DNA of 64,000 nt from Candidatus Eiseniibacteriota bacterium (GTDB taxonomy: Bacteria; Eisenbacteria; RBG-16-71-46; CAZAMP01), in contig OZ245046.1 in the NCBI GenBank assembly GCA_965224245.1, positions 4,608,001-4,672,000 of the forward strand. Reading direction: 5' to 3'. Shown in pieces: positions 1-64,000 of this stretch (within the stretch, counting starts at the first letter, position 1; each line of letters opens with the position of its first letter). The translations under genes and the position numbers were made by a program. The notes under the pieces are model-generated. The model had not been told where the DNA came from. It searched no databases and saw only the letters and a program-made list of their open reading frames with translations.

Positions 1-2
1 CC

Positions 3-785
3 CGCGCCACGACGCAGCACGCATTCTGGTCGCTCTTTCTCGACCAGGTGCTCGAGCGCCGGCGGGCTGGGAGCGGAGACGTCGACGGGATCGCCGAGAT
101 CGTCATGGGTCTCTCCCGAGTGCTCCGGAGCTTGACGTCGGGGGCGATCGCCCTCGATCCGCCACGCGGACTCGTCACCCCGATCGCGCCGGTGAGCCGC
201 GCGGCGGAGACGTCGTGGGAGCAGCTGACGTCACTGACCGCCACGCTGCTCGATCAGCTTTTCGAGCACGCCTACTCGCAAGGTGTGGTCAGCTCGGGCG
301 CGTGGACGCCGTACTTCCGGCGCGGATCGCGGCCGATCGCGTCCGAGCCGTGCGCGTGCGGCTCCGGCACGCGGACCGGGCACGGATACGAGAGCGTCAC
401 CCGTGACGGCGTCGTGCGTGCCACGTACGAGTGCGATGCCTGCGGCAAGGTCGCCGACACGGACGGGCGAGGTCTCCTCTCGCTCGTCGAGTGGTCGGGC
501 GTCGCCACGCGCGGCTCGATCTTCCGCTGCGAAGGTCGCGTCCGGGCGCCGGCGACCGAGGCGGTGCTGTTCGCGGCCATTCCGCTGATCGCCGGAGAGC
601 GCGGCCACCGGCACGCGGCGTGGGGAAAGCTCGCGTCGTCCACGGTGCCGGCGGGGCGCGAGGCGCGGGTAACGTTCACGCTAGAGATCTCCGACGACAT
701 GCCCGTCGGTCTGCACAACTTCGCGGTTGTCGCGATCGTGAACGTGGCGCCCTACGTTCTTCGACACTGGCTGGAGATCCGATGA
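3..785 (+). CDS. 5'-truncated hypothetical protein with C-terminal zinc-ribbon (CxC...CxxC) and beta-rich tail
   Basis: Frame is open from the window edge (RATTQHAFWSLFLDQ...). Contains EPCACG...YECDACG. Its TGA overlaps the next ATG (ATGA at 782-785). Confidence 0.7.
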   Translation, partial: RATTQHAFWSLFLDQVLERRRAGSGDVDGIAEIVMGLSRVLRSLTSGAIALDPPRGLVTPIAPVSRAAETSWEQLTSLTATLLDQLFEHAYSQGVVSSGAWTPYFRRGSRPIASEPCACGSGTRTGHGYESVTRDGVVRATYECDACGKVADTDGRGLLSLVEWSGVATRGSIFRCEGRVRAPATEAVLFAAIPLIAGERGHRHAAWGKLASSTVPAGREARVTFTLEISDDMPVGLHNFAVVAIVNVAPYVLRHWLEIR

Positions 786-1960
786 AGAGCGGGCGCGACC
801 GGGCTCGCGGCGGGCTCACCGGCATCATCAGGGGCCGGATCACGCGCCTTCACCGCCTCGGTCGGCGCCTCGCGTTCGCCGACGTCGACGATCAGGGACA
901 GCTCACCTCTCTCGTTCTCGAAGGCGACTTCCCCGACGTGCGCCGCGGCGATCTCGTCACGGCGGCCGGCGAGTGGACGCGGTCCCGCGAGCTTCGGGTC
1001 GCCCGGATCGACGTCCACGGCCGGATCACGGATCTCCGGCGGCCATCGGCCCCGGCGGCCCGTCTGCTCGACCCGCGGCGGCTGGAGGCGCTACGGATTC
1101 GCTCGGCGGCGATTGCCGCCCTGCACCGTTTCTTTCATGAGACGGACTTCGTTCCCGTCGACTCGCCGACGATCGTGTCCGACTGGGTGCGCGGCCAGAC
1201 GGGCGCGTTCAACCTGGACTTCTACGACGAGGACGCGTTCCTGAAGATCAGCAACATGCCCTACCACCAGGTGCTCCTGACCGGCGGCTTCTCGCGCATC
1301 TACGAGATCGGCAAGCTCTTTCGACGCGAGCATCCCAGCTCGATCCACCGACTGGCGGAGTTCACGATCCTGGACGTCAGCTGGACCGGAGCACGTCTGG
1401 ACGATCTGATGACGTTCTTCGAGGGGGTCGTGCGCGCGACCATCGACGCGCTCTCGCCTCGGCGGATGACACTCGTCGAGGACATCCGCTTCGACCGGGT
1501 GACGGTACGCGAGCTGCTCGACGCAGCCAGCATCGAGCGGACGACGGGCGCCCAGCTCCCGGCGCCGGTCCGGCGCCACCTCGAGCGGACCCACTCGAGC
1601 TTCGTGTGGGTGACCGGATTTCCGGCGAGAACACGACCGTTCTACGTCCGCGCATCGTCGTACGACCGGGACGGGGCCGACGCGACCTGCGCGGACTGCC
1701 AGCTCTGGTTTCGGGGTCGGACCTTTCTCGCGGCCGGGGGCGAGGTCGAGTCGGACCGGGCGGTGCTGGAGGCACGCATCCGGGACGAGGGCAAGGACCC
1801 GAGACCCTACGCGTTTCTGCTGGACGCGGTCGAGCTCGGGCTCCACGACGCCGTCGGGATCGGGATGGGCGTCGAGCGGTTCCTGGCCAACGTCTTGACC
1901 CCGTCCACCGTCGCCGATTTCACGCTGTGTCCTCGCTATCGCGGCCACGTCACGCCGTGA
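782..1960 (+). CDS. Divergent class IIb aminoacyl-tRNA synthetase-like protein (Asp/Asn/Lys-RS family: OB fold + catalytic domain)
   Basis: OB-fold-like IRGRITRLHRLGRRLAFADVDD; motif 1 HRFFHETDFVPVDSPTI; motif 2 YEIGKLFRRE...HRLAEFTILD; motif 3 GIGMGVERFL. ATG 782 is coupled to the upstream stop. Confidence 0.85.
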   Translation: MKSGRDRARGGLTGIIRGRITRLHRLGRRLAFADVDDQGQLTSLVLEGDFPDVRRGDLVTAAGEWTRSRELRVARIDVHGRITDLRRPSAPAARLLDPRRLEALRIRSAAIAALHRFFHETDFVPVDSPTIVSDWVRGQTGAFNLDFYDEDAFLKISNMPYHQVLLTGGFSRIYEIGKLFRREHPSSIHRLAEFTILDVSWTGARLDDLMTFFEGVVRATIDALSPRRMTLVEDIRFDRVTVRELLDAASIERTTGAQLPAPVRRHLERTHSSFVWVTGFPARTRPFYVRASSYDRDGADATCADCQLWFRGRTFLAAGGEVESDRAVLEARIRDEGKDPRPYAFLLDAVELGLHDAVGIGMGVERFLANVLTPSTVADFTLCPRYRGHVTP

Positions 1961-1980
1961 CCTTCGAAGGAGTCAGACCG

Positions 1981-2757
1981 ATGAGCGCCCACCGCCCGCT
2001 TCACCAGTCGCCCCTCGATGGCGACGAGTGGCGTCGCATCGCCGCCAACTACGACCAGGAGCGTGACGCGCACTCGCTGCCCGCTGCGCTGGTGGACGAC
2101 CTGGTGGTCGATCTGGCCGGTGTGGATCGATCGTCCGTGGTGCTCGATCACGGTGCGGGCACGGGTACTCTCGCCGCACGGCTGGCTCCCCACGCCGGTC
2201 GCGTGCTGTGCTACGAGCCGGGCCCCGAGATGCGGCGCCGGCTGGAGACGCGGGCCGAGACGCTGGAGAGCGTGAGCGTGGTCTCCGATCCGAGCACGCT
2301 GGCGGACGAATCGGTCGACGTCGTGCTGAGCGTGAACGTCCTCGATCACGTACCCGACGTCGCACCCGTGCTCGCGCTCTTTCGGCGCGTCTCGAGACCG
2401 ACTGGTCGCGTACTGGTCGTGCTGCCGCACCCGCTCAAGGATCTCGGTCACTGGGTACGCCGGCGCGACGACGGCGGTGAGTGGGTATACGACCACTACC
2501 TGCTTCAGGACTACCTCCGCGAGGGGCTGTGCGCGAAGAGCCGGGAGGACCGACACGGGAATCGCGTCGTGACCGACTTCGTGAGTCACCACCGGAGGCT
2601 CTCGACGTACCACCGATGGCTTCGCGACGCGGGCTTCTCGATCGATGACCTGCTGGAGCCCGAGCCGCCCGCGTCGCTCGCGCGATCACACCCGATCCTG
2701 TACCAGCAGTGCTCGCGGATTCCGTACTTCGTCGTGCTCGCGTGCTCGCCCGGGTGA
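1981..2757 (+). CDS. Class I SAM-dependent methyltransferase
   Basis: VVLDHGAGTG motif I, then DVVLSVNVLDHV and PTGRVLV. GAAGGAG RBS upstream of ATG 1981. Confidence 0.85.
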   Translation: MSAHRPLHQSPLDGDEWRRIAANYDQERDAHSLPAALVDDLVVDLAGVDRSSVVLDHGAGTGTLAARLAPHAGRVLCYEPGPEMRRRLETRAETLESVSVVSDPSTLADESVDVVLSVNVLDHVPDVAPVLALFRRVSRPTGRVLVVLPHPLKDLGHWVRRRDDGGEWVYDHYLLQDYLREGLCAKSREDRHGNRVVTDFVSHHRRLSTYHRWLRDAGFSIDDLLEPEPPASLARSHPILYQQCSRIPYFVVLACSPG

Positions 2758-2835
2758 CGCGGGCGGTGGGATGCGCGAGCGTGGATGCTCGCCGGGCATT
2801 CGGCGGGGCCGCAGCGGACCCGCCACGCCGGCCTC

Positions 2836-3507
2836 TCAGCTCGGGGACGGGATCCGCGTGCCCTCGAACACCCACTCGGCGCTGACGTAGGGGCGACCGG
2901 TGTCGATCTCGCCACCGTGCACCTCGTGGATCAGGCGTAGCGGCACGAAGTACGGCCGCGTCTCGTGGAGAACGCTCTGGCGCGTCATGAAGTGATGCGT
3001 GACGCCGTCCTCCATCGGATCGTCACAGATCCACGTGAGGTGGTCGATCCGCTGGCCCTTCCCCATCAACGACGACTCGGTGGAGATGAACGTGCAGAAG
3101 TACAGCCCGCCGGCCCGGACGACGCGTGCCGCCTCGCGGATGGCGTCGCGGACACCGTCGAGCTCGGCGTGCGAGATCACCGCACGGCAGACCACCGCGT
3201 CGAAGACGGCGTCGTCGTATGGGAGGTGCCGCATGTCGGCCAGCGCCAGCACGGGCGAGAGCCCCGCCCGTCGCGCGCGCTCCCCGGTCACGCGCGTCCC
3301 GGTGGGCGAGAGGTCGACCCCGTGGACCTCGTAGCCCAGCCTCGCGAGGTAGATCGCGTGACGGCCGGCGCCGAACCCGACGTCGAGAATCGTCCGAACA
3401 TCCTCGCGCGCGGCGAGCGTCTCGGTCGCGAACCGGACGACGTCCTCCGCCGGATCTTCCAGGCAGTTCACGGGATCTTCGAAGAGCGCGTCCCAGTCCA
3501 TCGGCAT
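2836..3507 (-). CDS. Class I SAM-dependent methyltransferase
   Basis: ILDVGFGAGRH, GVDLS, ADMRHLPY, FDAVV, RVVRAGG. GAGGGAG RBS. Confidence 0.9.
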   Translation of the reverse strand: MPMDWDALFEDPVNCLEDPAEDVVRFATETLAAREDVRTILDVGFGAGRHAIYLARLGYEVHGVDLSPTGTRVTGERARRAGLSPVLALADMRHLPYDDAVFDAVVCRAVISHAELDGVRDAIREAARVVRAGGLYFCTFISTESSLMGKGQRIDHLTWICDDPMEDGVTHHFMTRQSVLHETRPYFVPLRLIHEVHGGEIDTGRPYVSAEWVFEGTRIPSPS

Positions 3508-3630
3508 CTCTCCCTCGCCGATGGTATCACGGGGTCGGCACGGTGACCCGGAGCCCCCTCGGGGCCTTCGCCGATCGCGTATCGGAACCAGTCGCGGGGC
3601 GCCGATGGGGCGGATGCGCGTCCGGACCCG

Positions 3631-4362
3631 CTAGCCGTCCACCTCGTCGTCCGGACGCTCGGCGAACTCCTGCCGATCCTCGTGCCGGCCGGGCGCCGGC
3701 TCCGCCGGCAGATCGACGTCGCAGCTCGCGAGGCCCATCCGGTACTGCTCGGCCATCTCGTCGATCGCGTCGGCGACGGCGCCGCGGAACAGGGCGGAGA
3801 GGGGAGCGTCCTCCGACCCCGGCTCGGAGACTCCCAGTCCCTTGCCGGCGACGCGACCGGCCTGGAACACCTCCCCGTCCAGCGTCAGGAGCTCGAAGAT
3901 CATCTCGACCCGGACCGAGAGCTTGTCCTCACACGTGTCGCAGCTTCCACCGGGAATCAGGTGTCCACTCAGATCGGCGGGGAAGACGGCCACGATCAGG
4001 TCCGGCGACGGAAGCTCCTCTGCGGCCTGTCGGGGCCAGATGTCCGGTGCGCGGTGCGGCGTTCGAACCTCGCCGGTGTATCGGGGCTCGTCGATGGTCT
4101 GCACGCCACGGAACGCGCGGCCGGTCGCGCGGACGAGCTCTGCGCGCAGATACTCTCCGACCTCGAGCTCGGTCGCGGCGCCGCCGTCGCGGGTGATGGT
4201 GGCCTTCGCGGCGTCCAGCTCCGGGCTGACGTACAGCGCGGCCCAGTGGGGATGGGTGCCACCGGTCCGCGTCATCGCGGCCGCATCCGGGGACGGGTTC
4301 TGACTGCAACCCACGGCCAGCAGTCCGGCCGAGAGAACGACGACCTTCAGGATCTTCACCAT
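3631..4362 (-). CDS. Hypothetical lipoprotein
   Basis: MVKILKVVVLSAGLLAVG-C lipobox signal peptide. Start moved to ATG 4362. Confidence 0.7.
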   Translation of the reverse strand: MVKILKVVVLSAGLLAVGCSQNPSPDAAAMTRTGGTHPHWAALYVSPELDAAKATITRDGGAATELEVGEYLRAELVRATGRAFRGVQTIDEPRYTGEVRTPHRAPDIWPRQAAEELPSPDLIVAVFPADLSGHLIPGGSCDTCEDKLSVRVEMIFELLTLDGEVFQAGRVAGKGLGVSEPGSEDAPLSALFRGAVADAIDEMAEQYRMGLASCDVDLPAEPAPGRHEDRQEFAERPDDEVDG

Positions 4363-4446
4363 CGCACACTCCGGGTTGGATGCCTCTCTGTGGTTCTCGA
4401 TCGTCACCGGAGCCGACGATCTGTAGAGCGCGGCCGAAACACGCCG

Positions 4447-4475
4447 TTGGCGACATATATCGATGATGCTATGAT
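4447..4475 (+). promoter_or_regulatory. Sigma70-type promoter
   Basis: TTGGCG (4447-4452), 17-nt spacer, TATGAT (4470-4475), with extended -10 TG at 4467-4468. Confidence 0.6.
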
Positions 4476-4481
4476 CCTCGG

Positions 4482-4574
4482 GTTCCGTGACCCGAGTCAC
4501 GGATCTCGCAAGCTACCCGAAGGCGGCCGTTTCGCGGCGGCCGCAAGGACCCAGCGACGGCGCTGGGTCTTTTT
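4482..4574 (+). ncRNA. Candidate small RNA of about 93 nt with three hairpins
   Basis: Lies between the promoter above and an intrinsic terminator. Stems: TCCGTGAC/GTCACGGA, GCGGCCG/CGGCCGC, GACCCAGCG/CGCTGGGTC. Both flanking genes are on the minus strand. Confidence 0.5.
4548..4574 (+). terminator. Rho-independent terminator
   Basis: GACCCAGCG-acgg-CGCTGGGTC followed by TTTTT. Confidence 0.7.
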
Positions 4575-4759
4575 GCGGGTGCCGGGAGATGGGCGTCACG
4601 GGGAGGGCGTGGGGGAATCGGGCGAGCTCGAGACTTCCCTGACGAACTGAGCACGAAGCAGCCACGGCGATGCCAGGAACACCGATCGGCCCCGGAGGTT
4701 CGACTCGCGCCGAACCGCGATCCCCCCACGCACCTCGGAGCTCGGGCCGCGCGGTGCGC

Positions 4760-6109
4760 TCACGCGGCGTCGTCGCGAATGCCCAGCCCCAGGACGAGCT
4801 TGCGCACGGCGACGCAGAAGGAGCGGACGTCGTGATCCGATCGGAACGCCTGATCGAGGTGAACCGCACAGCAGGCGTCCGCCTGCGTGAGCACATCGCC
4901 CAGATGCGCGTTGGTTCTCAGATCCTGCACGAACGTGTCGATCGCGTCCGGGTCGAGAGAGCGCCGGAGCGCCGGAAGATCCAGCACCAGCTCCGCGGTG
5001 CTGGTGAGTCTGAAGATCTCGGTGACCAGCGGCTCCACCGTTCCCGCGAAGAACCCGGCCTGAAACGACAGCGTCGTCTCCGACACCATCCATCCCGCCG
5101 GCAGCGTCCGACTCGGCTCGCGCCCCAGCCGCGTCAGCCGCTGCGCGCGGCGCTTGGCGTCGGGCGAGCACGCGTCGGTCAGGTGCGCGAAGAAGCGATC
5201 CTCGTCGTGCCGGCGTCCCGAGATCGATAGCGCGTACGCGTGGCCGTCCGCCTCCCCGTCCGCGTCGTCGACGTCGTGAGAGTCGCCGGGGATGTCCTCG
5301 CGCCGCAGGTACTCGTAGATCCGCTCGATCGGATCCTCGTCGCCGTCGAGCTCGTCCTCGAGCGCCCGGAAGAAGTCGGGAAACTCCTCCTCTTCGATGG
5401 GCATCGGGACGTTCGACCGCCAGTGCGCATCGCGCCACGGGTCGTCCAGCTCGTCCAGGTCGTCGCCGCCTTCGTCGATGTCGACCGGCAGCCGCCGTGT
5501 CGGCGGCACGCGGGGAATCATCAGCTGATAGCCCTGCCACACGAAGTGCGCCACCTCGATGGGCTCGAACCGGATCATGCCCTCGGACGACTCGCGCAGG
5601 TAGTCGAAGAACGCCACGAGATCGTCACCGATCCGATCCACGGCCAGCACGAGCCGGAAGCGACCCTGCTCGAGGTTCTGGGCCAGTCGAAGCCGGAACG
5701 CGCGACCGTCGAAGCGCTCGCGATCGGTGTCCGGCAGGGATTCGTGGACGATCTCCTCCAGCGGCCGGCCATGCAGGAGCAGCAGACGCTGCTCGAACTC
5801 GTCGAAGGGCACGTCCCGCCGGAGATGTGCCGCCAGCTCCAGGAGGCGCGATACGCACACCTCGCGGATCTCGGGGGTGGGCGCGTACCGGGCGATGGCC
5901 AGCACGATGTCGCCGCGCGCGTCGATCCCCACCAGATCCACGACGCGCGAGCCCTCCAGCTGGAAGTCCTGGATGGCGACCTGAACACCCGGGATCAGCT
6001 CGGTCAGCTGTCCGATCGGGATGACCGGAGCCCCCTCGCCGTCTCGGGGCACGCTCTCGCCGATGAGGGCCCACGACCCCGAGCTTCCGCGACGTATCGC
6101 GATGTACAT
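4760..6109 (-). CDS. PD-(D/E)xK (NucS-like) fold protein with acidic linker, probably catalytically degenerate
   Basis: DFQLEGSRVVDLVGIDARGDIVLAIAR and FRLVLAVD resemble restriction-endonuclease-like folds. ATG 6109 has a GAGGT RBS. Confidence 0.55.
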   Translation of the reverse strand: MYIAIRRGSSGSWALIGESVPRDGEGAPVIPIGQLTELIPGVQVAIQDFQLEGSRVVDLVGIDARGDIVLAIARYAPTPEIREVCVSRLLELAAHLRRDVPFDEFEQRLLLLHGRPLEEIVHESLPDTDRERFDGRAFRLRLAQNLEQGRFRLVLAVDRIGDDLVAFFDYLRESSEGMIRFEPIEVAHFVWQGYQLMIPRVPPTRRLPVDIDEGGDDLDELDDPWRDAHWRSNVPMPIEEEEFPDFFRALEDELDGDEDPIERIYEYLRREDIPGDSHDVDDADGEADGHAYALSISGRRHDEDRFFAHLTDACSPDAKRRAQRLTRLGREPSRTLPAGWMVSETTLSFQAGFFAGTVEPLVTEIFRLTSTAELVLDLPALRRSLDPDAIDTFVQDLRTNAHLGDVLTQADACCAVHLDQAFRSDHDVRSFCVAVRKLVLGLGIRDDAA

Positions 6110-6331
6110 GTGCCCGCTACCTCGTCCTGGGTGTGGCTCGCGTGGAGCGCTCGTGGGGCGGTGCCCCGGCCGTCGCCTAGCGTTATCGGGCTCGCGGATC
6201 CAGACCTGAACCGGCCGGCGAGCCACCGCGACCCCGGCGCTTTTCACACGTCGAGTGCGCCTGCTAGACTCGCGCGCGCACGGTTCACCCGGCCGTTCTC
6301 GGCCGATCACAACACCGCAACGGGACCCCGC

Positions 6332-7123
6332 ATGGCCTCCGACCATCCAGAGACGCTCCGCGTCGAGACGGACGGCGCAATTCGTCGTGTCACGCTGGCC
6401 AGGCCCGACGTCCACAACGCGTTCGACGACACGGTCATCGCCGAGCTGCAATCCACGTTCGAATCCCTCGCCCGCGATGCCGAGGCACGGGCCGTGGTGC
6501 TGACCGGCGACGGGAAGTCGTTCTGCGCCGGCGCCGACCTGAACTGGATGAAGCGCGTGGCCGGCTACGACGACGAGGAGAACCTCGCGGACGCACGGCG
6601 GCTGGCCCGCATGCTCGCCACCGTCGACGCGTGTCCGATGCCAGTGATCGCTCGCGTCAACGGTGTCGCCCTCGGGGGTGGATCGGGCCTCGTGGCGTGC
6701 TGCGACATCGCGGTGGCGTCCGAGCGCGCGCGTTTCGCGTTCAGCGAGGTGAAGCTCGGGATCATCCCCGCGACGATCTCGCCGTTCGTCTACGCGAAGA
6801 TCGGCGCGCGCGGCGCGCGGCGCTACTTCCTCACCGGCGAGCGCTTCGATGCGACGACCGCCCGCGACATCGGCCTCGTGAACGAGGTCGTGGCGCCCGA
6901 GGCGCTCGACGACGCGGTGAAGACGATCGTGGACGAGATCCTCACCGCGGGGCCCGGCGCGGTCAGCGCGGCCAAGTCACTCGTCCTCGAACTGGCCACG
7001 CGACGGCTCCCGGAGGTGAACGAGTTCACCGCCCGCCTGATCGCCGACGTCCGGTCGCGCCCCGAGGCCCGCGAGGGCATGAGCGCGTTTCTGGAGAAGC
7101 GCCCACCGGGCTGGGTCGAGTAG
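6332..7123 (+). CDS. Enoyl-CoA hydratase/isomerase (methylglutaconyl-CoA hydratase-like)
   Basis: LARPDVHNAF, FCAGADLNWM, ALGGGSGL, FSEVKLGIIPATI, EGMSAFLEKR. Confidence 0.92.
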   Translation: MASDHPETLRVETDGAIRRVTLARPDVHNAFDDTVIAELQSTFESLARDAEARAVVLTGDGKSFCAGADLNWMKRVAGYDDEENLADARRLARMLATVDACPMPVIARVNGVALGGGSGLVACCDIAVASERARFAFSEVKLGIIPATISPFVYAKIGARGARRYFLTGERFDATTARDIGLVNEVVAPEALDDAVKTIVDEILTAGPGAVSAAKSLVLELATRRLPEVNEFTARLIADVRSRPEAREGMSAFLEKRPPGWVE

Positions 7124-7257
7124 ACCCCCGGCACGGACCGAATCTGATCGGGGCGGCAAGAAACCTGTCGCGCCCCGCCCGCACCGCCCCGCCGGAGGCG
7201 CCTGGACCCCACCCGCCGCCCTCAGGCTTGGTACGTCGATTGCTTGATTCGGCCGCC

Positions 7258-8994
7258 ATGCCGTCATACCGAATGACATATCTCGTGGACGAGCTGCGGC
7301 TACTCGGTGGGGCGGCGAACACGTTCGAGCAGGCCCGCCGCCTGGGCGAACGCGGGCACACCGTCCGCGTCCTGGGCCGGACCGCCCCTCCGAGCTGGCT
7401 TCCGCGCGGCGTGGACTTCCGTCGCGTCGCGACGTTCTCGCCGGAGGTGGTCCCCGAATCGGACTTCGTGATCGGCACCGACTGGACGACGGTCCCTCCC
7501 GCGCTCGGGTGCGGGCGCGGCCTGCCCGTCCACTACTGCCGGGACGCGATCGTGTCGCCCGACTCACCGAACGCACCCGGCCCCGCCGACGTCCTGGGGT
7601 TTCGCATCGCCACGTCGCGGCACGACCAGCTCGTCCTCCAGAGGCGCTTCGAGGGCCGCTGCTGGTACGTGCACGAGGCGGTGGACCTGGCGCGGTTCCG
7701 TGATGCCGGAGTGGTCGGTCCCAGCGCGTCCGAGGAGGGGGACGCCCCGTTCCGGATCCTCATCGTCGGTGAGAGCGGCGATCCGAGCGCCGGGGTGTCG
7801 CACGCCCTGGATGCGGTCGCTGCGCTGCGCCGGCGCGGGCACCGCATCGTCGTCACGCGGCTGGCCGGCGGCTCGCCGCAGGCCGACGAGCTCGCCACCG
7901 GTCTCGTCGACGAGTGGCGATCCGCCGTGACGCCCGATCGGTTGCCATCGATTTACCGAGATGCCGACGTCTTTCTGGGGGTATCGCTGGACGCCACCGC
8001 GAGCGCCTTTCTGCCGGGCCTGGAGGCCATGGCCGCGGGCGTTCCGGTCGTGCTCACCGACATCCCCTGTCACCACGGGTACGCCTCCGGATCGGACTTC
8101 GCGTCGTTCGTCCCCGCGGCCGATGCCGAGGCGCTGGCGGACGCCGTCGAGCGCCTCGCGACCGATCCCGATCACCGGCGACGCCAAGCACTGGCAGGGC
8201 AGCTCGTCGCCGGTCGTTACTCGTGGGAGTCGCATCTCGATCATCTGGAGGCCGTGCTCGACGAGATCCACGAGCGCTATCGCCTCCCCTTCTCCCTCGC
8301 GACCGGCGCCACGCCCCACGCCTCCTCGGCGGTCCGATCGGAGGAGGAGCTCCTGTGCGAGCACCGGTACGCGTTCGCCACCCAGTTCGCGGGGGACCGT
8401 CGCGTACTGGACGTCGGATGCGGTCGCGGCGACGGCGCCGCCTGCCTGGCCCGATCCGGCGCGCGATCCGTGCTCGCCGTGGACGCGTCGGAGATCGCGA
8501 TCGCCTACGCCCGCCGCACGCACGAGGACGCGAAGGTCACGTTCTCGGTCCAGCATCCGACCGCGCTCGACCTCGACGACGCGTCGATGGACCTGGTGCT
8601 CGCGTTCGACCTGATGGACGACGTCCACGACGCCGACGCGTTCGTCGAGGAGGCGGCCCGCGTGCTCACCGATCGAGGCGCGCTCCTGGTGTCGATCCCG
8701 AACGTACCGGGTCCCGATCGTGACCACGGCTCGCCGTCGCTCGACGCCGAGCGGGACCATCCGATGGCGCGAACGCGCGCGCTTCTCGAGCGCCGGTTCG
8801 GACACGTCGTCGTCTATGGACAGGCGGTCGTCTCCGACGAGCTCGTGATCCGGCCCGAGTCCGTCGACGGATCGTCCGACGTGGCCTATCTCTACGTGGC
8901 CACGCAGCTCCAGCGGCAGCCGGCCGACGACGGGACGCTCGCCCGCGAGACCGGCGACGTCGGAGAGTCCGGCGGACACCGGCGGGCCGCCTGA
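7258..8994 (+). CDS. GT4 glycosyltransferase fused to C-terminal SAM methyltransferase
   Basis: N-half RGHTVRVL...LPGLEAMAAGVPVVLTD...YSWE. C-half HRYAFA...VLDVGCGRG...RVLTDRGALLVSIPN. Confidence 0.85.
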   Translation: MPSYRMTYLVDELRLLGGAANTFEQARRLGERGHTVRVLGRTAPPSWLPRGVDFRRVATFSPEVVPESDFVIGTDWTTVPPALGCGRGLPVHYCRDAIVSPDSPNAPGPADVLGFRIATSRHDQLVLQRRFEGRCWYVHEAVDLARFRDAGVVGPSASEEGDAPFRILIVGESGDPSAGVSHALDAVAALRRRGHRIVVTRLAGGSPQADELATGLVDEWRSAVTPDRLPSIYRDADVFLGVSLDATASAFLPGLEAMAAGVPVVLTDIPCHHGYASGSDFASFVPAADAEALADAVERLATDPDHRRRQALAGQLVAGRYSWESHLDHLEAVLDEIHERYRLPFSLATGATPHASSAVRSEEELLCEHRYAFATQFAGDRRVLDVGCGRGDGAACLARSGARSVLAVDASEIAIAYARRTHEDAKVTFSVQHPTALDLDDASMDLVLAFDLMDDVHDADAFVEEAARVLTDRGALLVSIPNVPGPDRDHGSPSLDAERDHPMARTRALLERRFGHVVVYGQAVVSDELVIRPESVDGSSDVAYLYVATQLQRQPADDGTLARETGDVGESGGHRRAA

Positions 8995-9000
8995 GCGACG

Positions 9001-9510
9001 TCAGGTCCGGGGCCCGAGCACGATCGTGTGCGGTCCCACGTCGAGCACGACGTTCGCACCCCGCTCCTCGGCGAGGCTCAGGAACGACAGCTGCGCCGTG
9101 CGGCCGAAGCGTGCGGGGAACGCGCCCTCGCGCACGCGGCAATACACGACGTCGTTCCCGCCGATGGACACCGTCTCCGGATCCAGGGGCTCCCGGCGCG
9201 TGTCGTTGAGGACGAGCTGGACGTGCTGCACGCGTCCGTCGTCGTCTCGCTCGATCTCGAGGCCGATCACGACGAACGGTGTGTCGGCCACCTCGAGGAC
9301 GTTCTCCTCACCCGCGCACCGGGACAGGAACCGCCCGTCGGGCAGCGGCTCGAGGTTCCGGAAGAACACCGCCAGCATGCGGGCGTGCGTGATCGGATCC
9401 CCGGCATGGCGGAGCGTTCCCGTCTCGTCGAGCTGATACGTGTAGCGACGGGGCGTGTCGCGACGGCCGGCGGAGGAACGCGTCCGGGATCGCCGGTCAT
9501 CCGCCGGCAT
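9001..9510 (-). CDS. DUF1285-like protein
   Basis: G(T)LRHAGDPITH...EVADTPFVV...LNDTRREPLDP...YCRVREG.FPARF. Confidence 0.6.
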   Translation of the reverse strand: MPADDRRSRTRSSAGRRDTPRRYTYQLDETGTLRHAGDPITHARMLAVFFRNLEPLPDGRFLSRCAGEENVLEVADTPFVVIGLEIERDDDGRVQHVQLVLNDTRREPLDPETVSIGGNDVVYCRVREGAFPARFGRTAQLSFLSLAEERGANVVLDVGPHTIVLGPRT

Positions 9511-10999
9511 GATCGAGGGGCGACGTACGGGGCGCGGCTCCCACGCGAAGCGGATCGACGAGGTCGACGAACCGACCCAGACCCACCGGCGGCACGGCGG
9601 CGTCGAACGCGTCGTTCAGGACCTCGATGAACGCGTTCGCGATCACGGCCTGACCGAAGCTCGTGGGATGGACACCGTCGAGGCTGAACGCGCCGCCGAA
9701 CACGAACGTGCCGTCCAGCGTCACGCCGCCCCATCCGTAGCGTCCGGCGAAGAGGTCGGCGAACACCTGATCGAGCCGCACGAGCGGCAGGTCGCGATCG
9801 ACCGCGAGCGCGGTGATCGCGGCGTTGTACGCGTCCACGGTCGCCTCGAGGCTCCCCAGCTCGGCCGCGGTCAGCGTCAGCGACGCGGGCAGAGGACGGC
9901 CGTGTCCGGGATAGCGATCGTCGAGACGCTCGCGCGCGGTGACGGGGTCGACCCCCTCGTCGGCGGCGATGCGCGCGATCAGCGCGGCGTCGGAGATGCC
10001 GTGGCCGTGCCGGATCCACGGGAGCGCGGTGGCCGGAACCACGTCGCCGTCGTCGAGGAGCATGCCCCCGGGCTGGTCGGGGCTCGCGCGCGACCCCTCC
10101 TCGCCGAGGAGCGCGAGCGGCGGGGGCGTGGTGAACTCCGGGAGATCCCGGAGGTGCGGAATGGTGGCCAGGATCACCCGGCTCCCGATCGAGTCGGCCA
10201 CCACCGACACGATCTCGCCCAGGTACCCGGCGAACGTGTCGGCGTCGTACGCGACCACGTCGGTACCGCGCGACGCGGCGTCGAGGATCTCGGCGAAGCC
10301 GAGCCAGATGCTCGTGAGCTGTGGCGTGTTCCTGGCCGCCTGCTCCAGCACGGTGGACGTGTCGATCGTGGTCACCGCGGGCCGGAGCACGGTCTCGAAG
10401 AAGAGGTTCGGTCGGCCGGACTTCGCGGTGAAGCAGGTGAGGGAATCGACGGCGAAGAGCACGTCGTAGGCATGTGCCCCGGGAATCCCGAGGTTGCGGA
10501 ACTCGCGACGATCCCGCTCGAGCTCGAGCGTCTGATGGATCACGAGCCGGCTCTCGTCGATCAGATCGGGATCGACCCACGGCGTGCGCTCCAGCGTCAG
10601 CGGCGAGTAGTCCACGACGCGCAGCACCCCCTCCGGCCGGAGCGGGTAGCTCGTCGTGATGCCGGGGTTCCGGACGTAGGCCTGGGTCACGTCGGACGCC
10701 CCGCCGAGCGGGATGGCGAACTGGCGGGCCAGGATCGACGGGAACGCATCCTCCTGCTGCCGCTTGGCCAGCGCCCCGGACTGGACCCCCGCGGTGAAGC
10801 CGTCGCCGATGGCCACGAAGTCCTTGACGAAGGCCACCGCGGGCTCGGGGCGCGAAACGCCTTCGATGCCGGTGTCGCACCCGGGAGTCGCGGCGGTGGC
10901 GACCAGCGCACACGCGACGCCCGCGACGTTCCGGACACCCGTCAGGCGCGTGCGCCCGGTGACGCCGCGCGACGTCGCCGCGCGATCGGCGCGCCTCAC
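9497..10999 (-). CDS. SGNH/GDSL-family lipoprotein (FadL-associated); block I Ser replaced by Gly
   Basis: FVAIGDGFTAG, NLGIPGA, YNAAI, FSLDGVHPT. Lipoprotein-like ...ATPG-C. GTG 10999 overlaps the fadL stop. Confidence 0.75.
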   Translation of the reverse strand: MRRADRAATSRGVTGRTRLTGVRNVAGVACALVATAATPGCDTGIEGVSRPEPAVAFVKDFVAIGDGFTAGVQSGALAKRQQEDAFPSILARQFAIPLGGASDVTQAYVRNPGITTSYPLRPEGVLRVVDYSPLTLERTPWVDPDLIDESRLVIHQTLELERDRREFRNLGIPGAHAYDVLFAVDSLTCFTAKSGRPNLFFETVLRPAVTTIDTSTVLEQAARNTPQLTSIWLGFAEILDAASRGTDVVAYDADTFAGYLGEIVSVVADSIGSRVILATIPHLRDLPEFTTPPPLALLGEEGSRASPDQPGGMLLDDGDVVPATALPWIRHGHGISDAALIARIAADEGVDPVTARERLDDRYPGHGRPLPASLTLTAAELGSLEATVDAYNAAITALAVDRDLPLVRLDQVFADLFAGRYGWGGVTLDGTFVFGGAFSLDGVHPTSFGQAVIANAFIEVLNDAFDAAVPPVGLGRFVDLVDPLRVGAAPRTSPLDHAGG

Positions 11000-12348
11000 C
11001 GGGAGTACCCCAGGCTGACGCCGAACTGCCAGGCCCGGCGGCCGTACTCGGCGGTGAAGGCGTCGGGATTGTCGGTTGCGTCGGCGTGCTCGGACACCAC
11101 CAGCATCTCGACGAGATCGAAGCGCCACCCGTCCACGTGGTAGCCGAAGCCGAACGCCCAGCGGTGTCGCGCCGCGTCCGGCAGGATCGGCCCCACCGCG
11201 GACTCGGGGATCGACGCCGACTCGTATCCGTAGCCGAAGCGGAGGTCCAGCTTGTCACTGGCGAAGAACTCGGCCCCGGCCCGAGCGGCGACCGCATCGT
11301 CGTACTCGGACACGATCACCTGCGAGAGATCGGCATCCTCCAGCGTGAGCACGGTTCGATCGAACGCCGACCAGCGCGCCCATGCCACGTCGACCGCGGC
11401 GCGCCACGACTCGCCGAGCGATCGCGCGATGCCCAGCGTGAACGTCGAGGGAACCTCCACGTCGACCGACGCGGATTGCCTCGGGGGCACGAGATCGGCG
11501 AGATCGGGGTTCGCGTCCTCGTCGTCGGTGGGGATGAAGGTGAACGTCGCGTCACCGTCCACGGTCGACGTGAGCTGGTGCCGGTAGACGAGCCCCAGTC
11601 GCCAGCCGTCGCGCCCGAGAAGCGCTCCGGCGCTGAACGTGGCCGAGGTCGCGGGATCCGCGTCGAACGTCATCGTGGCCAGGTCGAAGACGTCGGCCTG
11701 TCCCCCGACGTGACGCACACCAGGAACGCGGCGTTCGAAGAGGACGTCGGTCCGGACGAGATCCACGCCGACGCCGATCGCCAACGTCTCGGAGACCTCG
11801 AGCGACGCGGCCGGCGTCAGCGCCAGCGACGCGATCTCGGCCCGCGTGACCAGGTAGCGTCCCGGAAAGAGATCGTCGCGCCGCCACTCGGTCAGGAGCC
11901 CGAACGGCGAGTGGATGCCGATCCCCGCGACGAGCGTGCTCGTCAAGCGGCGGACGACGTACGCGTGGGGAGCCGACGAGAACGGGGAGGCGGCCCGCAC
12001 GGTGATCCCGTAGCCGGGGTAGGGCGCGCGCCCGGAGAGCTCGAGCTTGGCCCGCTCGGCGCCGAGGCCGCCGAGCACGCCCCACTCGGAGACCGCCCGG
12101 AGGCCCGCGGGGTTGGCGACCACGGCTGACGCATCGTCGGCGATCGCGGTGACGGCGTTTGCGGTGGACCTCGAGCGGGCGTCCGTGTCGCCGGTCAGGA
12201 TCCCGGTCGCGTGGGCGTCCGTGGTGATCGTCGCGGCGAGGATGCTCGCAGCCACGGCGAGCCGTATTCGGGCGAACGGGGCTGACGGGACGCCCCGGGT
12301 GGGGATGCCCGCTCGGTTGCACGTCGTCACGATCGGCTTCGTGATCAT
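10996..12348 (-). CDS. fadL: OmpP1/FadL/TodX outer-membrane long-chain fatty acid transporter
   Basis: ADDASAVVANPAGL, GIHSPFGL.TEW, WARWSAFD, PILPDAARH. Signal peptide present. Start approximate. Confidence 0.88.
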   Translation of the reverse strand: MITKPIVTTCNRAGIPTRGVPSAPFARIRLAVAASILAATITTDAHATGILTGDTDARSRSTANAVTAIADDASAVVANPAGLRAVSEWGVLGGLGAERAKLELSGRAPYPGYGITVRAASPFSSAPHAYVVRRLTSTLVAGIGIHSPFGLLTEWRRDDLFPGRYLVTRAEIASLALTPAASLEVSETLAIGVGVDLVRTDVLFERRVPGVRHVGGQADVFDLATMTFDADPATSATFSAGALLGRDGWRLGLVYRHQLTSTVDGDATFTFIPTDDEDANPDLADLVPPRQSASVDVEVPSTFTLGIARSLGESWRAAVDVAWARWSAFDRTVLTLEDADLSQVIVSEYDDAVAARAGAEFFASDKLDLRFGYGYESASIPESAVGPILPDAARHRWAFGFGYHVDGWRFDLVEMLVVSEHADATDNPDAFTAEYGRRAWQFGVSLGYSR

Positions 12349-12562
12349 CTCGGGGTCGATCGAGTCACGGGTGGCGCCTCGCTGGCGTGTCGGTCTGGTG
12401 ATCGGGAGCCGGGAGTATCCCAGATCGATCGGGCGTCCGAAAGCCCGAGCACCCGCACGAGGCGGTGGTGCCGCCGGCCGCACCAGAGAGGGCCGCCTCG
12501 GGGCTCCCGATCGACGCCTCGACCCCGGGCCCGCGGCGCCTCGGGACATGCCGCCGGGGAAT

Positions 12563-14359
12563 CTACTCCTCGGCGTACACCTCGTCGATCCGCGCCCGGT
12601 AACGCTCCTCGATGACCCGCCGCTTCATCTTCATCGACGGGGTCAGAGAGCCGTCGGCGATCGTGAGCTCCTCGGGCAACAGGATGAACCTCTTGATCGT
12701 CTCGAATCGCGCGAGGCCCTCGTTGGCCCGGGTCACCTCGACGTCGAACAGCGAGCGGACCTCCCGCGATTCGAGGAGCGCCTCGTGTGTCGAGGCCTCG
12801 ATCCCCCGCTCGCGGGCGAACGTCTCCAGGGCCGGGAAGTCCGGCAGGATGATCGCCGACACGAACCGGCGCTGATCCCCGACGAGCATGGCATCGGCGA
12901 TGTAGCGGCTCTTGCGGAGCTTGTTCTCGATGGGCTGGGGCGCGACGAACTTGCCGCCCGACGTCTTGATGAGGTCCTTCTTGCGATCGGTGATGAAGAG
13001 ATAGCCGTCCTCGTCCAGCCGGCCGATGTCGCCGGTCTGGAGCCATCCGTCCCCGGCGTACAGATCGACGGTCTCCTGCGGCTTGTTGTAGTACCCCGGC
13101 GTCGTGGTCGGTCCCTTCACCAGGATCTCGCCGTCCTCGGCGATCCGGATCTGGACCTCCGGAAACGCCCGGCCCACCGATCCCAGGCGCACGTGGCCGG
13201 GGCAGTTGGCCGACACCACCGGCGACGTCTCGGTGAGGCCGTAGCCCTCGTACACCGGAATGCCCACCGCGTTGAAGAACGTGATCAGATCGGACCGCAA
13301 CGGCGCGCTCCCCGACACGAAGAAGCGCACCTTGCCCCCGATGCGTCCTTTCAGCTTGGCGAAGACGAGCTTCGAGGCGATCCTGTACTTCGTTCGGAGC
13401 GGGCCCGACACCTCGCGTCCCTCGAGCTCGGCGGCGGCGAACTCGATGCCGACACCCTGAGCCCAGCGGAAGAGCTTCTGACGGATCGGGGGCGCCGCGT
13501 CGATCGCCTCCATGATCCGGGCGTAGAACTTCTCGAAGAAGCGCGGGACGCCGAGGAGGATCGTCGGTCGCAGCTCGGCCGCGTCCGCGGCCACGGTCTC
13601 CACCGCCTCCGCGTACGCGATGCCGCACCCCGCGCCGTACATCGTGTAGTAGCCGGCCATCCGCTCGAACACGTGGCTCAGCGGCAGGAACGACAGGTAG
13701 AGATCGGTGTGCGTGATCGGGAAGCGCTCGAGCGCGCCGCGCACGTTGGCCATCAGGTTCGCGTGCGTCAACATGACGCCCTTGGGCTCGCCGGTGGTTC
13801 CCGACGTGTAGATGATCGTGGCCACGTCGTCGGGCTCGCTGGGCACGACCGTGTCGAGCGCGTCCACACCGCGCGCCTTCAGCGACTGGGTTCCCTGGGT
13901 GATGATCTCGTCGATGCCGCGCACCTGCGGGCTCCGTGCCTCGACTCGATCGAACGTGATGATCGCTCCGATGTCCTTCAGGAGCGGGCCGGTCGTCAGG
14001 AGCTTCGCGACCTGCTCGTCGTCGGACGCGAAGACCCACTTCGCGCCGCTGTCGCGCAGGATCGCCGCGACCTGGTTGGCCGGCAGCGTCGGGTACACGG
14101 GTACCGACAGTGCGCCGCGCGTGATCGCCGCCATGTCGGCCACCGCCCAGTGATAGCGGTTGGCCGAGAGGATCCCGATGCGGTCGCCGGGCTCGAGTCC
14201 CAGCCCCGCGAGACCCTCGCCCAGCCCGGCCACGTCCTCGGCGAAGCTCCGGGACGAGATCCGAACCCAGCGGCCCTCGCGCTTCTCGACGAACGCATCG
14301 TCACGAGGCACGACCGAGATCGCATGCTTGAACAGCTCACCGAGCGTCGTGGCATCCAT
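12563..14359 (-). CDS. fadD: Long-chain fatty acid-CoA ligase (AMP-dependent synthetase)
   Basis: IIYTSGTTGEPKGVMLTH, YEGYGLTETSP, GWLQTGDIG, ITDRKKDLIKTSGGK, LTPSMKMKR. Confidence 0.95.
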   Translation of the reverse strand: MDATTLGELFKHAISVVPRDDAFVEKREGRWVRISSRSFAEDVAGLGEGLAGLGLEPGDRIGILSANRYHWAVADMAAITRGALSVPVYPTLPANQVAAILRDSGAKWVFASDDEQVAKLLTTGPLLKDIGAIITFDRVEARSPQVRGIDEIITQGTQSLKARGVDALDTVVPSEPDDVATIIYTSGTTGEPKGVMLTHANLMANVRGALERFPITHTDLYLSFLPLSHVFERMAGYYTMYGAGCGIAYAEAVETVAADAAELRPTILLGVPRFFEKFYARIMEAIDAAPPIRQKLFRWAQGVGIEFAAAELEGREVSGPLRTKYRIASKLVFAKLKGRIGGKVRFFVSGSAPLRSDLITFFNAVGIPVYEGYGLTETSPVVSANCPGHVRLGSVGRAFPEVQIRIAEDGEILVKGPTTTPGYYNKPQETVDLYAGDGWLQTGDIGRLDEDGYLFITDRKKDLIKTSGGKFVAPQPIENKLRKSRYIADAMLVGDQRRFVSAIILPDFPALETFARERGIEASTHEALLESREVRSLFDVEVTRANEGLARFETIKRFILLPEELTIADGSLTPSMKMKRRVIEERYRARIDEVYAEE

Positions 14360-14542
14360 GGCGAACCTCTGGGGTGGAGCCCGTAACCGGCGCGTGCTCA
14401 ACCAGTTCCCGAAACTGATAGCAGGGCGGTCGAGGCGGCGCAACCGGGTTCTCGCACAAAGCGCCACCGGTGGGACCGGCGCCCTCCGGGGCCGGGATGC
14501 GCGTCCGACCGAGCTCCCCGGACGCCCGGCGATCCGGCGCGG

Positions 14543-15739
14543 TCAGAGCGCGCGCCGCGGTGCGACGACCACGTTGGCCAGGAGAAGCCCCGTCACCAGC
14601 GCGACCGCGACGAGCGTCATCCGGAACGCGAACTCCACGCCCGAGACCACGTCCTCGGACAGCAGCATCGAGATGCTTCGAAAGCCGAGGCTCCCCGGCA
14701 CGAGGAGCATGATGCCGGGCACGAGCGGCACGCTCACCGGCCGGTGGGCGACGCGGGCGATCACGTTGCTGGCGAGTCCGACGACGAGCGCTCCCAGGAA
14801 GGTGCCCAGCTCGGGCCCGAGCAGCCGCGCGCCCGCGCGCGCACCCAGGAAGGCCAGCGTCCCCGACACCGCGATCCAGGCGACGTCGGACGGGTGTGCC
14901 CGAAAGAGAGCCGTGAACGCGAACGGCGCCACCGCCAGCGCGAGCCATTGCGTCCACGCGGGCAGCGCGTGCACGTGCTCCGCGAGCGGTGCGTTCAGGA
15001 ACGTCCCTCCTACCCGCGTGCCCAGCGCGACGCCGAACGCGATCAACACGAACATCAGGACCGACGCCGCCAGGCGCGCGGTGCCCGAGACGAGATGCCC
15101 GGTGGCCAGCTCGATCATCGAGATCGTCAGCGTCAGCCCCGGGATCAGCACGATGAGCCCGGCCATCACGGTGATGATCATGGACGCGTCGAAGATCGAG
15201 GCCGACGCCGACGCGACGATCGCGGCCAGAAAGGCCGCGGTCGGCTCGAAGAGCCGCGCCACGACCGTGGCCCTCCGGGCGAGTAGCGCCAGGAGGCCCG
15301 TCACCAGACCGATCGCCGTGCCGCCGAGAATCTCCGCGATCCCGCCGTCGAAGAAGCGCGCGGCCGTCGCCGACGCCAGCGTGAAGCCCAGCAGCGTCGG
15401 AACCGACCCGTAGCGATCGCCCGACGTCAGGATCGCGTCCAGCCGGCGCTGGGCCTCGGCCACGTCGACCTCGCGGCGGACGATGGCGCCGATGACGTCG
15501 TCGAGGCTCCGGAGGCGCTCCAGGTTCACCTGCCCCGGATGCGCGCGCAGGAGCTGCGTCTCCTCGCCGTCCCCCTCGCCGAACGACGCGAAGATCGCGG
15601 TCGGCGTCACGAAGAACTGCCCGGGACACTCGAGCGCGTCGGCCACCAGCGTGAGCGCGTCCTCGAGCTGGTGCGTCGGCGTGCCGTAGCGATGGAGCGC
15701 GCGTCCCAGTGACAGGGTCAAGCGAATCGAGGCGTTCAC
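14543..15739 (-). CDS. Threonine/serine exporter family (ThrE) membrane protein
   Basis: LGRALHRYGTPTHQLE, LIPGLTLT, LVSGTARL, PGIMLLVPGSLG. About 10 hydrophobic segments. Confidence 0.88.
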   Translation of the reverse strand: MNASIRLTLSLGRALHRYGTPTHQLEDALTLVADALECPGQFFVTPTAIFASFGEGDGEETQLLRAHPGQVNLERLRSLDDVIGAIVRREVDVAEAQRRLDAILTSGDRYGSVPTLLGFTLASATAARFFDGGIAEILGGTAIGLVTGLLALLARRATVVARLFEPTAAFLAAIVASASASIFDASMIITVMAGLIVLIPGLTLTISMIELATGHLVSGTARLAASVLMFVLIAFGVALGTRVGGTFLNAPLAEHVHALPAWTQWLALAVAPFAFTALFRAHPSDVAWIAVSGTLAFLGARAGARLLGPELGTFLGALVVGLASNVIARVAHRPVSVPLVPGIMLLVPGSLGFRSISMLLSEDVVSGVEFAFRMTLVAVALVTGLLLANVVVAPRRAL

Positions 15740-16121
15740 GTCGAGGTTCCTCCAGTCGGTCGCGGGCGTCGCGCGGCCGCGGTCGCCGTTGGTCGCGGGC
15801 GGGTGGTTGCGCTGGCCGCGTGGTCCGGGTCCACCGGCAATCTAACGGCTCGGGACCCGCGTGGATACCGCGAGCGGGGAGCTCGGGCGTCGTCGCCGCC
15901 AGAGGTGCACCCGCCCACCGGGCGATCCGCCAAGACGCTTCCGCCACGACACATCGAGCGTCGTCGCACGGCCCCCGGCGACACGCTCAACGAGGGGAAC
16001 CCGCGCGGTTTTGCCCGCGTAGAACGGGTTTGACCCCGTGCCCCCAAGCCGGTCATCGTCTCCGATGCGTCCACCAACCGACCCCGGGCTCCGCGCTCGC
16101 GGTGAACGTCGAGGACCACGC

Positions 16122-17144
16122 ATGAGATCGATCCGGCACCCGCTCCCACGCCCTGGCTCGTACACGCGGCCGTCCCTCGGGAGCAGCCCCGGCCGCCGCC
16201 TCGGGCTCGCCGTCGCCGCGTTCGCGGTGACGACCACATTCGCCGCCTCGGGCCAGGCCCGGGACGCCTCCGACGACGACGAGGCGGACGGCGGCGAGGG
16301 TCGCGCCAAGATCTACCGCTCGTACCGCGGCCTTCGCACGTATGCCGCCGAGGACACCATCCCGCTCCTGTACGTCTACGGCGACGAGGTCGAGGTGGAG
16401 GCCCAGCGGATGTCGCTGGACGAGATCCTGGCCACGTGCATCGAGGCCGAGAGGAACAAGTACGCCAGCGTCGAGGACATCCAGTTCACGACCACCGAGA
16501 AGGCCGTCCTGTACTACGGGAGCGAGCCCACGCCGGAGACCCGCCACGACGTGGTCGAGGAGGTCTCGCGCGTCTACGCGAAGCAGCCCGACCGCCTCCA
16601 GACGGTGCGGCTCGATTCTCGCGAGTTCACCGTCGAGCCCGGCGACGACGGCAGGATGACGCGGAAGCCCAAGGACGAGAAGAAGGACGACGGCCCGACG
16701 GTACAGGTGCGGGCCACTCGCGAGGATCTGAGCGACCTGCCCCTGTTCTTCGAGGACATGTCCGAGTACGTCTTCGACATCGTGGACCGGCGCGATCTCG
16801 AGACGCGCGTGCTGTATCGCATCTCGTTCACGCCCCGCTCGGAGTTCGAGCCGCTGCCCGCCGGGGAGTTCTGGATCGACACCGCCGACTTCCAGATCGT
16901 GCACGCCGACCTGACCTGGGAGGACAACGTCCCGTTCCCGATTCTCCTGAAGGGGATCGACCACTTCTCGATCGAGAAGAAGCGCGTGGGGGATGTGTGG
17001 GTGTACGACCGGATCTCCGGCCGGATCCGCATCCGCAAGATCCCGTTCGTGGACGTGCCGCAGGTCCTGGAGGTCGTCGTCACGTTCTCCGACTACGTCC
17101 TCAACCAGGGGCTCTCCGACGATGTCTTCGCTCTCGACGAGTAG
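16122..17144 (+). CDS. Secreted hypothetical protein (resembles N-terminal part of DUF5686-type outer-membrane proteins)
   Basis: Signal peptide; YRISFTPR...GEFWIDTADFQIV...FSDYVLNQGLSDDVF. GAGG RBS. Confidence 0.6.
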   Translation: MRSIRHPLPRPGSYTRPSLGSSPGRRLGLAVAAFAVTTTFAASGQARDASDDDEADGGEGRAKIYRSYRGLRTYAAEDTIPLLYVYGDEVEVEAQRMSLDEILATCIEAERNKYASVEDIQFTTTEKAVLYYGSEPTPETRHDVVEEVSRVYAKQPDRLQTVRLDSREFTVEPGDDGRMTRKPKDEKKDDGPTVQVRATREDLSDLPLFFEDMSEYVFDIVDRRDLETRVLYRISFTPRSEFEPLPAGEFWIDTADFQIVHADLTWEDNVPFPILLKGIDHFSIEKKRVGDVWVYDRISGRIRIRKIPFVDVPQVLEVVVTFSDYVLNQGLSDDVFALDE

Positions 17145-17181
17145 CCTGCACGGGCGTCCGCGCGGCGTGCACGGGCGAGGC

Positions 17182-18612
17182 ATGCTCGCGGCCGCGATCG
17201 CGAGCCTCGCGTGTCTCGCCGCCCAGGGTAGGGCGGCCCACGCGGCCGAGGGGATCGCCGCCGGGTCGACGACGGTCGAGGAGGCCGGATCCGCCGACGC
17301 GACCGCAGCCGATCCGGACTCCGCGTATGCCGACATCCTCCGATCCTTCCGGCGGCGAACCGACGAGTCGATGAGCCCCGAGGCGCTTCGCTTCGACACC
17401 GTGGCCCGCGACTCCGCCATCACGGCGTTCGATGATTCCGTGTCGGCGCGCGGGCTGGCCTCCCGCCTGTCGGACCTCCGCGACGACGAGATCGTGTACC
17501 GCCGCCGGCTCCGCGGCGGGTTCGAGTTCGGGGGCACCGACGTGTCGCTCGCGCACACGAAGGTGGACGGGCCGAGCTTCCGGTTCCCCCTCGAGGCGTG
17601 GACGGCGTTCGACCGCGTCTACCTGGAGGCACGCGCGAGCGTGGGCTACGCCTTCGGGTCGAAGCGCGGGCGCCACCGGGCGGAGATCCAGGCCGACACC
17701 AATCCGGTCACGATCGGCGTGCAGCACCGGCGCCTCGCCGAGCGCTTCGGATGGACCGAGGTCCACGGCGCGACCTTCGCCTCACTCCTCGGGGTGGACG
17801 AGCAGCGCTATCTCGAGCGGCGGGGCTGGGGCGTGTTCGTGGAGCCTCACGTCAACGGTCGCATCGACGCACGCCTCACGTACGACGACGAGGATCAGGT
17901 GAGTCTCCGGGCTCACGACACGTTCACGATCGCCGGCGACGCGGACGTCTACGAGGGCGATCTCTACCGGGCCAACCCGATGATCACCGAGGGACGCTCG
18001 CACCGGCTCGGGCTCCGGGTCGATCTCCGACGCGATCGCGTCCTGGGCGTGTGGGGACGTCTCGAGCTGGAGACGGCCGGCCGCGGCCTCGGCGGCGATC
18101 TGGACTTCGATCGCGTGTTCGGGCGCATGAGCTACCGGCCCGTCCTGCCGTGGCGCGACGAGATCGAGCTGACCGCCACCGCACAGATGACGGCCGGTCC
18201 CGGCGAGATTCCGGTGCAGGCGCTGGCCACCGTCGCGGGACGCTCGGGCGTTCGCGGCGTGGACCAGTCGAACATGATCGGCACCCACGGACTCCACCTG
18301 CGCGTCGAGTATCACATCGTGCGCGATCTCCTCCGCCGCGCGCGGGTGCCGTTTCTCGGAGAGCGCCGGATCCAGTTCGTCCCGTTCGCCGACGTCGGCG
18401 CCGCCTGGACCCCGGACGACGTGCGAACTCTGGGCGACGCGACGCTGCCCGCCTCGAACGACTGGAAGTGGGGCGTGGGTCTCGGCCTCCGCCGCGCCGT
18501 GGGGCTTGGAGAGGTCCTGAGCCACATCCGGCTGGACGTCGCGTGGCGGCTCGATCGTGCGGGGGCGGGGCCGGTGACGTACGTCGTGCTGGAGTCTCAG
18601 CCGTTCCGGTGA
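17182..18612 (+). CDS. Outer-membrane beta-barrel protein (Omp85/DUF5686-like C-terminal barrel)
   Basis: Signal peptide; alternating beta strands; GYAFG, VRG, FADVGAAW, GVGLGLR, IRLDVAWRL. Confidence 0.65.
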   Translation: MLAAAIASLACLAAQGRAAHAAEGIAAGSTTVEEAGSADATAADPDSAYADILRSFRRRTDESMSPEALRFDTVARDSAITAFDDSVSARGLASRLSDLRDDEIVYRRRLRGGFEFGGTDVSLAHTKVDGPSFRFPLEAWTAFDRVYLEARASVGYAFGSKRGRHRAEIQADTNPVTIGVQHRRLAERFGWTEVHGATFASLLGVDEQRYLERRGWGVFVEPHVNGRIDARLTYDDEDQVSLRAHDTFTIAGDADVYEGDLYRANPMITEGRSHRLGLRVDLRRDRVLGVWGRLELETAGRGLGGDLDFDRVFGRMSYRPVLPWRDEIELTATAQMTAGPGEIPVQALATVAGRSGVRGVDQSNMIGTHGLHLRVEYHIVRDLLRRARVPFLGERRIQFVPFADVGAAWTPDDVRTLGDATLPASNDWKWGVGLGLRRAVGLGEVLSHIRLDVAWRLDRAGAGPVTYVVLESQPFR

Positions 18613-18751
18613 GCCCTCGCTCCCGACCGGATCGGTCGACCTCCGAAAACGCTTCCCCGCGAAGACTTAGCGGCTTCGTCACGGGGTGCGCAGGTCGCCC
18701 GTCGTCGCGAGGGTTGCTCGACACGACCGCAACTTCCTATCCTCATCCGCC

Positions 18752-21232
18752 ATGAGTGCCGCCGATACAGACGTCCGCGCGCCGCGACGCACGCACGTCG
18801 TCCGCTCTCTTCTCCTGGTCCTGGTGACGATCGCGACCTACATGATCGACCTCGGTCCCACGGGACCCATCGGCGGACCCCTCACATACGGCTTCGCGTT
18901 CGACGACGTCCACCTGATCGCGACCAACCAGCGGCTCGACGCGCCCGGCGGCGCGCTCGACGGCTTCACCGGCGACTACTACGCGTCGAGCACCACCGAT
19001 CCCTCCGGACAGGCGCGCGCACTCGGCTACTACCGCCCGATCGCGGTGCTCTCGAACTGGCTCGACACACAGATCTGGCACCGGGACCCTCGCGGCTATC
19101 ACGCGACGAACCTCCTTCTGCACGTTCTCGTCGTGCTCGCGTTCTACGCGTTTCTCTCCACCGCGCTTCCGGACGCACGCATCGCGATCGGGGCGGCGCT
19201 TCTCTTTGCCGTGCATCCCGTTCATCCCGAGTCGGTCACGTTCATCTCCGGACGCGTGGACGTGCTCGCCGCACTCTTCGGCGTGGCCGGGCTGTGGGCG
19301 GTCGCGCGCTCCTCCCGCACCGATGGATCGGCGTCGAGGCGCTACACCATCGCGGCGCTCGTCCTGATGCTCCTCGCACTGTGGTCGAAGGAGATGGCGA
19401 TCACGTTCCCGGCCGCGATCTTCCTGTGCGAGGGGCTCCTGGCTCCCGACCCGGTCCGCTGCTGGAAGCGCGCGTTCCGCCGGACGCTGCCGTTCGTGGG
19501 CGTCGTGACCGTGTATCTCGTGCTGCGCGTGATCGTCCTCGGCCGGCTGTCCTCCGCCGAGGGTGTCACCGACGAGACGACGGCGCTCCTCCCGCGCGTG
19601 GGAACCGTGCTGGCCACGTATCTCGGGTATCTCGTGTGGCCCCCGTTTCGCTTCAACGTCGAGCCGCCGGTCACGATCGCGTCGGAACTCTCGGCGCTCG
19701 CGTTGCTGGGACTCACCGTGCCGATCGCGCTGGCGGTCGTGTCGGCGATTCCGCGCATGCGGCGGCGCGAGCCGGCGCTGGCGTTCGCGATCCTGTGGAC
19801 GCTGGCCGCGCTGGTCCCGGTGAGTCAGGTACTTCCGGTGGAGACACTGGTCGGCGAGCGATACCTCTACATCCCGTCGCTCGGCGCCTCGCTGGCGATC
19901 GCGCTCGTCTTCGCATGGATCGGCCGTCGCGCCGGGGGTCGCGTCGGGTTCGCCGTTCTCGTCGGCGCGCTGACCGTGGCGTACGCCGCCGGCACGATCG
20001 TCCGGAATCCGTCGTGGCGGGACAACCTGACGTTCTGGGAAGCCAAGGCCGCGCTGGATCCCGACTCGTCGGAGGCCTGGAGCGCGCTCGGCATCGAGCG
20101 CAACGTCACCGGTGACATCGCCGGCGCCGCCGAGGCCTACGCCAGGGCGCTGGACGAGAACCCGGGCCACCTCGAGGCGCTGAACAACTACGCGTTGCTG
20201 CTGCTCGATCGCGGACGCGTCGACGACGCCACGCGTCTCTCGATGCGCGCGGTACAGCTGAGCCCCACCTACCCCGAGGCCCTGAACACGCTGGCCACCT
20301 GCTTCCATACGATGGGTCGCTACGGCGAGGCCGTGGGCCAGTACAAGCGCGCGCTCCGCATGCGACCGGACTTCCGCCAGGCCTGGGTGAATCTCGGAAA
20401 CACGTACTTCACCGCGGGCGTGCCCGACTCGGCGCTACGTGCCTACGGTGAGGCCATCCGCCTGGAGCCCGATCGAGAGCTGCACCTTCAGTACGCGCGG
20501 AGCCTCGCGCTCACGCGCGGAGCCGAGGCCGGCATCCGTCATCTCGTGGATGCCGGCGTGTGCCGGCCGGGGTCGGTCGACGCGCTGCTCCTCGAGAGCA
20601 ACCTCCTCCGGATGACCGGACACGCCGGGGAGGCAGTGACGAGGCTCGAGCGGGCCACGACGCTCGACCCGACGTCCGTGGTGGCCTGGGTCGAGCTGGG
20701 GCAGCTGCGTGCGACGTCGGGCGATCGCGCCGCGGCGCGAGAGGCGTTCCTGCGGGCACGCTCGCTCGACCCCTCGCAGTCGGTCGTGCACAACAACCTC
20801 GGCGTGCTCGCCGAGGAGGACGGCGACCCGGCGGCCGCGGTCGCGCATTATCGCGACGCGCGGGTCCACGCCCCCCAGGACCCCGAGGTGCTCCGAAACC
20901 TCGGCGGTGCGCTCGTGGCGGTCTCCCGTCCCGCCGAGGCGATCGAGCCGCTCGACACGTCGATCACGATCTTCGGACGCGATCCGCTCGCACGTTACTA
21001 CCGCGCCGGCGCACGCGAGGCGCTCGGAGACACCGCCGGCGCGCTGACGGACTACGAGGTCGCGACGACCCTCAATCCGGGGTTCGCGGATGCCTTTCAT
21101 GACGCCGGGCGCCTGTTCTTCGAGATGGGCCGAGCGGACGAGGGGCGGCGCGCCTTCGAGCAGTTTCTGCGGACGAGCCGGCCGGACGACCCACGCCGGC
21201 CGGCCGTGGAGGCGGCGCTCGCCGGGAGCTGA
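18752..21232 (+). CDS. TMTC-like GT-C membrane glycosyltransferase with C-terminal TPR array
   Basis: FAFDD, YYRP, YHATNLLLH, LFAVHPVHPESV.FISGR, SKE, ERYLYIPS, RNPSWRDN, then about 10 TPRs. Confidence 0.88.
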   Translation: MSAADTDVRAPRRTHVVRSLLLVLVTIATYMIDLGPTGPIGGPLTYGFAFDDVHLIATNQRLDAPGGALDGFTGDYYASSTTDPSGQARALGYYRPIAVLSNWLDTQIWHRDPRGYHATNLLLHVLVVLAFYAFLSTALPDARIAIGAALLFAVHPVHPESVTFISGRVDVLAALFGVAGLWAVARSSRTDGSASRRYTIAALVLMLLALWSKEMAITFPAAIFLCEGLLAPDPVRCWKRAFRRTLPFVGVVTVYLVLRVIVLGRLSSAEGVTDETTALLPRVGTVLATYLGYLVWPPFRFNVEPPVTIASELSALALLGLTVPIALAVVSAIPRMRRREPALAFAILWTLAALVPVSQVLPVETLVGERYLYIPSLGASLAIALVFAWIGRRAGGRVGFAVLVGALTVAYAAGTIVRNPSWRDNLTFWEAKAALDPDSSEAWSALGIERNVTGDIAGAAEAYARALDENPGHLEALNNYALLLLDRGRVDDATRLSMRAVQLSPTYPEALNTLATCFHTMGRYGEAVGQYKRALRMRPDFRQAWVNLGNTYFTAGVPDSALRAYGEAIRLEPDRELHLQYARSLALTRGAEAGIRHLVDAGVCRPGSVDALLLESNLLRMTGHAGEAVTRLERATTLDPTSVVAWVELGQLRATSGDRAAAREAFLRARSLDPSQSVVHNNLGVLAEEDGDPAAAVAHYRDARVHAPQDPEVLRNLGGALVAVSRPAEAIEPLDTSITIFGRDPLARYYRAGAREALGDTAGALTDYEVATTLNPGFADAFHDAGRLFFEMGRADEGRRAFEQFLRTSRPDDPRRPAVEAALAGS

Positions 21233-21233
21233 C

Positions 21234-21749
21234 CTACCAGTCTCCGGCGTAGGCACCCGAGAACCCACCCCCGTGCGCGGCCGCGTAGTCGTATCGCAGC
21301 CCGGCCAGCTGGCGGAGGTGCAACGCGTCGTGCTGCCACCACGACAGGAGCAGATCGCCGGCCGACATGTCCCCCAGGCGGGGATGCGTGTGCACGGTGC
21401 TCCAGTCGGGCGCATCGAGACCGTCCAGCCACGCGATCGACGACGCCCGCTCCTCGGCGAAGTCGCGAAGCACGCCGGGGAGGCTCTGAGCGGCGTAGTC
21501 GTGCGCGATCACCCATCCCTCGGGATCGATCGGCGGCCACGGCTCGCCGTTCCGGTGGAGCGTGATGTCGAGCCTCACGCGAAAGTCGCGCCGCTCTTCG
21601 TCGAGGAGATGGCACGCCACCTCCAGCAGGGACCAGCGCGCGGGTGTCGGCTTCCATTCGGCTTCGGCCGGGGGAACGTCGGCGAGGAGCACACCGATCG
21701 CCCGCTCGCTGGCGTGCATCTGGCGCGTGACGACGGCGAGATCGATCAT
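21234..21749 (-). CDS. DinB/YfiT family protein
   Basis: WSLLEVACHLLDEE and HDALHLRQL. ATGA coupling with the upstream gene. Confidence 0.88.
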   Translation of the reverse strand: MIDLAVVTRQMHASERAIGVLLADVPPAEAEWKPTPARWSLLEVACHLLDEERRDFRVRLDITLHRNGEPWPPIDPEGWVIAHDYAAQSLPGVLRDFAEERASSIAWLDGLDAPDWSTVHTHPRLGDMSAGDLLLSWWQHDALHLRQLAGLRYDYAAAHGGGFSGAYAGDW

Positions 21750-22570
21750 CGACACGTGAGGGTCACCTCCATCCGATCGGAGCCGCGCAGGATCTCGATC
21801 GGGAGCACGTCTCCCCCCTCGAGCCCGGAGAGAAGATCCTTCACGACCTCGACGTCGGTCGCGGGCTGGCCCGCCAGCGTCAGGATGACGTCGCCGCGCA
21901 ACAAGACGCCGGAGGCCTCCTGGTCGTCTCCGAGATCCGACACCACGACGCCGCTGTCAACGCCGAGCGCGGCCGACAGCTCCCGATCGATGTCCTGGCA
22001 CCAGATGCCGCATCCGACACCGGTCACGTCGGCGAGCGGGTCGCGATCGGGGCGGGTCAGGATGTCACGCTCTCCGGCCTCGCGCATCACGGCCTCCGAG
22101 ACGAAGATCGGCGCGCGCGATCCCAGCGCCAGCGCGATGGCGTCGGAGGGTCGCGCCTCCACGCTGACGGTGTCGTCGACGCCGGTGCCGAAGTCGACCC
22201 GGGCGAAGAACATGTTGTCCTGGAGCGCGGTCACGATCACGCGCTCGACGCGCACGCCGAGCCGCGCAATCGACTCGGTCATGAACTCGTGGGTGAGCGG
22301 TCGCGGCGGCTCCTCGCCCGCGATGCGGCGGCGGATCGCGTCGGCCTCGGCGTAGCCGATCCAGATCGGCAGGGACCGCTCGTCGCCGTCGGTCTCGGTC
22401 AGGAGAATGAACGGCGACGCGCCGCCGGGCTCGATGTAGACGCCGGTGACCTCGACCGGGTGCACGTCCTCGACGGAGGCGTCGGGCGATCGAACCGCGG
22501 TCGTCACGAGCCTGGTGCCGACGATCCAGATCAACAGGAACGTGAAGGCGATGAAGAAGATCGTACGCAC
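21746..22570 (-). CDS. Bifunctional nuclease (DUF151) domain + PDZ domain, N-terminal membrane anchor
   Basis: LPIWIGYAEADAI, RPLTHE, ARPSDAIALAL. C-terminal PDZ-like GVVV...LLRGDVILTLAGQP...ILRG. Confidence 0.8.
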   Translation of the reverse strand: MRTIFFIAFTFLLIWIVGTRLVTTAVRSPDASVEDVHPVEVTGVYIEPGGASPFILLTETDGDERSLPIWIGYAEADAIRRRIAGEEPPRPLTHEFMTESIARLGVRVERVIVTALQDNMFFARVDFGTGVDDTVSVEARPSDAIALALGSRAPIFVSEAVMREAGERDILTRPDRDPLADVTGVGCGIWCQDIDRELSAALGVDSGVVVSDLGDDQEASGVLLRGDVILTLAGQPATDVEVVKDLLSGLEGGDVLPIEILRGSDRMEVTLTCR

Positions 22571-22671
22571 GCGTCAAACTCCCGTCGCGCGCTCTGCGTA
22601 CCGTCGCGGCCGCGCGCGGCGTGCGCGCGTGCTCGGCGACCGCAGTGTACCAGACTCCGGGAGCGACCACG

Positions 22672-24375
22672 TCACCGGCGCAGTGCCGTCAGCCGTCGTG
22701 CGAGGAACGACGACCCGGCTCCCGCGTTCACCACGTCGCGCGCGGCGTCGGTCAGGTCGGCCGGCGGCCCGGCCAGGTCGATCACGTGGACACGATCGGG
22801 TGCCGCGCGCGCGATCTCGTACAGCACCGAGAACGCCTCGGGAGCCGTCGCTTCGAGCGGGGGGTACACGAGCACCTCCAGATCCGGACGGCGATACGCG
22901 AAGCGCACGGCCGACGCGACCGTGGACTGGACGCCGAAGCCCCGGCGTCGCGGGTCCCCGAGCACGCGCACGTCGTCGCCGAGCGCATCGAACAGCACCA
23001 GCGTCGCGTTCGGCACCGGATCGGGCGCGAGATCGGTGCGGAGCGTGTGAAGGTGCTCGTCCAGCCGTTCGGCCTTCGGCAGGCTCACCCAGCCCCCGCT
23101 CTCGAGCCGTCCCATCGACTTCGCGACCACCAGACCCATGCCGAGCACGACGATCAGCACGAACACGGCGGCGCGACCCGGCGAGACGGTGAGGGACACC
23201 GGCGTGCGCGCGACGAGTCGGCTCGGGGCGCGCCCCGGGAAGAGCGCACTCGCCACCGTCCACACGACGCCGGCCGCGCCGAGACCGACGTAGTTCGTAT
23301 GGAACCGGCTGGGCGCCAGGAGTGCCGGCGAGACCGACACGATCAGCCACACGACGCCGAACCGCGCCAGCGTGGACCACTCGTGTGCGCTCCGGTCGCC
23401 GCCGGACGTCCGGCCCGACCGCAGCGCGGTCCACGTCAGCGCGGCGAGCGCGGCGTAGCCGGCCACCGCGATCGTCCGCCGGAGCGCCGGCACGTCGGCG
23501 AGCTCGCGGACGCCGGCCAGTGACCACACCGCGTAGACCGGCCATCGCGTGACGGTGTGGAGGCCCGGCGTCAGGCGATACAGCTCGGCGCCGGCCCCGG
23601 ACTCGAAGCGGGCGATCGAGAGCTGAACGATCGCGAACGGGATCGCCACCAGGACGTAGGGCCAGATCGACCTCGCCGCGGTCGCGGCCCGCGCGGCGAG
23701 CCCGTCGCCGGGGCCACGGCCCGCGTCGGTGGGGAATGCCGGCGACAGATGCCACGACACGAGGAACGCGAGCGCCACCGAGACGATCGCGGTCTCCTTG
23801 GTCCCGAGCGCGAGCACCAGCGCCAGCGCCGCCAGGAGCCGCCGCCGAACGCCCCGGCGACCGCCGCCGCCGGACGGGCGGAAACCGGCCGCGTGAAGGT
23901 CCAGGAACGCGAGCGACCAGAGCGTGCTGCCGACGTCCGACACGCCGCTGGCCCAGACCATCGACGGGAAGAGAAAGTCGCGTGAGACATACAGGCAGCC
24001 CGCGGCCCACGCCGCCCGGGCGTCGAGACCGACCCGGCGTCCGAGGTCCGCGATCAGGACCCCCGACACGGCCACCGCCAGCGTCAGCAGGATGTGATAG
24101 GCGAGCGGATGGCCACCCAGGCCGCGCAGCAGGACGCCGAAGAAGAGCGGATCGGATAGCGGCCGGTAGTGATGATCCATGACGCCTTCGCCGCCGAGAT
24201 ACCCCACCCACGTGGAGACGTCCGCGTCGAGCATGGCGTCCAGAAACAGATAGTCGTCTTCGGCGAAGGGGGCTCGCCACGACAGGAGCCAGGTGACGAT
24301 CGCGACGGCCAGGATCGTCCACACCGCGACCGCCCGCGAACGCGCTGGCTCTGTCCCGGCACTCGAACGAATCAT
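22672..24375 (-). CDS. GT-C-like multi-pass membrane glycosyltransferase
   Basis: EDDYLFL, HYRPLS, HPLAYH, ALGTKET. Many TM segments; GAGGT RBS. Confidence 0.65.
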   Translation of the reverse strand: MIRSSAGTEPARSRAVAVWTILAVAIVTWLLSWRAPFAEDDYLFLDAMLDADVSTWVGYLGGEGVMDHHYRPLSDPLFFGVLLRGLGGHPLAYHILLTLAVAVSGVLIADLGRRVGLDARAAWAAGCLYVSRDFLFPSMVWASGVSDVGSTLWSLAFLDLHAAGFRPSGGGGRRGVRRRLLAALALVLALGTKETAIVSVALAFLVSWHLSPAFPTDAGRGPGDGLAARAATAARSIWPYVLVAIPFAIVQLSIARFESGAGAELYRLTPGLHTVTRWPVYAVWSLAGVRELADVPALRRTIAVAGYAALAALTWTALRSGRTSGGDRSAHEWSTLARFGVVWLIVSVSPALLAPSRFHTNYVGLGAAGVVWTVASALFPGRAPSRLVARTPVSLTVSPGRAAVFVLIVVLGMGLVVAKSMGRLESGGWVSLPKAERLDEHLHTLRTDLAPDPVPNATLVLFDALGDDVRVLGDPRRRGFGVQSTVASAVRFAYRRPDLEVLVYPPLEATAPEAFSVLYEIARAAPDRVHVIDLAGPPADLTDAARDVVNAGAGSSFLARRLTALRR

Positions 24376-24437
24376 GGCACCTCGGCGGAAAGGGCGCATT
24401 GTAGCTGCCCCGCGCGCCGTTCTGCTACGCTGGTGGC

Positions 24438-25409
24438 ATGTCACGCGAACGCCATCCGTCCGCCGCCGGCCGGTCGTCCGGCAACGCCCCCCGGGCCCGC
24501 GGTGCCGGCGTCCGCACCACACGCGCGCCCGTCATCCGGACGTTCGCGGGTGCCGCGCTCGCGGGCCTGATGTCGACGCTCGTGCCCGGCCTCGCCTGGG
24601 CGCCGCCGATCGAGCCGGCGCCGGTTCGGGCCGTTTCCGACAGCATCTCCAGCGTCGAACGGCGGCCGGCCGGCTCGACGGCGGGCTATCGACACGAGAT
24701 CCGGACCGATCCCGCGATCGTCGCCGACGTGTCCAAGGCCCGCCTGAAGTCCGACGAGGAGACGCTCCGTCGCCGGTGGCTGGAGCTCTCGATCGCCGCA
24801 CGCGGCGCCGACGAGATCCAGCTGGAGTCCTTCGCGGATCGGGTGCTCGAGCGCTACTTCCCGAACACGACGTTCTACCGGCTCCGCGCGGTGGTCGGCG
24901 ACCAGACCCGCACCGCCGTCGCCTGCGAGAGTCTGGGCCGGCTCCTCGTCCTGCCGCACGAGATCAACTTCCTGTGCATCCTGGAGGGGCGCACGGTCAG
25001 CCGCCACAACGTCCGGCCACTCTCCGAGGCCATCGCGCGCATGCTCGATCCCGACGGCTCCACCTCCCAGAAGGTGATCGACTACAGCGTCGCCCGCGAT
25101 CGACGCGACCCGTCGCTCGCGACCGTCACCCTCGACACGTGGTCCTATCGCAGCGGATTCCGCATGCGATGGACGATCGGCGTTCGGGAGCCGTACTTTC
25201 ACTCGCTCGAGGAGAACCTTCTGAGCGTCCGGCCGGGTCTGCTGGAGGACATCACGCCCGAGCAGCTCCTGGATCTGCAGGACGACGAGTTCGAGGGGGC
25301 CCTGGGCCGAGAGAAGTACATCGGATTCTGGCGCAACCCCAGCGAGCGGGAGGAGATGCGCGCTCACCGTGAGGTCTGGCTGGCCGCGCGGCGCGAGTCC
25401 CGCGAGTAG
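24438..25409 (+). CDS. Hypothetical exported protein
   Basis: Hydrophobic N-terminal segment ending GLAWA; globular-looking composition. Confidence 0.6.
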   Translation: MSRERHPSAAGRSSGNAPRARGAGVRTTRAPVIRTFAGAALAGLMSTLVPGLAWAPPIEPAPVRAVSDSISSVERRPAGSTAGYRHEIRTDPAIVADVSKARLKSDEETLRRRWLELSIAARGADEIQLESFADRVLERYFPNTTFYRLRAVVGDQTRTAVACESLGRLLVLPHEINFLCILEGRTVSRHNVRPLSEAIARMLDPDGSTSQKVIDYSVARDRRDPSLATVTLDTWSYRSGFRMRWTIGVREPYFHSLEENLLSVRPGLLEDITPEQLLDLQDDEFEGALGREKYIGFWRNPSEREEMRAHREVWLAARRESRE

Positions 25410-25538
25410 CCGCCCGGCGCCCCCGCGCGACGTTTTCCGGTCGGAAGGGTGCGCACGCCGACGTCCCCGCGTACAATCCCGCGCGATCGGAAACCGCTCC
25501 AACGTGCCCCCACGGGCCTACTCACACACGAGGCTCAC

Positions 25539-26153
25539 ATGATCGGAAAAGTCATCCCGGTACTGATCGCGCTGGTGCTCATCTACGCCGTCTGGTCGCT
25601 GCCGGCGTGGGATCAGGGCGCCGAAATCGTTCCCCCCGACACGAAGCCGGACATCGAACAGATCGCAGACGCGCACGACCACGACCACGACGGCACGGCG
25701 CCGCTGGCCATCGATGCGACCGGGCTCCCCCTGGATGCGCGGCTAGAGGCCGAGCTGACCCGGGCCCTCTCCAGCCTGGACGACCCGACCTCCAAGGCGC
25801 TCTTCACCGAGGCGTTCAAGCTCACGTTCACAACCGACCGTGGTGCCCGGAACTTCGCGGCGGCTCGCGCTCGATTCGAGGAAGTCCTCCAGGCTCACCC
25901 GGACCACGCCCCGTGCTATCGCGGACTGGCCTATGCGGAGTTCAACACGACCCTCAGCTTCCCGAACACGATCGCCCTCTACGAGCGCGCCGTCGAGCTG
26001 GACGCCGACTACGGCGAGGCTCACTACGCGCTCGCGTTCATGCTCGGCAGCATCGATGCGGATCGCGGACGCATGCACTTCGACCGTGCGATGTCGCTGG
26101 GCGTGCCGGATGCTCAGGACCTGAGGGGGCAGTACTACTCCGGAGACCAGTAG
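25539..26153 (+). CDS. Membrane-anchored TPR protein with His/Asp stretch
   Basis: N-terminal TM, HDHDHD, and TPR-like YERAVELDADYGEAHYALA. Confidence 0.75.
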   Translation: MIGKVIPVLIALVLIYAVWSLPAWDQGAEIVPPDTKPDIEQIADAHDHDHDGTAPLAIDATGLPLDARLEAELTRALSSLDDPTSKALFTEAFKLTFTTDRGARNFAAARARFEEVLQAHPDHAPCYRGLAYAEFNTTLSFPNTIALYERAVELDADYGEAHYALAFMLGSIDADRGRMHFDRAMSLGVPDAQDLRGQYYSGDQ

Positions 26154-26154
26154 C

Positions 26155-28536
26155 GTGATCGGTTCGGGTCGCATCATCCAGCTCTGGCTGGTCGCCGTCC
26201 TCGTCGGTACGCTGCTGTTCCTCCCGTCGGGGCTGGTCGGCCAGTTCGGCTACGACCTGGCCGTTCTCCTGGCCGTGGTCCTGGCGATCGCGCTTCCGAT
26301 CATCACGGCGGTCCGCGTCTCGGAGATCCGTCGCGGGGGTGTCGCGCGACGGCGGTCCTCGATCGACTACGTGCTCGGCACGTTCATGCAGGTCGTCCTG
26401 GCCGGATCGTCGATCCTGGCGGTGCCGCTGATCGTGCTCGTGGCCCGCGGCTTCTGGGTACCACACTGCGACTTCGCCGGTGGGCTGGTCTGGCTGCTGC
26501 TGATCCCCGGCGTGAGCGTCACGTACATCAGCGCAATGTCGGTGTTCTTCTCGCTCGCGACCGGTCGCGTGAGCACGGCCTTGATCGTCACGTACGGCTT
26601 CATGCTCCTGACCGCCGCCATCGCCGTGCGCCACCTCGTGGCCGACCCCCCGACGTTCGTGTTCAACGGCATCGTGGGCTACGTGCCCGGCCCCATCTAC
26701 GACGAGCAGGTGTCGGTGACGGGACCGCTCCTGTGGGCGCGACTGGGAACGGTGGCCTGGGCGCTGCTCTTTCTGTCGCTGTCGGCATCGCTGTGCGACT
26801 CGCGCCGTCATCGGCTCGATCTGCTCCAGTTCCCCGAGCTCGACTACTCCGCGGACTCGCTCCTGCCGCGATCGCTGACGCTGTCGATGATCCTGGTGCT
26901 GGTGGCGCTCCACGTCAGCCGCGAGACCAACGGCACCTCGCCGACTGCCGGGTCGATCCAGGCCGCGCTCGGAGGACGCGTCGAGACCGAGCACTTCGTG
27001 ATCTACTACGATCCGAACGCGAACGACGCGGACGAAGTGGCGCTGATGGCCGAGGATCATGAGTTCCGGCTCGCGCAGCTCATGGACGAGCTGGGCTGGG
27101 AGACGTTTCTGGGCGTGACGCCGCTCGAATCGTACGTGTACCCGACACCGGAGGCGAAGAAGCGCTACATCGGCGCGCGCAACACGTCGTTCGCCGATCC
27201 GTTCGATCGCGCGATGCACCTCAATCAGCGACCCTTCCCCCACCCGGTCCTGAAGCACGAGCTGGTGCACGTGGTCTCGGCGAGCTTCGCGGGACCACTC
27301 GGGTTCAACCCGAGAATCGGCCTCCACGAGGGGCTCGCGGTGGCCCTGGACTGGGAAGAGGAGACCTTGACCCCCGACGAGTGGTCCGCCGTCATGCGCC
27401 ACGAGGGGCTCCTGCCCCCGATCGGAGCCGTCACGTCGCTTCGGTTCTGGACCGTGGCCGCGAGCCGCGCGTACCTCTCGGCCGGCTCGTTCATGCGCTT
27501 TCTCCTGAACGAGCACGGCGCGCTCGCGGTGCAGCGGTTCTTCCGGGACAACGACTACGTGACGCACTTCGGCGCGCCGCTGGACGAGCTGGCGGAGGCC
27601 TGGTACGCGCACCTGGACCGCGTGACCGTCACCGAGGCCAGCCGCGCCTACGCCGCCGATCGGCTCCGTCGCCGGGCGATCTTCGAGCGGACCTGCCCGC
27701 GCCAGGCGGCCGAGCACCTCGACGATGCCTGGGCCGACTTCCGCGCCGGACGTGACGACGACGCCCTCTCGGGGTTCGAGCAGGTCCTGCGCTGGGCGCC
27801 CGACGACGCGGGGGCCACGCTGGGGAAGCTGCGGTCGCTGGAACGACACGCCCCGGATCAGGCTCTTCTGGCCTTCGCCGATTCGCTGGCCTCGTGCGAC
27901 GACTGCCCCGGTCGCATCGTGGACGCGGCGCTGATGGCGCTGGGCGATCGCGCCTGGCGGGACGAGAACACCGTCACCGCTCGCGACCGTTTCGCGTCGG
28001 TGCTCGCCCGCCGGACGACGCCCGACTACGTCCGATCGGCGGCGGTGAAGCTACCGGTGTTGAACGAATCGGCGTACCGGCGGGTGCTCGTCGAGGACCC
28101 CGGTCTCGTGGAGACCGGTGCGCTCCTCGGACGCCTGGCCGACGAGGGCCCCGCGATGGGTCTGGCCAACTACCTGCTCGGACGGCGGCTCTTCCAGGAG
28201 GAGGCGTGGGCCGGCGCCGCGTTCCACCTCCAGCGAGCCCGGGACGAAGGGCTGCCGGACGACACGATCCTCGTGGAGTGCCTGCGCCTCCTCGGCGAGG
28301 CGCACTACCGGGCGTCTAACGTGGTCGATGCCGAGACCGTGTTCGCCGTGCTCGTCGAGCGGGCGTCGAACGCGGCCGCTCGCGACCGGGCGACGGGATG
28401 GGTCGAGCGATGCCGGTGGCGGCGAACGGGCGACCTCCATCATTCGCCGCCGACGCCGCCGGCCGGCGCGCGCGACGAGGATGAGCCCGCGACGGTGGCC
28501 GAGGGTTCGGAGACGGCGCCTAGCGAGGCACCGTGA
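26155..28536 (+). CDS. Multi-TM protein with zincin (HExxH...E) peptidase-like domain and TPRs
   Basis: About 6 N-terminal TMs; ETEHFVIYY; LKHELVHV...GLHEGLAVAL; C-terminal TPR-like helices. Confidence 0.75.
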   Translation: MIGSGRIIQLWLVAVLVGTLLFLPSGLVGQFGYDLAVLLAVVLAIALPIITAVRVSEIRRGGVARRRSSIDYVLGTFMQVVLAGSSILAVPLIVLVARGFWVPHCDFAGGLVWLLLIPGVSVTYISAMSVFFSLATGRVSTALIVTYGFMLLTAAIAVRHLVADPPTFVFNGIVGYVPGPIYDEQVSVTGPLLWARLGTVAWALLFLSLSASLCDSRRHRLDLLQFPELDYSADSLLPRSLTLSMILVLVALHVSRETNGTSPTAGSIQAALGGRVETEHFVIYYDPNANDADEVALMAEDHEFRLAQLMDELGWETFLGVTPLESYVYPTPEAKKRYIGARNTSFADPFDRAMHLNQRPFPHPVLKHELVHVVSASFAGPLGFNPRIGLHEGLAVALDWEEETLTPDEWSAVMRHEGLLPPIGAVTSLRFWTVAASRAYLSAGSFMRFLLNEHGALAVQRFFRDNDYVTHFGAPLDELAEAWYAHLDRVTVTEASRAYAADRLRRRAIFERTCPRQAAEHLDDAWADFRAGRDDDALSGFEQVLRWAPDDAGATLGKLRSLERHAPDQALLAFADSLASCDDCPGRIVDAALMALGDRAWRDENTVTARDRFASVLARRTTPDYVRSAAVKLPVLNESAYRRVLVEDPGLVETGALLGRLADEGPAMGLANYLLGRRLFQEEAWAGAAFHLQRARDEGLPDDTILVECLRLLGEAHYRASNVVDAETVFAVLVERASNAAARDRATGWVERCRWRRTGDLHHSPPTPPAGARDEDEPATVAEGSETAPSEAP

Positions 28537-30431
28537 CCCACCGATCCGGCCTCCATCCCCTCCGCCGCGCCCCGGCTCTCACGGCCGCTCTGGTCGGATG
28601 CGGTCTTCTCGCCGCGACGGCCGGCCGCGCCGCCGACAGCCAGCCGGCGGCGCCTCGCGCCGGCGACGTGGCGTCGCTCGGTGCCGGATACAAGGGGTGG
28701 GAGGTCGCGAGCCTCTCGATCGAGGGCGTGGACGACGCGCTCGTATCGGGCCTGAAGGACGGCCTCGCCTTCGAGGGTCGCGTGCGGTGGTTCCGGCGCC
28801 GGCGTCCCCCGCTCTCCCCGTCGCTCATCCGCGACGACATGGATCGCATCCAGCTGTTCATGGCGCGTCACGGCCATCCGTTCGCGGAGGTGACGCCCGG
28901 GTTCCACGAGCGCGACGGGGCGCGACGGGTCGACCTGACGTTCCGGGTCGACCCCGGGCCCGAGGTGACGGTCAGCGAGGTGGTGTTCGACGGCGTGCCC
29001 GACGCCCTCGCGGCCGACGTACGCGACGCGAACACCCTCCACGCCGGCATGCCGTTCGAGGACGCGGCCACCGCGGCCACCGCCGCCCGGCTCGCAGAGC
29101 TCCTCCGGAGCCGTGGCTACGCCGACGTCGGCGTCGACCCGGCGCTGGAGCGCACCGCGCCGTACGAGATCCGGCTGCGCTATCGCGTCGCCCCCGGACC
29201 GCGCTACACGATCACCGGCGTCGACGTACGTGGCGCCCCGGACGATCTCACCACGCTCTCGCACCGCGTCATCGGCATCCGGCCAGGCACGCTGTACTCG
29301 CCGAAGCTCCTGGCCGATGCCTCGGATCGCCTGCAGCGGCTCGGTCTCTTCCGCCGCGTGCGCCTCCGCACGGTGGCGCACGTCGATTCGAGCGGCGGTA
29401 GCCGCGGCCGTGGCGCGACCGGGACGCTCGACGTCATCGCCGAGCTGACCACGCGCGAGTATCGCACCTGGAAGGTCGCGCTCGGATACGTGACCGACGA
29501 GGGTCCTCGTGCCCGCGCGAGCTGGCAGCACCGGAACCTCCTCGGCGGGGGGCGCGCGTTCGCGATCACCGGCGGATACTCGTCGATCGAGCAGTCGATC
29601 GCCGCGTCCGTGCGACGGCCGGCGGCGTTCGGCCCTCGCACGAGCACGCGTGCGCGCATCGCATACCGCCGTGAGGACGAGGAGAGCTTCCGCGCGATCA
29701 CCGAGGAGCTGGAGGTCGGCCTGACCTACCAGCACAGCGCGATCACCGAGCTGGATCTCCGCGCACTGGCGTCACGCGTGGATCTGGACGCGCTGTCCGA
29801 GGAGATCGACTACGGGGGAACACCGGGCGTGCTGTCGGTGTTGTCCGCGAGTGCCCTGCGCAACACGGTGGGTGATCGCCTCTCGCCGAGCTCGGGCACC
29901 CGGCTGGGGATCACGGTCGACTGGACGCTTCCGGGTGCGCTGTCGGACAACCACTTCCTTCGCGTGGACGCGCTCGCGGTGGGGTACCTCGCCCTCGGCG
30001 AGTCGACGGTCCTGGTCGGTCGCGCCCGGAGCGGCCAGGCGTTTCTGCTCGGCGATGCGTCGTCGTTGATCCCGAGCTGGCGCTTCTTCGCCGGTGGTGC
30101 GCGCTCGATGCGCGGCTTCCGGCGGAACCGACTGGGGCCGCTCGACGCCGACAACGCGCCGCTCGGAGGCGAGGCCCTGGTGGAGCTGGGGGCCGAGGTG
30201 CGACGCACGCTGATCGGCCGGTTCGACGTCGCGGCGTTCATCGACGCGGGACAGGTGTTCTCGCCGCGCGACACGCAGACGCTGGGGGAGCTCGAGGCCG
30301 CCGTCGGTCCCGCACTGATCGTGCGCACGCCCATCGGCCCCGCGCGCCTGGACGTCGGCTTTCGACTCACCGACGTGGTGCCCGATCAGCCCGAGTCGGC
30401 CATTCACGTGTCCATCGGTCATCCGTTCTAG
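28533..30431 (+). CDS. tamA: BamA/TamA family outer-membrane protein
   Basis: POTRA-like repeats, HRNLLGGG, RFFAGGARSMRGF, TPIGPARLDVG, C-terminal GHPF. Confidence 0.88.
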   Translation: MTHRSGLHPLRRAPALTAALVGCGLLAATAGRAADSQPAAPRAGDVASLGAGYKGWEVASLSIEGVDDALVSGLKDGLAFEGRVRWFRRRRPPLSPSLIRDDMDRIQLFMARHGHPFAEVTPGFHERDGARRVDLTFRVDPGPEVTVSEVVFDGVPDALAADVRDANTLHAGMPFEDAATAATAARLAELLRSRGYADVGVDPALERTAPYEIRLRYRVAPGPRYTITGVDVRGAPDDLTTLSHRVIGIRPGTLYSPKLLADASDRLQRLGLFRRVRLRTVAHVDSSGGSRGRGATGTLDVIAELTTREYRTWKVALGYVTDEGPRARASWQHRNLLGGGRAFAITGGYSSIEQSIAASVRRPAAFGPRTSTRARIAYRREDEESFRAITEELEVGLTYQHSAITELDLRALASRVDLDALSEEIDYGGTPGVLSVLSASALRNTVGDRLSPSSGTRLGITVDWTLPGALSDNHFLRVDALAVGYLALGESTVLVGRARSGQAFLLGDASSLIPSWRFFAGGARSMRGFRRNRLGPLDADNAPLGGEALVELGAEVRRTLIGRFDVAAFIDAGQVFSPRDTQTLGELEAAVGPALIVRTPIGPARLDVGFRLTDVVPDQPESAIHVSIGHPF

Positions 30432-30442
30432 GAAACACCGCC

Positions 30443-33400
30443 ATGACGAACGAGCCCGCCAGCGCACCGCCCGATCCTCCGGGGCCACCGGCGTCCCCGT
30501 CGACGTCACCGCCGCGACGGCGTCGCTGGATCCGGCGGATCGCGGGAACGATCGGGCTGCTGCTCGCGTTCGTGGTGCTGATGGTGCTGGTGTTCACGCT
30601 CGTTCCGGCTCCCAGGGAGCATCTGCTGCGAACGGCGCTCGCTCGCGTCGGCTCGGACTTGCCGGGACGGCTCGTCATCTCGCAGACCGAGTGGCCCGCG
30701 CTGGGCCGCATCTCGGTAGCCGGCCTGGTGTGGACCGAGGCGGGCGACACGCTGGCCGCCGCCGACTCGATCCAGGTCGCCGTGTCGCTCGGCGCCCTGG
30801 CGCGACGGGACGCCATCGTCGAGCGGCTGATGATGCGCGGCCTCACGCTGGACGTTCCCGCCATCCAGGGCCGGTTCGAGACGCCGCGCATCCGGGACAT
30901 CCCCGACGAGGTCCGCAACGCGCCGGAGGTTCCGTTCTTCAGATCGGGCTCGATCGCGGGGCTACCGTCGGTGGCCGTGCGCGGCATCGACCTCGACGTC
31001 AGACGCGTGCGTGCGTCCGAGAGCATGGTCGTGACCGACGCGCGCGCGATCGGACACGTGACCGCGCTGGCCGGCGTGGCGGCGAGTGCGACGCTCGGGC
31101 CGCTTCGCCTGCGCCTTCCCGCCGAAGACGCCGCGATCGAGGACGTGCGTCTCGACATCGACATCGCGACCGGCACCATCAGCGGCAGCGGACACGGGTT
31201 CGTGACGTCGACCTGGCCGTTCCGCTTCGACGCTACCACCAACACGAGCGGGCACGTCACGCTGCTGCTCTACGAGGACGGAGGCGAACCACCTCCGGCG
31301 GGCTTCGGCGTCCGCCTCGACGGCACACTCGGGGTCGCCGACGACCGGCTCGAAACGGCGTCGTTCACGACGACGATCGTAACGCCGGCACCGGACCGGA
31401 TGGCGCGAGACCCCCGCATCGCGCTGCCCCCCGCGCTGGGAGACGTGGGATCGGTCGCGATCTCGATCACCACCGAGATCGATCTCCGGAACGGGCTGCG
31501 TGCCGACGCCACGGGACGTTTCACCCCCAACGCCTGGCTCGAGGCCGGCGACTTCGTGGTGTCGCGGCGCCCGAACGGCGACCTCGACGCGTCGCTGGAC
31601 GTCACGCTCGACCAGCTGCATCTCGCGCTCTCGCATCGCGCGGTCGCCGGGGCCGATCCCGTGTCGACCCTGGACGCCCGCGTGCGCGGACTCGGGTTCC
31701 TCGACGCTCTCCTCTCGTCCGACGTCCTCTCCGGAAAAGAGCGGCCCGACTCGATCGACGTCGCCACCCACCTGTCGGTGACGGGACCTCCGACCGATCC
31801 GGAGGTCTCGCTCCGCACACGGCTGGCCGGACGCCACGCCGGGGTCGTCCTGGACTCGGCCGCCGTGCGGGTGGACCGGCGCCGCGGAGCGGACTGGTGG
31901 TCGCTCGCGCTCGTGGCCGATGCCATGGGTCTCAGAGCCGACGTCCTCGCGGACGTCGCGCCCCCGGCGGCGCTGATGGCGAGCGTCTCGGGGTCCGGCT
32001 CGGGGACCGGCACCGGCGCACCCGGATCGCGCACGAACGCGCTCGACGCGAACACGTCGTCTCCGGCGTCGGCAGCACCTCCCACCCGATCCCCGCCCTC
32101 CGGCGACCTCGCCACCGATGCCGGCGCATGGCGCGTGAAGCTCGCGCCGGTCCGGATCCTCGACCTCGAGGTCCGGGGCCGGCACCGGATCCCGATCCCG
32201 GATCGCCGGCGCGGACTGCCGCCCGATCCCAACCTCACGGCCCTGCCCGATCCCCTGACCATCGATGCCCGGGGCGTCGAGCTCGTGGGCGACCTCGGCG
32301 ACGTCACCCTCACCACGTCGCTCACCGCCGCACGCGGCGGCGAGACGACGCTGGAGATGCGCTGGCCGGCGCCGCCGAGCCGGGTCACGCCGCCGTGGCC
32401 GGCGGATCGCGCGATGGACGATCCGGTGTGGGCCGCGTGGCAGTCGCCTCCGACGCCGGGAATCAGGGTCACGGCGCGACTCGACTCGCTGACCCCGGAC
32501 GCGACGTTCGACGTGACGGGAACCGCGATCCTGCCCGGCCCGCGCACGTGGGCCTCTCGTCTGCCGGAGAACGCGGCGGTCCTCGATCTGGGCGAGGTGC
32601 GCGCGCGCTTCGACGCGCACGGCTCGGCATCGGACCTGGTCGCGCGAATCGACCTCTCCGAGACCGCGTGGATCGATACGCTCTTCGCCGATCTCCGCCG
32701 CCAGGACGACCGCGCGGTCCTCGACACGCTGGGGCTCGTCGTCGACGACGTCGCGCTCGGCGCCCGGGGGTCGGTCGTCGGCGAGATCGTGGACGCGACC
32801 GCGCGGCTGGATCTCGGCGGGCTCTCGCTGGTACGCCGCCTGGCGCCGGGTCTGCCGGACTCCCTTCACGTCACCGCGCGGAGCGACGTGGCGGTGAGCG
32901 GGCCATCGTCGGCGGCCCGTGTGGTCGCAAGCACGCGCGGCAGCGTCCTCGCCGGTCCGCTCCGCGCGCCGGCGCTCACGAGCGACGTCACGATCGAGGG
33001 CGGCCGACTCCGGACCGCGTTGGTGGTCACCGACACCGTGACGTCGATCGGCGACGTCACCGTGGATCGGTTCCGGGCGGCGTACGCCCCGACGCCGGGA
33101 GCGACGTCACCGACGTCCGGCCGGCTTCGCGTCGACGCCAGCGGGCCCGGCGTGTCGGTGACGCACCAGGCCCACATCGACGCGGCCGACACGATCACGA
33201 TCGACGCGGACACGCTCGTGGTCGTGGTCGGCGAGCGCGATCTTCGCGCACGCCGACCGTTCGCGATCCGCGTGAGCCCCGAGGCCGGCATTCTCGAGGT
33301 CGACTCCCTGAGCCTCGAGGGGTCGATGGGCACGATCCGGGCAAACGGTCGCTCGGCGCCCGACTCCACCACGCTGACCGCCCGCGTCGACGTGCGGGTT

Positions 33401-35260
33401 CCGGATCGTCCCGAGTGGATCGACGTCCCGGACGGGCTCTGGCCCGGCGGCCTCACGATCACACTCGACGCCCTGGCGGACGGGCTCCTGGCGCTGCGCG
33501 CGAGCCTGACCGGGCTGGCGATCGGGCGCGCCACGCCGCTGGCCCTCTCGGCCGATCTTCGCAACGAGCGCGGAGCGTTCACGGCGGCACTCACCGTCAG
33601 CGACGAATCGACGTCGACCGAGCTCGCCGGCCTGGACGCCTCGATCCCGGCCTCGTTCACGCGCTTCCCGGCCGCGTTCCGCGCCGTGCCCGAGTCGCTG
33701 TCGATCGCGGCGCGGTGGTCCGACTTTCCGCTGCCGATCACGGGCGATCCCGAGCGGCTTCGAGCCGGCTATCTGTCCGGTGCCAGCACCGGCGTGATCC
33801 CGACCGCGACCGGAACGCTCCAGACGATGGACCTCGGCGACACGCCGGAGCTCCGCTTCGACACCACGATCCGGTTCCCCGAGCGAACCGAGCTGGCGCC
33901 CTACACGTTCGTGGCCAGCGCGCGGGTCCTCGGACGTCGCGGCGGGCAGACGATTCCGCTTCGCACGTCGGTGGAGAGCAAGCTCACGCGGGGCGACGCG
34001 ACCGTGTTCGATCTGACGACACGCGTCCAGCACCGTCTGGTCCTCGATGACGCGCGAGGTCCCCGTCCCGTCATCGCCGACTCCGACTCGATCCTCGTGC
34101 ACGTCGTATCCAGCGGCATCCGGCTCTCCGAGCTGGACGCGTTCCTTCCCGACGCCTACGCCCTGGACGGCGCGTTCACGTTCGATCTCGACGTGAACGG
34201 CACCTTCGCGAGGCCCACGTTCGACGGACACTTCGACACCAAGGCGCTGAGCGTGAGACTCCCCGACGGCACGTATGCCACCGTCGTCGGCTCGGCCCGG
34301 CTGACCGGCACCGGGATGGCGCCCCGCCTCGTGGGCTCGCTCGAGGTGAGCAACGCCGTCATCAACATCCCCGCGGAGCAGAGGACCCTTCTGCCCAAGG
34401 ACGGCACCGCGATGCTCTGGGACGAGCAGGCCTTCCGCCTGGCGTTTCACAAGGGACCCGTGGCGACCGCCGGGTTCGGGAACGTCGGTCCAGAGCCCCG
34501 GCGGCTCCCGTCCCCGACGCGCTCACCGCTCGAGCTCCTGCCGAAGGACACGGTCGTGGACGTGGGGGTGCGCTTCCCCGGGCGATTCTGGCTGCGCGGT
34601 CGGGGACTCGACGTCGAGCTGGCGGGAGCGCTTCAGCTCGCGCTCCAGGAGGGCGTGCCCACGGTCGTGGGTGAGCTCGGTCCCACCGGGGGCGTTCTCG
34701 TGGTGCTGGGTCGGACGTTCCAGGTACAGGAAGGCCGCGTGGTGTTCTATGGACAGGACGAGTTCGATCCGACGCTGGACCTGTCGATGACGTCCACGCT
34801 CGACGACGTCGTGGTGACGGTGCACATGGGCGGCACGGTGCTGGAGCCGTCGCTCGAGCTGAGCTCGGTGCCCGAGATGGAGGAGGGCGACATCATGTCG
34901 CTGCTCCTGTTCGGAAAGCGCATCGACGATCTCGACACGGGCCAGACCGCACTCCTGGAGTCACGCGCGCTCGACCTGGCCCAGACGTTCGCGGCGGCGC
35001 AGGTGGAGCGCGCGATCACGCGTGAGCTCGGCGTGGACCTGGTGCGGGTTCGGCAGAGCGAGGACAGCGGCTCCGCGTCGCTGGTCATCGGCAAGTACCT
35101 GAGCCCGAAGGCGCTCCTCAAGTACGAGCAGGAGATCCTGGAGGGACAGGGCGCGTCGTTGACGCTGGAGTATCAGCTCGCGCGGCGGCTGAAGCTGGCG
35201 ACCTTCCTGAGCCGCTACTTCACGTCGGGCGCCGAGGTGCAGTGGTCGGTCGACTACTGA
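30443..35260 (+). CDS. tamB: Translocation/assembly module TamB
   Basis: N-terminal TM; long beta-rich body; C-terminal DUF490-like LRGRGLDVEL...LSSVP...IMSLLLFGK...IGKYLS. Follows tamA. Confidence 0.88.
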   Translation: MTNEPASAPPDPPGPPASPSTSPPRRRRWIRRIAGTIGLLLAFVVLMVLVFTLVPAPREHLLRTALARVGSDLPGRLVISQTEWPALGRISVAGLVWTEAGDTLAAADSIQVAVSLGALARRDAIVERLMMRGLTLDVPAIQGRFETPRIRDIPDEVRNAPEVPFFRSGSIAGLPSVAVRGIDLDVRRVRASESMVVTDARAIGHVTALAGVAASATLGPLRLRLPAEDAAIEDVRLDIDIATGTISGSGHGFVTSTWPFRFDATTNTSGHVTLLLYEDGGEPPPAGFGVRLDGTLGVADDRLETASFTTTIVTPAPDRMARDPRIALPPALGDVGSVAISITTEIDLRNGLRADATGRFTPNAWLEAGDFVVSRRPNGDLDASLDVTLDQLHLALSHRAVAGADPVSTLDARVRGLGFLDALLSSDVLSGKERPDSIDVATHLSVTGPPTDPEVSLRTRLAGRHAGVVLDSAAVRVDRRRGADWWSLALVADAMGLRADVLADVAPPAALMASVSGSGSGTGTGAPGSRTNALDANTSSPASAAPPTRSPPSGDLATDAGAWRVKLAPVRILDLEVRGRHRIPIPDRRRGLPPDPNLTALPDPLTIDARGVELVGDLGDVTLTTSLTAARGGETTLEMRWPAPPSRVTPPWPADRAMDDPVWAAWQSPPTPGIRVTARLDSLTPDATFDVTGTAILPGPRTWASRLPENAAVLDLGEVRARFDAHGSASDLVARIDLSETAWIDTLFADLRRQDDRAVLDTLGLVVDDVALGARGSVVGEIVDATARLDLGGLSLVRRLAPGLPDSLHVTARSDVAVSGPSSAARVVASTRGSVLAGPLRAPALTSDVTIEGGRLRTALVVTDTVTSIGDVTVDRFRAAYAPTPGATSPTSGRLRVDASGPGVSVTHQAHIDAADTITIDADTLVVVVGERDLRARRPFAIRVSPEAGILEVDSLSLEGSMGTIRANGRSAPDSTTLTARVDVRVPDRPEWIDVPDGLWPGGLTITLDALADGLLALRASLTGLAIGRATPLALSADLRNERGAFTAALTVSDESTSTELAGLDASIPASFTRFPAAFRAVPESLSIAARWSDFPLPITGDPERLRAGYLSGASTGVIPTATGTLQTMDLGDTPELRFDTTIRFPERTELAPYTFVASARVLGRRGGQTIPLRTSVESKLTRGDATVFDLTTRVQHRLVLDDARGPRPVIADSDSILVHVVSSGIRLSELDAFLPDAYALDGAFTFDLDVNGTFARPTFDGHFDTKALSVRLPDGTYATVVGSARLTGTGMAPRLVGSLEVSNAVINIPAEQRTLLPKDGTAMLWDEQAFRLAFHKGPVATAGFGNVGPEPRRLPSPTRSPLELLPKDTVVDVGVRFPGRFWLRGRGLDVELAGALQLALQEGVPTVVGELGPTGGVLVVLGRTFQVQEGRVVFYGQDEFDPTLDLSMTSTLDDVVVTVHMGGTVLEPSLELSSVPEMEEGDIMSLLLFGKRIDDLDTGQTALLESRALDLAQTFAAAQVERAITRELGVDLVRVRQSEDSGSASLVIGKYLSPKALLKYEQEILEGQGASLTLEYQLARRLKLATFLSRYFTSGAEVQWSVDY

Positions 35261-35270
35261 CCCGGCGCGA

Positions 35271-37889
35271 TCAGAACTCGAAGCGAAGGTGCTCGTCGTG
35301 GCCCGCGGCGATCGTGATGGTCCGGATGTCCGGCGTTCCGAGGCGGCCGCCGCGGCTGACGCTGACGACGTGCGTGCCGCAGGGCAGCTCCACGTCGCGC
35401 TGCGGGGTCCGAAGCGCCAGTCCGTCCCGCGTGAGCTCCTCGCCGTCGACCAGGATCAGATCGTTGCCTCCGGACGTGATCGTGATCCGGCCGATGCACC
35501 CGGCGTCGGCGGCGCGTGCATCGTCGGCCGCGCCCGGGTCGATCGTCGCCGCGCCCGGGTCGATCGTCGCAGTGCGCGGGTCGATCGTCGCAGTGCCCGC
35601 GTCACCCCGTGTCGCGTCACCCGCGTCTCCCGGCTCGGACGAACCCGGGTCGTCCGGATCGTCGCGACCGCCGCGAGCGAGCCCGCTTCGATCGCGCTGG
35701 ACGAGCTCGACGTGCTCGGTGTGGACGTCGCCGCGTCGCAGGCGGACCGATTGGGTGTCGGGGACGTACCCCTCGAGGCTGACGCGGATCTCGACCGTCC
35801 CGGACCCCTCGTCGTCCAGCGGAACGTTCGCGTCGCGGACGGGAAGACGCCCCACGTCCTCGCCGTCGACCGACACGAGCGCGCCCGCCGGGCTCCCCTC
35901 GACGGTCAGCGACGCGCCTTCACGCGACAGAACGAGGGGCGGGACGTCGACCGACGCGCCGCGACCGACCTCGACCTCGCGCTCGGTGGTCGCATATCCC
36001 TCCCGGGTCGCGCGGATGGTGTACCGCCCGGTCTTCAGGGTCACGAACGGCGAGGCGGACGAGAGCACGACGTCGGTCTCGACGACGACGACCGTGGCGT
36101 CGGGCGGGTTCAGCTCGGTCAGATGCAGGGTCCCCTTCGCGAAGCCGAAGCTCACGATCGCGTATCCGATCAGCACGAGCACCGCCAGGGCCAGGAACCC
36201 GATCACGACCTTGCGGCCGGAGGCGCCCCCGCCGGCGTCGGGGGCGGCCGGGGTCGGGCTCGGGCTCGCGCTCGGGCGCCGGGGAGGTGACGGCTCCGGT
36301 TTGCGCGGGGGCTCGGAGGCGTCGTCCCTCGGGGGAGGTTTGGACGCCGCGCCACCCGCCGGCCCCTGCGGCGATCCCGTTTGCCCCAGTCGCGTGGCAT
36401 CGTCCGCCGAGGTGGGGCCGGTCGACGACCGGTGCGCCGGTGACGGATCCGACACGTCGCGCGGCGACGAGCCGGTGCGCGAGGGAACCGCACGCTGCGT
36501 GGCGTCGACGTCGTCCCCCGTCGGCGGAGGCGGAGCGGGCGGCGGTGAAGCGGGCGGCGACGGCGGCGGCGGCGGCGACTCCGGTGCGGTCGTTGCGCCC
36601 GAGATCGGACGCATCATGGTGGCGTCGTCGCCGGCCTCGTCGTGCGCGTCGCGACCGGGGGTCTCGCGGCCTCGTGCGATCACCGTCGCGTCATCCGCGG
36701 CATCTCCGACGGGTCGGGCGTCGGCCGGAGAAGGACCCGGGTGCCGTGCGGCCGCGGCGGTTCCGGACGCCTCGATGACGCGCGCCGCACCTTCGGTCAG
36801 CACGGCGCGCAGATCGTGCACGTTCTGTGACGCGAGGATTCGCACCAGCTCGGCCTTCATCTCCAACGCTTCGGGATGTCGCGGATTCAGCTGCAGCACG
36901 GTCGCCAGCACCTGGAGCGCGTCGCGGGCCTTCTGCTCCCCGAGCGCCAGCAGGTTGTGCGCGCGCAGGAGATTGCTCTGGACCTCCTTCTCCGAGAGCG
37001 CGTGGGCGACGCCGTCGGGGTCGGCCGCGAAGCGCGCGAGCAGCTGGCTTCGCCCCGCGATCGCGGCCTGCTCGACGTAGCGATCCAGCCACTGGTGCAC
37101 GGCGGCGGCGTCGCGCGGGCGCGCGTCGGGGTCCTTCGCGAGAAGCTGATGCACGAACTCCGAGAGCTCGCGGCTCACCAGCGGATTGCGTTCGTGGAGC
37201 GCCGCCGGCTGGTCGCGCAGGATCGCCGTTTGCACCGCGGGAACGGTGGATCCCGCGAACGGTCGCTCGCCGGCCAGAAGCTCGTAGGCCACGATGCCGA
37301 ACGCGAAGAGGTCGGCTCGCGGGTCCACGTGTCCGCCGGCGATCTGCTCGGGGGCCATGTAGGCCGGCGTACCCACGGACTGGTTGCCGGTCGACAGCGT
37401 GGACGACGCCTCGCGTGACCTGGCCAGCCCGAAGTCGGCGAGCTTGGCCACGCCCGCCGTGGAGAACATGATGTTGGACGGCTTGACGTCGCGGTGGAGA
37501 ACGCCCTCGGTGTGCGCCGACTCGAGCGCGTCCGCCACGTCGGCGAGCACGAGGAGCGCCACGTCGCGCGGGAGCGGCCGTACCGACTTCAGGACGTCCG
37601 CCAGCGTCGAGCCGTCCACGTACTCCATCGACAGGTACGGCGGATCGTGCTGCCGGGCGAACTCGATGACCTTGACGATGTGCGCGTTGTCGAGGACGGC
37701 GGCCGACCGGGCCTCGAGCTCGAAGCGGGCGAGAAAGTCGGTGTCGTCCGCGAGGTGCGGGTGGATCACTTTGATCGCGCGGCGCGCGCCGAGCGAGAGC
37801 TGCACGCCCTCGTAGACGGTACCCATCGCACCCGACGCGACACGGCGCTTGATGTCGTATCCGGGGATCGTCGGGAATGCTGCCGGCAC
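35271..37889 (-). CDS. Hanks-type Ser/Thr protein kinase with TM helix and extracytoplasmic PEGA-like domains
   Basis: SGAMGTVY, AIK, HRDVKPSN, DFGLA, GTPAYMAPE. Pro-rich linker, TM, then TREGY and SLEGY PEGA-like repeats. Confidence 0.93.
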   Translation of the reverse strand: MPAAFPTIPGYDIKRRVASGAMGTVYEGVQLSLGARRAIKVIHPHLADDTDFLARFELEARSAAVLDNAHIVKVIEFARQHDPPYLSMEYVDGSTLADVLKSVRPLPRDVALLVLADVADALESAHTEGVLHRDVKPSNIMFSTAGVAKLADFGLARSREASSTLSTGNQSVGTPAYMAPEQIAGGHVDPRADLFAFGIVAYELLAGERPFAGSTVPAVQTAILRDQPAALHERNPLVSRELSEFVHQLLAKDPDARPRDAAAVHQWLDRYVEQAAIAGRSQLLARFAADPDGVAHALSEKEVQSNLLRAHNLLALGEQKARDALQVLATVLQLNPRHPEALEMKAELVRILASQNVHDLRAVLTEGAARVIEASGTAAAARHPGPSPADARPVGDAADDATVIARGRETPGRDAHDEAGDDATMMRPISGATTAPESPPPPPSPPASPPPAPPPPTGDDVDATQRAVPSRTGSSPRDVSDPSPAHRSSTGPTSADDATRLGQTGSPQGPAGGAASKPPPRDDASEPPRKPEPSPPRRPSASPSPTPAAPDAGGGASGRKVVIGFLALAVLVLIGYAIVSFGFAKGTLHLTELNPPDATVVVVETDVVLSSASPFVTLKTGRYTIRATREGYATTEREVEVGRGASVDVPPLVLSREGASLTVEGSPAGALVSVDGEDVGRLPVRDANVPLDDEGSGTVEIRVSLEGYVPDTQSVRLRRGDVHTEHVELVQRDRSGLARGGRDDPDDPGSSEPGDAGDATRGDAGTATIDPRTATIDPGAATIDPGAADDARAADAGCIGRITITSGGNDLILVDGEELTRDGLALRTPQRDVELPCGTHVVSVSRGGRLGTPDIRTITIAAGHDEHLRFEF
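35530..35592. repeat. Three 21-bp tandem repeats within the kinase C-terminal region
   Basis: G(C/T)GC(C/G)CGGGTCGATCGTCGC(C/A) x3, encoding ATIDP heptads. Confidence 0.8.
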
Positions 37890-38243
37890 GGTATGCGTCC
37901 TCGTGGGGGATCGACCGCGGGCAGACTAGCAGAGCGCCGGCGACGGCGCCACGCGCGTCGGACACCCGGGCCGCGCGTTGCGGATGTCATTGGTAGGCGC
38001 GCGGATACGGTGGGGTGGAGGACCAGGGCTCTTCGAGTTTATCAGTCGTTTTTTAAACGTCTCGATACGCACTTTCGTGCTTCCGCTTCGGCCGGGCCTC
38101 GATGGCCCGCCGCTCGGGCGTGGTGGAAGTGCGCGGGGTCGGTCCGCGTCATGAGGATCACGCCTTTCGCCGCCGTCGGCCGGTGAACTAGACTCGGACG
38201 CGGTTCGAGACCGGCTTCCCCCTCAGCAAGCGATGGATCGGTA

Positions 38244-39191
38244 GTGGTAGAGCAGGCCCTTCCCACGTCGGGATCCCAGCCCGACCCCGATTTCGACACG
38301 CTCCTGACCCGGGCCAAGGCGGGGGATCGGACGGCATGCGACCGCCTCCTGCGCTCGGTCGAACGCGACATGCGGGCCCGGATCGGCGCCCGCATCCAGG
38401 GACGCTCGGACATCGATCGGGACGAGGTCCTCCTCGACGCCCAGGTCTACCTGTTCGAGAAGATCGGCGTGTTCGACCCCGCGATGGGCACGTTCCGCGC
38501 CTTCGCGCTGGGACTCACGAACACGATCATCCGCCGCCTCTGGGACGGCAAGCCCATCGAGAGCCCCGTCTTCCGGACGAAGGACGGCGAGCTCGACGTC
38601 CTCACCGAGCCCGATCCGGGGATGCTCGAGGGACTCGACGAACGCCTGCGATCGGTCGTGGGGGCCGATCACGTCGTCCACGCCGGCGCCCGCGCGACGC
38701 CGGGCGACGTCTTCCTGGAGACGCTGGCGCTGTTCTTCTCCGAGGGCGGCTACCCGCACCAGCAGATCGCGTTCGCGTTCAGTCAGCTCATCTGGGGTCA
38801 ACGCAAGACCGAGCTGAAGGGGGCCAAGACGTCGCGGACGCCTCTCTGGGGGGCGGCGGACCGGGTCGTCAAGGAGGTGTCGGACTGGGCGCTCGAGAAC
38901 GCCAGGGGGGACTTCATCGACGAGCTCGAGGAGACGCTGGGGCTCGACCACGACTTCCTGGACCGGATGTCCGAGCCGATGCGCCGTCGGCTCGAGCTCC
39001 TTGGCCGGGTCCTCTTCGAGAAGGACGCCACCTCGCGCGAGCTGTTCAGGACGCTTCTCGACCGGAGGATCGGCGAGACCCGGCTCTCGGACTACTACGG
39101 CGACGAGCCGACGAAGTCCGTCGCCAACTGGACCCGGCTGGTCAAGAACAAGATTACCAAGGCGTTGGAACGGCAGGAGATCGCCTCTTGA
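38244..39191 (+). CDS. Atypical ECF-like RNA polymerase sigma factor
   Basis: Region 2-like LLTRAKAGDRTACDRL...DRDEVLLDA...FDPAMGTFRAFALGLTN. Sits directly upstream of a zf-HC2 protein. Confidence 0.6.
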   Translation: MVEQALPTSGSQPDPDFDTLLTRAKAGDRTACDRLLRSVERDMRARIGARIQGRSDIDRDEVLLDAQVYLFEKIGVFDPAMGTFRAFALGLTNTIIRRLWDGKPIESPVFRTKDGELDVLTEPDPGMLEGLDERLRSVVGADHVVHAGARATPGDVFLETLALFFSEGGYPHQQIAFAFSQLIWGQRKTELKGAKTSRTPLWGAADRVVKEVSDWALENARGDFIDELEETLGLDHDFLDRMSEPMRRRLELLGRVLFEKDATSRELFRTLLDRRIGETRLSDYYGDEPTKSVANWTRLVKNKITKALERQEIAS

Positions 39192-39345
39192 GCGACCCGG
39201 GATGCCAGACCGGCCGGAAAACGGCCCGACCCCGCCAGAACTCGACGGCGGCGTCGGTAGTCGTCGCGAGTTCAGGAGCCCGCCCGGGCTTCATGGTCAC
39301 GATGACGCCCCCGGCCCGCCGGGGCTCCGATCCAGGACTTTCGCC

Positions 39346-40107
39346 ATGACGCATCCAGGACGAGACACCCTTCTCGCCTTCGTGTCGGGACGCACCGACG
39401 ACGCCGACGCCGAGGCCGTGTACCAGCACATCGCGGAGTGCCCGCGGTGCGAGCGCCGGGTCGACGCGCTTCGCGTCCTCCGGGATCGCTTCGACGAGAG
39501 CTGGTCGTTCTTCGAGAGCGTCCTTGGCGACGTGGCTCTGAGCTTCGAGGAGAAGCGATTTCGCGCGTCGACGAACGCGATCGTGGTGGACTTCAAGGGA
39601 CTGATCGACGCCGGCCGCCGGCTCGCGATCGCGGCGCGCAACACCGTCGCCGACGCGGCCGCCCAGGCCGCCGGTGCGTTCGACGGTCGACTCGCGCCGG
39701 CCTACGGTGGTGTCGGCGACGTTCCCGCCGGGGACCCGGCCACACCTCACGTCGAGCGGGCCGCCGAGCTCATCGGTGCGGCCGACGTGGACGCCGCACG
39801 CGCCGAGCTCGAGACCGCGCACGCGCGCGACCCCAGATCCACCGGCGTCGTCGAGCTGGATCTGACCTGGCACGACGAGGTCTGCGGCAAGCTCGTGGTC
39901 AACGCCCCCCGTCGTCGCCTGTCGGTGCTCGTACACCCGCGCGCCGAGTTCGCGGCGGGCGCGGTGCGTCTTCGCGGTGAGGGCTACGACGAGCATCGCG
40001 CGCTCGAGCCGGTGGAGGGCGCCGCGTATCTCCTCGCGGAGTTCGACGCCGTGCCCGACGGTGCGTTCGACGTGGCGCTGGTCCTGGCCCCGACGGCGAC
40101 CGCGTAG
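39346..40107 (+). CDS. zf-HC2 (ZAS) anti-sigma-like protein
   Basis: MTHP..LLAFVSG...HIAECPRC (HxxxCxxC). No TM helix evident. Confidence 0.75.
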   Translation: MTHPGRDTLLAFVSGRTDDADAEAVYQHIAECPRCERRVDALRVLRDRFDESWSFFESVLGDVALSFEEKRFRASTNAIVVDFKGLIDAGRRLAIAARNTVADAAAQAAGAFDGRLAPAYGGVGDVPAGDPATPHVERAAELIGAADVDAARAELETAHARDPRSTGVVELDLTWHDEVCGKLVVNAPRRRLSVLVHPRAEFAAGAVRLRGEGYDEHRALEPVEGAAYLLAEFDAVPDGAFDVALVLAPTATA

Positions 40108-40214
40108 CAGTCGCGTCGCGCGCACGGCCGGTCCGCTCGGTCGTGCGCCTCGGCTCGTCCACGCGCATCCCTCGCGCTCCAGGGACGTCCCCTGCACCGT
40201 GATATAGTCCCCGG

Positions 40215-41723
40215 ATGCCTTCACGATTTGCCCATCGTGACATCGACTACGAGATCGACTACCACCCGGCCTACTCGTATGCGCTCGACATGGCCGGGCT
40301 ACCGCTGATTCCGTCGATCACCGTCTCGAACCGACGCGCGCACCCGAGCCCGAGGCACGTCGTCTCGTTGTCGGTGCTCGAGCATCCGATCCGGGCCGAG
40401 GCCGTCGTCCCAGAGCTCGACGCCGGCGCGACCGCCACCACGGTGCCGCGCTTCGGCAGCAGCCTCACCGACCACCTCGAGCGCCTCGTTCAACCGATCC
40501 GCAACACCCTGGGCGTCACGATCGACGGCGCGACGGTCGCCGAGCTCCCGTTCCTGGCGCTGGATGCCTGGCGGTGGCCCCACACGCGACGGGCCCGCGC
40601 AGCGTGTGCGGCGTACGTGCTGCCGCACGAGGCCGAGGTCGCCCAGACGGTCGTGGAGGCCGGCGTGTGGCCGATGCATGCGCGCCACGATCCCACGCGC
40701 ACGAGCACGACGACGTTCACGGCGACGGCGACCGGTGATCCCGTGCGCGCGATGACGTCGCTCTATCGAGTCCTTCACACGTCGAACTCGGTCATCTACG
40801 AGATCCCGAAGGTGGAGCGCAGCCCGGAGCTCTCGGTGACGTTCCAGGTCGTGCGCGCACCCCATCTCATCCGGCCGTCGCTGTTCGCCGGACCGTCGCG
40901 CGGGAACTGCTTCGACCTCACCGCGTTCTTCGCCTCGTGCCTGGAGGCGATCGGACACACCCCTCTGATCATCTTCACCGGCGCGCTGGACCAGGCGCCG
41001 ACCCACGCGTTCCTCGGCTGCTGGACCCACGCCGAGCCCCGTCACGTCCCCGTCATCGATCGCAAGGCCGAGCTCCTGCGCGTGGTCGACGCGGGCGAGA
41101 TGGTCATCCTCGAGTGCACCGGCGTGTGTCGCGACCGCCAGTATCGGCTCGAGTTCGATGCCGCCCGCGATCGCGCGCTCGACATCCTGCGGTCGATGTC
41201 GCGCATTCACGCCATCGACGTCGCGACCTGCCGGCCACCGACCGGATCGGTGCGGCCGCTGGAGCTGGCGTTCGAGCCGGTGGTCCGTCGCGCCGTCTGG
41301 GAAGGGGAGCGCTTCCGCGAGCGCATGCGCCAGCGGGCGCTCGAGGGCACTCACCTTTTGTACGGGCTCTGCGCAGCCGGGAGCACCGAGTTCGACGAGA
41401 TCGTGACCGCACTGGGATCGAGCCCCGCGCGCGTGGCGGCGTTCATCGAGGAGTCGACACCGATCGGCGATCACACGGGCGCCCACGCGGTGACCGGCAA
41501 CTATCGCCGGGCGTTCAGCGACGCACGCGAGCGCGCGCGACTGCACGGACGCCGAACCGTCCGTGAGGCGGATCTCATCTGGGGCGTCGCGCGGAGCCAG
41601 TCCGCACGTCTGCACTACATCCTCGAGCAGTCGGGGTTCTCGATCGATGCGCTGCGGAGCGAAATGGCGCTCAGGTACCCCGAGGGCGACGAGACGGAGT
41701 CGATTCACGTTCCACGATCGTGA
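40215..41723 (+). CDS. Transglutaminase-like/papain-fold domain fused to C-terminal Clp N-terminal repeat domain
   Basis: GNCFDLTAFFASCLEAIG...HAFLGCW...LECT. C-terminal ClpN-like LEGTHLLYGL and AFSDARERARLHG..VREADLIWG. Confidence 0.7.
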   Translation: MPSRFAHRDIDYEIDYHPAYSYALDMAGLPLIPSITVSNRRAHPSPRHVVSLSVLEHPIRAEAVVPELDAGATATTVPRFGSSLTDHLERLVQPIRNTLGVTIDGATVAELPFLALDAWRWPHTRRARAACAAYVLPHEAEVAQTVVEAGVWPMHARHDPTRTSTTTFTATATGDPVRAMTSLYRVLHTSNSVIYEIPKVERSPELSVTFQVVRAPHLIRPSLFAGPSRGNCFDLTAFFASCLEAIGHTPLIIFTGALDQAPTHAFLGCWTHAEPRHVPVIDRKAELLRVVDAGEMVILECTGVCRDRQYRLEFDAARDRALDILRSMSRIHAIDVATCRPPTGSVRPLELAFEPVVRRAVWEGERFRERMRQRALEGTHLLYGLCAAGSTEFDEIVTALGSSPARVAAFIEESTPIGDHTGAHAVTGNYRRAFSDARERARLHGRRTVREADLIWGVARSQSARLHYILEQSGFSIDALRSEMALRYPEGDETESIHVPRS

Positions 41724-41729
41724 ATCGAC

Positions 41730-44195
41730 TCACGGCGACCTCCCCAGCGTCCAGCCCGTCATCTTCCGCATGAAGTCCTGCAGATCCTCGGTGTGGCGGT
41801 TCCGGAACGTCCAGAGCTGCGTTCCGATCCACACGACTCGACCCTGAGGCTCTCCGAAGCTGCGGAACCGGGTCACCACCGGCTCCCGGTCGAGCGACGA
41901 GCCGAAGGTGGTGCCGCACACCTGGGTCACCGAGTCCGACTGCTCATACGCCCACGCGTTCGGAATGAACGTGTACAGCGTGTCCAGTCCCGCGCGCAGG
42001 AGCGGCGGGCTTCCGGTCATCGGCGTCGCGCCGACGTCGCCGAAGCGGTTCCGGGCACCCATCCATCGGTTCGTCCACAGGCCCCGGCGTTCGGGGTCGT
42101 ATCCGGTGGGATCGAACCTCCACGGCAGTCCGAGGGCGATCGCCTTCTCGGTCGGCTCCATGCCCACGATGCCGCTGCACTGCGTGCGGAGGCTCGGAGG
42201 CCCGGCGCGTCCGATGCGATCGAACTGCGTCCGCATCTGCATCACGTCCCACAGGAACGTGCCCGGGCCGAAGTTCGGTGACGGAAACTGCGGCAGCTCC
42301 GGCGTGTAGGGATCCGCCGGATAGAGATCGCCGAGGAGCGAGCCGATGGTCGTCGTTCCCCACACGACGAGTCCCCCACCCGCCCGCACGTAGAGCGAGA
42401 GGAACTTCCCCTGGGGTGCTCCGGGCTCGGGGTCGGTCACGTGGCCCAGGAGGCTGGGGTTGGGGCCCCCTGCGGCGGCGACGTTCCAGAAGAGGAGCTT
42501 GTACCGACTCAGCTCCGAGAGCGTGATCTCGCTCACGGCGTCCGACTCGGCGCACTCGCCCGCGAACACGTGCGCGTCGAAGCGATACAGGGGCTCGCCG
42601 AGCTCTCGATAGGGATCGATCGCGTACTCGAGCATGTTGCCCACGAACACGTCGTGCTCGCAGTCGCGAACCCCGGCCACCTTGTAGTCGTCCACCCACA
42701 GGGCGGTCCGATCGAAGGAGAACGCCACGACGTCCATCACGATCGTCGCGACCACCGTGTGGCTCGGGTCGTGCGTCTCGTCTCGCGCCCGGATGTACAG
42801 CACGTGCTGCTCACCGGCCTGGTCGTCGGTGAACATGATGTCGCCGACGACGCGGTCGTGGTTGCCCCATCCGATCCACCCGCCGCGTCCGTCGTCGGAC
42901 TGGCACACCTCGCACTCGGGATCCTCGATGTCGAGCGCGTAGTTGAGATCCGACACCTCCGAGCCGTAGCTCGCCGCGCTCGCCGTCCACTCGAACTTCA
43001 GCGGCACGTTCGCCGGCACCTCGACCCGCCAGGTGAGTCCCCGACTCACGAACGTGCTCGAGCCGAGGAAGGACTTCTCGGTCACGGTCAACGTCGGCGT
43101 GGATGGATACGACGGATCCGACTGGAACTTGACCACGTTCCCCTCGACTCCCGTCGTGGTGACCACGAGCTCGCGATCGGGTGAGATGGCGCCGGCCTCG
43201 TCCACGGCCCGGATGGCGAAGGCGTACTCACCCGGAGGGACGCTCCGGAGCTGGAGCTGCTCGAACGGATAGGGCTCCCCCGCCTTCGGCCACCAGTCGG
43301 TGGCGAGGTACGTGCTGTCGGTCACGGCATCGGGCTCGGACACGACCTGTTCGTTGGGGATCAAGAGGTTCTCGCGGGCGATCAGGAAGTGCGTGAAGTA
43401 GCGGATCACGAGCGCGTTGTCGTCGAACACCGAGTCGATGGGCACGAGCTTCATCTGGTAGCCGATCGGCTTGTCGTTCGGGTCGGTGCTGTCGTCGTCG
43501 CGACCTTTCCACCGCGTGGTGAGAAACGAGCCGAGCGTGGTGAATCGTTCGAGTCCCTCACCGACCGGGGTCACGAGCTGTGCGGTGGGCGCGATCGTCA
43601 CGGCGTTGAACGAGCGCGAGTCGGGTCTGGAGACGCCCCCCCGGTTGTCGATGGCCCGGATGAAGAACCGGTGCCACTCCGACGCGAGCGGTGGGCTCGT
43701 CGTCCCCGCGATCTCCTCGGCGGCCGACATCACGAACTGGCCCGAGTAGGTCTCGACGCGCTTCCAGAGAGAATCCGCCGCTTCCTGGACGGGGTCGAGT
43801 CCCAGCGCGCGGCAGCTGTCGGCGTCCTGGATGCAGACGACGTCGTCCACACTTACGAGGGCGCCGTCCCGGCCGCGGGCCCGGATCGTGCGCGTGCCCT
43901 CGCACAGACACGTGTCGTCGATCGCGTACTCGAAGTGGCTGATCGTGCCGTCGGCGTCCGACCCGAACCAGTAGAACTCGACCCGGTAGTCGGTGGTCTC
44001 TCCGTTGGCGGTGCCGCCGGTGATCCGCACCGTCGGAGGCTCGTTCGGCTTCAGCTTCGCGTCGTGTGGCTCCCACTCGCAGCCGAGCGCCACCAGCACC
44101 GCGACCGCGGCGCCGATCACGGGCCCGATCGCGACCCGGACGGTGCCCCCGGCGCTCCTTCTCCGCCCCGCCTGGGAGCTCGGGATCGGTCTCAT
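41730..44195 (-). CDS. Large lipoprotein with Ig/FN3-like repeats and a C-terminal alpha/beta domain
   Basis: VLVALG-C lipobox; WFGSDADG, FFIRAIDN, FAIRAVDEAG. ATG 44195 is coupled (ATGA) to the upstream stop. Confidence 0.8.
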   Translation of the reverse strand: MRPIPSSQAGRRRSAGGTVRVAIGPVIGAAVAVLVALGCEWEPHDAKLKPNEPPTVRITGGTANGETTDYRVEFYWFGSDADGTISHFEYAIDDTCLCEGTRTIRARGRDGALVSVDDVVCIQDADSCRALGLDPVQEAADSLWKRVETYSGQFVMSAAEEIAGTTSPPLASEWHRFFIRAIDNRGGVSRPDSRSFNAVTIAPTAQLVTPVGEGLERFTTLGSFLTTRWKGRDDDSTDPNDKPIGYQMKLVPIDSVFDDNALVIRYFTHFLIARENLLIPNEQVVSEPDAVTDSTYLATDWWPKAGEPYPFEQLQLRSVPPGEYAFAIRAVDEAGAISPDRELVVTTTGVEGNVVKFQSDPSYPSTPTLTVTEKSFLGSSTFVSRGLTWRVEVPANVPLKFEWTASAASYGSEVSDLNYALDIEDPECEVCQSDDGRGGWIGWGNHDRVVGDIMFTDDQAGEQHVLYIRARDETHDPSHTVVATIVMDVVAFSFDRTALWVDDYKVAGVRDCEHDVFVGNMLEYAIDPYRELGEPLYRFDAHVFAGECAESDAVSEITLSELSRYKLLFWNVAAAGGPNPSLLGHVTDPEPGAPQGKFLSLYVRAGGGLVVWGTTTIGSLLGDLYPADPYTPELPQFPSPNFGPGTFLWDVMQMRTQFDRIGRAGPPSLRTQCSGIVGMEPTEKAIALGLPWRFDPTGYDPERRGLWTNRWMGARNRFGDVGATPMTGSPPLLRAGLDTLYTFIPNAWAYEQSDSVTQVCGTTFGSSLDREPVVTRFRSFGEPQGRVVWIGTQLWTFRNRHTEDLQDFMRKMTGWTLGRSP

Positions 44196-45499
44196 CGGCC
44201 GCGCGACGCCACGTCGATCGCCGTGAAAGGGATCGTGACCGTCCGTCGCCGCCGTGCCATGTAGATGCCCGCGTCGCCGTCGTTCTGGCGGTCCATGATC
44301 TCGACCGTCAGCGTGTGCTCGGCCTCGTCCTCGGTCTGTGCGAAGAAGATCGGGAAGCACATCGGCGTCAGCTCGTCCGGCTCGGCCAGGGTGACGTCGT
44401 CGGTGATGAACTCGAACGGATCCAGGCTCCGGATGTCCTCGTCCACCGCCCAGCGCACGCCGTGCACGCGACCGGTGTGATCGCGGTCGCGGGCCCAGAT
44501 GATTGCGTCGATGGATCCGACCCGGTAGCCGTCCGCCTCCGGCGCGGAGAACTCCATCTCGATGACCTGACCCGGCTGCGGGATGCCTTGGTAGTCCAGG
44601 ACCGAGACGTCGGCCCGATCCCACCCTCCCCAGTAGACCGTCTGGACGGCGCACGGCACCGCCGAGGGGGCCGCGCTCTGCTCGCGGTACACCTTGTACA
44701 GGGTGTCCCGATCGCAAACCCGGAGGCTGTCGCCGAACGAGGCGGCGAGACGATCGCACTGGCGCGTCGGGATGCCGTCCTCGCGAAACACGAACACGGG
44801 ACCCCGGTCGATGTGCACGTCCAGCGTGTCGACGCCGAGCGAATCGTGGACGCCGTCGATGTTCTCCGCCGCGATGACCACGCGCCAGTCGCCCGAGAGC
44901 AACGGTCCCACGACGACGCTGGATCGGTCCTCGGTGAACGAGCACCGCCACAGTCGCGTGGAGCAGGACCCGTCGAGGCTGTTGCAGTCCATGACCATCG
45001 TGTCCAGCGCCCAGCCCAGCTCGGGCGCGTCCTCTTCGTTCACCTCGACGTCGATCTCGATCCACCACTCGGCGAACGGGTTCTCGGGGATGGCCAGCGT
45101 GTCGCGCGCGTCGATGTAGCCCTCGGGCAGACACGCGTTCGAATCGGGCACCGGCATGTTCTGGAGCGAGGGATCCCACGGGGTCACCACCGGGGAGCAG
45201 GGATCGCCGTCGTAGCTTCTGGTGGCCAGACGATAGGCCTTGATGGTGTCGGCGCCGCAGGTCGTCGCGGTCCGGCCGATCCAGAGCCACCGCTCGCGCT
45301 CCGCAGGGTCTACCGGATCGTCGGGATCATCGGGATCGTCCGGGTCGTCGGGGATCTCGTCGGGCACCGGCTCGGTGGCATCGTTGCGGTCGCACCCGGC
45401 TCCGAGCCCGAGCGAGACGAGAACCGTCCCGAGCGCGAGGGCACCGAAGAGCAGGCGCCGGCCGGGGGCGGCATCGTGTCTCATCGTCCTCATCATCAT
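44192..45499 (-). CDS. Hypothetical Cys-containing lipoprotein
   Basis: LGLGAG-C lipobox followed by a (DDP)4 linker. Start uncertain among several nearby Mets. Confidence 0.75.
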   Translation of the reverse strand: MMMRTMRHDAAPGRRLLFGALALGTVLVSLGLGAGCDRNDATEPVPDEIPDDPDDPDDPDDPVDPAERERWLWIGRTATTCGADTIKAYRLATRSYDGDPCSPVVTPWDPSLQNMPVPDSNACLPEGYIDARDTLAIPENPFAEWWIEIDVEVNEEDAPELGWALDTMVMDCNSLDGSCSTRLWRCSFTEDRSSVVVGPLLSGDWRVVIAAENIDGVHDSLGVDTLDVHIDRGPVFVFREDGIPTRQCDRLAASFGDSLRVCDRDTLYKVYREQSAAPSAVPCAVQTVYWGGWDRADVSVLDYQGIPQPGQVIEMEFSAPEADGYRVGSIDAIIWARDRDHTGRVHGVRWAVDEDIRSLDPFEFITDDVTLAEPDELTPMCFPIFFAQTEDEAEHTLTVEIMDRQNDGDAGIYMARRRRTVTIPFTAIDVASRGR

Positions 45500-45598
45500 C
45501 CTCCCATCAGCCCCGACCCCGGCCGCATTCTACTCCAGATACCCCGTCCGCGCCGAATCGTGCGCGGGCCCGGGGGGCCGCCCGGCGGCGCGCCCCGG

Positions 45599-47689
45599 TC
45601 AGTCGATGGGTACGATGGCCAGGTAAGCCGATCGGAACCGTCCGATGCCGTCGAAACGCCCCGCAAGCGCCAGCGCCCCGTCCACGACCGCCAGGCCGTG
45701 CACGGCTCCCCGCACGGGCACCAGCGGGCGCCACCGCCGGCCGTCCCAGGCGGCGAGGTTGCGGCTGGGCGTCTGGCCGGCGCGCTCGAACACGCCCCCC
45801 ACCAGGAGCCAGGATCCATGGGACAGGAGCGCCTTCGCGGAGTGCGGCGTCGTCCGAGCGGTGACACCGCCGCCGACGTCCGACCACGTCGATCCGTCCC
45901 AGCGGGCGATGCCGCTGGCGGGACGCCCGTCCGCGACCGCGAAGTCGCCGGCGATGAAGAGTGCCCCGCCGTGCTCGGCGATCGCGCGCACCCGACCGTC
46001 GACGCCGTGGCCGATCGGCTCCCAGGTCGCACCCGTCCAGCGCGCGATGCCGCCCGCGTCCACGCCGCCGATGATCGTGAAGCTGCCGCCGGCCACGAGA
46101 TCACCGCGGTGCGTCCCGAGTGCGATCACGCCGCCGTTCACGGCGGGCGGGCCGAGCGACGTCCACTCGGATCCGTCCCAGGCCGCTATTCCCGGCACGT
46201 CGAGCGATCCGGCGCGCGTGAAGTTGCCCGACACGATCAGTCGATCCTGGTGCTCGAGGAGCCCGATCACCGGGCCGTTCACGCCGCCCCCGAGCGACTC
46301 CCAGCTCCGGCCGTTCCACCGGGCCACGCGGTCCAGAGATCGGTGTCCGGACGATGCCCCGTGGCCCGCGCTGATGAAGAGCCCGCCGATCACCGGGCGA
46401 CCACGGAACGCCGCGACGGCGAGCACGTCGTCTCCAACGCCGTCGCCCATCGCGCGCCATCGACCGCCTTCGTAGGTCGCGACGCGGCTGCACGGGAGCG
46501 ATCCGATCGCGTCGAATCCCCCGGCGACCACGAGCGCGTCGCCGATGACCGATGCCGCATAGACGCGCGCGTTCGGACCGGATGCCGTGCCGTAGGACGC
46601 GGCACGCGCACCGCCGACGCGTGCGATCCCCGCCGCGTCGAACACGAGGGCATCAGCGGTGCCGGCCGCCACCTCGACACGATCGAACTCGCCGACGGCG
46701 ATCCAGGCGTCCCCGTCGGGGATCAGATCTTGGACCGGCCCGTTCGGCGCCGTGGAGAGGGGAGCCCATCGCGATCCGGTCCACTCGGCGAGGTGAGGCG
46801 TGGACTCGGCTCCGCTGGCCAGGAACCGACCCCCGGCCACCAGCCGATCGCCGGACGCCCGCAGCGCGAGAACGTCGTGGTCGAACCCGTCGCCCAGCGC
46901 CGTCCAGCGCGTGCCGTCGTGCCGCGCGACGTGCCGAAGCGGGGTCCCGTCGGATGCGCGCACGAACGCCCCCCCGACGACGAGATGGCCGGCGTGCCGG
47001 GTCATCGTCAGCACCGGGGCATCGAGCGCGGGCTCGAACGCGCGCCAGCGGATGCCGTCGTGGCGCGCGAGGAAGCACGGCTCTCCATCCACGGTGAGGT
47101 GGCCACCGGCCAGCAAGCCGCCGTCGGGCGACGTGCCGAGCACGATCACGCGTCCCGCCAGCGATGCGTCGAAGGGCTCCCAGCCCGAGTCGTTCCAGCG
47201 TGCGATCCGTCCCAGCCCGTCGAACGAGCCGGCGGCGACGAGCGTCTCGCCGTACGTCGTGAGTGCGGTGACCGCGCCGGGCAGACCCTCGCCGACCGCA
47301 CTCCAGGCTTCTCCGTCCCAGCGCGCGACGTTCCGGGTACGAGCGCCGCCGGCGGCGCCGAAGAGACCCCCCAGGATGAGGTCGCCGCCCGATCGCGTGG
47401 CCGACGTGATCGGACCGTCCACGCCCCCGCCCAGGGGACTCCACCGTTCGCCGTCCCAGCGCGCGACGTGATCGACCCGCGTCGGCCCGGCCCACGAGAA
47501 CACGCCGAACACCACGAAGCCCTCACCGTCGGGCTGGATGCCGCTGGCCGGGGCCGACACCCCGGGTGGGGCGAACAGCACCGCGTGGCTCTCGTCCGCC
47601 GCCGCCGACAGGCCGGCGATCGATGCGAGCAACATCGTGGATGCGACCGTGGCGATCGCACGCCGGGTGATGATGATCGGGTCGTGCAT
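45599..47689 (-). CDS. Secreted beta-propeller repeat protein (WDG repeats)
   Basis: About 12 repeats of LVxGGxF...IARWDGxxWxxLGxG. Signal peptide. Confidence 0.85.
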   Translation of the reverse strand: MHDPIIITRRAIATVASTMLLASIAGLSAAADESHAVLFAPPGVSAPASGIQPDGEGFVVFGVFSWAGPTRVDHVARWDGERWSPLGGGVDGPITSATRSGGDLILGGLFGAAGGARTRNVARWDGEAWSAVGEGLPGAVTALTTYGETLVAAGSFDGLGRIARWNDSGWEPFDASLAGRVIVLGTSPDGGLLAGGHLTVDGEPCFLARHDGIRWRAFEPALDAPVLTMTRHAGHLVVGGAFVRASDGTPLRHVARHDGTRWTALGDGFDHDVLALRASGDRLVAGGRFLASGAESTPHLAEWTGSRWAPLSTAPNGPVQDLIPDGDAWIAVGEFDRVEVAAGTADALVFDAAGIARVGGARAASYGTASGPNARVYAASVIGDALVVAGGFDAIGSLPCSRVATYEGGRWRAMGDGVGDDVLAVAAFRGRPVIGGLFISAGHGASSGHRSLDRVARWNGRSWESLGGGVNGPVIGLLEHQDRLIVSGNFTRAGSLDVPGIAAWDGSEWTSLGPPAVNGGVIALGTHRGDLVAGGSFTIIGGVDAGGIARWTGATWEPIGHGVDGRVRAIAEHGGALFIAGDFAVADGRPASGIARWDGSTWSDVGGGVTARTTPHSAKALLSHGSWLLVGGVFERAGQTPSRNLAAWDGRRWRPLVPVRGAVHGLAVVDGALALAGRFDGIGRFRSAYLAIVPID

Positions 47690-47793
47690 GCCGTGACGGT
47701 AGCGGCAGGCTCGGCGTGTGGCAACGGCGCGCATCGGGCGGCGCCCGACGCTCGGCTGCGCTCGCGGCGCCTTACCCGTATCATGCCGGCACG

Positions 47794-50679
47794 ATGAAGA
47801 CCCCGACCCCGACCCCGCGCCGTGCCCTGCCGGGCCACGGCCGTCGCCGCATCGTCCGCGGCGCGATCCGGGCGACGATGACGCTGTCCGCCGCGCTCGC
47901 ACTCCCGGCGTGCGACCAGTCGATCCCTCCGATCCCCGAGGCACCGGCGCCCCGGCCGCTGGCGCCGATGACGCTCGTCGACCGGAGCGTCCAGGGCGAG
48001 CGGGGCGTCTTCGGCGGCACGTGGTGGTACGACGCGGAGCCCCACTCGGTGCGCTACAACGACGCCTTCTCGAAGCTGAGCGTGTTCAGGTTCGACGACG
48101 TCACCGTGGATGCGATCGCCATCGAGCAGCCTTCCGCACTCGGTCCGCCGTTCGAGGGATACACCGACCGACTGGCCATCGCCGAGATCGAGGCCTACCG
48201 CCGCGACGATCCCACGTCCTACGTGCGCGACGACGGTGACCTCGCGCGCGCCGCCACCGTCACCGGATCCTCGACCGCGCCCGGTACGTCGATCGAGCGC
48301 GTTCACGACGGTCGCCTGATCGCCGAGGACGCCGACTCGACGGCGCTCTGGCGAACGATACCGGGGCCCGGCTCGCACTGGATCCGACTGGCGTGGGCGC
48401 GACCGACGACGCTGAACCAGCTCGTGTGCTACTGGCCGATCGTGATGCAGTCGGGCCGCTGGATCGGAGATCCGTCCGCGCACGAGGGGCTACGGCCCGA
48501 GCTCGTGCGGCTCTGGGCGTGTCGTGATGGATCGTGGACTCTCCTCTCGGCGACCGAGGAGGGACCGGACGCGCGCTACGATCGCTACTTCCTGAAGGAG
48601 CTTCTGGATGGAGCGGTCGCCCCCAGCTCGCGGCTCTCCCACATGGACCTGCTCTCCGACTGGCAGCACCTGGACGGACCGAGCCCGGGCGCGGCGGGCG
48701 ACTCCGAGACGCCGATCGGATCGGACTGGGTGATCGCATTGCCGCCGGACGCCGACACACCGATCCGGCTGGCCGCCGACGAGCTGTCCACGATGCTGAT
48801 GCGGACGTTCGGCGTGGAGACCGTGGTCGATTCGAGCGGCGCACACGACGCGGCGCACACGATCGCGTTCGGCCTGCTCCAGTCGCCACCGCCCGGATGG
48901 GAGCGCGCGGTCTCCGAGGCCGATCGCGAGCGCGTACGTGTACGGTGCGATCGAGCCGAGAGTCACGCCATCGTGACCACCCCCGAGCGTGTGTTCGCCA
49001 TCGGGGTCGACGCGATCGGCGTGCGGTTCGCCGCATGCCGGATCGTCGAGTGGCTCGAGACTCGTGGACTCCCGGCCCTGCCCCGCGGCGTCCGAACGTG
49101 GTCACCCCGCGTGTCCCCGCGGATCATGTCCGGGGTGTCGTTCGGACGGGGCGGTCCGGATCATCTCGGCTTCCCGGACGCGTACCTGTCGCTGATGGCA
49201 CGAAACTACCTGGACGCGATCTACCTGTTCCAGTCGATCCCGTTCCTGGACGTGACGCAGGTGGTGGGCTCGGAGCTGGCCGGCGTCATCGGCGACGTGC
49301 ACAAACGCGAGCGCATGCGTCATCTGATGGCGCGCGCGCGAACGCATGGGCTGGGCACCTACTGGTGCGTGGCATTGCCCGGCGCCTACTCGCCGAGCTT
49401 CTTCGAGCGGCATCCGGAGGTGCGAGGCGGCAACGTCGCCCCCCACGTCGTGTGCCTGTCCACGGAGCTGGGTGAGGCGCTCGTCCGCGAGTCGACGCGG
49501 CGCATCCTCGAGACGTTCCCCGACCTCACCGGTCTGGTCGTTCTGCGGAACGAGTTCTCGCACACCTGCGGAGGCCGCGCAAACTGCTCGAACTGCGTGG
49601 CCGAGACCACGCCGGCCACCGACCCCAATCAGCGAGTCTTCGCCTGGATCGTCGAGGAGGTGCGCGCCGCGGGGAGTGCGCTGGACGTGGTGGCCTTCGA
49701 CTGGCGCGCGGGCGGGCTGCCGGCGCCGGACCCCTCGCGCCTGCCGATCGAGGTGGACCTCTGGGTGCGTCCCGGACCGATCGCCCGCGAGACACCCGAG
49801 AACGACGTACGCGTCGTGCGTGTGGAGCCCGAGCTCGGGGCGCAGCTCGAAAGCCGCGGCGCGCGACGCGTGTGGGTCGAGGATCAGCTGACGCACGCGT
49901 TCCCGATGCACGCCGTTCCGGAGCTCGCCGTTCCTGAGCTGTACGCCGCGCGCTGGCAGGCGCTCTTCGACGTCGCGTCCCGCGACCGCGAAGCGGCCCC
50001 GATCGCGTTTGCCGGCGGCAACGGCAGCGGCTTCCTGCCCACGCCGATGACCGACTACGCGCTTCGAGAGCTGTTCTGGGAGACCGGCGAGTCGGAGGAC
50101 GAGAAGCTGGATCGCGTGGCCGCGCGGTGGTTCGGTCTCGAGGCGGTGCCCGCGGTCCGCCGGGCGTGGTGGACGTTCGCGGATGCGTTTCGCTCGCACG
50201 CGCGCTTCCCGAAGTACGTCTCGCGGCACGCGCTCCGCGAGCCGATCACGACCCTGAGCCCGGAGATCACCGCGGAGATGTGGTCGTCGCTCCGCCTGAC
50301 GAGCGCGGAGTGGGACGACGGGCTCGCCGCTCTGGACGAGGCGCTCTCGTCGTGCCCGCCCAACCGCCGCCGTGTCGCCGCCTGGAGCGAGGGCTTCGCG
50401 CGCGCGGTGAGCCTGTCGCTCCGGAGCCTGTGCAACGCGGCGGGGATCCGCGACGGCTGGGATCGCGGTCAGACGGCGGGATCGCGAGACGAGGCCGAGC
50501 GCGCCGCCCGGCAACGGCGACGCATGGTCGAGGCGGAGCTCCTGAACACGCGTGCCTACATCACGCTCGTGCACGATCGCAGCGAGATGCGCCAGCATCC
50601 ATTCTATCGCGACGCGTTCTCGCTACCGGTGCTCCTGGAGAAGCTGGCGACGATCGAAGCGGAGGTCGCGCGGCGGTGA
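47794..50679 (+). CDS. Large lipoprotein, putative glycoside hydrolase (discoidin-like + GH20/GH67-N-like + TIM barrel)
   Basis: LALPA-C lipobox; HWIRLAW; AADEL...ESHAI...AIGVDAIGVRFA; FFERHPE...VCLS. Confidence 0.55.
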   Translation: MKTPTPTPRRALPGHGRRRIVRGAIRATMTLSAALALPACDQSIPPIPEAPAPRPLAPMTLVDRSVQGERGVFGGTWWYDAEPHSVRYNDAFSKLSVFRFDDVTVDAIAIEQPSALGPPFEGYTDRLAIAEIEAYRRDDPTSYVRDDGDLARAATVTGSSTAPGTSIERVHDGRLIAEDADSTALWRTIPGPGSHWIRLAWARPTTLNQLVCYWPIVMQSGRWIGDPSAHEGLRPELVRLWACRDGSWTLLSATEEGPDARYDRYFLKELLDGAVAPSSRLSHMDLLSDWQHLDGPSPGAAGDSETPIGSDWVIALPPDADTPIRLAADELSTMLMRTFGVETVVDSSGAHDAAHTIAFGLLQSPPPGWERAVSEADRERVRVRCDRAESHAIVTTPERVFAIGVDAIGVRFAACRIVEWLETRGLPALPRGVRTWSPRVSPRIMSGVSFGRGGPDHLGFPDAYLSLMARNYLDAIYLFQSIPFLDVTQVVGSELAGVIGDVHKRERMRHLMARARTHGLGTYWCVALPGAYSPSFFERHPEVRGGNVAPHVVCLSTELGEALVRESTRRILETFPDLTGLVVLRNEFSHTCGGRANCSNCVAETTPATDPNQRVFAWIVEEVRAAGSALDVVAFDWRAGGLPAPDPSRLPIEVDLWVRPGPIARETPENDVRVVRVEPELGAQLESRGARRVWVEDQLTHAFPMHAVPELAVPELYAARWQALFDVASRDREAAPIAFAGGNGSGFLPTPMTDYALRELFWETGESEDEKLDRVAARWFGLEAVPAVRRAWWTFADAFRSHARFPKYVSRHALREPITTLSPEITAEMWSSLRLTSAEWDDGLAALDEALSSCPPNRRRVAAWSEGFARAVSLSLRSLCNAAGIRDGWDRGQTAGSRDEAERAARQRRRMVEAELLNTRAYITLVHDRSEMRQHPFYRDAFSLPVLLEKLATIEAEVARR

Positions 50680-50724
50680 ACGGTCCCGAGCCGGCCGGCC
50701 CCGCGCCGGCCGGCAAACGGGCGC

Positions 50725-51822
50725 TCAGTCCTCGAGCGCCCAGTCCACGAGCCCCCGGAGAAGCTGGCGGACCTCGTCCGGATGCCGCTCGGCGAACTCG
50801 AACAGCGCGGTGCCGATCCACGCCACCTTGCCGTGTCGGCCCAGAGGATCCGCGTAGCGGGTGACCACCGGCATGCCGTCGAACGGTGCGCCTTCGGTCG
50901 TGCCGCACGGGATGCCCTGCTGCTCGTACGCATACGCGTTGGGGATGTAGCGGTACAGCACCTCGAAGCCCGACTGCGAATACGGAAGCTCCGCGATCGC
51001 ACCGTTGGCCACGATGCCGCGCGGATTGTCGGCGCCGGACCAGATGTCGGCCCACAGCGCGACCCGGGTCGGATCGTAGCCGGTCGGCTCCGCGATCCCG
51101 GCCGGCAGGCCGGCCGCCAATGCCGCGGGCGTGGCCTCGAGGCCGACGAGCCCGCCGCACGCCAGCGACACTCGCTGATCGGATCGCCCCACGCGATCGA
51201 GCTGGGTGCGGAGCTTCACGACGTCCCACACGAAGGAGCCCGGTCCGAAGTTCGGATCGTCGTAGAGAGGGAGATCCGGCGTGTAGGGCTCGCTCGGATA
51301 GAAGTCACCCAGCATCGCGCCGATCGTGCTTCGGCCCCAGATGATCACGTTTCCGCCGGCCCGGAGGTAGTCCGTCAGCACGTCGCCGAAGGGCGCGAAC
51401 GGGCTCGGATCGGTGGCGTGGCCCAGGACGCTCCCGCGGCCGCTCGCCGCGCAGTTCCACAGGAGAAGTCGGTAGCGAAGGAACGCCGTCAGATCCGGAT
51501 CCTGGGGCTCCGACACATCGATGCACGCCTCGAGAAGGCGGTGGCCCTCGAACTGAGGCACCTCGGCGCCGGGACGTACGTGACCCGCCAGCGCGTCGGC
51601 GATGATCGGCCCGATGATCGCGTCGTGCTCACAGTCGTCGAGCCCGGCGATGCGGAAGTCGTCCACCCAGAGTGCCGGCTCGCTGAAGCGAGCGGCTCCC
51701 TGCAAGCGTTCGGACGTCGCGTCCTCGTCGGGCGCGGTGCTGGGGGCCGGACCGGGATCGTCGGCCGGCGCACAGCTCAGGACGAGCGCGAGGGTGAACG
51801 CGGAAAGAGAACGGATGCCCAT
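50725..51822 (-). CDS. Lipoprotein paralogous to the C-terminal domain of the 41730-44195 lipoprotein
   Basis: LALVLS-C lipobox; GGAGG RBS; shared ALWVDD...CEHD, PYTP...PNFGPG and PTGYDP blocks. Confidence 0.85.
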   Translation of the reverse strand: MGIRSLSAFTLALVLSCAPADDPGPAPSTAPDEDATSERLQGAARFSEPALWVDDFRIAGLDDCEHDAIIGPIIADALAGHVRPGAEVPQFEGHRLLEACIDVSEPQDPDLTAFLRYRLLLWNCAASGRGSVLGHATDPSPFAPFGDVLTDYLRAGGNVIIWGRSTIGAMLGDFYPSEPYTPDLPLYDDPNFGPGSFVWDVVKLRTQLDRVGRSDQRVSLACGGLVGLEATPAALAAGLPAGIAEPTGYDPTRVALWADIWSGADNPRGIVANGAIAELPYSQSGFEVLYRYIPNAYAYEQQGIPCGTTEGAPFDGMPVVTRYADPLGRHGKVAWIGTALFEFAERHPDEVRQLLRGLVDWALED

Positions 51823-52125
51823 GGTTCCCTCCGGGGTTGGGACTCGGATGGTCCGTCGCGGTGGGGACACCGCGAACCGCCTGGGAGGTGAGTAGATACT
51901 GTGGCATGTTGAACGACGTGTCAATACGGTTTGGCTACCGTGGTGCGGGGTCCGCGGAGGCGACTCGTCGCTTCCCCGGCCGCGCGCGCCGGTATATAGT
52001 CGTTGCTCGCATTATGGCATCGCTCGCGGCCCAGAGCCGCCAGCCGAGCCTCGAGAGCCGCCTCACCGGGATGCGCCGACCGAGCCCGACGAATCCCGTG
52101 ACCCCGATACCCTCCGGAGGTCCTC

Positions 52126-54399
52126 ATGCCGACGATCGAAAGCACCCCTGAGTTCGTCGCCAGCACATACGCGCGCATGGCCGAGAACCTCGCCGTCGTC
52201 CGGGGCCGCCTCGGCCGACCCATGTCGCTGGCCGAGAAGATCATCCTCTCGCATCTGGACGCGCCGCGAACCGCCGAGATCTCTCCGGGCGAGGCCTACC
52301 TCGAGCTCCGGCCCGATCGGGTCGCCCTGCAGGACGCTACCGCGCAGATGGCGCTGCTCCAGTTCATGCAGGCGGGACGATCCGAGGCGGCCGTGCCGTC
52401 GACCGTGCACTGTGATCATCTGATCCGCGCACACCACGGTGCCCACTCCGACACGCAGACCGCGCTCAACGAGAACAACGAGGTCTACACGTTTCTCCGC
52501 GACACGTCGGCCAAGTACGGGCTCGGATTCTGGAAGCCGGGATCGGGGATCATCCACCAGGTCGTGCTGGAGAACTACGCGTTCCCCGGTGGCCTGATGA
52601 TCGGGACGGACTCGCACACGCCGAATGCGGGCGGCCTCGGCATGTGCGCGGTGGGGGTCGGCGGTGCGGACGCCGTCGACGTGATGGCCGGCTTCCCGTG
52701 GGAGGTGTTGCAGCCGAACATGGTCGGCGTGTACCTCACCGGCGAGATGGACGGGTGGACGGCACCCAAGGACGTGATCCTGTGGGTGCTCGGTCAGCTG
52801 ACGGTCAAGGGCGGCACGAACCGCATCGTGACCTACTTCGGACCCGGCGCGAAGACGATCAGCGCGACCGGAAAGGGCACGATCTGCAACATGGGCGCCG
52901 AGCTCGGGGCCACCTGCTCGCTGTTCCCGTTCGACGACGCGATGGCCCGCTATCTCGAGGCCACGGGGCGCGGCGAGCTCGCGCAGCTGGCACGAGCGAA
53001 CCTGAACCTGGTCACCAACGACGCCGAGGTCGAGGCCGATCCCGAGCCCTACTTCGATCAGCTCCTGCGTCTGGACCTCTCGACGCTCGAGCCACACCTC
53101 GTGGGACCCCACACGCCCGACCTCGCGCGCGAGGTGTCCGAGATGGCCGGCGCGGTCCGGGAGAACGACTATCCGGATCGCGTGTCGGTCGCACTGATCG
53201 GAAGCTGCACGAACTCCTCCTACGAGGACATCGCACGTGCGGTCAGCGTGGCCGAGCAGGCGATCGCCCACGGGCAGAAGATGGCCTCGCCGCTGATGGT
53301 CACGCCGGGATCCGATCAGGTGTACGAGACGATCAAGCGAGACGGGCTCCTCGACAAGCTGGAGGCCGTCGGAGCGCGGGTGCTCGCGAACGCATGTGGA
53401 CCGTGCATCGGGCAGTGGCGACGCGACGAGATCAAGAAGGGCGATCCGAACACGATCGTCACGTCGTTCAACCGGAACTTCCCGGGTCGAAACGACGCCA
53501 ACCCGAGCACGCTCGCGTTCATGGGTAGCCCGGAGATCGTGATGACGTACGGCCTGTCGGGACGGCTCAGCTTCAACCCGTTCACCGACGCGCTGAGCGC
53601 ACCGGACGGTACCGAGTGGACGCTCGAGGCGCCGCCGAAGGCGCCGGAGCTGCCGCCGGACGGCTTCGTCACCGCCGATGAGGGCTACGTCGCCCCGGCG
53701 GCGGACGGCTCCGAGGTGACGGTTGCGGTCTCTCCGCAGAGCGAACGCCTCCAGCTGCTGGAGCCGTTCGCCGCACCGAACCTCGAGGACTTCCGCAACA
53801 TGCCGTTGCTCGTGAAGACCCAGGGCAAGACGACGACCGATCACATCTCGCCGGCGGGACCCTGGCTCCGCTATCGCGGCCACCTCGACAGGATCAGCGA
53901 CAACATGTTCACCGGGGCGATCAACGCGTTCGGCGGCGAGCGTGGCACGACACGGAACCTCGAGACCGGCGAGGGCGACCAGCCGATCCCGGCCGTGGCG
54001 CGTGACTACAAGGCCAAGGGTCTCCGCTGGGTCGTCATCGGGGACGAGAACTACGGCGAGGGATCCAGCCGCGAGCACGCGGCCATGTCGCCGCGCTACC
54101 TGGGCGCCGGCGCCGTGGTCGTGCGCAGCTTCGCCCGCATTCACGAGACCAACCTGAAGAAGCAGGGCGTGCTTCCGTTCACGTTCGTGGACGCGGCCGA
54201 CTACGACAAGGTTCGCGAGACCGACCGCTTCTCGTTCGATGGACTCGACGCTCTGGCGCCCGGCCGTACCGTGACCATGACCATTCATCACGACGACGGC
54301 AACGCGGACCGGGCGGTTCTGGCCCACACGCTGAACGAGGATCAGGTCGCGTGGTTCCGGGCCGGGTCGGCCCTGAACCTGCTTCGCGATCGGAGCTGA
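52126..54399 (+). CDS. acnA: Aconitate hydratase (mitochondrial-type AcnA family)
   Basis: DRVALQDATAQMA, HCDH, GTDSHTPNAGG, IGSCTNSSYED, NACGPCIGQW, SFNRNF, TTDHISPAGPW, GSSREHAA. Confidence 0.96.
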   Translation: MPTIESTPEFVASTYARMAENLAVVRGRLGRPMSLAEKIILSHLDAPRTAEISPGEAYLELRPDRVALQDATAQMALLQFMQAGRSEAAVPSTVHCDHLIRAHHGAHSDTQTALNENNEVYTFLRDTSAKYGLGFWKPGSGIIHQVVLENYAFPGGLMIGTDSHTPNAGGLGMCAVGVGGADAVDVMAGFPWEVLQPNMVGVYLTGEMDGWTAPKDVILWVLGQLTVKGGTNRIVTYFGPGAKTISATGKGTICNMGAELGATCSLFPFDDAMARYLEATGRGELAQLARANLNLVTNDAEVEADPEPYFDQLLRLDLSTLEPHLVGPHTPDLAREVSEMAGAVRENDYPDRVSVALIGSCTNSSYEDIARAVSVAEQAIAHGQKMASPLMVTPGSDQVYETIKRDGLLDKLEAVGARVLANACGPCIGQWRRDEIKKGDPNTIVTSFNRNFPGRNDANPSTLAFMGSPEIVMTYGLSGRLSFNPFTDALSAPDGTEWTLEAPPKAPELPPDGFVTADEGYVAPAADGSEVTVAVSPQSERLQLLEPFAAPNLEDFRNMPLLVKTQGKTTTDHISPAGPWLRYRGHLDRISDNMFTGAINAFGGERGTTRNLETGEGDQPIPAVARDYKAKGLRWVVIGDENYGEGSSREHAAMSPRYLGAGAVVVRSFARIHETNLKKQGVLPFTFVDAADYDKVRETDRFSFDGLDALAPGRTVTMTIHHDDGNADRAVLAHTLNEDQVAWFRAGSALNLLRDRS

Positions 54400-54431
54400 C
54401 GCCCGCTCGCCTCGTCTCCGGGAGGACGGGT

Positions 54432-55169
54432 ATGTTCCCACTACGTGACGACATCCCGTCCTACCGCCCACCCGTCGTCACCACGGCGATCGTCGTGGCC
54501 TGCGCGCTCGTGTTCGTGCTGGAAGTCCTGGCCGGGCCGACGCGCTCGGAGCTGGTGTTCACCTGGGGACTCGTTCCCGCCCGCGTGGTGGGTACCTTCG
54601 CGCGCGATCCGATCGACCTCATGGGGTGGCTCATCCCGTTCTTCACGTCGATGTTCCTGCACGGCGGCTGGTTTCACGTGATCGGCAACCTGTGGTTCCT
54701 GTGGGTGTTCGGCGACAACGTGGAGGATCGGTTCGGGCACGGACGGTTCCTGTTCTTCTACGTCTTCTGCGGTGTCGCGGCGGCGATCGTGCAGTTCCTG
54801 TTCGACGCGGGCTCGCGCATTCCGATGGTCGGCGCCTCCGGCGCGATCGCGGGCGTGCTCGGCGCGTACATGATCTTCTACCCCCGCGCGCGTGTGCTCA
54901 CGTTCATCCCGATCTTCTTCATCCCGTACCTCATCCGGGTGCCCGCGGTCGTGTTCCTGGGCATCTGGTTCGTCGAGCAGCTCCTGGCCGGCGGGATGTC
55001 CCTCGGCCGGGCCGACGGCGCCGGCGGCGTGGCGTGGTGGGCGCATCTCGGGGGCTTCGCGTGCGGCGCGCTCCTGGCGTTCCAGGAACGGGAGCGCGGA
55101 GGGCCCGGTCGCAGGCGCGTGGAGATCCACGACGACTGGCTCGACCGCCGGCGGCGACGGCGGTTCTGA
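54432..55169 (+). CDS. Rhomboid family intramembrane serine protease
   Basis: SMFLHGGWFHVIGN, GDNVEDR, GASGAIAG, AWWAHLGGF. GGAGG RBS. Confidence 0.93.
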   Translation: MFPLRDDIPSYRPPVVTTAIVVACALVFVLEVLAGPTRSELVFTWGLVPARVVGTFARDPIDLMGWLIPFFTSMFLHGGWFHVIGNLWFLWVFGDNVEDRFGHGRFLFFYVFCGVAAAIVQFLFDAGSRIPMVGASGAIAGVLGAYMIFYPRARVLTFIPIFFIPYLIRVPAVVFLGIWFVEQLLAGGMSLGRADGAGGVAWWAHLGGFACGALLAFQERERGGPGRRRVEIHDDWLDRRRRRRF

Positions 55170-55177
55170 CCCGGCGA

Positions 55178-55337
55178 GATCCGCGACGGCGAAAGAGGAT
55201 GCGGCCGGGGGACGCGGATCCCGGCGCTCGCCACGAGCGTCCCTCCCCAGAGCTCTCGTTCTGGTCGCCGGGATCCACGAAGACCTGCCGCCGGGGGCGG
55301 GCATACGCCCTTGAGGGCCATTGGACCCCCGTCGATC
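55178..55337. ncRNA. Candidate structured intergenic RNA
   Basis: Nested stems CGACGG/CCGTCG (55184-89/55329-34) and GGATCCCGGCG/CGCCGGGATCC (55216-26/55266-76), with inner hairpins. Confidence 0.35.
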
Positions 55338-55723
55338 AGAAGTATAGATGCTGAATCGACATCCTCAAAGTTAAAAACACTCTTGGCGATGGATGTATTG
55401 GATCACCCAACGATGAAACCTCCGTCCCTGACCAGGCGTCCTACACGTACGTTCGTCCGTCGCCGGCACCGCGACGTCCGACGCGGCGTGGACGGGCACA
55501 AGCCCCAGCCAAAAAACACGTTAGAGCGTCGGATCCAGGTGACTCCGGACGGTCGATCCGTGTCCCGGAAGGTCGTGATCGGGCCGCGCTTGCGGAGAGA
55601 CGTCCTCGTGGGCGACAGTTCCCGCGCGTCCGGCATCCGATCGAAACACACGAGGTACTCCGCGCCCTGGGCGCGTGGCGCCCCCGATCTCGCTGATCGG
55701 TGGCGCATTGGAGGTAAGGACCC

Positions 55724-56434
55724 ATGTTCTTCGATCCGCTCTGGCTCCTCTTGATGGGGGTCACGATGGCGCTGAGCCTCTGGGCCCAGGCCAAGGTGAA
55801 GGGCGCCTTCAAGAAGTTCAGTCAGTTCCGGACCCGCGGGGGGATGACCGGCGCCGAGGTCGCCAGGCGCATCCTGGCCGAGAACGGCATCTCCGACGTG
55901 CGAGTCGAGCCGGTGGGTGGTCGGCTCACCGACCACTACGACCCGCGCACGAAGGTGCTGCGTCTCAGCGAGCCGGTCTACGCGAGTGACAGCATGGCCG
56001 CCGTGGGCGTGGCCGCGCACGAGGTCGGTCACGCCATCCAGCACGCGCGCGCCTACGCGCCCCTGAACTTCCGATCGTCGTGGGTGCCGGTGGCCAGCAT
56101 GGGTGGCAACATCTCGATGATCATCATCGTGCTGGCGTTCTTCATGGGCGGCGCCGCGACCGCGGCGGGCTCTACGCTGGCCTGGCTCGGCGTGCTCCTG
56201 TTCGCGACGACGACCGTGTTCACGTTGATCACGCTCCCGGTGGAGTTCGACGCGAGCCGCCGCGCGCTCGTGACCTTGCAGCGCGGTGGCATCGTCACCG
56301 CCGACGAGCTGACCGGCGCCAAGAAGGTGCTGGACGCGGCCGCGCTCACCTACGTGGCCGCGGCGGTGGCATCGGTGCTGACGTTGATCTACTACATCTT
56401 CCGACTCGGTCTCGTGGGCGGTCGCGACGACTAG
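55724..56434 (+). CDS. YugP-like neutral zinc metallopeptidase
   Basis: LTDHYDP, AAHEVGHAIQ, TLPVEFDASRRA, AAALTYVAA. Confidence 0.92.
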   Translation: MFFDPLWLLLMGVTMALSLWAQAKVKGAFKKFSQFRTRGGMTGAEVARRILAENGISDVRVEPVGGRLTDHYDPRTKVLRLSEPVYASDSMAAVGVAAHEVGHAIQHARAYAPLNFRSSWVPVASMGGNISMIIIVLAFFMGGAATAAGSTLAWLGVLLFATTTVFTLITLPVEFDASRRALVTLQRGGIVTADELTGAKKVLDAAALTYVAAAVASVLTLIYYIFRLGLVGGRDD

Positions 56435-56441
56435 CGCACAC

Positions 56442-58298
56442 GTGGATGCACAGGCGCGCGTCGCGCGATGGCTCGCCATCGCCGCGCGCGCCGTCGAGCT
56501 CGATCCCGCCACGTCGGGTGAGGCCGGTGCCTCGGCCGGAGCGAGGGTTCCCCTGCGGCGATTCGCCTCCGCGCTGGCCGCCGTGCGCGTGGCCCCGTCC
56601 GTGACCGACCCGTCCTCGCGCGGTGTGCCGCACCACGTCGCGATCTTCGGCGGCACGAACAGCGGCAAGTCGACCGTGGCCAGCCTGCTCCTCGGCGTCG
56701 ACAGCGGCGCGATGGCCGTGCGCGCGCGCTACACGCAGCACCCCACGGCCTACCACGCCGGCGATGCCGCGTGGATCTCCCGCCCGAGCTGGCCCCTGTC
56801 CGCGTACCGGGTCCATCGAGACGATCCGCCTCACTACAGCGACGAGGACATCGCCCGTGGCCGGTACGTACCGGGCATTCACCTCCGTCGGCGCGACGCC
56901 CTTCCCCGGATCGACGTGAGCGCCGCTCACGCCGAGCCCGGCCCCGTCCTGCCTGACGACGTCGTCCTGTGGGATCTCCCCGACTTCTCCACCGACGCCG
57001 CGGCCGCCTATCTCGACTCGGTGCTGGACATCATCGCACTGGCCGACCTCGTGCTCCTGACGCTCACCGAGGAATCCTACGCCGACGCTCGAGTGGACGA
57101 TCTCCTGGGGCTCGTGGGGCGCTCCGGGGTGGAGACACGCGTCATCGCCAACAAGGTCTCCGGCGATCCCGATCTCCTCGAGCACATCGAGGGTCGCATC
57201 GGCGAGATCCACGACCGCGGTCGCGTGTTCGCGCTGCCCCGCGTGGACGGATCCAGCGCGTCGGCGCGTCTGGCCGAGCTCATCGGGACCGAGGACGCGC
57301 GGGCGCTGCAAGCCGACGTCCACGCGGCCCTCGCCGACCGGGGACAGCTGCGCCGGCACGCGATCGAGGGGGCGCTCCGGCTCTGGGAGCGCGACGTGGA
57401 CACGATCCTGTCCCCGCTGGTGGAGGCCGCGGACGCGGACCTGGCCTGGCGCCGGTTCGTGCGCGAGCAGACCGAATCGATCATCCTGAGTGGCTACAGA
57501 CGGGACTATCTCGAGACCAGCGACTACGGCGAGTTCAACGAGACGGTCGTTCGCGTGCTGGATCTGCTCGAGGTTCCCGGCGTGGGTCCGGTGCTCCGAC
57601 AGGTGGCCAACATCGCGCGAGTGCCCATGCGTCTGGTGCTGGACACGCTCCGCGGGGCGTTCAACCAGATCGTGCCTCGTGATCGAGCGAAGACGAGAAC
57701 GCTCGAGCACCAGATCCTGGCCGTCCTCACGGCCGAATGGCTGGACGCCCTCAGGCGCGAGGCGCAACGGCTCGCCCAGGACACCCGGGAGGCGCAGTGG
57801 GCGGACATCGCCCGTACGCTCGGGGATCGCTCCGCGCTGGACCTGATCGAGTCGCGCTTCGTCGAGGCCTACGGCCGATATGCCGAGCTCCGCGGTCGTG
57901 AGGTCCGCGAGCGGGCGCGGGAGATCGTGGCCATCCTGGAGGACCACCCGGCCCTGTGCCGTACGCTACGATCGGTGCGACTCGGAACCGATCTGGCGGC
58001 GATCACCGCGGCGGTGGCCAGCGGCGGACTCAGCTGGACCGATGCGCTCTGGGGTCCCCTGGTGGCGGCGGTGATGCAGGAGGTGTTCGAGGCCGGGCTC
58101 GGCGTGTACATCGATGGACAGAAGCGACGCCTGAAACGGCGCCAGTTCGACCTGGTGGAACGTCTCGTACTGGAGGCGATGGAGGCGCCGGTGCTCGCGC
58201 TGGCCCCGTCCACGACCACGCACGACGATCTGGCCGCCGTGCGTTCGGACGTCGCGGCGGTCTCGGAGCTTCTCGGCCGCCACGCCTGGGGGACCTGA
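56442..58298 (+). CDS. Dynamin-like/Era-like GTPase with helical C-terminus
   Basis: G1 GGTNSGKST, G3 DLPD, G4 NKV. Hydrophobic hairpin near the C-terminus. Confidence 0.75.
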   Translation: MDAQARVARWLAIAARAVELDPATSGEAGASAGARVPLRRFASALAAVRVAPSVTDPSSRGVPHHVAIFGGTNSGKSTVASLLLGVDSGAMAVRARYTQHPTAYHAGDAAWISRPSWPLSAYRVHRDDPPHYSDEDIARGRYVPGIHLRRRDALPRIDVSAAHAEPGPVLPDDVVLWDLPDFSTDAAAAYLDSVLDIIALADLVLLTLTEESYADARVDDLLGLVGRSGVETRVIANKVSGDPDLLEHIEGRIGEIHDRGRVFALPRVDGSSASARLAELIGTEDARALQADVHAALADRGQLRRHAIEGALRLWERDVDTILSPLVEAADADLAWRRFVREQTESIILSGYRRDYLETSDYGEFNETVVRVLDLLEVPGVGPVLRQVANIARVPMRLVLDTLRGAFNQIVPRDRAKTRTLEHQILAVLTAEWLDALRREAQRLAQDTREAQWADIARTLGDRSALDLIESRFVEAYGRYAELRGREVRERAREIVAILEDHPALCRTLRSVRLGTDLAAITAAVASGGLSWTDALWGPLVAAVMQEVFEAGLGVYIDGQKRRLKRRQFDLVERLVLEAMEAPVLALAPSTTTHDDLAAVRSDVAAVSELLGRHAWGT

Positions 58299-60211
58299 TG
58301 CGAGCGATCGACGATCTGCGCCGCGCGCTGGACGCGTCCCGCGTGGTCGCGATCGACCCCGACGGGCGGGCCCGGATCGACGAGGCCATCGAGCGAGCCC
58401 GCACGCTGCTCGCGAGCGCGGGCCCGCCGCGGCTGGTCGTCGCCATCACGGGCGGCACCGGCGCCGGCAAGAGCACGCTGATCAACGCGCTCGCGGGGCG
58501 TTCGATCGCCGTCGCCGCGGCCACGCGCCCGACGACGACGTCGCTCCACGTCTATCATCATCGCGACCTCCCACCCGACGTGATCCCGCCCTGGCTCCGG
58601 GAGGAGGCGGCGTTCACGGCACACGCCGAGCCCAGCCTCGCGAACGCGGTGTTGATCGACACACCCGATCTGGACAGCTTCGTCACCGAGCATCGCCGCC
58701 TGACCCGCGCGCTCCTGAAGGCCGCGGGTCTGGTGCTGTACGTGTTCACGCCGGACAAGTACGCCGACGAGCGGGTGTGGTCGGTGCTGCGGGAGGAGAA
58801 GGAGTTCAGCTCCTGCGCGGCCGTGCTCAATCGGATCGACGAGGTCGCGCCCGGCGAGGTCCCGTCGATTCTCGCCGACATCCGCGAGCGCTTCGCAGGC
58901 GTCGGCGTCAATGACGTTCCAGTCTTCGCGACCAGCGCTCGCGACCACGCGCCGGGCGGCGACGGTGTGCACCGGCGGCACGACTCGTTTCCGGCGCTGG
59001 TGGCGTTTCTGGAGCACGAGCGTCGCGACGGTGACCTCGCACGGCAGCGTCGCGCCCAGCGCGAGCGCGCCGTGGAGGCCGTGCGCACCGCGATCGCGGC
59101 GTCGGTGCCACGGGCGATCGACACGCACCTCTCCCGGCTGGATCGGGCCACCGACGAGCGGATCGATGCCGCGGTCGGCGAGCTGGACGCCACGATCGAC
59201 GAGCGGCTGTCCGCGCTGACGGACGCGCTACGCCCGGTGGCCGTGCTTGCGGGTCGGGCCAGCTTCTGGGGGCCGCTACGGGCGTGGCTCGCGGTGGGCG
59301 ACTTCGTCCGCTACGGCCTGCCCGGGATGGCGCGGCGCGCCGTCGCCGGCTTCCGTGGAACCGGTACGCGCGCCCCGATCGATCTGGGCGCGACGGCGGC
59401 GACCGAGATCTCGCGTCGGATCGCGCGTGACCTGCAGGCGCTCCAGGACCGCCTCTACGAGTGGGGACTGCCGGTCGCGCGGTGGCAGGCCCTGGCCGAG
59501 TCCATCGACGCCGCCCCCATCGCCGATCGCGTGGCCGACGAGATCGCATCGCGTTTCCAGCTCGCGAGCGCCCGGCGGCCCCTGGCTGTGCGCGTGGTCG
59601 CGTGGGTGCTCTCGGCGGTCGCGTTCGTCGTATCGCTCGTGGTCTCGGGCGCGGCGCTGTGGGAGATCGGACGCCGGCTGGTCCGGGGCGAGATCGCGGC
59701 CTTCGACGTGTTGCTCGATGCAGGGGCGCTGCTCGTGCTCGCGTTCGTGCTTCTGGGGGCGCTCAGCATGCTCGTGGGCGCCCGGGGACCCAACGTGCAC
59801 CGACTGCGCCGCGAGGTCCTGCGGGACGTGGTCGGCGGCCGGATCGCCTCGGTGGTCGACACGTACCGGGGCGAGCTCGTGCGTGAGCTGGAGCGGCTCG
59901 AGGTGCCCGTCGACGAGATGATGGCGCTCGCCCACGACGGTCCTGGTGACGGCGGTCCCGATCGACGCGACGCCGTGCGGTCCCCATCCGACGACCCTCG
60001 AGCGGGCGACGCCCCGGAGAGCCCCACCGCTCCGGACGGTGCCCCCGACCCGAACGACACCGATCCAGGCGACGGGTCGCCCGGGCCGGCGGATGACGGC
60101 AGGACCGACCCGCCGGCCAGCGCCGGAGAACGCGAGGCCTACGCCGGGTCTCTCGCCGCGCGCATGGCCAGGGCCGCCGAGCGCGGCCGATCCGGCGATT
60201 CCGGGCGTTGA
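58298..60211 (+). CDS. Dynamin-like/Era-like GTPase with TM helices
   Basis: GGTGAGKSTLIN, RPTT, DTPD, KYAD, NRID, TSA. Two TMs; TGATG coupling to the previous gene. Confidence 0.8.
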   Translation: MRAIDDLRRALDASRVVAIDPDGRARIDEAIERARTLLASAGPPRLVVAITGGTGAGKSTLINALAGRSIAVAAATRPTTTSLHVYHHRDLPPDVIPPWLREEAAFTAHAEPSLANAVLIDTPDLDSFVTEHRRLTRALLKAAGLVLYVFTPDKYADERVWSVLREEKEFSSCAAVLNRIDEVAPGEVPSILADIRERFAGVGVNDVPVFATSARDHAPGGDGVHRRHDSFPALVAFLEHERRDGDLARQRRAQRERAVEAVRTAIAASVPRAIDTHLSRLDRATDERIDAAVGELDATIDERLSALTDALRPVAVLAGRASFWGPLRAWLAVGDFVRYGLPGMARRAVAGFRGTGTRAPIDLGATAATEISRRIARDLQALQDRLYEWGLPVARWQALAESIDAAPIADRVADEIASRFQLASARRPLAVRVVAWVLSAVAFVVSLVVSGAALWEIGRRLVRGEIAAFDVLLDAGALLVLAFVLLGALSMLVGARGPNVHRLRREVLRDVVGGRIASVVDTYRGELVRELERLEVPVDEMMALAHDGPGDGGPDRRDAVRSPSDDPRAGDAPESPTAPDGAPDPNDTDPGDGSPGPADDGRTDPPASAGEREAYAGSLAARMARAAERGRSGDSGR

Positions 60212-60237
60212 CGCGTTTCGGCCTCTCCCCGCATACT
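60208..60237 (+). promoter_or_regulatory. Putative sigma70 promoter of typA
   Basis: TTGACG, 18-nt spacer, CATACT. Confidence 0.4.
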
Positions 60238-60299
60238 CCTCCGCCATCGGTTCGGGCTCGAGCATTCGGTCGTCACGCCGTGAGGCGGGGATTCCACGC

Positions 60300-62117
60300 A
60301 TGAACATTCGAAACGTCGCGATCATCGCACACGTGGATCACGGGAAGACCACGCTGGTCGATCAGATCCTCCGTCAGTGCCACGTCTTCCGCGACGACCA
60401 GGAGGTCGCGGAGCGCGTCCTGGACTCGAACGACCTGGAGCGCGAGCGCGGCATCACGATCATGTCGAAGAACATCGCGGTGCCGTATCGCGACACCCGC
60501 ATCAACCTGATCGACACCCCCGGCCACGCCGACTTCGGGGGTGAGGTCGAGCGCGTCCTGAAGATGGCCGACGGCGTGCTGCTCCTGGTCGACGCGTTCG
60601 AGGGACCGATGCCGCAGACCCGGTTCGTGTTGCAGAAGGCGCTCGGTCTGCACCTGAAGCCGATCGTGGTCATCAACAAGGTGGATCGTCCGAACTGCCG
60701 ACCGGCCGAGGTGGTCGACGAGGTGCTGGATCTGTTCATCGATCTCGGGGCCGACGAGAACCAGCTCGACTTTCCGGTGGTGTACGCGGCCGGGCGTGAT
60801 GGCTGGGCCACGCTGAGCCTCGATCACGACCGCGCGAACCTCGAGCCGCTGATGGAGACGATCGTGGGCGCCATCCCGCCGCCGGAGGTGGCCGACGGGC
60901 CGCTTCAGATGCTCGTGACGGCGCTCGACCACAGCGACTACGTGGGACGCATCGGAATCGGCCGCGTCTTCCGAGGCTCCATCCAGGCCAAGTCCACGGT
61001 CGCCATCGTCAAGCGCGCCGACGGCGCGGTGCAGGAGGCCGACATCCGGCGGCTGGACGTGTTCGAGGGCCTCGGTCGGCGCGAGACCAGCTTCGTCGGC
61101 GGCGGCGACATCTGCGCGGTCGTCGGCATCGAGGGCATCGACATCGGCGACACCATCGCCGACGTCGAGCATCCCGATCCCCTCCCGATCATCGCCATGG
61201 ACGAGCCCACGCTGTCGATGTACTTCATGGCGAACAACAGCCCGTTCTACGGCAACGAAGGCAAGTACTGCACGAGCCGCCAGGTCCGCGATCGCCTCTA
61301 CAAGGAGACCCAGCGCGACATGGCGCTCCGCGTCGAGGACACGCACAACCCCGACACGTTTCGCGTCTCGGGCCGCGGGGTCCTGCACCTGTCGATCCTG
61401 ATCGAGTCGATGCGTCGCGAGGGCTACGAGCTGATGGTGGGACAGCCTCGCGTCATCTACAAGGAGATCGACGGCAAGAAGGCCGAGCCGGTCGAGATCC
61501 TGACCGTGGACGTTCCCGACGAGCACGTCGGCACCGTGATCGAGTACGTGGCCACCCGTAAGGGCGACATGCTCGACATGGAGCCGGGCGAGGGCCGCAC
61601 GCGTCTGGTCTTTCACATCCCCAGCCGGGGCCTGATCGGATTCCGGAGCAAGATGCTGCGGAGCACATCGGGCGAGGTCGTGATCAATCACCGATTCCAT
61701 CAGTACGAGAACTTCAAGGGCTCGATCCCAGAGCGCCAGACCGGCAGCATCGTCTCCATGGCCCAGGGCGAGGCGGTCGGGTTCGCACTGGACGCGTTGC
61801 AGGACCGCGGACGGTTCTTCATCGGTCCCGGCGAGAAGCTCTACGAGGGACAGATCCTCGGCGAGCACGCGAAGGAGGGCGATCTCGTGGTCAACGCGCA
61901 GAAGGCCAAGAAGCTGACCAACATGCGCGCAGCGGGATCGGACAAGGCGCTGAAGCTGGCGCCGCCGACGCGGCTGAGCCTCGAGGAAGCGCTCGAATAC
62001 GTCAACAACGATGAGTTCGTCGAGGTGACGCCGAAGTCGATCCGGCTCCGGAAGTCGGTGCTGAACGACTCCGAGCGGAAGCTGGCCGAGAAGCATGCGA
62101 AGAAGGCCGTCAGCTGA
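60300..62117 (+). CDS. typA: Translational GTPase TypA/BipA
   Basis: NIRNVAIIAHVDHGKTTLVD, LERERGITI, DTPGHADFGGEVER, KKLTNMRAAGSD, EVTPKSIRLRK. Confidence 0.97.
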   Translation: MNIRNVAIIAHVDHGKTTLVDQILRQCHVFRDDQEVAERVLDSNDLERERGITIMSKNIAVPYRDTRINLIDTPGHADFGGEVERVLKMADGVLLLVDAFEGPMPQTRFVLQKALGLHLKPIVVINKVDRPNCRPAEVVDEVLDLFIDLGADENQLDFPVVYAAGRDGWATLSLDHDRANLEPLMETIVGAIPPPEVADGPLQMLVTALDHSDYVGRIGIGRVFRGSIQAKSTVAIVKRADGAVQEADIRRLDVFEGLGRRETSFVGGGDICAVVGIEGIDIGDTIADVEHPDPLPIIAMDEPTLSMYFMANNSPFYGNEGKYCTSRQVRDRLYKETQRDMALRVEDTHNPDTFRVSGRGVLHLSILIESMRREGYELMVGQPRVIYKEIDGKKAEPVEILTVDVPDEHVGTVIEYVATRKGDMLDMEPGEGRTRLVFHIPSRGLIGFRSKMLRSTSGEVVINHRFHQYENFKGSIPERQTGSIVSMAQGEAVGFALDALQDRGRFFIGPGEKLYEGQILGEHAKEGDLVVNAQKAKKLTNMRAAGSDKALKLAPPTRLSLEEALEYVNNDEFVEVTPKSIRLRKSVLNDSERKLAEKHAKKAVS

Positions 62118-62254
62118 CAACCGGTCGGTACGGTCATCCGAAATCGTAGCGAGTACACCATTGTAGGTTCCGCACCCATCGGAGCGGATGTCCGCAGTCC
62201 ATCGGCCACGTGTCCGCCGGCGGCATACCAGCGTTCTCAACCTGGGAGGTCGAC

Positions 62255-64000
62255 GTGCGCCATCGGGGTCAAGCCGCATGGGTCGCCGCCGCGTTCACCG
62301 GACTGGCGGTCGGGTTCGCGGCGGCGGACGAGTTCTTTCCCCTCGGACTCTACGGGGCGGGCATGTTTCCCCCGAGCAGCCGCCAGTGGGCATGCTGCCC
62401 GGGGCCGGGCTGCATGCCCGACGTGAGCTGTACCGCGCCGGAGTGGAACGCGTTCGACGACGTCGCGGCAAATTCCGCCTTCAACGTTGTTCAGGACTAT
62501 TTCTACCGGACCGGCTATCCATCCTGGGTTCAGTTCGGGGATGTGGAGTGCTTCCTCGAGTCCGTCGAGGCCGCCGGCCTCAAAGCCATGGTCAGCCTGC
62601 CGCGCTGGCTTCCCGACGACATCTCGCCGACCTGCGCCCACAACGTCGCGGAGTCGTTCCATGCACCGCTGAATGCTTTCCAGCGCGCGCTCACCGACTC
62701 GGCTGCCGCGATGGTGGCCCGGCTGATGTCCAACGATGCCGTCTACGGCTGGTATCTGGCCGACGAACCGATCGACATCACCCACGATGCCGCCTTCCAC
62801 AGCATCGCGGTCTCGGCCGAAAAGCTGGAGCACGCCCGCAACGTCCTCCGAGGAATCGACGGCTCACATCCGATGCTCATCACGCTGCCGGACTACGACT
62901 CGTTCCTGTTCAACTCCGCCCCATGGCCCGTCAGCTCGGGTGACGATCGCTACGCGGACTGGCGTTGGAACAACGACGGCCCGACACGGGAGTACCGTGA
63001 TCCGTGCTGTCCCGACTTCAACTGCCAGCCGTGGATATGGAATGCCCCGTGTGTCCACGACACCCTCTGCACGACCGGCGGCACCGACCACTGTGGCTGC
63101 CCGGGTATCGAGCTGACGCAGGACTACACGTTCGCCGCCGACATCATCCAGGACGACACCTACGTCTCCGTCACCGCCGACTCGCTCGACCTCGAGATCT
63201 ACACGAAGCGCCTGCGCCAACAGGACGATCTGGTCGCGTCACAGCGTGCCGCCGGCGGCGCCGCCCAAGTGGTCATCTCGGTGGCCACGACGACCGGCTG
63301 TCCCGACAGTCCGGTCACGGTCCGTCCCAGTGCGGACAAGCTCCGATACGAGACCTACGCCAGCATCATCCACGGCATGGAGGGGGTCTGGTACTGGTCT
63401 TACGACCTGTCGTTCGACGATCCGGATGCGGACGGAAACTGTACGGTCGATGCTTGCATCCGGTACGGACCACCGGGCCCGTACTTCACCGGCGTGATGG
63501 CTCCGCTCTCGTTCGAGCTGGCAGGGATCGAGGATCACCTCCTGGGGACCAGCGTTCTGGAGTACCACTGGGAGGAAGACCTGACCGATGGAGATCCCTT
63601 CAACGACGGCGTTCCCGTTCAGCCCAACTCGGCCGAGACGTGGTTGAAGGACTACCACGTCGTTCATCAGCTCATGAAGAACGACGGAGCCCAGACGCTG
63701 CTGATGACGGCCAACGCAGGAGCGGACACGCTCGACATCCTCTTCGACATCTCCGCGCTGCCGGATGCCCCGGAATTCAACACGATCAAGAACGCCACGA
63801 TGGCGACCGTCCACAAGCTCGGCACGACACAGACCGTCCCCATCTCCAGCGGGACGATGGCCGCCCAGTACCTCCCGTACGAGGTGCGGCTGTACGAGTT
63901 CGTGGCGCCCATCGTGAGGGTTCCCGACGACGAACCCGATCTGCAGGTCGCGATCGACAACGCCGCGCCCGGGACGATCGTTCAGGCCGCGCCAGGAACC
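62255..64000 (+). CDS. 3'-truncated secreted protein: clan GH-A-like TIM barrel followed by start of a beta-helix domain
   Basis: My translation from GTG 62255 (GGGAGGT RBS) has no stop to the edge: signal peptide, FFPLGLYG, YGWYLADEP, LRYETYASIIHGMEGVWYWSY, VPDDEPDLQVAIDNAAPGT. Confidence 0.8.
   Translation, partial: MRHRGQAAWVAAAFTGLAVGFAAADEFFPLGLYGAGMFPPSSRQWACCPGPGCMPDVSCTAPEWNAFDDVAANSAFNVVQDYFYRTGYPSWVQFGDVECFLESVEAAGLKAMVSLPRWLPDDISPTCAHNVAESFHAPLNAFQRALTDSAAAMVARLMSNDAVYGWYLADEPIDITHDAAFHSIAVSAEKLEHARNVLRGIDGSHPMLITLPDYDSFLFNSAPWPVSSGDDRYADWRWNNDGPTREYRDPCCPDFNCQPWIWNAPCVHDTLCTTGGTDHCGCPGIELTQDYTFAADIIQDDTYVSVTADSLDLEIYTKRLRQQDDLVASQRAAGGAAQVVISVATTTGCPDSPVTVRPSADKLRYETYASIIHGMEGVWYWSYDLSFDDPDADGNCTVDACIRYGPPGPYFTGVMAPLSFELAGIEDHLLGTSVLEYHWEEDLTDGDPFNDGVPVQPNSAETWLKDYHVVHQLMKNDGAQTLLMTANAGADTLDILFDISALPDAPEFNTIKNATMATVHKLGTTQTVPISSGTMAAQYLPYEVRLYEFVAPIVRVPDDEPDLQVAIDNAAPGTIVQAAPGT

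Follow-up and report, generated by a model that had tools for sequence, protein, structure and literature searches.

A rare class IIb aminoacyl-tRNA synthetase paralog in an operon that may build an aminoacylated cytosine nucleos(t)ide

What is the function of a gene that resembles an aminoacyl-tRNA synthetase (aaRS) and lies in an operon of nucleotide-handling and tailoring enzymes? The question is raised by a stretch of 64,000 nt (the window) from Candidatus Eiseniibacteriota bacterium (GCA_965224245.1, contig OZ245046.1, positions 4,608,001-4,672,000, forward strand). The aaRS-like gene (782-1960, plus strand) encodes 392 residues with an N-terminal OB fold and a class II catalytic core, and residues 95-385 match PF00152 (tRNA-synt_2, Pfam) with 146 bits, in agreement with the class IIb gene described in an earlier, sequence-only reading. 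Its ATG at 782 overlaps the TGA of the upstream frame (783-785) as ATGA. The coupling to a Zn-ribbon protein described in that reading thus holds, but the supposed protein (3-785, plus strand), which carries a CxC...CxxC zinc ribbon, is merely the C-terminal 260 residues of a 764-residue ORF (L007:16491-18785, equal to G000:C1:4606491-4608785) that begins 1.5 kb before the window. Two class I SAM methyltransferases follow, also as described: MT1 (1981-2757, plus strand, 258 residues) starts 20 nt downstream of the aaRS-like gene with the ribosome-binding site GAAGGAG in front, and MT2 (2836-3507, minus strand, 223 residues) converges on it. The window genes are judged to be real because GC3 is 0.83-0.91 across them and the operon genes.

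The gene is a paralog and not the housekeeping enzyme, as had been supposed: AspRS, AsnRS and LysRS are encoded at other sites of the same genome, which makes it the fourth class IIb paralog. Its best equivalog match reaches 134.6 bits where 353 are required, and it falls below every aaRS, AsnA and EpmA cut-off, missing the aaRS ones by more than 200 bits, that of AsnA with 66 against 368 bits and that of EpmA with 51 against 287 bits. The family to which it belongs is monophyletic and separate from eight canonical IIb enzymes (SH-aLRT 99), and is marked by the signatures SDWVxGQTGAF, ISNMxYHQ, SFVWVTGFP and DxQLW(Y/F)xG..(Y/F)LAAGG. It is rare, with 28 representatives among 1.84 billion scoring at least 350 bits and the next full-length proteins at most 246 bits, and its distribution across phyla is patchy. 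The paralog is absent from 40 related genomes, whose four matches (28-31% identity) cluster with AsnRS, and searches of phage records, IMG/VR contigs and plasmids yielded no member of the family. The protein represents an uncommon, diverged form of aspartyl/asparaginyl-tRNA synthetase and descends from the archaeal-type AspRS/AsnRS.

For the active site, we assume that individual positions (Mg2+ ligands, Asp binding) have the roles assigned from AspRS and LysU. The acidic D...E pair of the canonical enzymes (D in 7/8, E in 7/8) is replaced throughout the family by Q (23/23) and Y/F (23/23), the Asp-binding Lys position is His in 23/23 members, and the Asp-recognition segment has changed family-wide from QSPQ..K to ISNM..H. 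The Q at the first acidic position is weak evidence taken alone, because the housekeeping LysRS of the same genome shares it. The Arg of GGxR varies (present in 14/23, Val in the window's paralog); it is retained in the AspRS-linked locus L013 and replaced in loci linked to SerRS or HisRS. L014, L028 and 7/23 further representatives lack the motif 3 Arg. The segments LKISNMPYHQ and GGEVE were correctly noted in the window's protein, as were its motif 2 and motif 3 arginines (R181, within the motif 2 R/E, and R366); the adenine-stacking Phe is retained too. The invariant D305, two residues ahead of Q307, could substitute for the lost acid, and together these residues leave room for direct ATP-dependent activation, which the window's enzyme may perform. 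The changes at the Mg2+-ligand positions, a subclade without the motif 3 Arg, and the aaRS and tRNA genes co-encoded in related loci suggest instead that a standard amino acid is transferred in pre-activated form, rather than a non-standard one being activated. The predicted fold (AF2, pLDDT 82) resembles that of full-length archaeal AspRS, OB domain included (TMq 0.79), so tRNA binding appears structurally possible.

The gene had been thought to close a larger cluster, and the upstream sequence, once retrieved, bore this out: near the 3' end, it lies second to last in an operon of nine translationally coupled genes (G000:C1:4598977-4610757), and the core of this operon is conserved across phyla. 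In order, the genes encode a B12-type radical SAM enzyme (B12-rSAM), the dCTP-deaminase-like proteins DCDb and DCDa, a CmoA carboxy-SAM synthase, a TobZ/NovN-type carbamoyltransferase, a STAND/TPR protein (AAA_16 plus TPR), the 764-residue peptidase-like orphan, the aaRS-like paralog and MT1, and they are joined by ATGA, GTGA and 11-nt overlaps. CmoA, the only one of its genome, clears the equivalog TIGR00740 with 216.8 bits (cut-off 193.3). Among solved structures, those closest to the carbamoyltransferase include three enzymes of natural-product pathways (TobZ, novobiocin carbamoyltransferase and GdmN); the first-ranked match is deposited merely as 'Carbamoyltransferase'. DCDa has a Gln aligned to the Glu of TLEL in M. 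tuberculosis Dcd, so at least one DCD paralog is unlikely to deaminate. The orphan, coupled to the STAND/TPR gene by GTGA, has no Pfam, NCBIfam or PADLOC match, and a word-based search of 5.8 billion proteins returned the orphan alone; its nearest ESM Atlas clusters (score 0.94-0.97) are Actinomycetota proteins annotated as hypothetical or as 'C25 family cysteine peptidase'. The operon is preceded, at a distance of 74 nt, by a gene for a DrmC-like PLD nuclease.

The neighbourhood was compared with 13 loci from other genomes and metagenomes which, counting the window's own, amount to a small set of ten distinct loci (n=10) from four phyla. The conservation check proposed in the sequence-only reading revealed a shared core: DCD-like genes lie beside the paralog in 8/10 distinct loci, and the remaining two contigs end there. 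They are accompanied either by a carbamoyltransferase and a methyltransferase or by CmoA and a methyltransferase. Among the ten, a carbamoyltransferase occurs in four, a second methyltransferase type (MTc) in four, CmoA with MT1 in four and B12-rSAM in two. This co-occurrence with CmoA makes MT1 a candidate carboxy-SAM-dependent carboxymethyltransferase. MT2 probably lies outside the system, since none of the 13 other loci has an equivalent gene next to the paralog; an equivalent of the PLD gene is missing from these loci as well.

Genuine SerRS, AspRS or HisRS genes are present in four loci, one of which also has tRNA-His. The cluster of L014 contains a SerRS (481 bits), with a second one elsewhere in its genome. 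L013/L029 contain an ND-AspRS (438 bits); a PF00152 search found no second AspRS in the genome of L013 (G041), and this AspRS may be the housekeeping enzyme of an incomplete MAG. An AspRS also adjoins L016, whose unpublished genome (G044) has another elsewhere. In L026, a HisRS (340.8 bits) and then a canonical tRNA-His(GUG) lie directly upstream of the paralog, and CmoA scores 241.8 bits on TIGR00740. L015 contains an MFS transporter and an ATP-grasp L-amino-acid ligase, its paralog lying within an island flanked by an IS3 transposase and a tmRNA gene, and a DNA N6/N4 methylase is found near the paralog of L032.

We consider the chances slightly better than even that the operon makes a cytosine nucleos(t)ide that is both decorated and aminoacylated, and that the paralog transfers the aminoacyl group in the manner of AbmF or AcmF. 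A DCDa/DCDb hetero-oligomer would act on a precursor derived from (d)CTP, and the cytosine base would be carboxymethylated by CmoA and MT1 and also carbamoylated. The paralog, with no role in translation left, would load an amino acid onto the nucleoside scaffold, the donor probably being an aminoacyl-tRNA or aminoacyl-AMP from a genuine aaRS. Such a compound would probably act by inhibiting an aaRS or mimicking aminoacyl-tRNA, as an antibiotic that poisons tRNA synthetases. We infer this small-molecule output, the role of the paralog and the chemistry, including acceptor atom, amino acid and target, from the gene anatomy, paralog status, family rarity, conserved neighbourhood and family assignments of the neighbours. 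In support of a decorated cytosine, the same decorations occur on albomycin and microcin C-like cytosine warheads. Several features count against this reading: the operon itself contains no canonical aaRS, tRNA or recognisable exporter, and no recognised enzyme for a non-hydrolysable linkage (amino sugar, sulfamate, phosphoramidate); nothing equivalent to its STAND/TPR and orphan genes turned up in the 13 other loci; and CmoA with an OB-fold aaRS paralog is compatible with nucleic-acid modification too.

The cytosine of albomycin carries N4-carbamoyl and N3-methyl groups (AbmE, AbmI; PMC8323819, PMC9032320), and aaRS-like AbmF forms the aminoacyl-nucleoside bond with serine activated by the cluster's SerRS AbmK, which also provides resistance (PMC8323819). 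Locus L014 holds the same quartet of carbamoyltransferase, aaRS-like gene, extra SerRS and methyltransferase. However, the AbmH/AbmD PLP enzymes, thiosugar radical SAM enzymes, NRPS and siderophore genes of albomycin are absent here, where a dCTP-deaminase-like gene pair is found instead. AbmF homologs are called 'hypothetical proteins' (PMC8323819), whereas our family is recognised by PF00152; the two may be unrelated in sequence.

In ascamycin biosynthesis, AcmF, a truncated aaRS-like protein without key activation residues, moves Ala from Ala-tRNA to the nucleoside, and AcmD, an extra, resistant AlaRS copy that also provides resistance, makes that Ala-tRNA (PMC12945691). AcmF/AcmD and class I SbzA follow the same logic of a paralog with a canonical aaRS, to which L026 adds the tRNA; the acceptor of AcmF is, however, a 5'-O-sulfamate, while the paralog here is derived from archaeal-type AspRS/AsnRS, keeps its OB domain and is partnered by aaRSs of the Ser, Asp and His types. 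AcmF descends from AlaRS, a class IIc enzyme. Microcin C-like compounds combine carboxymethylation (MccS, a CmoA homolog) and carbamoylation (MccY) on an AspRS-inhibiting warhead, a cytosine nucleotide (PMC8323819, PMC9239234). The CmoA-type synthase and the carbamoyltransferase are shared, and AspRS genes adjoin the CmoA-type loci L013 and L016, but a ThiF-like MccB and a precursor peptide gene were not recognised in the operon, and the amino acid here would come non-ribosomally via the paralog. AsnA, EpmA (PoxA/GenX) and SlgZ (class II) and GluQRS (class I) are likewise aaRS-derived with non-translational acceptors, but differ in pocket and acidic-pair residues and are not linked to dCTP-deaminase-like genes; AsnA and EpmA are also not known to carry an OB domain. 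SlgZ, an AsnRS-like protein, works with a methyltransferase in streptolydigin biosynthesis (PMC5357945).

The alternative that survives best, although we regard it as unlikely, is that the operon modifies a tRNA or DNA base, carboxymethylation being followed by addition of an amino acid by the paralog. GluQRS, which attaches an amino acid to the queuosine of tRNA-Asp, is a precedent. In phage, carboxy-SAM from CmoA is used by CmoX, a DNA C5-methyltransferase homolog, to carboxymethylate DNA cytosine, and the AsnB-type ligase CmoY then adds an amino acid to 5-carboxymethyl-dC in an ATP-dependent step; tRNA and phage DNA modification are the known roles of CmoA (PMC12783734). The confident CmoA assignment, the predicted anticodon-binding-type OB fold, the tRNA-His of L026, the DrmC-like nuclease gene and the methylase of L032 are all in keeping with such a role. 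The phage system shares CmoA as its carboxy-SAM source; here, however, a small class I methyltransferase and a class IIb paralog stand in place of CmoX and CmoY, and the family was not recovered from viral or plasmid collections. Moreover, half of the loci have the paralog and DCD genes without CmoA, the PLD gene is missing from the 13 other loci, the named solved relatives of the carbamoyltransferase are small-molecule tailoring enzymes, and the substrates of dCTP-deaminase-fold enzymes are free nucleotides. The exporter and amino-acid ligase of L015 and the extra SerRS in the L014 genome suit a secreted toxic metabolite better.

Still less probable is an AsnA- or CmoY-like amide ligase, which would adenylate a nucleoside carboxylate (e.g. 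carboxymethyl) and amidate it, with no α-amino acid as acyl donor. CmoY provides a model in the glycine amidation of carboxymethyl-cytosine (PMC12783734), AsnA is itself a class IIb-derived carboxylate-adenylating amidase to which the paralog gives a weak match, and the window's enzyme retains the two arginines and the stacking Phe. However, that match is far from the AsnA cut-off, the OB domain sets the family apart, the paralog is kept in loci without CmoA, the motif 3 Arg, which ATP use requires, is missing in one subclade, and the co-encoded synthetases and tRNA-His suggest aminoacyl donors.

Equally improbable is a nucleotide-based anti-phage or conflict system, in which dCTP would be depleted or altered by the DCD-like proteins, with the roles of sensor and effectors falling to the STAND/TPR NTPase, the caspase/C25-like orphan and the PLD protein, and an accessory part to the paralog. 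Defence roles are known for dCTP deaminases, the PLD gene matches DrmC models, AAA_16/TPR and peptidase-like proteins lie within the operon, and the patchy distribution and the L015 island fit as well. Yet these putative sensor and effectors lack equivalents among the 13 other loci, the conserved partners are tailoring enzymes, the Gln of DCDa speaks against deamination by at least one paralog, and PADLOC gave no match for the paralog, the long DCDb-covering ORF, the carbamoyltransferase, the STAND protein or the orphan.

That the paralog is a functional tRNA synthetase, be it a drug-resistant copy of AspRS/AsnRS or one charging tRNA with a non-canonical amino acid, is very improbable despite the predicted two-domain architecture and the retained arginines, given the missed equivalog cut-offs, the altered Asp-recognition positions (including R to V in the window), the Y/F at the second acidic position, and the housekeeping AspRS and AsnRS. 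The self-resistance copy of the sequence-only reading fails likewise, as the substrate pocket is altered family-wide and the linkage is to dCTP-deaminase-like genes, not to one aaRS target; the plausible resistance or donor enzymes are the separate, genuine SerRS, AspRS or HisRS of the related clusters.

The 392-aa aminoacyl-tRNA synthetase (aaRS) paralog (window 782–1960, + strand), which carries a PF00152 tRNA-synt_2 domain (146 bits, residues 95–385), is located near the end of an operon that starts well outside the window. It shares an ATGA overlap with the preceding frame, its ATG running into the TGA of that frame, and the window (G000:C1:4608001–4672000) starts inside that upstream gene. 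The last gene of the operon, the methyltransferase MT1 (1981–2757, + strand), follows 20 nt after the paralog with a GAAGGAG site in front, and a second methyltransferase, MT2 (2836–3507, − strand), is convergent on it; no intrinsic terminator was detected downstream of MT1. The genome has a GC content of 70% and the first ORF list was misleading, so the operon was mapped by tblastn with neighbors from other loci together with GC3. A 762-aa “dCTP deaminase fusion” and an 820-aa “carbamoyltransferase” turned out to be over-extended frames, which these analyses resolve into five genes. In coordinates of L007, a fetched stretch reaching 18 kb upstream (window position plus 18000), the operon comprises a B12-type radical SAM enzyme (L007:8977–10728), two dCTP-deaminase-like genes, DCDb (L007:10725–11216, ATGA overlap junction) and DCDa (L007:11213–11761, GTGA overlap junction), CmoA (L007:11751–12494, 11-nt overlap junction), a carbamoyltransferase (L007:12511–14220), an AAA_16/TPR STAND-type protein (L007:14272–16494), a 764-aa orphan ORF (L007:16491–18785, GTGA overlap junction), the paralog (L007:18782–19960, ATGA overlap junction) and MT1 (L007:19981–20757). 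The motifs quoted in the sequence-only reading are present in the paralog. The “Zn-ribbon protein” that it placed before the paralog does have a CxC...CxxC motif, but represents just the last 260 residues of the 764-aa ORF, which starts upstream of the window.

The DCD-like genes, the carbamoyltransferase, CmoA, the methyltransferases and the B12-type radical SAM enzyme are putative nucleoside-tailoring enzymes. CmoA, the sole CmoA in the genome, passes TIGR00740 (216.8 vs 193.3 bits). By type, the radical SAM enzyme belongs with the B12-binding methyltransferases, but it scores far under every equivalog cut-off. The nearest solved relatives of the carbamoyltransferase include TobZ, the novobiocin carbamoyltransferase and GdmN, and its top match is deposited merely as “Carbamoyltransferase”. 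DCDa just passes the dCTP deaminase cut-off (94.7 vs 92.8 bits), as the genome's only protein above it, and DCDb (45.8 bits) lies below. The Glu of the TLE motif is the catalytic residue of dCTP deaminase, and active sites in this fold sit between subunits. Aligned to Mycobacterium tuberculosis Dcd (2qxx), DCDa has TFQL for TLEL and KSG for KSS; DCDb keeps RSSLGRLG and TLEL, with IGHLG replacing IDPGF. A single-copy DCD protein at another locus (L024) keeps both motifs. Since the motif losses of the pair are complementary and the active sites intersubunit, the alignment suggests that DCDa and DCDb may form a hetero-oligomer with altered chemistry.

To define the neighborhood of the paralog, we compared loci encoding true relatives, 4 from 185,579 species genomes and 9 from JGI metagenomes. 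Near-identical contigs were merged (L024 = L025; L015 = L027 = L030; L013 = L029), giving, with the window's own genome, 10 distinct loci. The named hosts are Varibaculum timonense and three MAGs, one presumably of Bacillota, one of Chitinophagales and one of Pseudonocardiaceae. By tblastn with all cluster proteins, DCD-like genes adjoin the paralog in 8 of the 10 loci, and the contigs of the other two (L028 and L032) end on that side. The DCD genes usually occur as an a/b pair, with the single copy of L024 differing. Two sets of decoration enzymes accompany this core. The first, a carbamoyltransferase with a methyltransferase of another type (MTc), is found in L014, L015 and L028 (L031 has MTc as well); the second, CmoA with MT1, is found in L013, L016 and L026, together with the B12-type radical SAM enzyme in L013. 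The operon studied here unites CmoA, MT1, the radical SAM enzyme and the carbamoyltransferase.

Some of these loci have additional features. The L015 cluster of V. timonense contains genes for an MFS transporter and for a protein resembling ATP-grasp L-amino-acid ligases; it is located between an IS3-type transposase pair and a tmRNA gene (L015:6670–7895 and 16056–16431), an arrangement that is genomic-island-like. A tRNA-Met gene (6219–6295) lies just upstream of the L013 cluster, and the metagenomic L026 cluster starts with a YqcI/YcgG-family gene. L024 (162–6020) combines its single, canonical-looking DCD with a short asparaginase/GatD-like N-domain gene and a different methyltransferase; a ParA-like ATPase gene is nearby, and the locus may be on a plasmid or another mobile element.

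Canonical synthetases are co-located with the cluster in four of the 10 distinct loci, and none is present in the window's own operon. In L014, the gene directly after the paralog encodes a full SerRS (481 bits, with the cut-off at 302), and a second SerRS is encoded elsewhere in that genome. In L013/L029, a non-discriminating AspRS (438 vs 353 bits) follows the DCD pair; it may be the housekeeping copy, since a PF00152 search found no second AspRS in the 2.2-Mb MAG. Directly upstream of the paralog in L026 (3791–5396) are a HisRS that passes the hisS model (340.8 vs 286.75 bits) and then a canonical tRNA-His(GUG) with an encoded G-1, C73 and CCA. At the fourth locus, L016, the paralog, DCD, MT1 and CmoA are present as decayed remnants next to a bacterial AspRS, and another AspRS is found elsewhere (all L016 facts rest on genome G044, which is flagged unpublished and requires the depositors' permission before publication).

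This gene content resembles known pathways to aaRS inhibitors. In albomycin, the cytosine carries N4-carbamoyl and N3-methyl groups (added by AbmE and AbmI), and the carbamoylated cytosine has been modelled as an adenine mimic; McC-like compounds employ carboxymethyl from carboxy-SAM (MccS) and the carbamoyltransferase MccY (PMC8323819). Both of these known cytosine decoration sets are also encoded in paralog clusters. An aaRS-like protein forms the aminoacyl-nucleoside bond in two described systems, AbmF with AbmK, where a canonical, resistant cluster aaRS activates the amino acid (PMC8323819), and AcmF with AcmD, where the cluster-encoded aaRS is likewise resistant and canonical (PMC12945691). 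The paralog family fits the AbmF/AcmF logic, with a core of its own made of a class IIb paralog and a DCD pair. For this reason, we consider it probable, if by no means assured, that the operon directs the biosynthesis of a decorated cytosine nucleos(t)ide bearing an amino acid, with the paralog as the enzyme that transfers the aminoacyl group. The cytosine nucleos(t)ide would be decorated by carbamoyl/methyl or carboxymethyl groups, and the paralog would move an amino acid onto it. Microcin C-like clusters share CmoA (MccS-type) with the operon, whereas their ThiF-like MccB was not found: Pfam and NCBIfam scans detected no ThiF-like family among the operon ORFs. CmoA is equally a component of the phage CmoA-CmoX-CmoY system (PMC12783734), and a comparable role of the operon in nucleic-acid hypermodification is conceivable; we regard it as unlikely.

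More tentatively, an operon producing such an aminoacylated nucleos(t)ide might belong to an undescribed class of antibiotic pathway that joins a tRNA-binding, class IIb aaRS-derived enzyme, a DCD-like complex and a swappable aminoacyl warhead, a proposal we consider less likely than not. The amino acid would be taken from aminoacyl-tRNA, its identity being set by the genuine aaRS/tRNA of the cluster (Ser, Asp or His). As acceptor, the pathway would use a (d)cytidine nucleotide on which a heteromeric dCTP-deaminase-like complex with split catalytic functions has acted, and the carbamoyl/methyl or carboxymethyl groups would make the cytosine adenine-like. Such a product would be the non-ribosomal and modular equivalent of the warheads of microcin C and albomycin, and a swappable aminoacyl moiety would therefore mean a swappable aaRS target. 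Few natural aaRS inhibitors are known, among them albomycin, microcin C, ascamycin and agrocin 84, and such compounds are sought after as antibiotic leads. If confirmed, the paralogs would constitute a new family of enzymes that form aminoacyl-nucleoside bonds and the DCD pair a new function for the dCTP-deaminase fold. SFVWVTGFP and DxQLW beside DCD genes would then offer a handle for genome mining, leading to clusters in which the aaRS encoded alongside may reveal the target. A literature search, which did not extend to supplementary gene tables, returned no account of a cluster containing a dCTP deaminase and an aaRS paralog with a carbamoyltransferase or CmoA. Aminoacyl-nucleoside pathways that use an aaRS-like enzyme are already known, and this paralog family, with its DCD-linked architecture, appears to add a new form to them.

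The AF2 model of the paralog (mean pLDDT 82.4) consists of a class II catalytic core and an N-terminal OB fold. The PF01336 OB-fold score at the N-terminus is 16.5 bits, under the cut-off of 27. The nearest solved sequences are archaeal AspRSs (3nel and 1b8a, E ∼1e-29), and Foldseek aligns the model with the whole of 1b8a, OB domain included (TMq 0.79). AsnA/EpmA-type ligases consist of the core only, without an OB domain; the architecture of the paralog model is unlike theirs. An AsnA-like step of carboxylate amidation is thus improbable in our view; the paralog passes neither the AsnA model (66.4 vs 368 bits) nor the EpmA model (51.4 vs 286.9 bits).

Residue conservation was assessed by aligning 23 members of the family with 8 canonical enzymes. 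The motif 2 Arg and the adenine-stacking Phe are kept in all 23 family members as well as in the canonical enzymes. The motif 3 Arg, also kept in the canonical enzymes, is present in 21 of the 23; it is Leu in L014 and L028, and is missing in 7/23 further representatives. The window's paralog retains R181, E183, F194 and R366. Changes affect the QSPQxYK and GGxR segments, which we take to be substrate positions of canonical AspRS/AsnRS, and at the two acidic positions before GGxR, presumably the Mg2+ ligands of AspRS and LysU. QSPQxYK of AspRS is replaced by ISNMxYH in the family, with the His invariant (23/23). The first acid is Gln in every family member (Asp in 7/8 canonical) and the second is Tyr or Phe (23/23; Glu in 7/8 canonical). 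The Arg of GGxR is found in 14 family members (7/8 canonical) and is Val in the window's paralog; it is kept in the AspRS-linked L013, and is Met in the SerRS-linked L014 and Ile in the HisRS-linked L026. These substitutions suggest a loss of amino-acid activation in the family, the strongest case being the subclade without the motif 3 Arg. The suggestion is a guarded one, above all for the window's enzyme: the first acidic position is likewise Gln (FQVLV) in the genome's own housekeeping class II LysRS (G000:C1:2286061–2287857, − strand), and Asp305, which is located two residues upstream of this position and is invariant in the family, might stand in for the lost acid.

The STAND gene and the orphan form a translationally coupled insert in the middle of the operon (L007:14272–18785, equivalent to G000:C1:4604272–4608785), the end of which occupies 3–785 of the window. 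Neither has a paralog in the genome. The orphan has a C-terminal zinc ribbon and, read by eye, two motifs that may be caspase/C25-like, one with His (VNGHS) and one with Cys (STGCN); a word-based search found no homologs, and the C25 lead comes from the ESM Atlas only. Directly upstream of the operon, separated by a 74-nt gap, are an HTH/TPR regulator gene and a PLD-family gene with two HKD motifs (L007:6071–8903). The STAND gene, the orphan, MT2, the regulator and the PLD gene have no counterparts in the 13 other loci compared. The PLD gene scores 72 bits against the DrmC models of DISARM, below the cut-off of 133. A search for known defence systems with PADLOC gave only these DrmC-like matches and weak methyltransferase matches; the paralog, the carbamoyltransferase, the STAND protein, the orphan and the ORF that spans DCDb had none. 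A nucleotide-based defence system, to which the STAND protein and the PLD gene might point, therefore appears to us a poor explanation of the operon.

The sequence-only reading would have been refuted if the paralog were the genome's only Asp/Asn-RS. This is not the case, because the genome encodes separate AspRS and AsnRS enzymes: its four PF00152 genes are a bacterial-type AspRS (QSPQLYKQ), a class II LysRS, an AsnRS (GGSQREE) and the paralog. The best NCBIfam score of the paralog is 134.6 bits against a cut-off of 353 (NF003483, the non-discriminating AspRS model), and the scores with TIGR00458 (108.9 vs 368 bits), the AsnRS model (93.5 vs 414 bits) and the LysRS model (61 vs 468 bits) also fall short. 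A working or resistant synthetase, compatible with the retained motif 2 and 3 arginines, is very improbable given these scores and the altered substrate positions.

The family is rare and distinct. A word-based search of 5.8 billion proteins returned 19 relatives of the paralog (36–46% identity, mostly ∼390 aa), and a profile search of 1.84 billion representatives returned 28 proteins of at least 350 bits and three shorter fragments. When 23 members were placed in a tree with 8 canonical class IIb enzymes, the family formed one side of a branch with SH-aLRT support of 99 (a quick LG+G4 search, in which the long-branch warnings concern the LysRS outgroup). No ortholog was found in 40 related genomes, drawn from the taxonomic family or class of the host, where four matches of 28–31% identity group with AsnRS. 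An origin from a phage or plasmid was considered and rejected: 72,556 plasmids and IMG/VR gave no match, and among 50,697 phage records just 6 gave matches, which have 23–26% identity and are presumed to be canonical aaRSs. Below the 28 proteins of the profile search, full-length proteins fall to 246 bits or less, and canonical archaeal-type AspRS sequences begin at ∼200 bits. Within this range, P0046–P0063 of the profile-search list (410–455 aa, 190–246 bits) share parts of the family signature (ISNxLYH, DxQLW) and may represent sister paralog families with other contexts.

Follow-up and report, generated by a model that had tools for sequence, protein, structure and literature searches.

Four adjacent genes in the window, as we call the whole 64,000-nucleotide stretch of DNA analyzed, encode a membrane Ser/Thr kinase, a sigma-like protein, a ZAS-type putative anti-sigma factor, and a protein that joins a Cys-His thiol-enzyme domain to a ClpC-type N-domain (ClpN). 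Our preferred reading, held tentatively and at somewhat less than an even chance, is that the kinase gene and the three same-strand genes that diverge from it (38244-41723) make up a single module, in which the anti-sigma factor is cleaved or modified under the control of phosphorylation. Relatives elsewhere suggest that the four kinds of protein may act together in one signaling route. The thiol-enzyme/ClpN family is large, unnamed, and new here.

Gene content of the locus

Third-position GC marks three reading frames as coding in surrounding DNA of about 70% GC, with values of 0.87 to 0.92: 35271-37889 on the minus strand (0.88), 38244-39191 on the plus strand (0.92), and 40215-41723 on the plus strand (0.87). 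The frame plot adds a further plus-strand gene, which shares its frame with ORF 39001-40107, is coding from about 39350, and has an ATG at 39346. By the gene coordinates, a 354-nt intergenic region (37890-38243) separates the divergent kinase and sigma-like genes and presumably holds the promoters of both. A scan for sigma-70-type promoters found none in this region; its consensus may be neither that of the host nor that of the sigma-like protein. Gaps of 154 nt and 107 nt lie on either side of the ZAS gene, toward the sigma-like gene and the thiol-enzyme/ClpN gene, respectively. The neighborhood within the window consists of genes of housekeeping or envelope type (TamA/TamB, aconitase, BipA, and FadL-like). 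Third-position GC, the frame plot, and domain searches agree with the sequence-only reading that the four genes are real, with the positions and features it had assigned to them.

The minus-strand gene (35271-37889) encodes a Hanks-type kinase of 872 aa, for which a Pfam search returned Pkinase (E = 2.8e-49, residues 11-264) and PEGA (E = 9.9e-15). The motifs HRD132, DFG152, and APE179 are present. The protein runs from the cytoplasmic kinase domain through a Pro/Ala-rich linker and one TM segment, its single hydrophobic stretch (residues ~555-588), to a periplasmic part made of PEGA/CarboxypepD_reg-like domains (~617-731 and beyond). The Pkinase match, the one TM stretch, and the opposite strands bear out the earlier description of a membrane Hanks kinase divergent from a sigma-2 gene.

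The sigma-like protein (38244-39191, plus strand; 315 aa) exceeds ECF sigmas in length by about 100 aa. Its ECF-type sigma-2 region (~15-100) is followed by a conserved central part, where residues 168-185 form the motif GGYPHQQ..F..S.LIWG, and by helices toward the C-terminus (~255-312) that are possibly a degenerate sigma-4 HTH. Pfam gave no match to this protein; NCBIfam gave weak sigma matches across residues 15-82 (best E = 7.6e-4), and the atlas score against clusters carrying Sigma70_r2/Sigma70_ECF was 0.96. In a PDB search with a three-sequence profile, nine of 10 matches were ECF or related sigma factors, every one over sigma-2, with CnrH as the best (E = 2.9e-4). At the level of sequence, the NCBIfam and PDB profile matches thus confirm the sigma-2 domain proposed for this gene. 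Sigma-4 was not detected by Pfam, NCBIfam, or the three-sequence profile against the PDB, and the predicted structure is poor (pLDDT 47.7); therefore, action of the protein as a sigma factor is putative.

The gene added by the frame plot (39346-40107, plus strand) encodes a soluble protein of 253 aa with a ChrR-like HHCC zinc finger of anti-sigma type. The sequence HIAECPRC at residues 28-35 contributes to a zinc-ligand set of H3 plus H28-x3-C32-x2-C35. The zf-HC2 match, at 22.3 bits, just clears the cut-off of 22.2, and NCBIfam gave weak ChrR-family (E = 6.3e-4) and RsrA (E = 3.9e-3) matches over residues 4-47. The C-terminal ~190 aa, an Ala-rich helical part and a beta-rich C-terminus, match nothing in the searches made. 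A search for a TM-like window found none, and the earlier claim of an HxxxCxxC protein lacking a TM helix holds.

The thiol-enzyme/ClpN fusion

The last gene (40215-41723, plus strand) encodes a 502-aa protein with a beta-sandwich (residues 1-122), a region of helices with a transglutaminase/papain-like core (~125-345), and a two-repeat ClpC-type N-domain (~352-490; 41268-41684). Its predicted catalytic residues (40845-41114) are Q211 (40845-40847), C232 (40908-40910), H264 (41004-41006), and E300 (41112-41114), with D234 and E244 in the same stretch. Q211, C232, and H264 are invariant in the family alignment, and the predicted catalytic residues are conserved in sets of 68, 13, and 150 family sequences and in 117 loci. 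In the AlphaFold2 model (68 sequences; pLDDT 93.5, pTM 0.91), C232 opens helix 232-245, H264 opens strand 264-270, and E300 lies just past strand 296-299. Foldseek matched the ClpN part to ClpC/ClpC1 N-domains (TM-target ~0.8, E = 6e-6), and the family profile matched ClpC N-domains at E = 4.4e-13. Pfam gave no match to the window's protein, Clp_N included. The enzyme domain had no direct match among solved structures or Pfam models; the PDB fold search listed ClpN matches only. Weak matches across 46 homologues fell on DUF553 (28/46) and Transglut_core (21/46), with each other family appearing once. The protein is therefore a ClpC-type N-domain joined to a thiol-enzyme domain with conserved Q-C-H-E residues and a remote likeness to transglutaminases: the Foldseek and profile results for ClpN, and the invariant residues and transglutaminase-family matches of homologues for the enzyme, uphold the Cys-His enzyme fused to a Clp N-domain that had been described.

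A ClpN domain might also serve as a docking device, bringing the anti-sigma factor or the enzyme to a Clp protease or a competing ClpC partner, with the thiol domain as a binding module only. Some ClpN domains, whether stand-alone or fused, do bind Clp partners, and ClpT1/T2 and ClpC2 are among the Foldseek and profile matches. Yet Q211, C232, H264, and E/D300 are kept across both the ClpN-bearing family and the ProA-like proteins discussed below, which makes a noncatalytic role hard to credit; we regard it as highly improbable.

Distribution and partners of the enzyme family

At E <= 0.001 the family counts 495 representatives, 83 of which pass the stricter cut-off of E <= 1e-30, and most match over their full length. 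Among the best 150 of the 495, an N-terminal FHA (phosphothreonine-binding) domain occurs in 58, Pfam Clp_N in 55, a Ser/Thr kinase (Pkinase) fusion in three, and Sigma70_r2, a joined homologue of the sigma-like protein, in one. No FHA domain, the part that links relatives to phospho-signaling, is present in the window's enzyme, which weighs against the module reading. At locus L060, a kinase-TPR gene lies two genes downstream of an FHA-enzyme-ClpN gene on the same strand; no sigma-like or ZAS gene was found there. The family is thus predicted to be wired to Ser/Thr phospho-signaling, judging by its fusions to FHA and to kinases and by the kinase neighbor in L060.

Two further cases connect the enzyme to the sigma-like family. 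At L030, a gene for an FHA-like-enzyme-TPR-HATPase_c protein is followed by a sigma-like homologue (5187-6236, E = 1e-14), with a ZAS-like homologue (E = 1e-8, zf-HC2) next in the row, in which H3, H28, C32, and C35 are identical; no Hanks kinase was found on this 6.8-kb contig. In P0024, the sequence passes from the enzyme through the beginning of ClpN into a full sigma-like homologue (residues 444-751, 34% identity, E = 8e-52). All three members of the sigma-like family found (the window, L030, and P0024) share the conserved middle motif and adjoin or are joined to such an enzyme, a count that is biased because only three were found, two of them via the enzyme. Adjacency and fusion tie the two predicted families together. 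The sequence-only reading had proposed a single four-gene system, possibly undescribed, with sigma release governed by phosphorylation together with proteolysis or cross-linking. The FHA and kinase fusions and the sigma linkage in L030 and P0024 lend its kinase-enzyme and enzyme-sigma/anti-sigma links comparative support, but the complete set occurs only in the window and in no other locus examined. Co-occurrence, which that reading had offered as a check, is likewise partial: L030 unites enzyme, sigma-like, and ZAS-like genes but not a Hanks kinase, and L060 has a kinase but no sigma-like or ZAS gene.

An ordinary redox- or thiol-sensing sigma/ZAS pair, in which oxidation frees the sigma-like protein as in RsrA/ChrR, would leave the enzyme as a passenger in the operon or a member of the regulon, with the kinase as an unrelated neighbor. 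The four zinc-ligand positions and the best family matches (ChrR and RsrA) agree with such a pair, as do the missing FHA domain of the window's enzyme and the absence of the four-gene set from the other loci examined; where a genome is rich in kinases, one could stand next to these genes by chance, which also tells against the module reading. However, in the two further cases where a member of the enzyme family adjoins or is fused to a sigma-like homologue, the gene order differs, which points to a functional connection and not to a passenger, and the family-wide FHA and kinase fusions make chance kinase adjacency unlikely. We therefore consider the redox pair credible but unlikely.

The enzyme might instead target the sigma-like protein itself, for which the processing of pro-sigma-E and pro-sigma-K offers an analogy. 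The conserved insert of ~150 aa between sigma-2 and the C-terminal helices would then inhibit until cut or modified. The excess length over ECF sigmas, the middle motif in all three members, and the position of the enzyme directly beside the sigma-like part in P0024 would fit. Yet a ZAS-type partner is already present in 2/3 cases and is thus a simpler control point, and there is no sign of a cleavage site; pro-sigma processing seems decidedly improbable.

The enzyme domain also opens the Prometheus (ProA) defense helicases: residues 21-352 match positions 1-315 of the NCBIfam ProA profile (NF058533) at E = 1.9e-22. All 117 loci found by the domain motif carry the enzyme domain, and in 58 of the 80 with flanks it sits in ORFs of at least 1500 aa, of ProA type. 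Family members are fused to TPR-S, RyR, NUDIX, and AAA domains, related architectures carry CHAT or have a DUF7379 neighbor, and a kinase is fused to a ProA-like protein in L002. ECF sigma factors coupled to conflict systems are described in passages of PMC8195603. These observations fit a conflict- or defense-type sensor, in which the thiol-enzyme domain would be sensor/effector as in ProA and detect an invader-derived cue, the sigma-like protein would be the output, and kinase or FHA would be regulators. In contrast, the window's surroundings form no defense island, the operon lacks a nuclease or other effector, and PADLOC matched the kinase alone, by generic kinase models, with no match to the sigma-like, ZAS, or thiol-enzyme/ClpN proteins. 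A defense sensor is accordingly quite unlikely in our view. The ProA connection also weighs against our module reading, as the role of the domain at the head of Prometheus helicases need not be proteolysis.

Proposed mechanism and closest known systems

In the phosphorylation-gated module, the kinase would sense an envelope cue through its periplasmic PEGA domains and phosphorylate one of two partners, either the anti-sigma factor or the enzyme. With its ClpN domain (with FHA in relatives having one), the enzyme would grip the marked target and cleave or otherwise covalently modify it, and the sigma-like protein would thereby be freed to direct transcription.

The enzyme shares the Q-C-H-E/D residues of ProA, but its score of 78.6 bits is below the cut-off of 1500, and it lacks DUF4011, helicase, REase, and DUF3320. 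As in transglutaminase-like thiol peptidases (Transglut_core, DUF553), the model places Cys at a helix N-terminus, His on a strand, and an acidic residue at the next strand; unlike them, the family has an extra invariant Gln 21 residues ahead of Cys, and its acidic residue is mostly Glu. The window's own enzyme matched neither Transglut_core nor DUF553. ClpN has the two-repeat helical fold of the ClpC/ClpC1 N-domain, but no AAA+ modules follow it. The Glu residues that bind phospho-arginine in ClpC do not look conserved in the profile alignment with the enzyme family, a further point against the module reading. HxxxCxxC with an upstream His, in a soluble protein, recalls ChrR/RpoE and RsrA/SigR, but the ZAS protein scores far under the family cut-offs (19.6 versus 124.5 bits), and its C-terminal ~190 aa are unmatched. 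The passages on ProA in PMC13700489 describe its domains without this N-terminal enzyme domain.

A sigma gene beside a membrane Ser/Thr kinase gene is also the arrangement of ECF43-type sigmas (EcfP-PknT and EcfK-PknS), which are activated by the neighboring kinase and, in the passages of PMC8999054 on them, have neither an anti-sigma factor nor the acidic DAED motif of sigma-2.2. By contrast, the sigma-like protein has D-R-D-E at the aligned place (PDB profile alignment) and a ZAS neighbor. A closer parallel involves RseA, which reportedly undergoes phosphorylation-dependent ClpC1P2 proteolysis, to go by the title of Barik et al. 2010. The combination, which the sequence-only reading did not recognize, is therefore less isolated than it appeared: PknB-dependent proteolysis of RseA by ClpC1P2 is a published analogue, and phosphorylation by PknB also releases the soluble ZAS anti-sigmas RshA and RseA (PMC8999054, in the passages on these proteins). 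In the Mycobacterium tuberculosis SigE-RseA-PknB-ClpC1P2 and SigH-RshA-PknB systems described there, a soluble ZAS anti-sigma holds an ECF-type sigma and a membrane Hanks kinase supplies a phosphorylation input; the window likewise encodes a putative ECF-type sigma, a putative soluble ZAS anti-sigma, and a membrane Hanks kinase. A ClpC-type N-domain protein takes part in anti-sigma removal in M. tuberculosis, and the window also encodes a ClpC-type N-domain (PMC8999054). Unlike in M. tuberculosis, the window's genes are clustered, its sigma-like protein is atypical (315 aa, sigma-4 undetected), and its ClpN is fused to a Cys-His thiol-enzyme domain rather than an AAA+ unfoldase. If the module reading is true, the locus would encode an ATP-independent, dedicated, and hard-wired counterpart of the PknB-dependent degradation of the ZAS anti-sigma RseA by ClpC1P2.

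Gene Organization of the Locus

At about 70% G+C, the window yields raw ORF lists full of spurious frames, from which we told real genes by their GC content at the third codon position. The four genes proposed in the sequence-only reading stand in this analysis with their coordinates and order unchanged: a kinase gene on the minus strand (35271-37889) and, divergent from it across 354 nt, plus-strand genes for a sigma-like protein (38244-39191), a ZAS protein (39346-40107), and an enzyme (40215-41723), separated by 154 nt and then 107 nt. A minus-strand run (41730-47944) converges on position 41723; therefore, the plus-strand unit consists of three genes. Scanning 37700-42000 for promoters and terminators turned up none.

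The three genes of the converging run, all on the minus strand, are possible regulon candidates. The product of 45599-47944 is a Rax2-like beta-propeller protein. That of 44192-45499 (435 aa) has a lipobox-like N terminus, and that of 41730-44195 (821 aa) has its ATG at 44195 and the sequence LVALGC; neither of the latter two has a Pfam match. On the other flank, upstream of the four genes, lie genes for a TamA-like Omp85/POTRA protein and a 1605-aa TamB-family protein (28533-35260, plus strand), the TamB stop being 10 nt from the kinase stop, with the two genes convergent.

The kinase (872 aa) has a Hanks kinase domain (Pfam Pkinase, E=2.8e-49) with all of the catalytic motifs HRD132, DFG152, and APE179, followed by a long Pro/Ala-rich linker and a single hydrophobic segment (~555-588). 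PEGA and CarboxypepD_reg-like domains lie C terminal to that segment. The protein is a membrane kinase whose sensor part lies outside the cytoplasm, in agreement with the membrane Hanks kinase claimed at the outset.

A Remote Sigma-2 Domain next to a Soluble ZAS Protein

The product of 38244-39191 (315 aa) had been read as bearing a sigma-2 domain, and further comparisons uphold this. Pfam returned nothing for it, even at E≤10. NCBIfam sigma models align weakly to residues 15-82 (best E=7.6e-4), the best of them at 19.3 bits against a cutoff of 267, and in an atlas built on a protein language model, the protein scores 0.96 to clusters with Sigma70_r2/Sigma70_ECF. When a profile of the three sigma-like sequences was compared with the PDB, 9 of 10 matches were sigma factors, all over sigma-2, with CnrH the best (E=2.9e-4); a homolog within the enzyme-family representative P0024 matches Sigma70_r2 at E=2.3e-4. 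Because every sigma-2 match falls under the curated cutoff, the homology is remote, and it is at this level that we predict a sigma-2 domain (regions 2.1-2.4).

No match to sigma-4 was found by Pfam, NCBIfam, or the PDB profile search. The C-terminal helices (~255-312) may form a degenerate HTH. An AlphaFold model from three sequences was poor (pLDDT 47.7), making the outcome of a fold search with it (0 matches at E≤0.001) meaningless. The protein is best described as sigma-2 bearing and sigma-like. Word-index protein searches with the protein and with a two-sequence sigma-like alignment returned only the queries and a protein from L030, a 6.8-kb MAG contig; tblastn against plasmids returned none, and a single-sequence PDB search gave one chance-level match.

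A phosphorylation-activated sigma of the ECF43 type was also considered. In the parts of PMC8999054 that describe them, ECF43 sigmas are without the acidic DAED motif in sigma-2.2 and without an anti-sigma partner, whereas the sigma-like protein here carries D-R-D-E at the corresponding place and its gene is followed by a ZAS gene, neither of which fits this type. Since D-R-D-E occupies the place where, according to the same parts of that source, ECF43 sigmas carry the phospho-acceptor, direct phosphorylation of the EcfP type would be unexpected.

The ZAS protein (253 aa) has the motif H28-x3-C32-x2-C35 and a fourth, upstream ligand, H3, a pattern that assigns it on sequence to the ZAS type. 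It exceeds the zf-HC2 cutoff by 0.1 bit (22.3 versus 22.2 bits), weakly resembles ChrR and RsrA over its first 47 residues, and has no detectable TM segment. The soluble HxxxCxxC protein recognized from sequence is therefore retained. All four ligand positions are identical in a ZAS-like homolog from L030 (E=1e-8), and in both loci the ZAS gene adjoins the sigma-like gene.

A Putative Thiol Enzyme Joined to a ClpC-Type N-Domain

A model of the enzyme (502 aa) based on 68 homologs is confident (pLDDT 93.5, pTM 0.91), with a beta-sandwich at residues 1-122, then a helical and alpha/beta region, and then a C-terminal domain made of helices. The latter resembles the N-domains of ClpC and ClpC1 in Foldseek (TM-target around 0.8, range 0.73-0.83; E from 6e-6), and the enzyme-family profile matches ClpC N-domains at E=4.4e-13. 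The model thus predicts a two-repeat helical ClpN fold of the ClpC type, and the Clp N-domain originally assigned to 40215-41723 holds. Against Pfam, the enzyme itself had no match (Clp_N included). A PDB fold search with the model listed ClpN matches only, and a fold search of viral structures gave 0 matches at E≤0.001.

The claim of a Cys-His papain/transglutaminase-like enzyme stands in part. Q211, C232, and H264 are invariant across the 68 sequences, and D234, E244, E300, and T302 are nearly so. In the model, a helix starts at C232 and a strand at H264, and E300 follows the next-but-one strand, so that the putative Cys-His-acidic triad runs in transglutaminase/papain-like order. When 46 enzyme-type domains were compared with Pfam (E≤5), DUF553 was matched by 28 (best E=3.3e-4) and Transglut_core by 21 (best E=1e-3), while every other family matched once only. 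DUF553 is a "transglutaminase-like domain," and these matches in homologs, weak as they are, provide the best support for a fold of the transglutaminase/papain type; atlas scores of 0.75-0.77 for such a relation are a lead only. On the other side, the domain in the window has no match of its own in Pfam, nor in the PDB by sequence or profile, where a single-sequence search gave one chance-level match and an N-domain profile gave two. A word-index protein search returned only the query and an L030 protein, and tblastn against plasmids recovered ProA-like genes only (10 records). A reading in which the protein works through its ClpN domain as a noncatalytic Clp adaptor, the invariant residues having no catalytic part, seems to us most improbable.

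An Enzyme Family Tied to Phospho-Signaling and to Prometheus Proteins

Exhaustive HMMER searches gathered 495 representatives of the enzyme family at E≤0.001, 83 of them at E≤1e-30. In most, the match covers the full length, and many carry ~120 additional N-terminal residues. In a Pfam census of the best 150 of the 495, the protein in the window included, FHA domains occur in 58 and Clp_N in 55; three carry a fused Pkinase, and Sigma70_r2, PEGA, NUDIX, and RyR occur in one each. FHA domains bind phosphothreonine; thus, the family appears to be built to read the marks of Ser/Thr kinases, and in some members the kinase is part of the same protein. Rare fusions join enzyme-ClpN to NUDIX, PEGA repeats, an AAA domain, or Pkinase-TPR-TPR-S (representatives P0105, P0089, P0120, P0113, and P0119); P0113 also has RyR, and P0119 has a MAP3K_TRAF_bd-like region.

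The enzyme domain also matches the first 315 positions of the NCBIfam model for ProA, the Prometheus defense helicase protein (E=1.9e-22). The enzyme in the window reaches only 78.6 bits on this model against a cutoff of 1500, and DUF4011, DNA2-like helicase, REase, and DUF3320 are absent from it according to Pfam. A scan of species genomes with a degenerate motif found at least 117 loci, nearly all encoding ProA-like helicases. All 117 matches listed carry the enzyme domain, which in most of them opens an ORF of ~1900-2200 aa. Among these 117, the residues equivalent to Q211 and H264, which the motif did not force, are present in 114 and 115, respectively, and position 300 is E or D in all 101 sequences aligned there.

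In ProA-like proteins from two of the scanned loci (L054:2-1453, minus strand, and L002), the Q-C-H-E/D domain lies upstream of DUF4011, which rules out its being that Pfam family, and Pfam has no separate model for it. The parts of the Asgard Prometheus paper describing ProA give it four domains and do not mention this N-terminal one (PMC13700489). In L002 (5737-13755, plus strand), a single 2673-aa ORF contains Pkinase (452-657), the enzyme domain (~724-1051), DUF4011, AAA_11/AAA_12, an MTES_1575 REase, and DUF3320. This fusion of a Ser/Thr kinase with a Prometheus-like helicase-nuclease extends the kinase-enzyme link to the defense protein family. Other loci show further architectures. In L041, L044, and L055 (enzyme-domain ORFs at ~8000-11100), proteins of 500-850 aa have the enzyme domain at the C terminus and a DUF7379 gene adjoining, which looks like another conserved two-gene arrangement. 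L053 (9622-11730, minus strand), L065 (6249-8894, plus strand), and L071 (8444-11170, plus strand) add a weak CHAT (caspase-like) match with the enzyme domain, and DUF4428 with the enzyme domain and DUF3320 but no helicase.

The locus might accordingly be viewed as a sensor of the defense or conflict type whose output is transcription; the Prometheus link favors this, as do fusions to TPR-S, RyR, NUDIX, AAA, and CHAT. Yet its neighborhood in the window consists of housekeeping and envelope genes, and PADLOC-DB 2.0 has no family matching the sigma-like, ZAS, or enzyme protein, the kinase matching generic kinase models such as PD-T4-6. We consider this reading quite unlikely. Transglutaminase-like peptidases, ClpN, and ECF sigmas are mentioned in conflict systems in parts of PMC7159879 and PMC8195603, which do not mention the present arrangement.

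Gene Neighborhoods of the Enzyme and Sigma-Like Families

Because nearly all loci from the motif scan are ProA-like, our neighborhood census is limited, with useful neighborhoods from two loci only, L030 and L060. L060, a contig from a Deferribacteres MAG, has an FHA-enzyme-ClpN gene that the family profile matches over its full length (E=4.7e-130). The same strand carries a kinase-TPR gene two genes farther downstream; this locus has no sigma-like or ZAS gene. In L030, a gene for a 1254-aa FHA-like-enzyme-TPR-HATPase_c protein is followed by the sigma-like homolog (E=1e-14), which has the middle motif and the C terminus in common with the protein in the window, and then by the ZAS-like homolog. 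The L030 enzyme protein (140-3904, plus strand) ends in TPR repeats and HATPase_c with no HisKA detected, and its HATPase_c may represent a different kind of kinase input. P0024 (768 aa) comprises the enzyme domain with the first ClpN helices, ~75 low-complexity residues, and a full sigma-like homolog (34% identity, E=8e-52). We suspect a frameshift that joins two separate, adjacent genes here; in both cases, the two are neighbors.

All three sigma-like proteins known here are therefore found beside such an enzyme, in two gene orders, although this count is biased since two of the three were found via the enzyme. That the sigma-like and ZAS genes are a plain redox ZAS pair, with the enzyme as a passenger, is in our view unlikely. 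A complex prediction with the sigma-like protein, the ZAS protein, and enzyme residues 123-502 scored 0.00 against a mark of 0.32, which is no answer and counts as evidence neither way. The idea of one four-gene signaling system is thus supported in part: the sigma-like gene adjoins or is joined to the enzyme in L030 and P0024, and a kinase gene lies two genes from it in L060, while within this limited census the complete set is seen in the window only. We consider it probable that the four genes are functionally linked.

A Possible Mechanism and Its Relation to Known Systems

The domain makeup, the family-level ties to phospho-signaling and to the sigma-like/ZAS pair, and the conserved Q-C-H-E set of catalytic type, as read from the sequences, are consistent with a version of the control of sigma release by phosphorylation plus proteolysis or cross-linking that was first suggested for this locus. 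The kinase would sense an envelope cue and phosphorylate either the anti-sigma factor or the enzyme, which in turn would bind its target via ClpN (via FHA in relatives) and then cleave or modify it, and the sigma-like protein would be freed. We regard this phosphorylation-gated mechanism as possible rather than probable. Processing of the sigma-like protein itself, with that protein in the place of the target, seems very unlikely to us.

A broader reading, which we hold to be rather unlikely, is that the FHA/kinase-coupled Q-C-H-E enzyme with ClpN may constitute a new class of cytoplasmic, phosphorylation-directed signaling protease (or deamidase/transglutaminase) that at this locus frees a sigma protein of a hitherto unrecognized and very divergent family from a soluble zinc anti-sigma, and that the same module, heading Prometheus helicase-nucleases, may be the switch arming that defense. 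If so, one enzyme would link Ser/Thr signaling, sigma control, and antiviral defense. For a large family without a name (495 representative clusters) and for the unannotated N-terminal domain of Prometheus proteins, the locus provides a first handle on function, and it marks out a sigma-like family overlooked by standard models. As a small module, with four genes and one predicted catalytic cysteine, it is directly testable.

Our literature searches found no paper on this gene combination or on the FHA-enzyme-ClpN family. In Mycobacterium tuberculosis, RseA is reportedly removed by phosphorylation-dependent ClpC1P2 proteolysis, to go by the title of a 2010 report by Barik et al. In the parts of PMC8999054 that treat it, the SigE/RseA pair of this species, the closest published system, has a soluble ZAS anti-sigma under control of PknB phosphorylation; the window likewise has a ZAS protein and a kinase, known from their genes. 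The logic of a kinase, a soluble ZAS protein, ClpC-type recognition, and proteolysis is already known, whereas here it would be carried by new parts, namely a thiol-enzyme family without a name and a sigma-like family missed by models. If the mechanism holds, sigma release would take a new form, in which membrane site-1/site-2 proteases or AAA+ Clp machines give way to a thiol enzyme dedicated to this task and directed by phosphothreonine marks.
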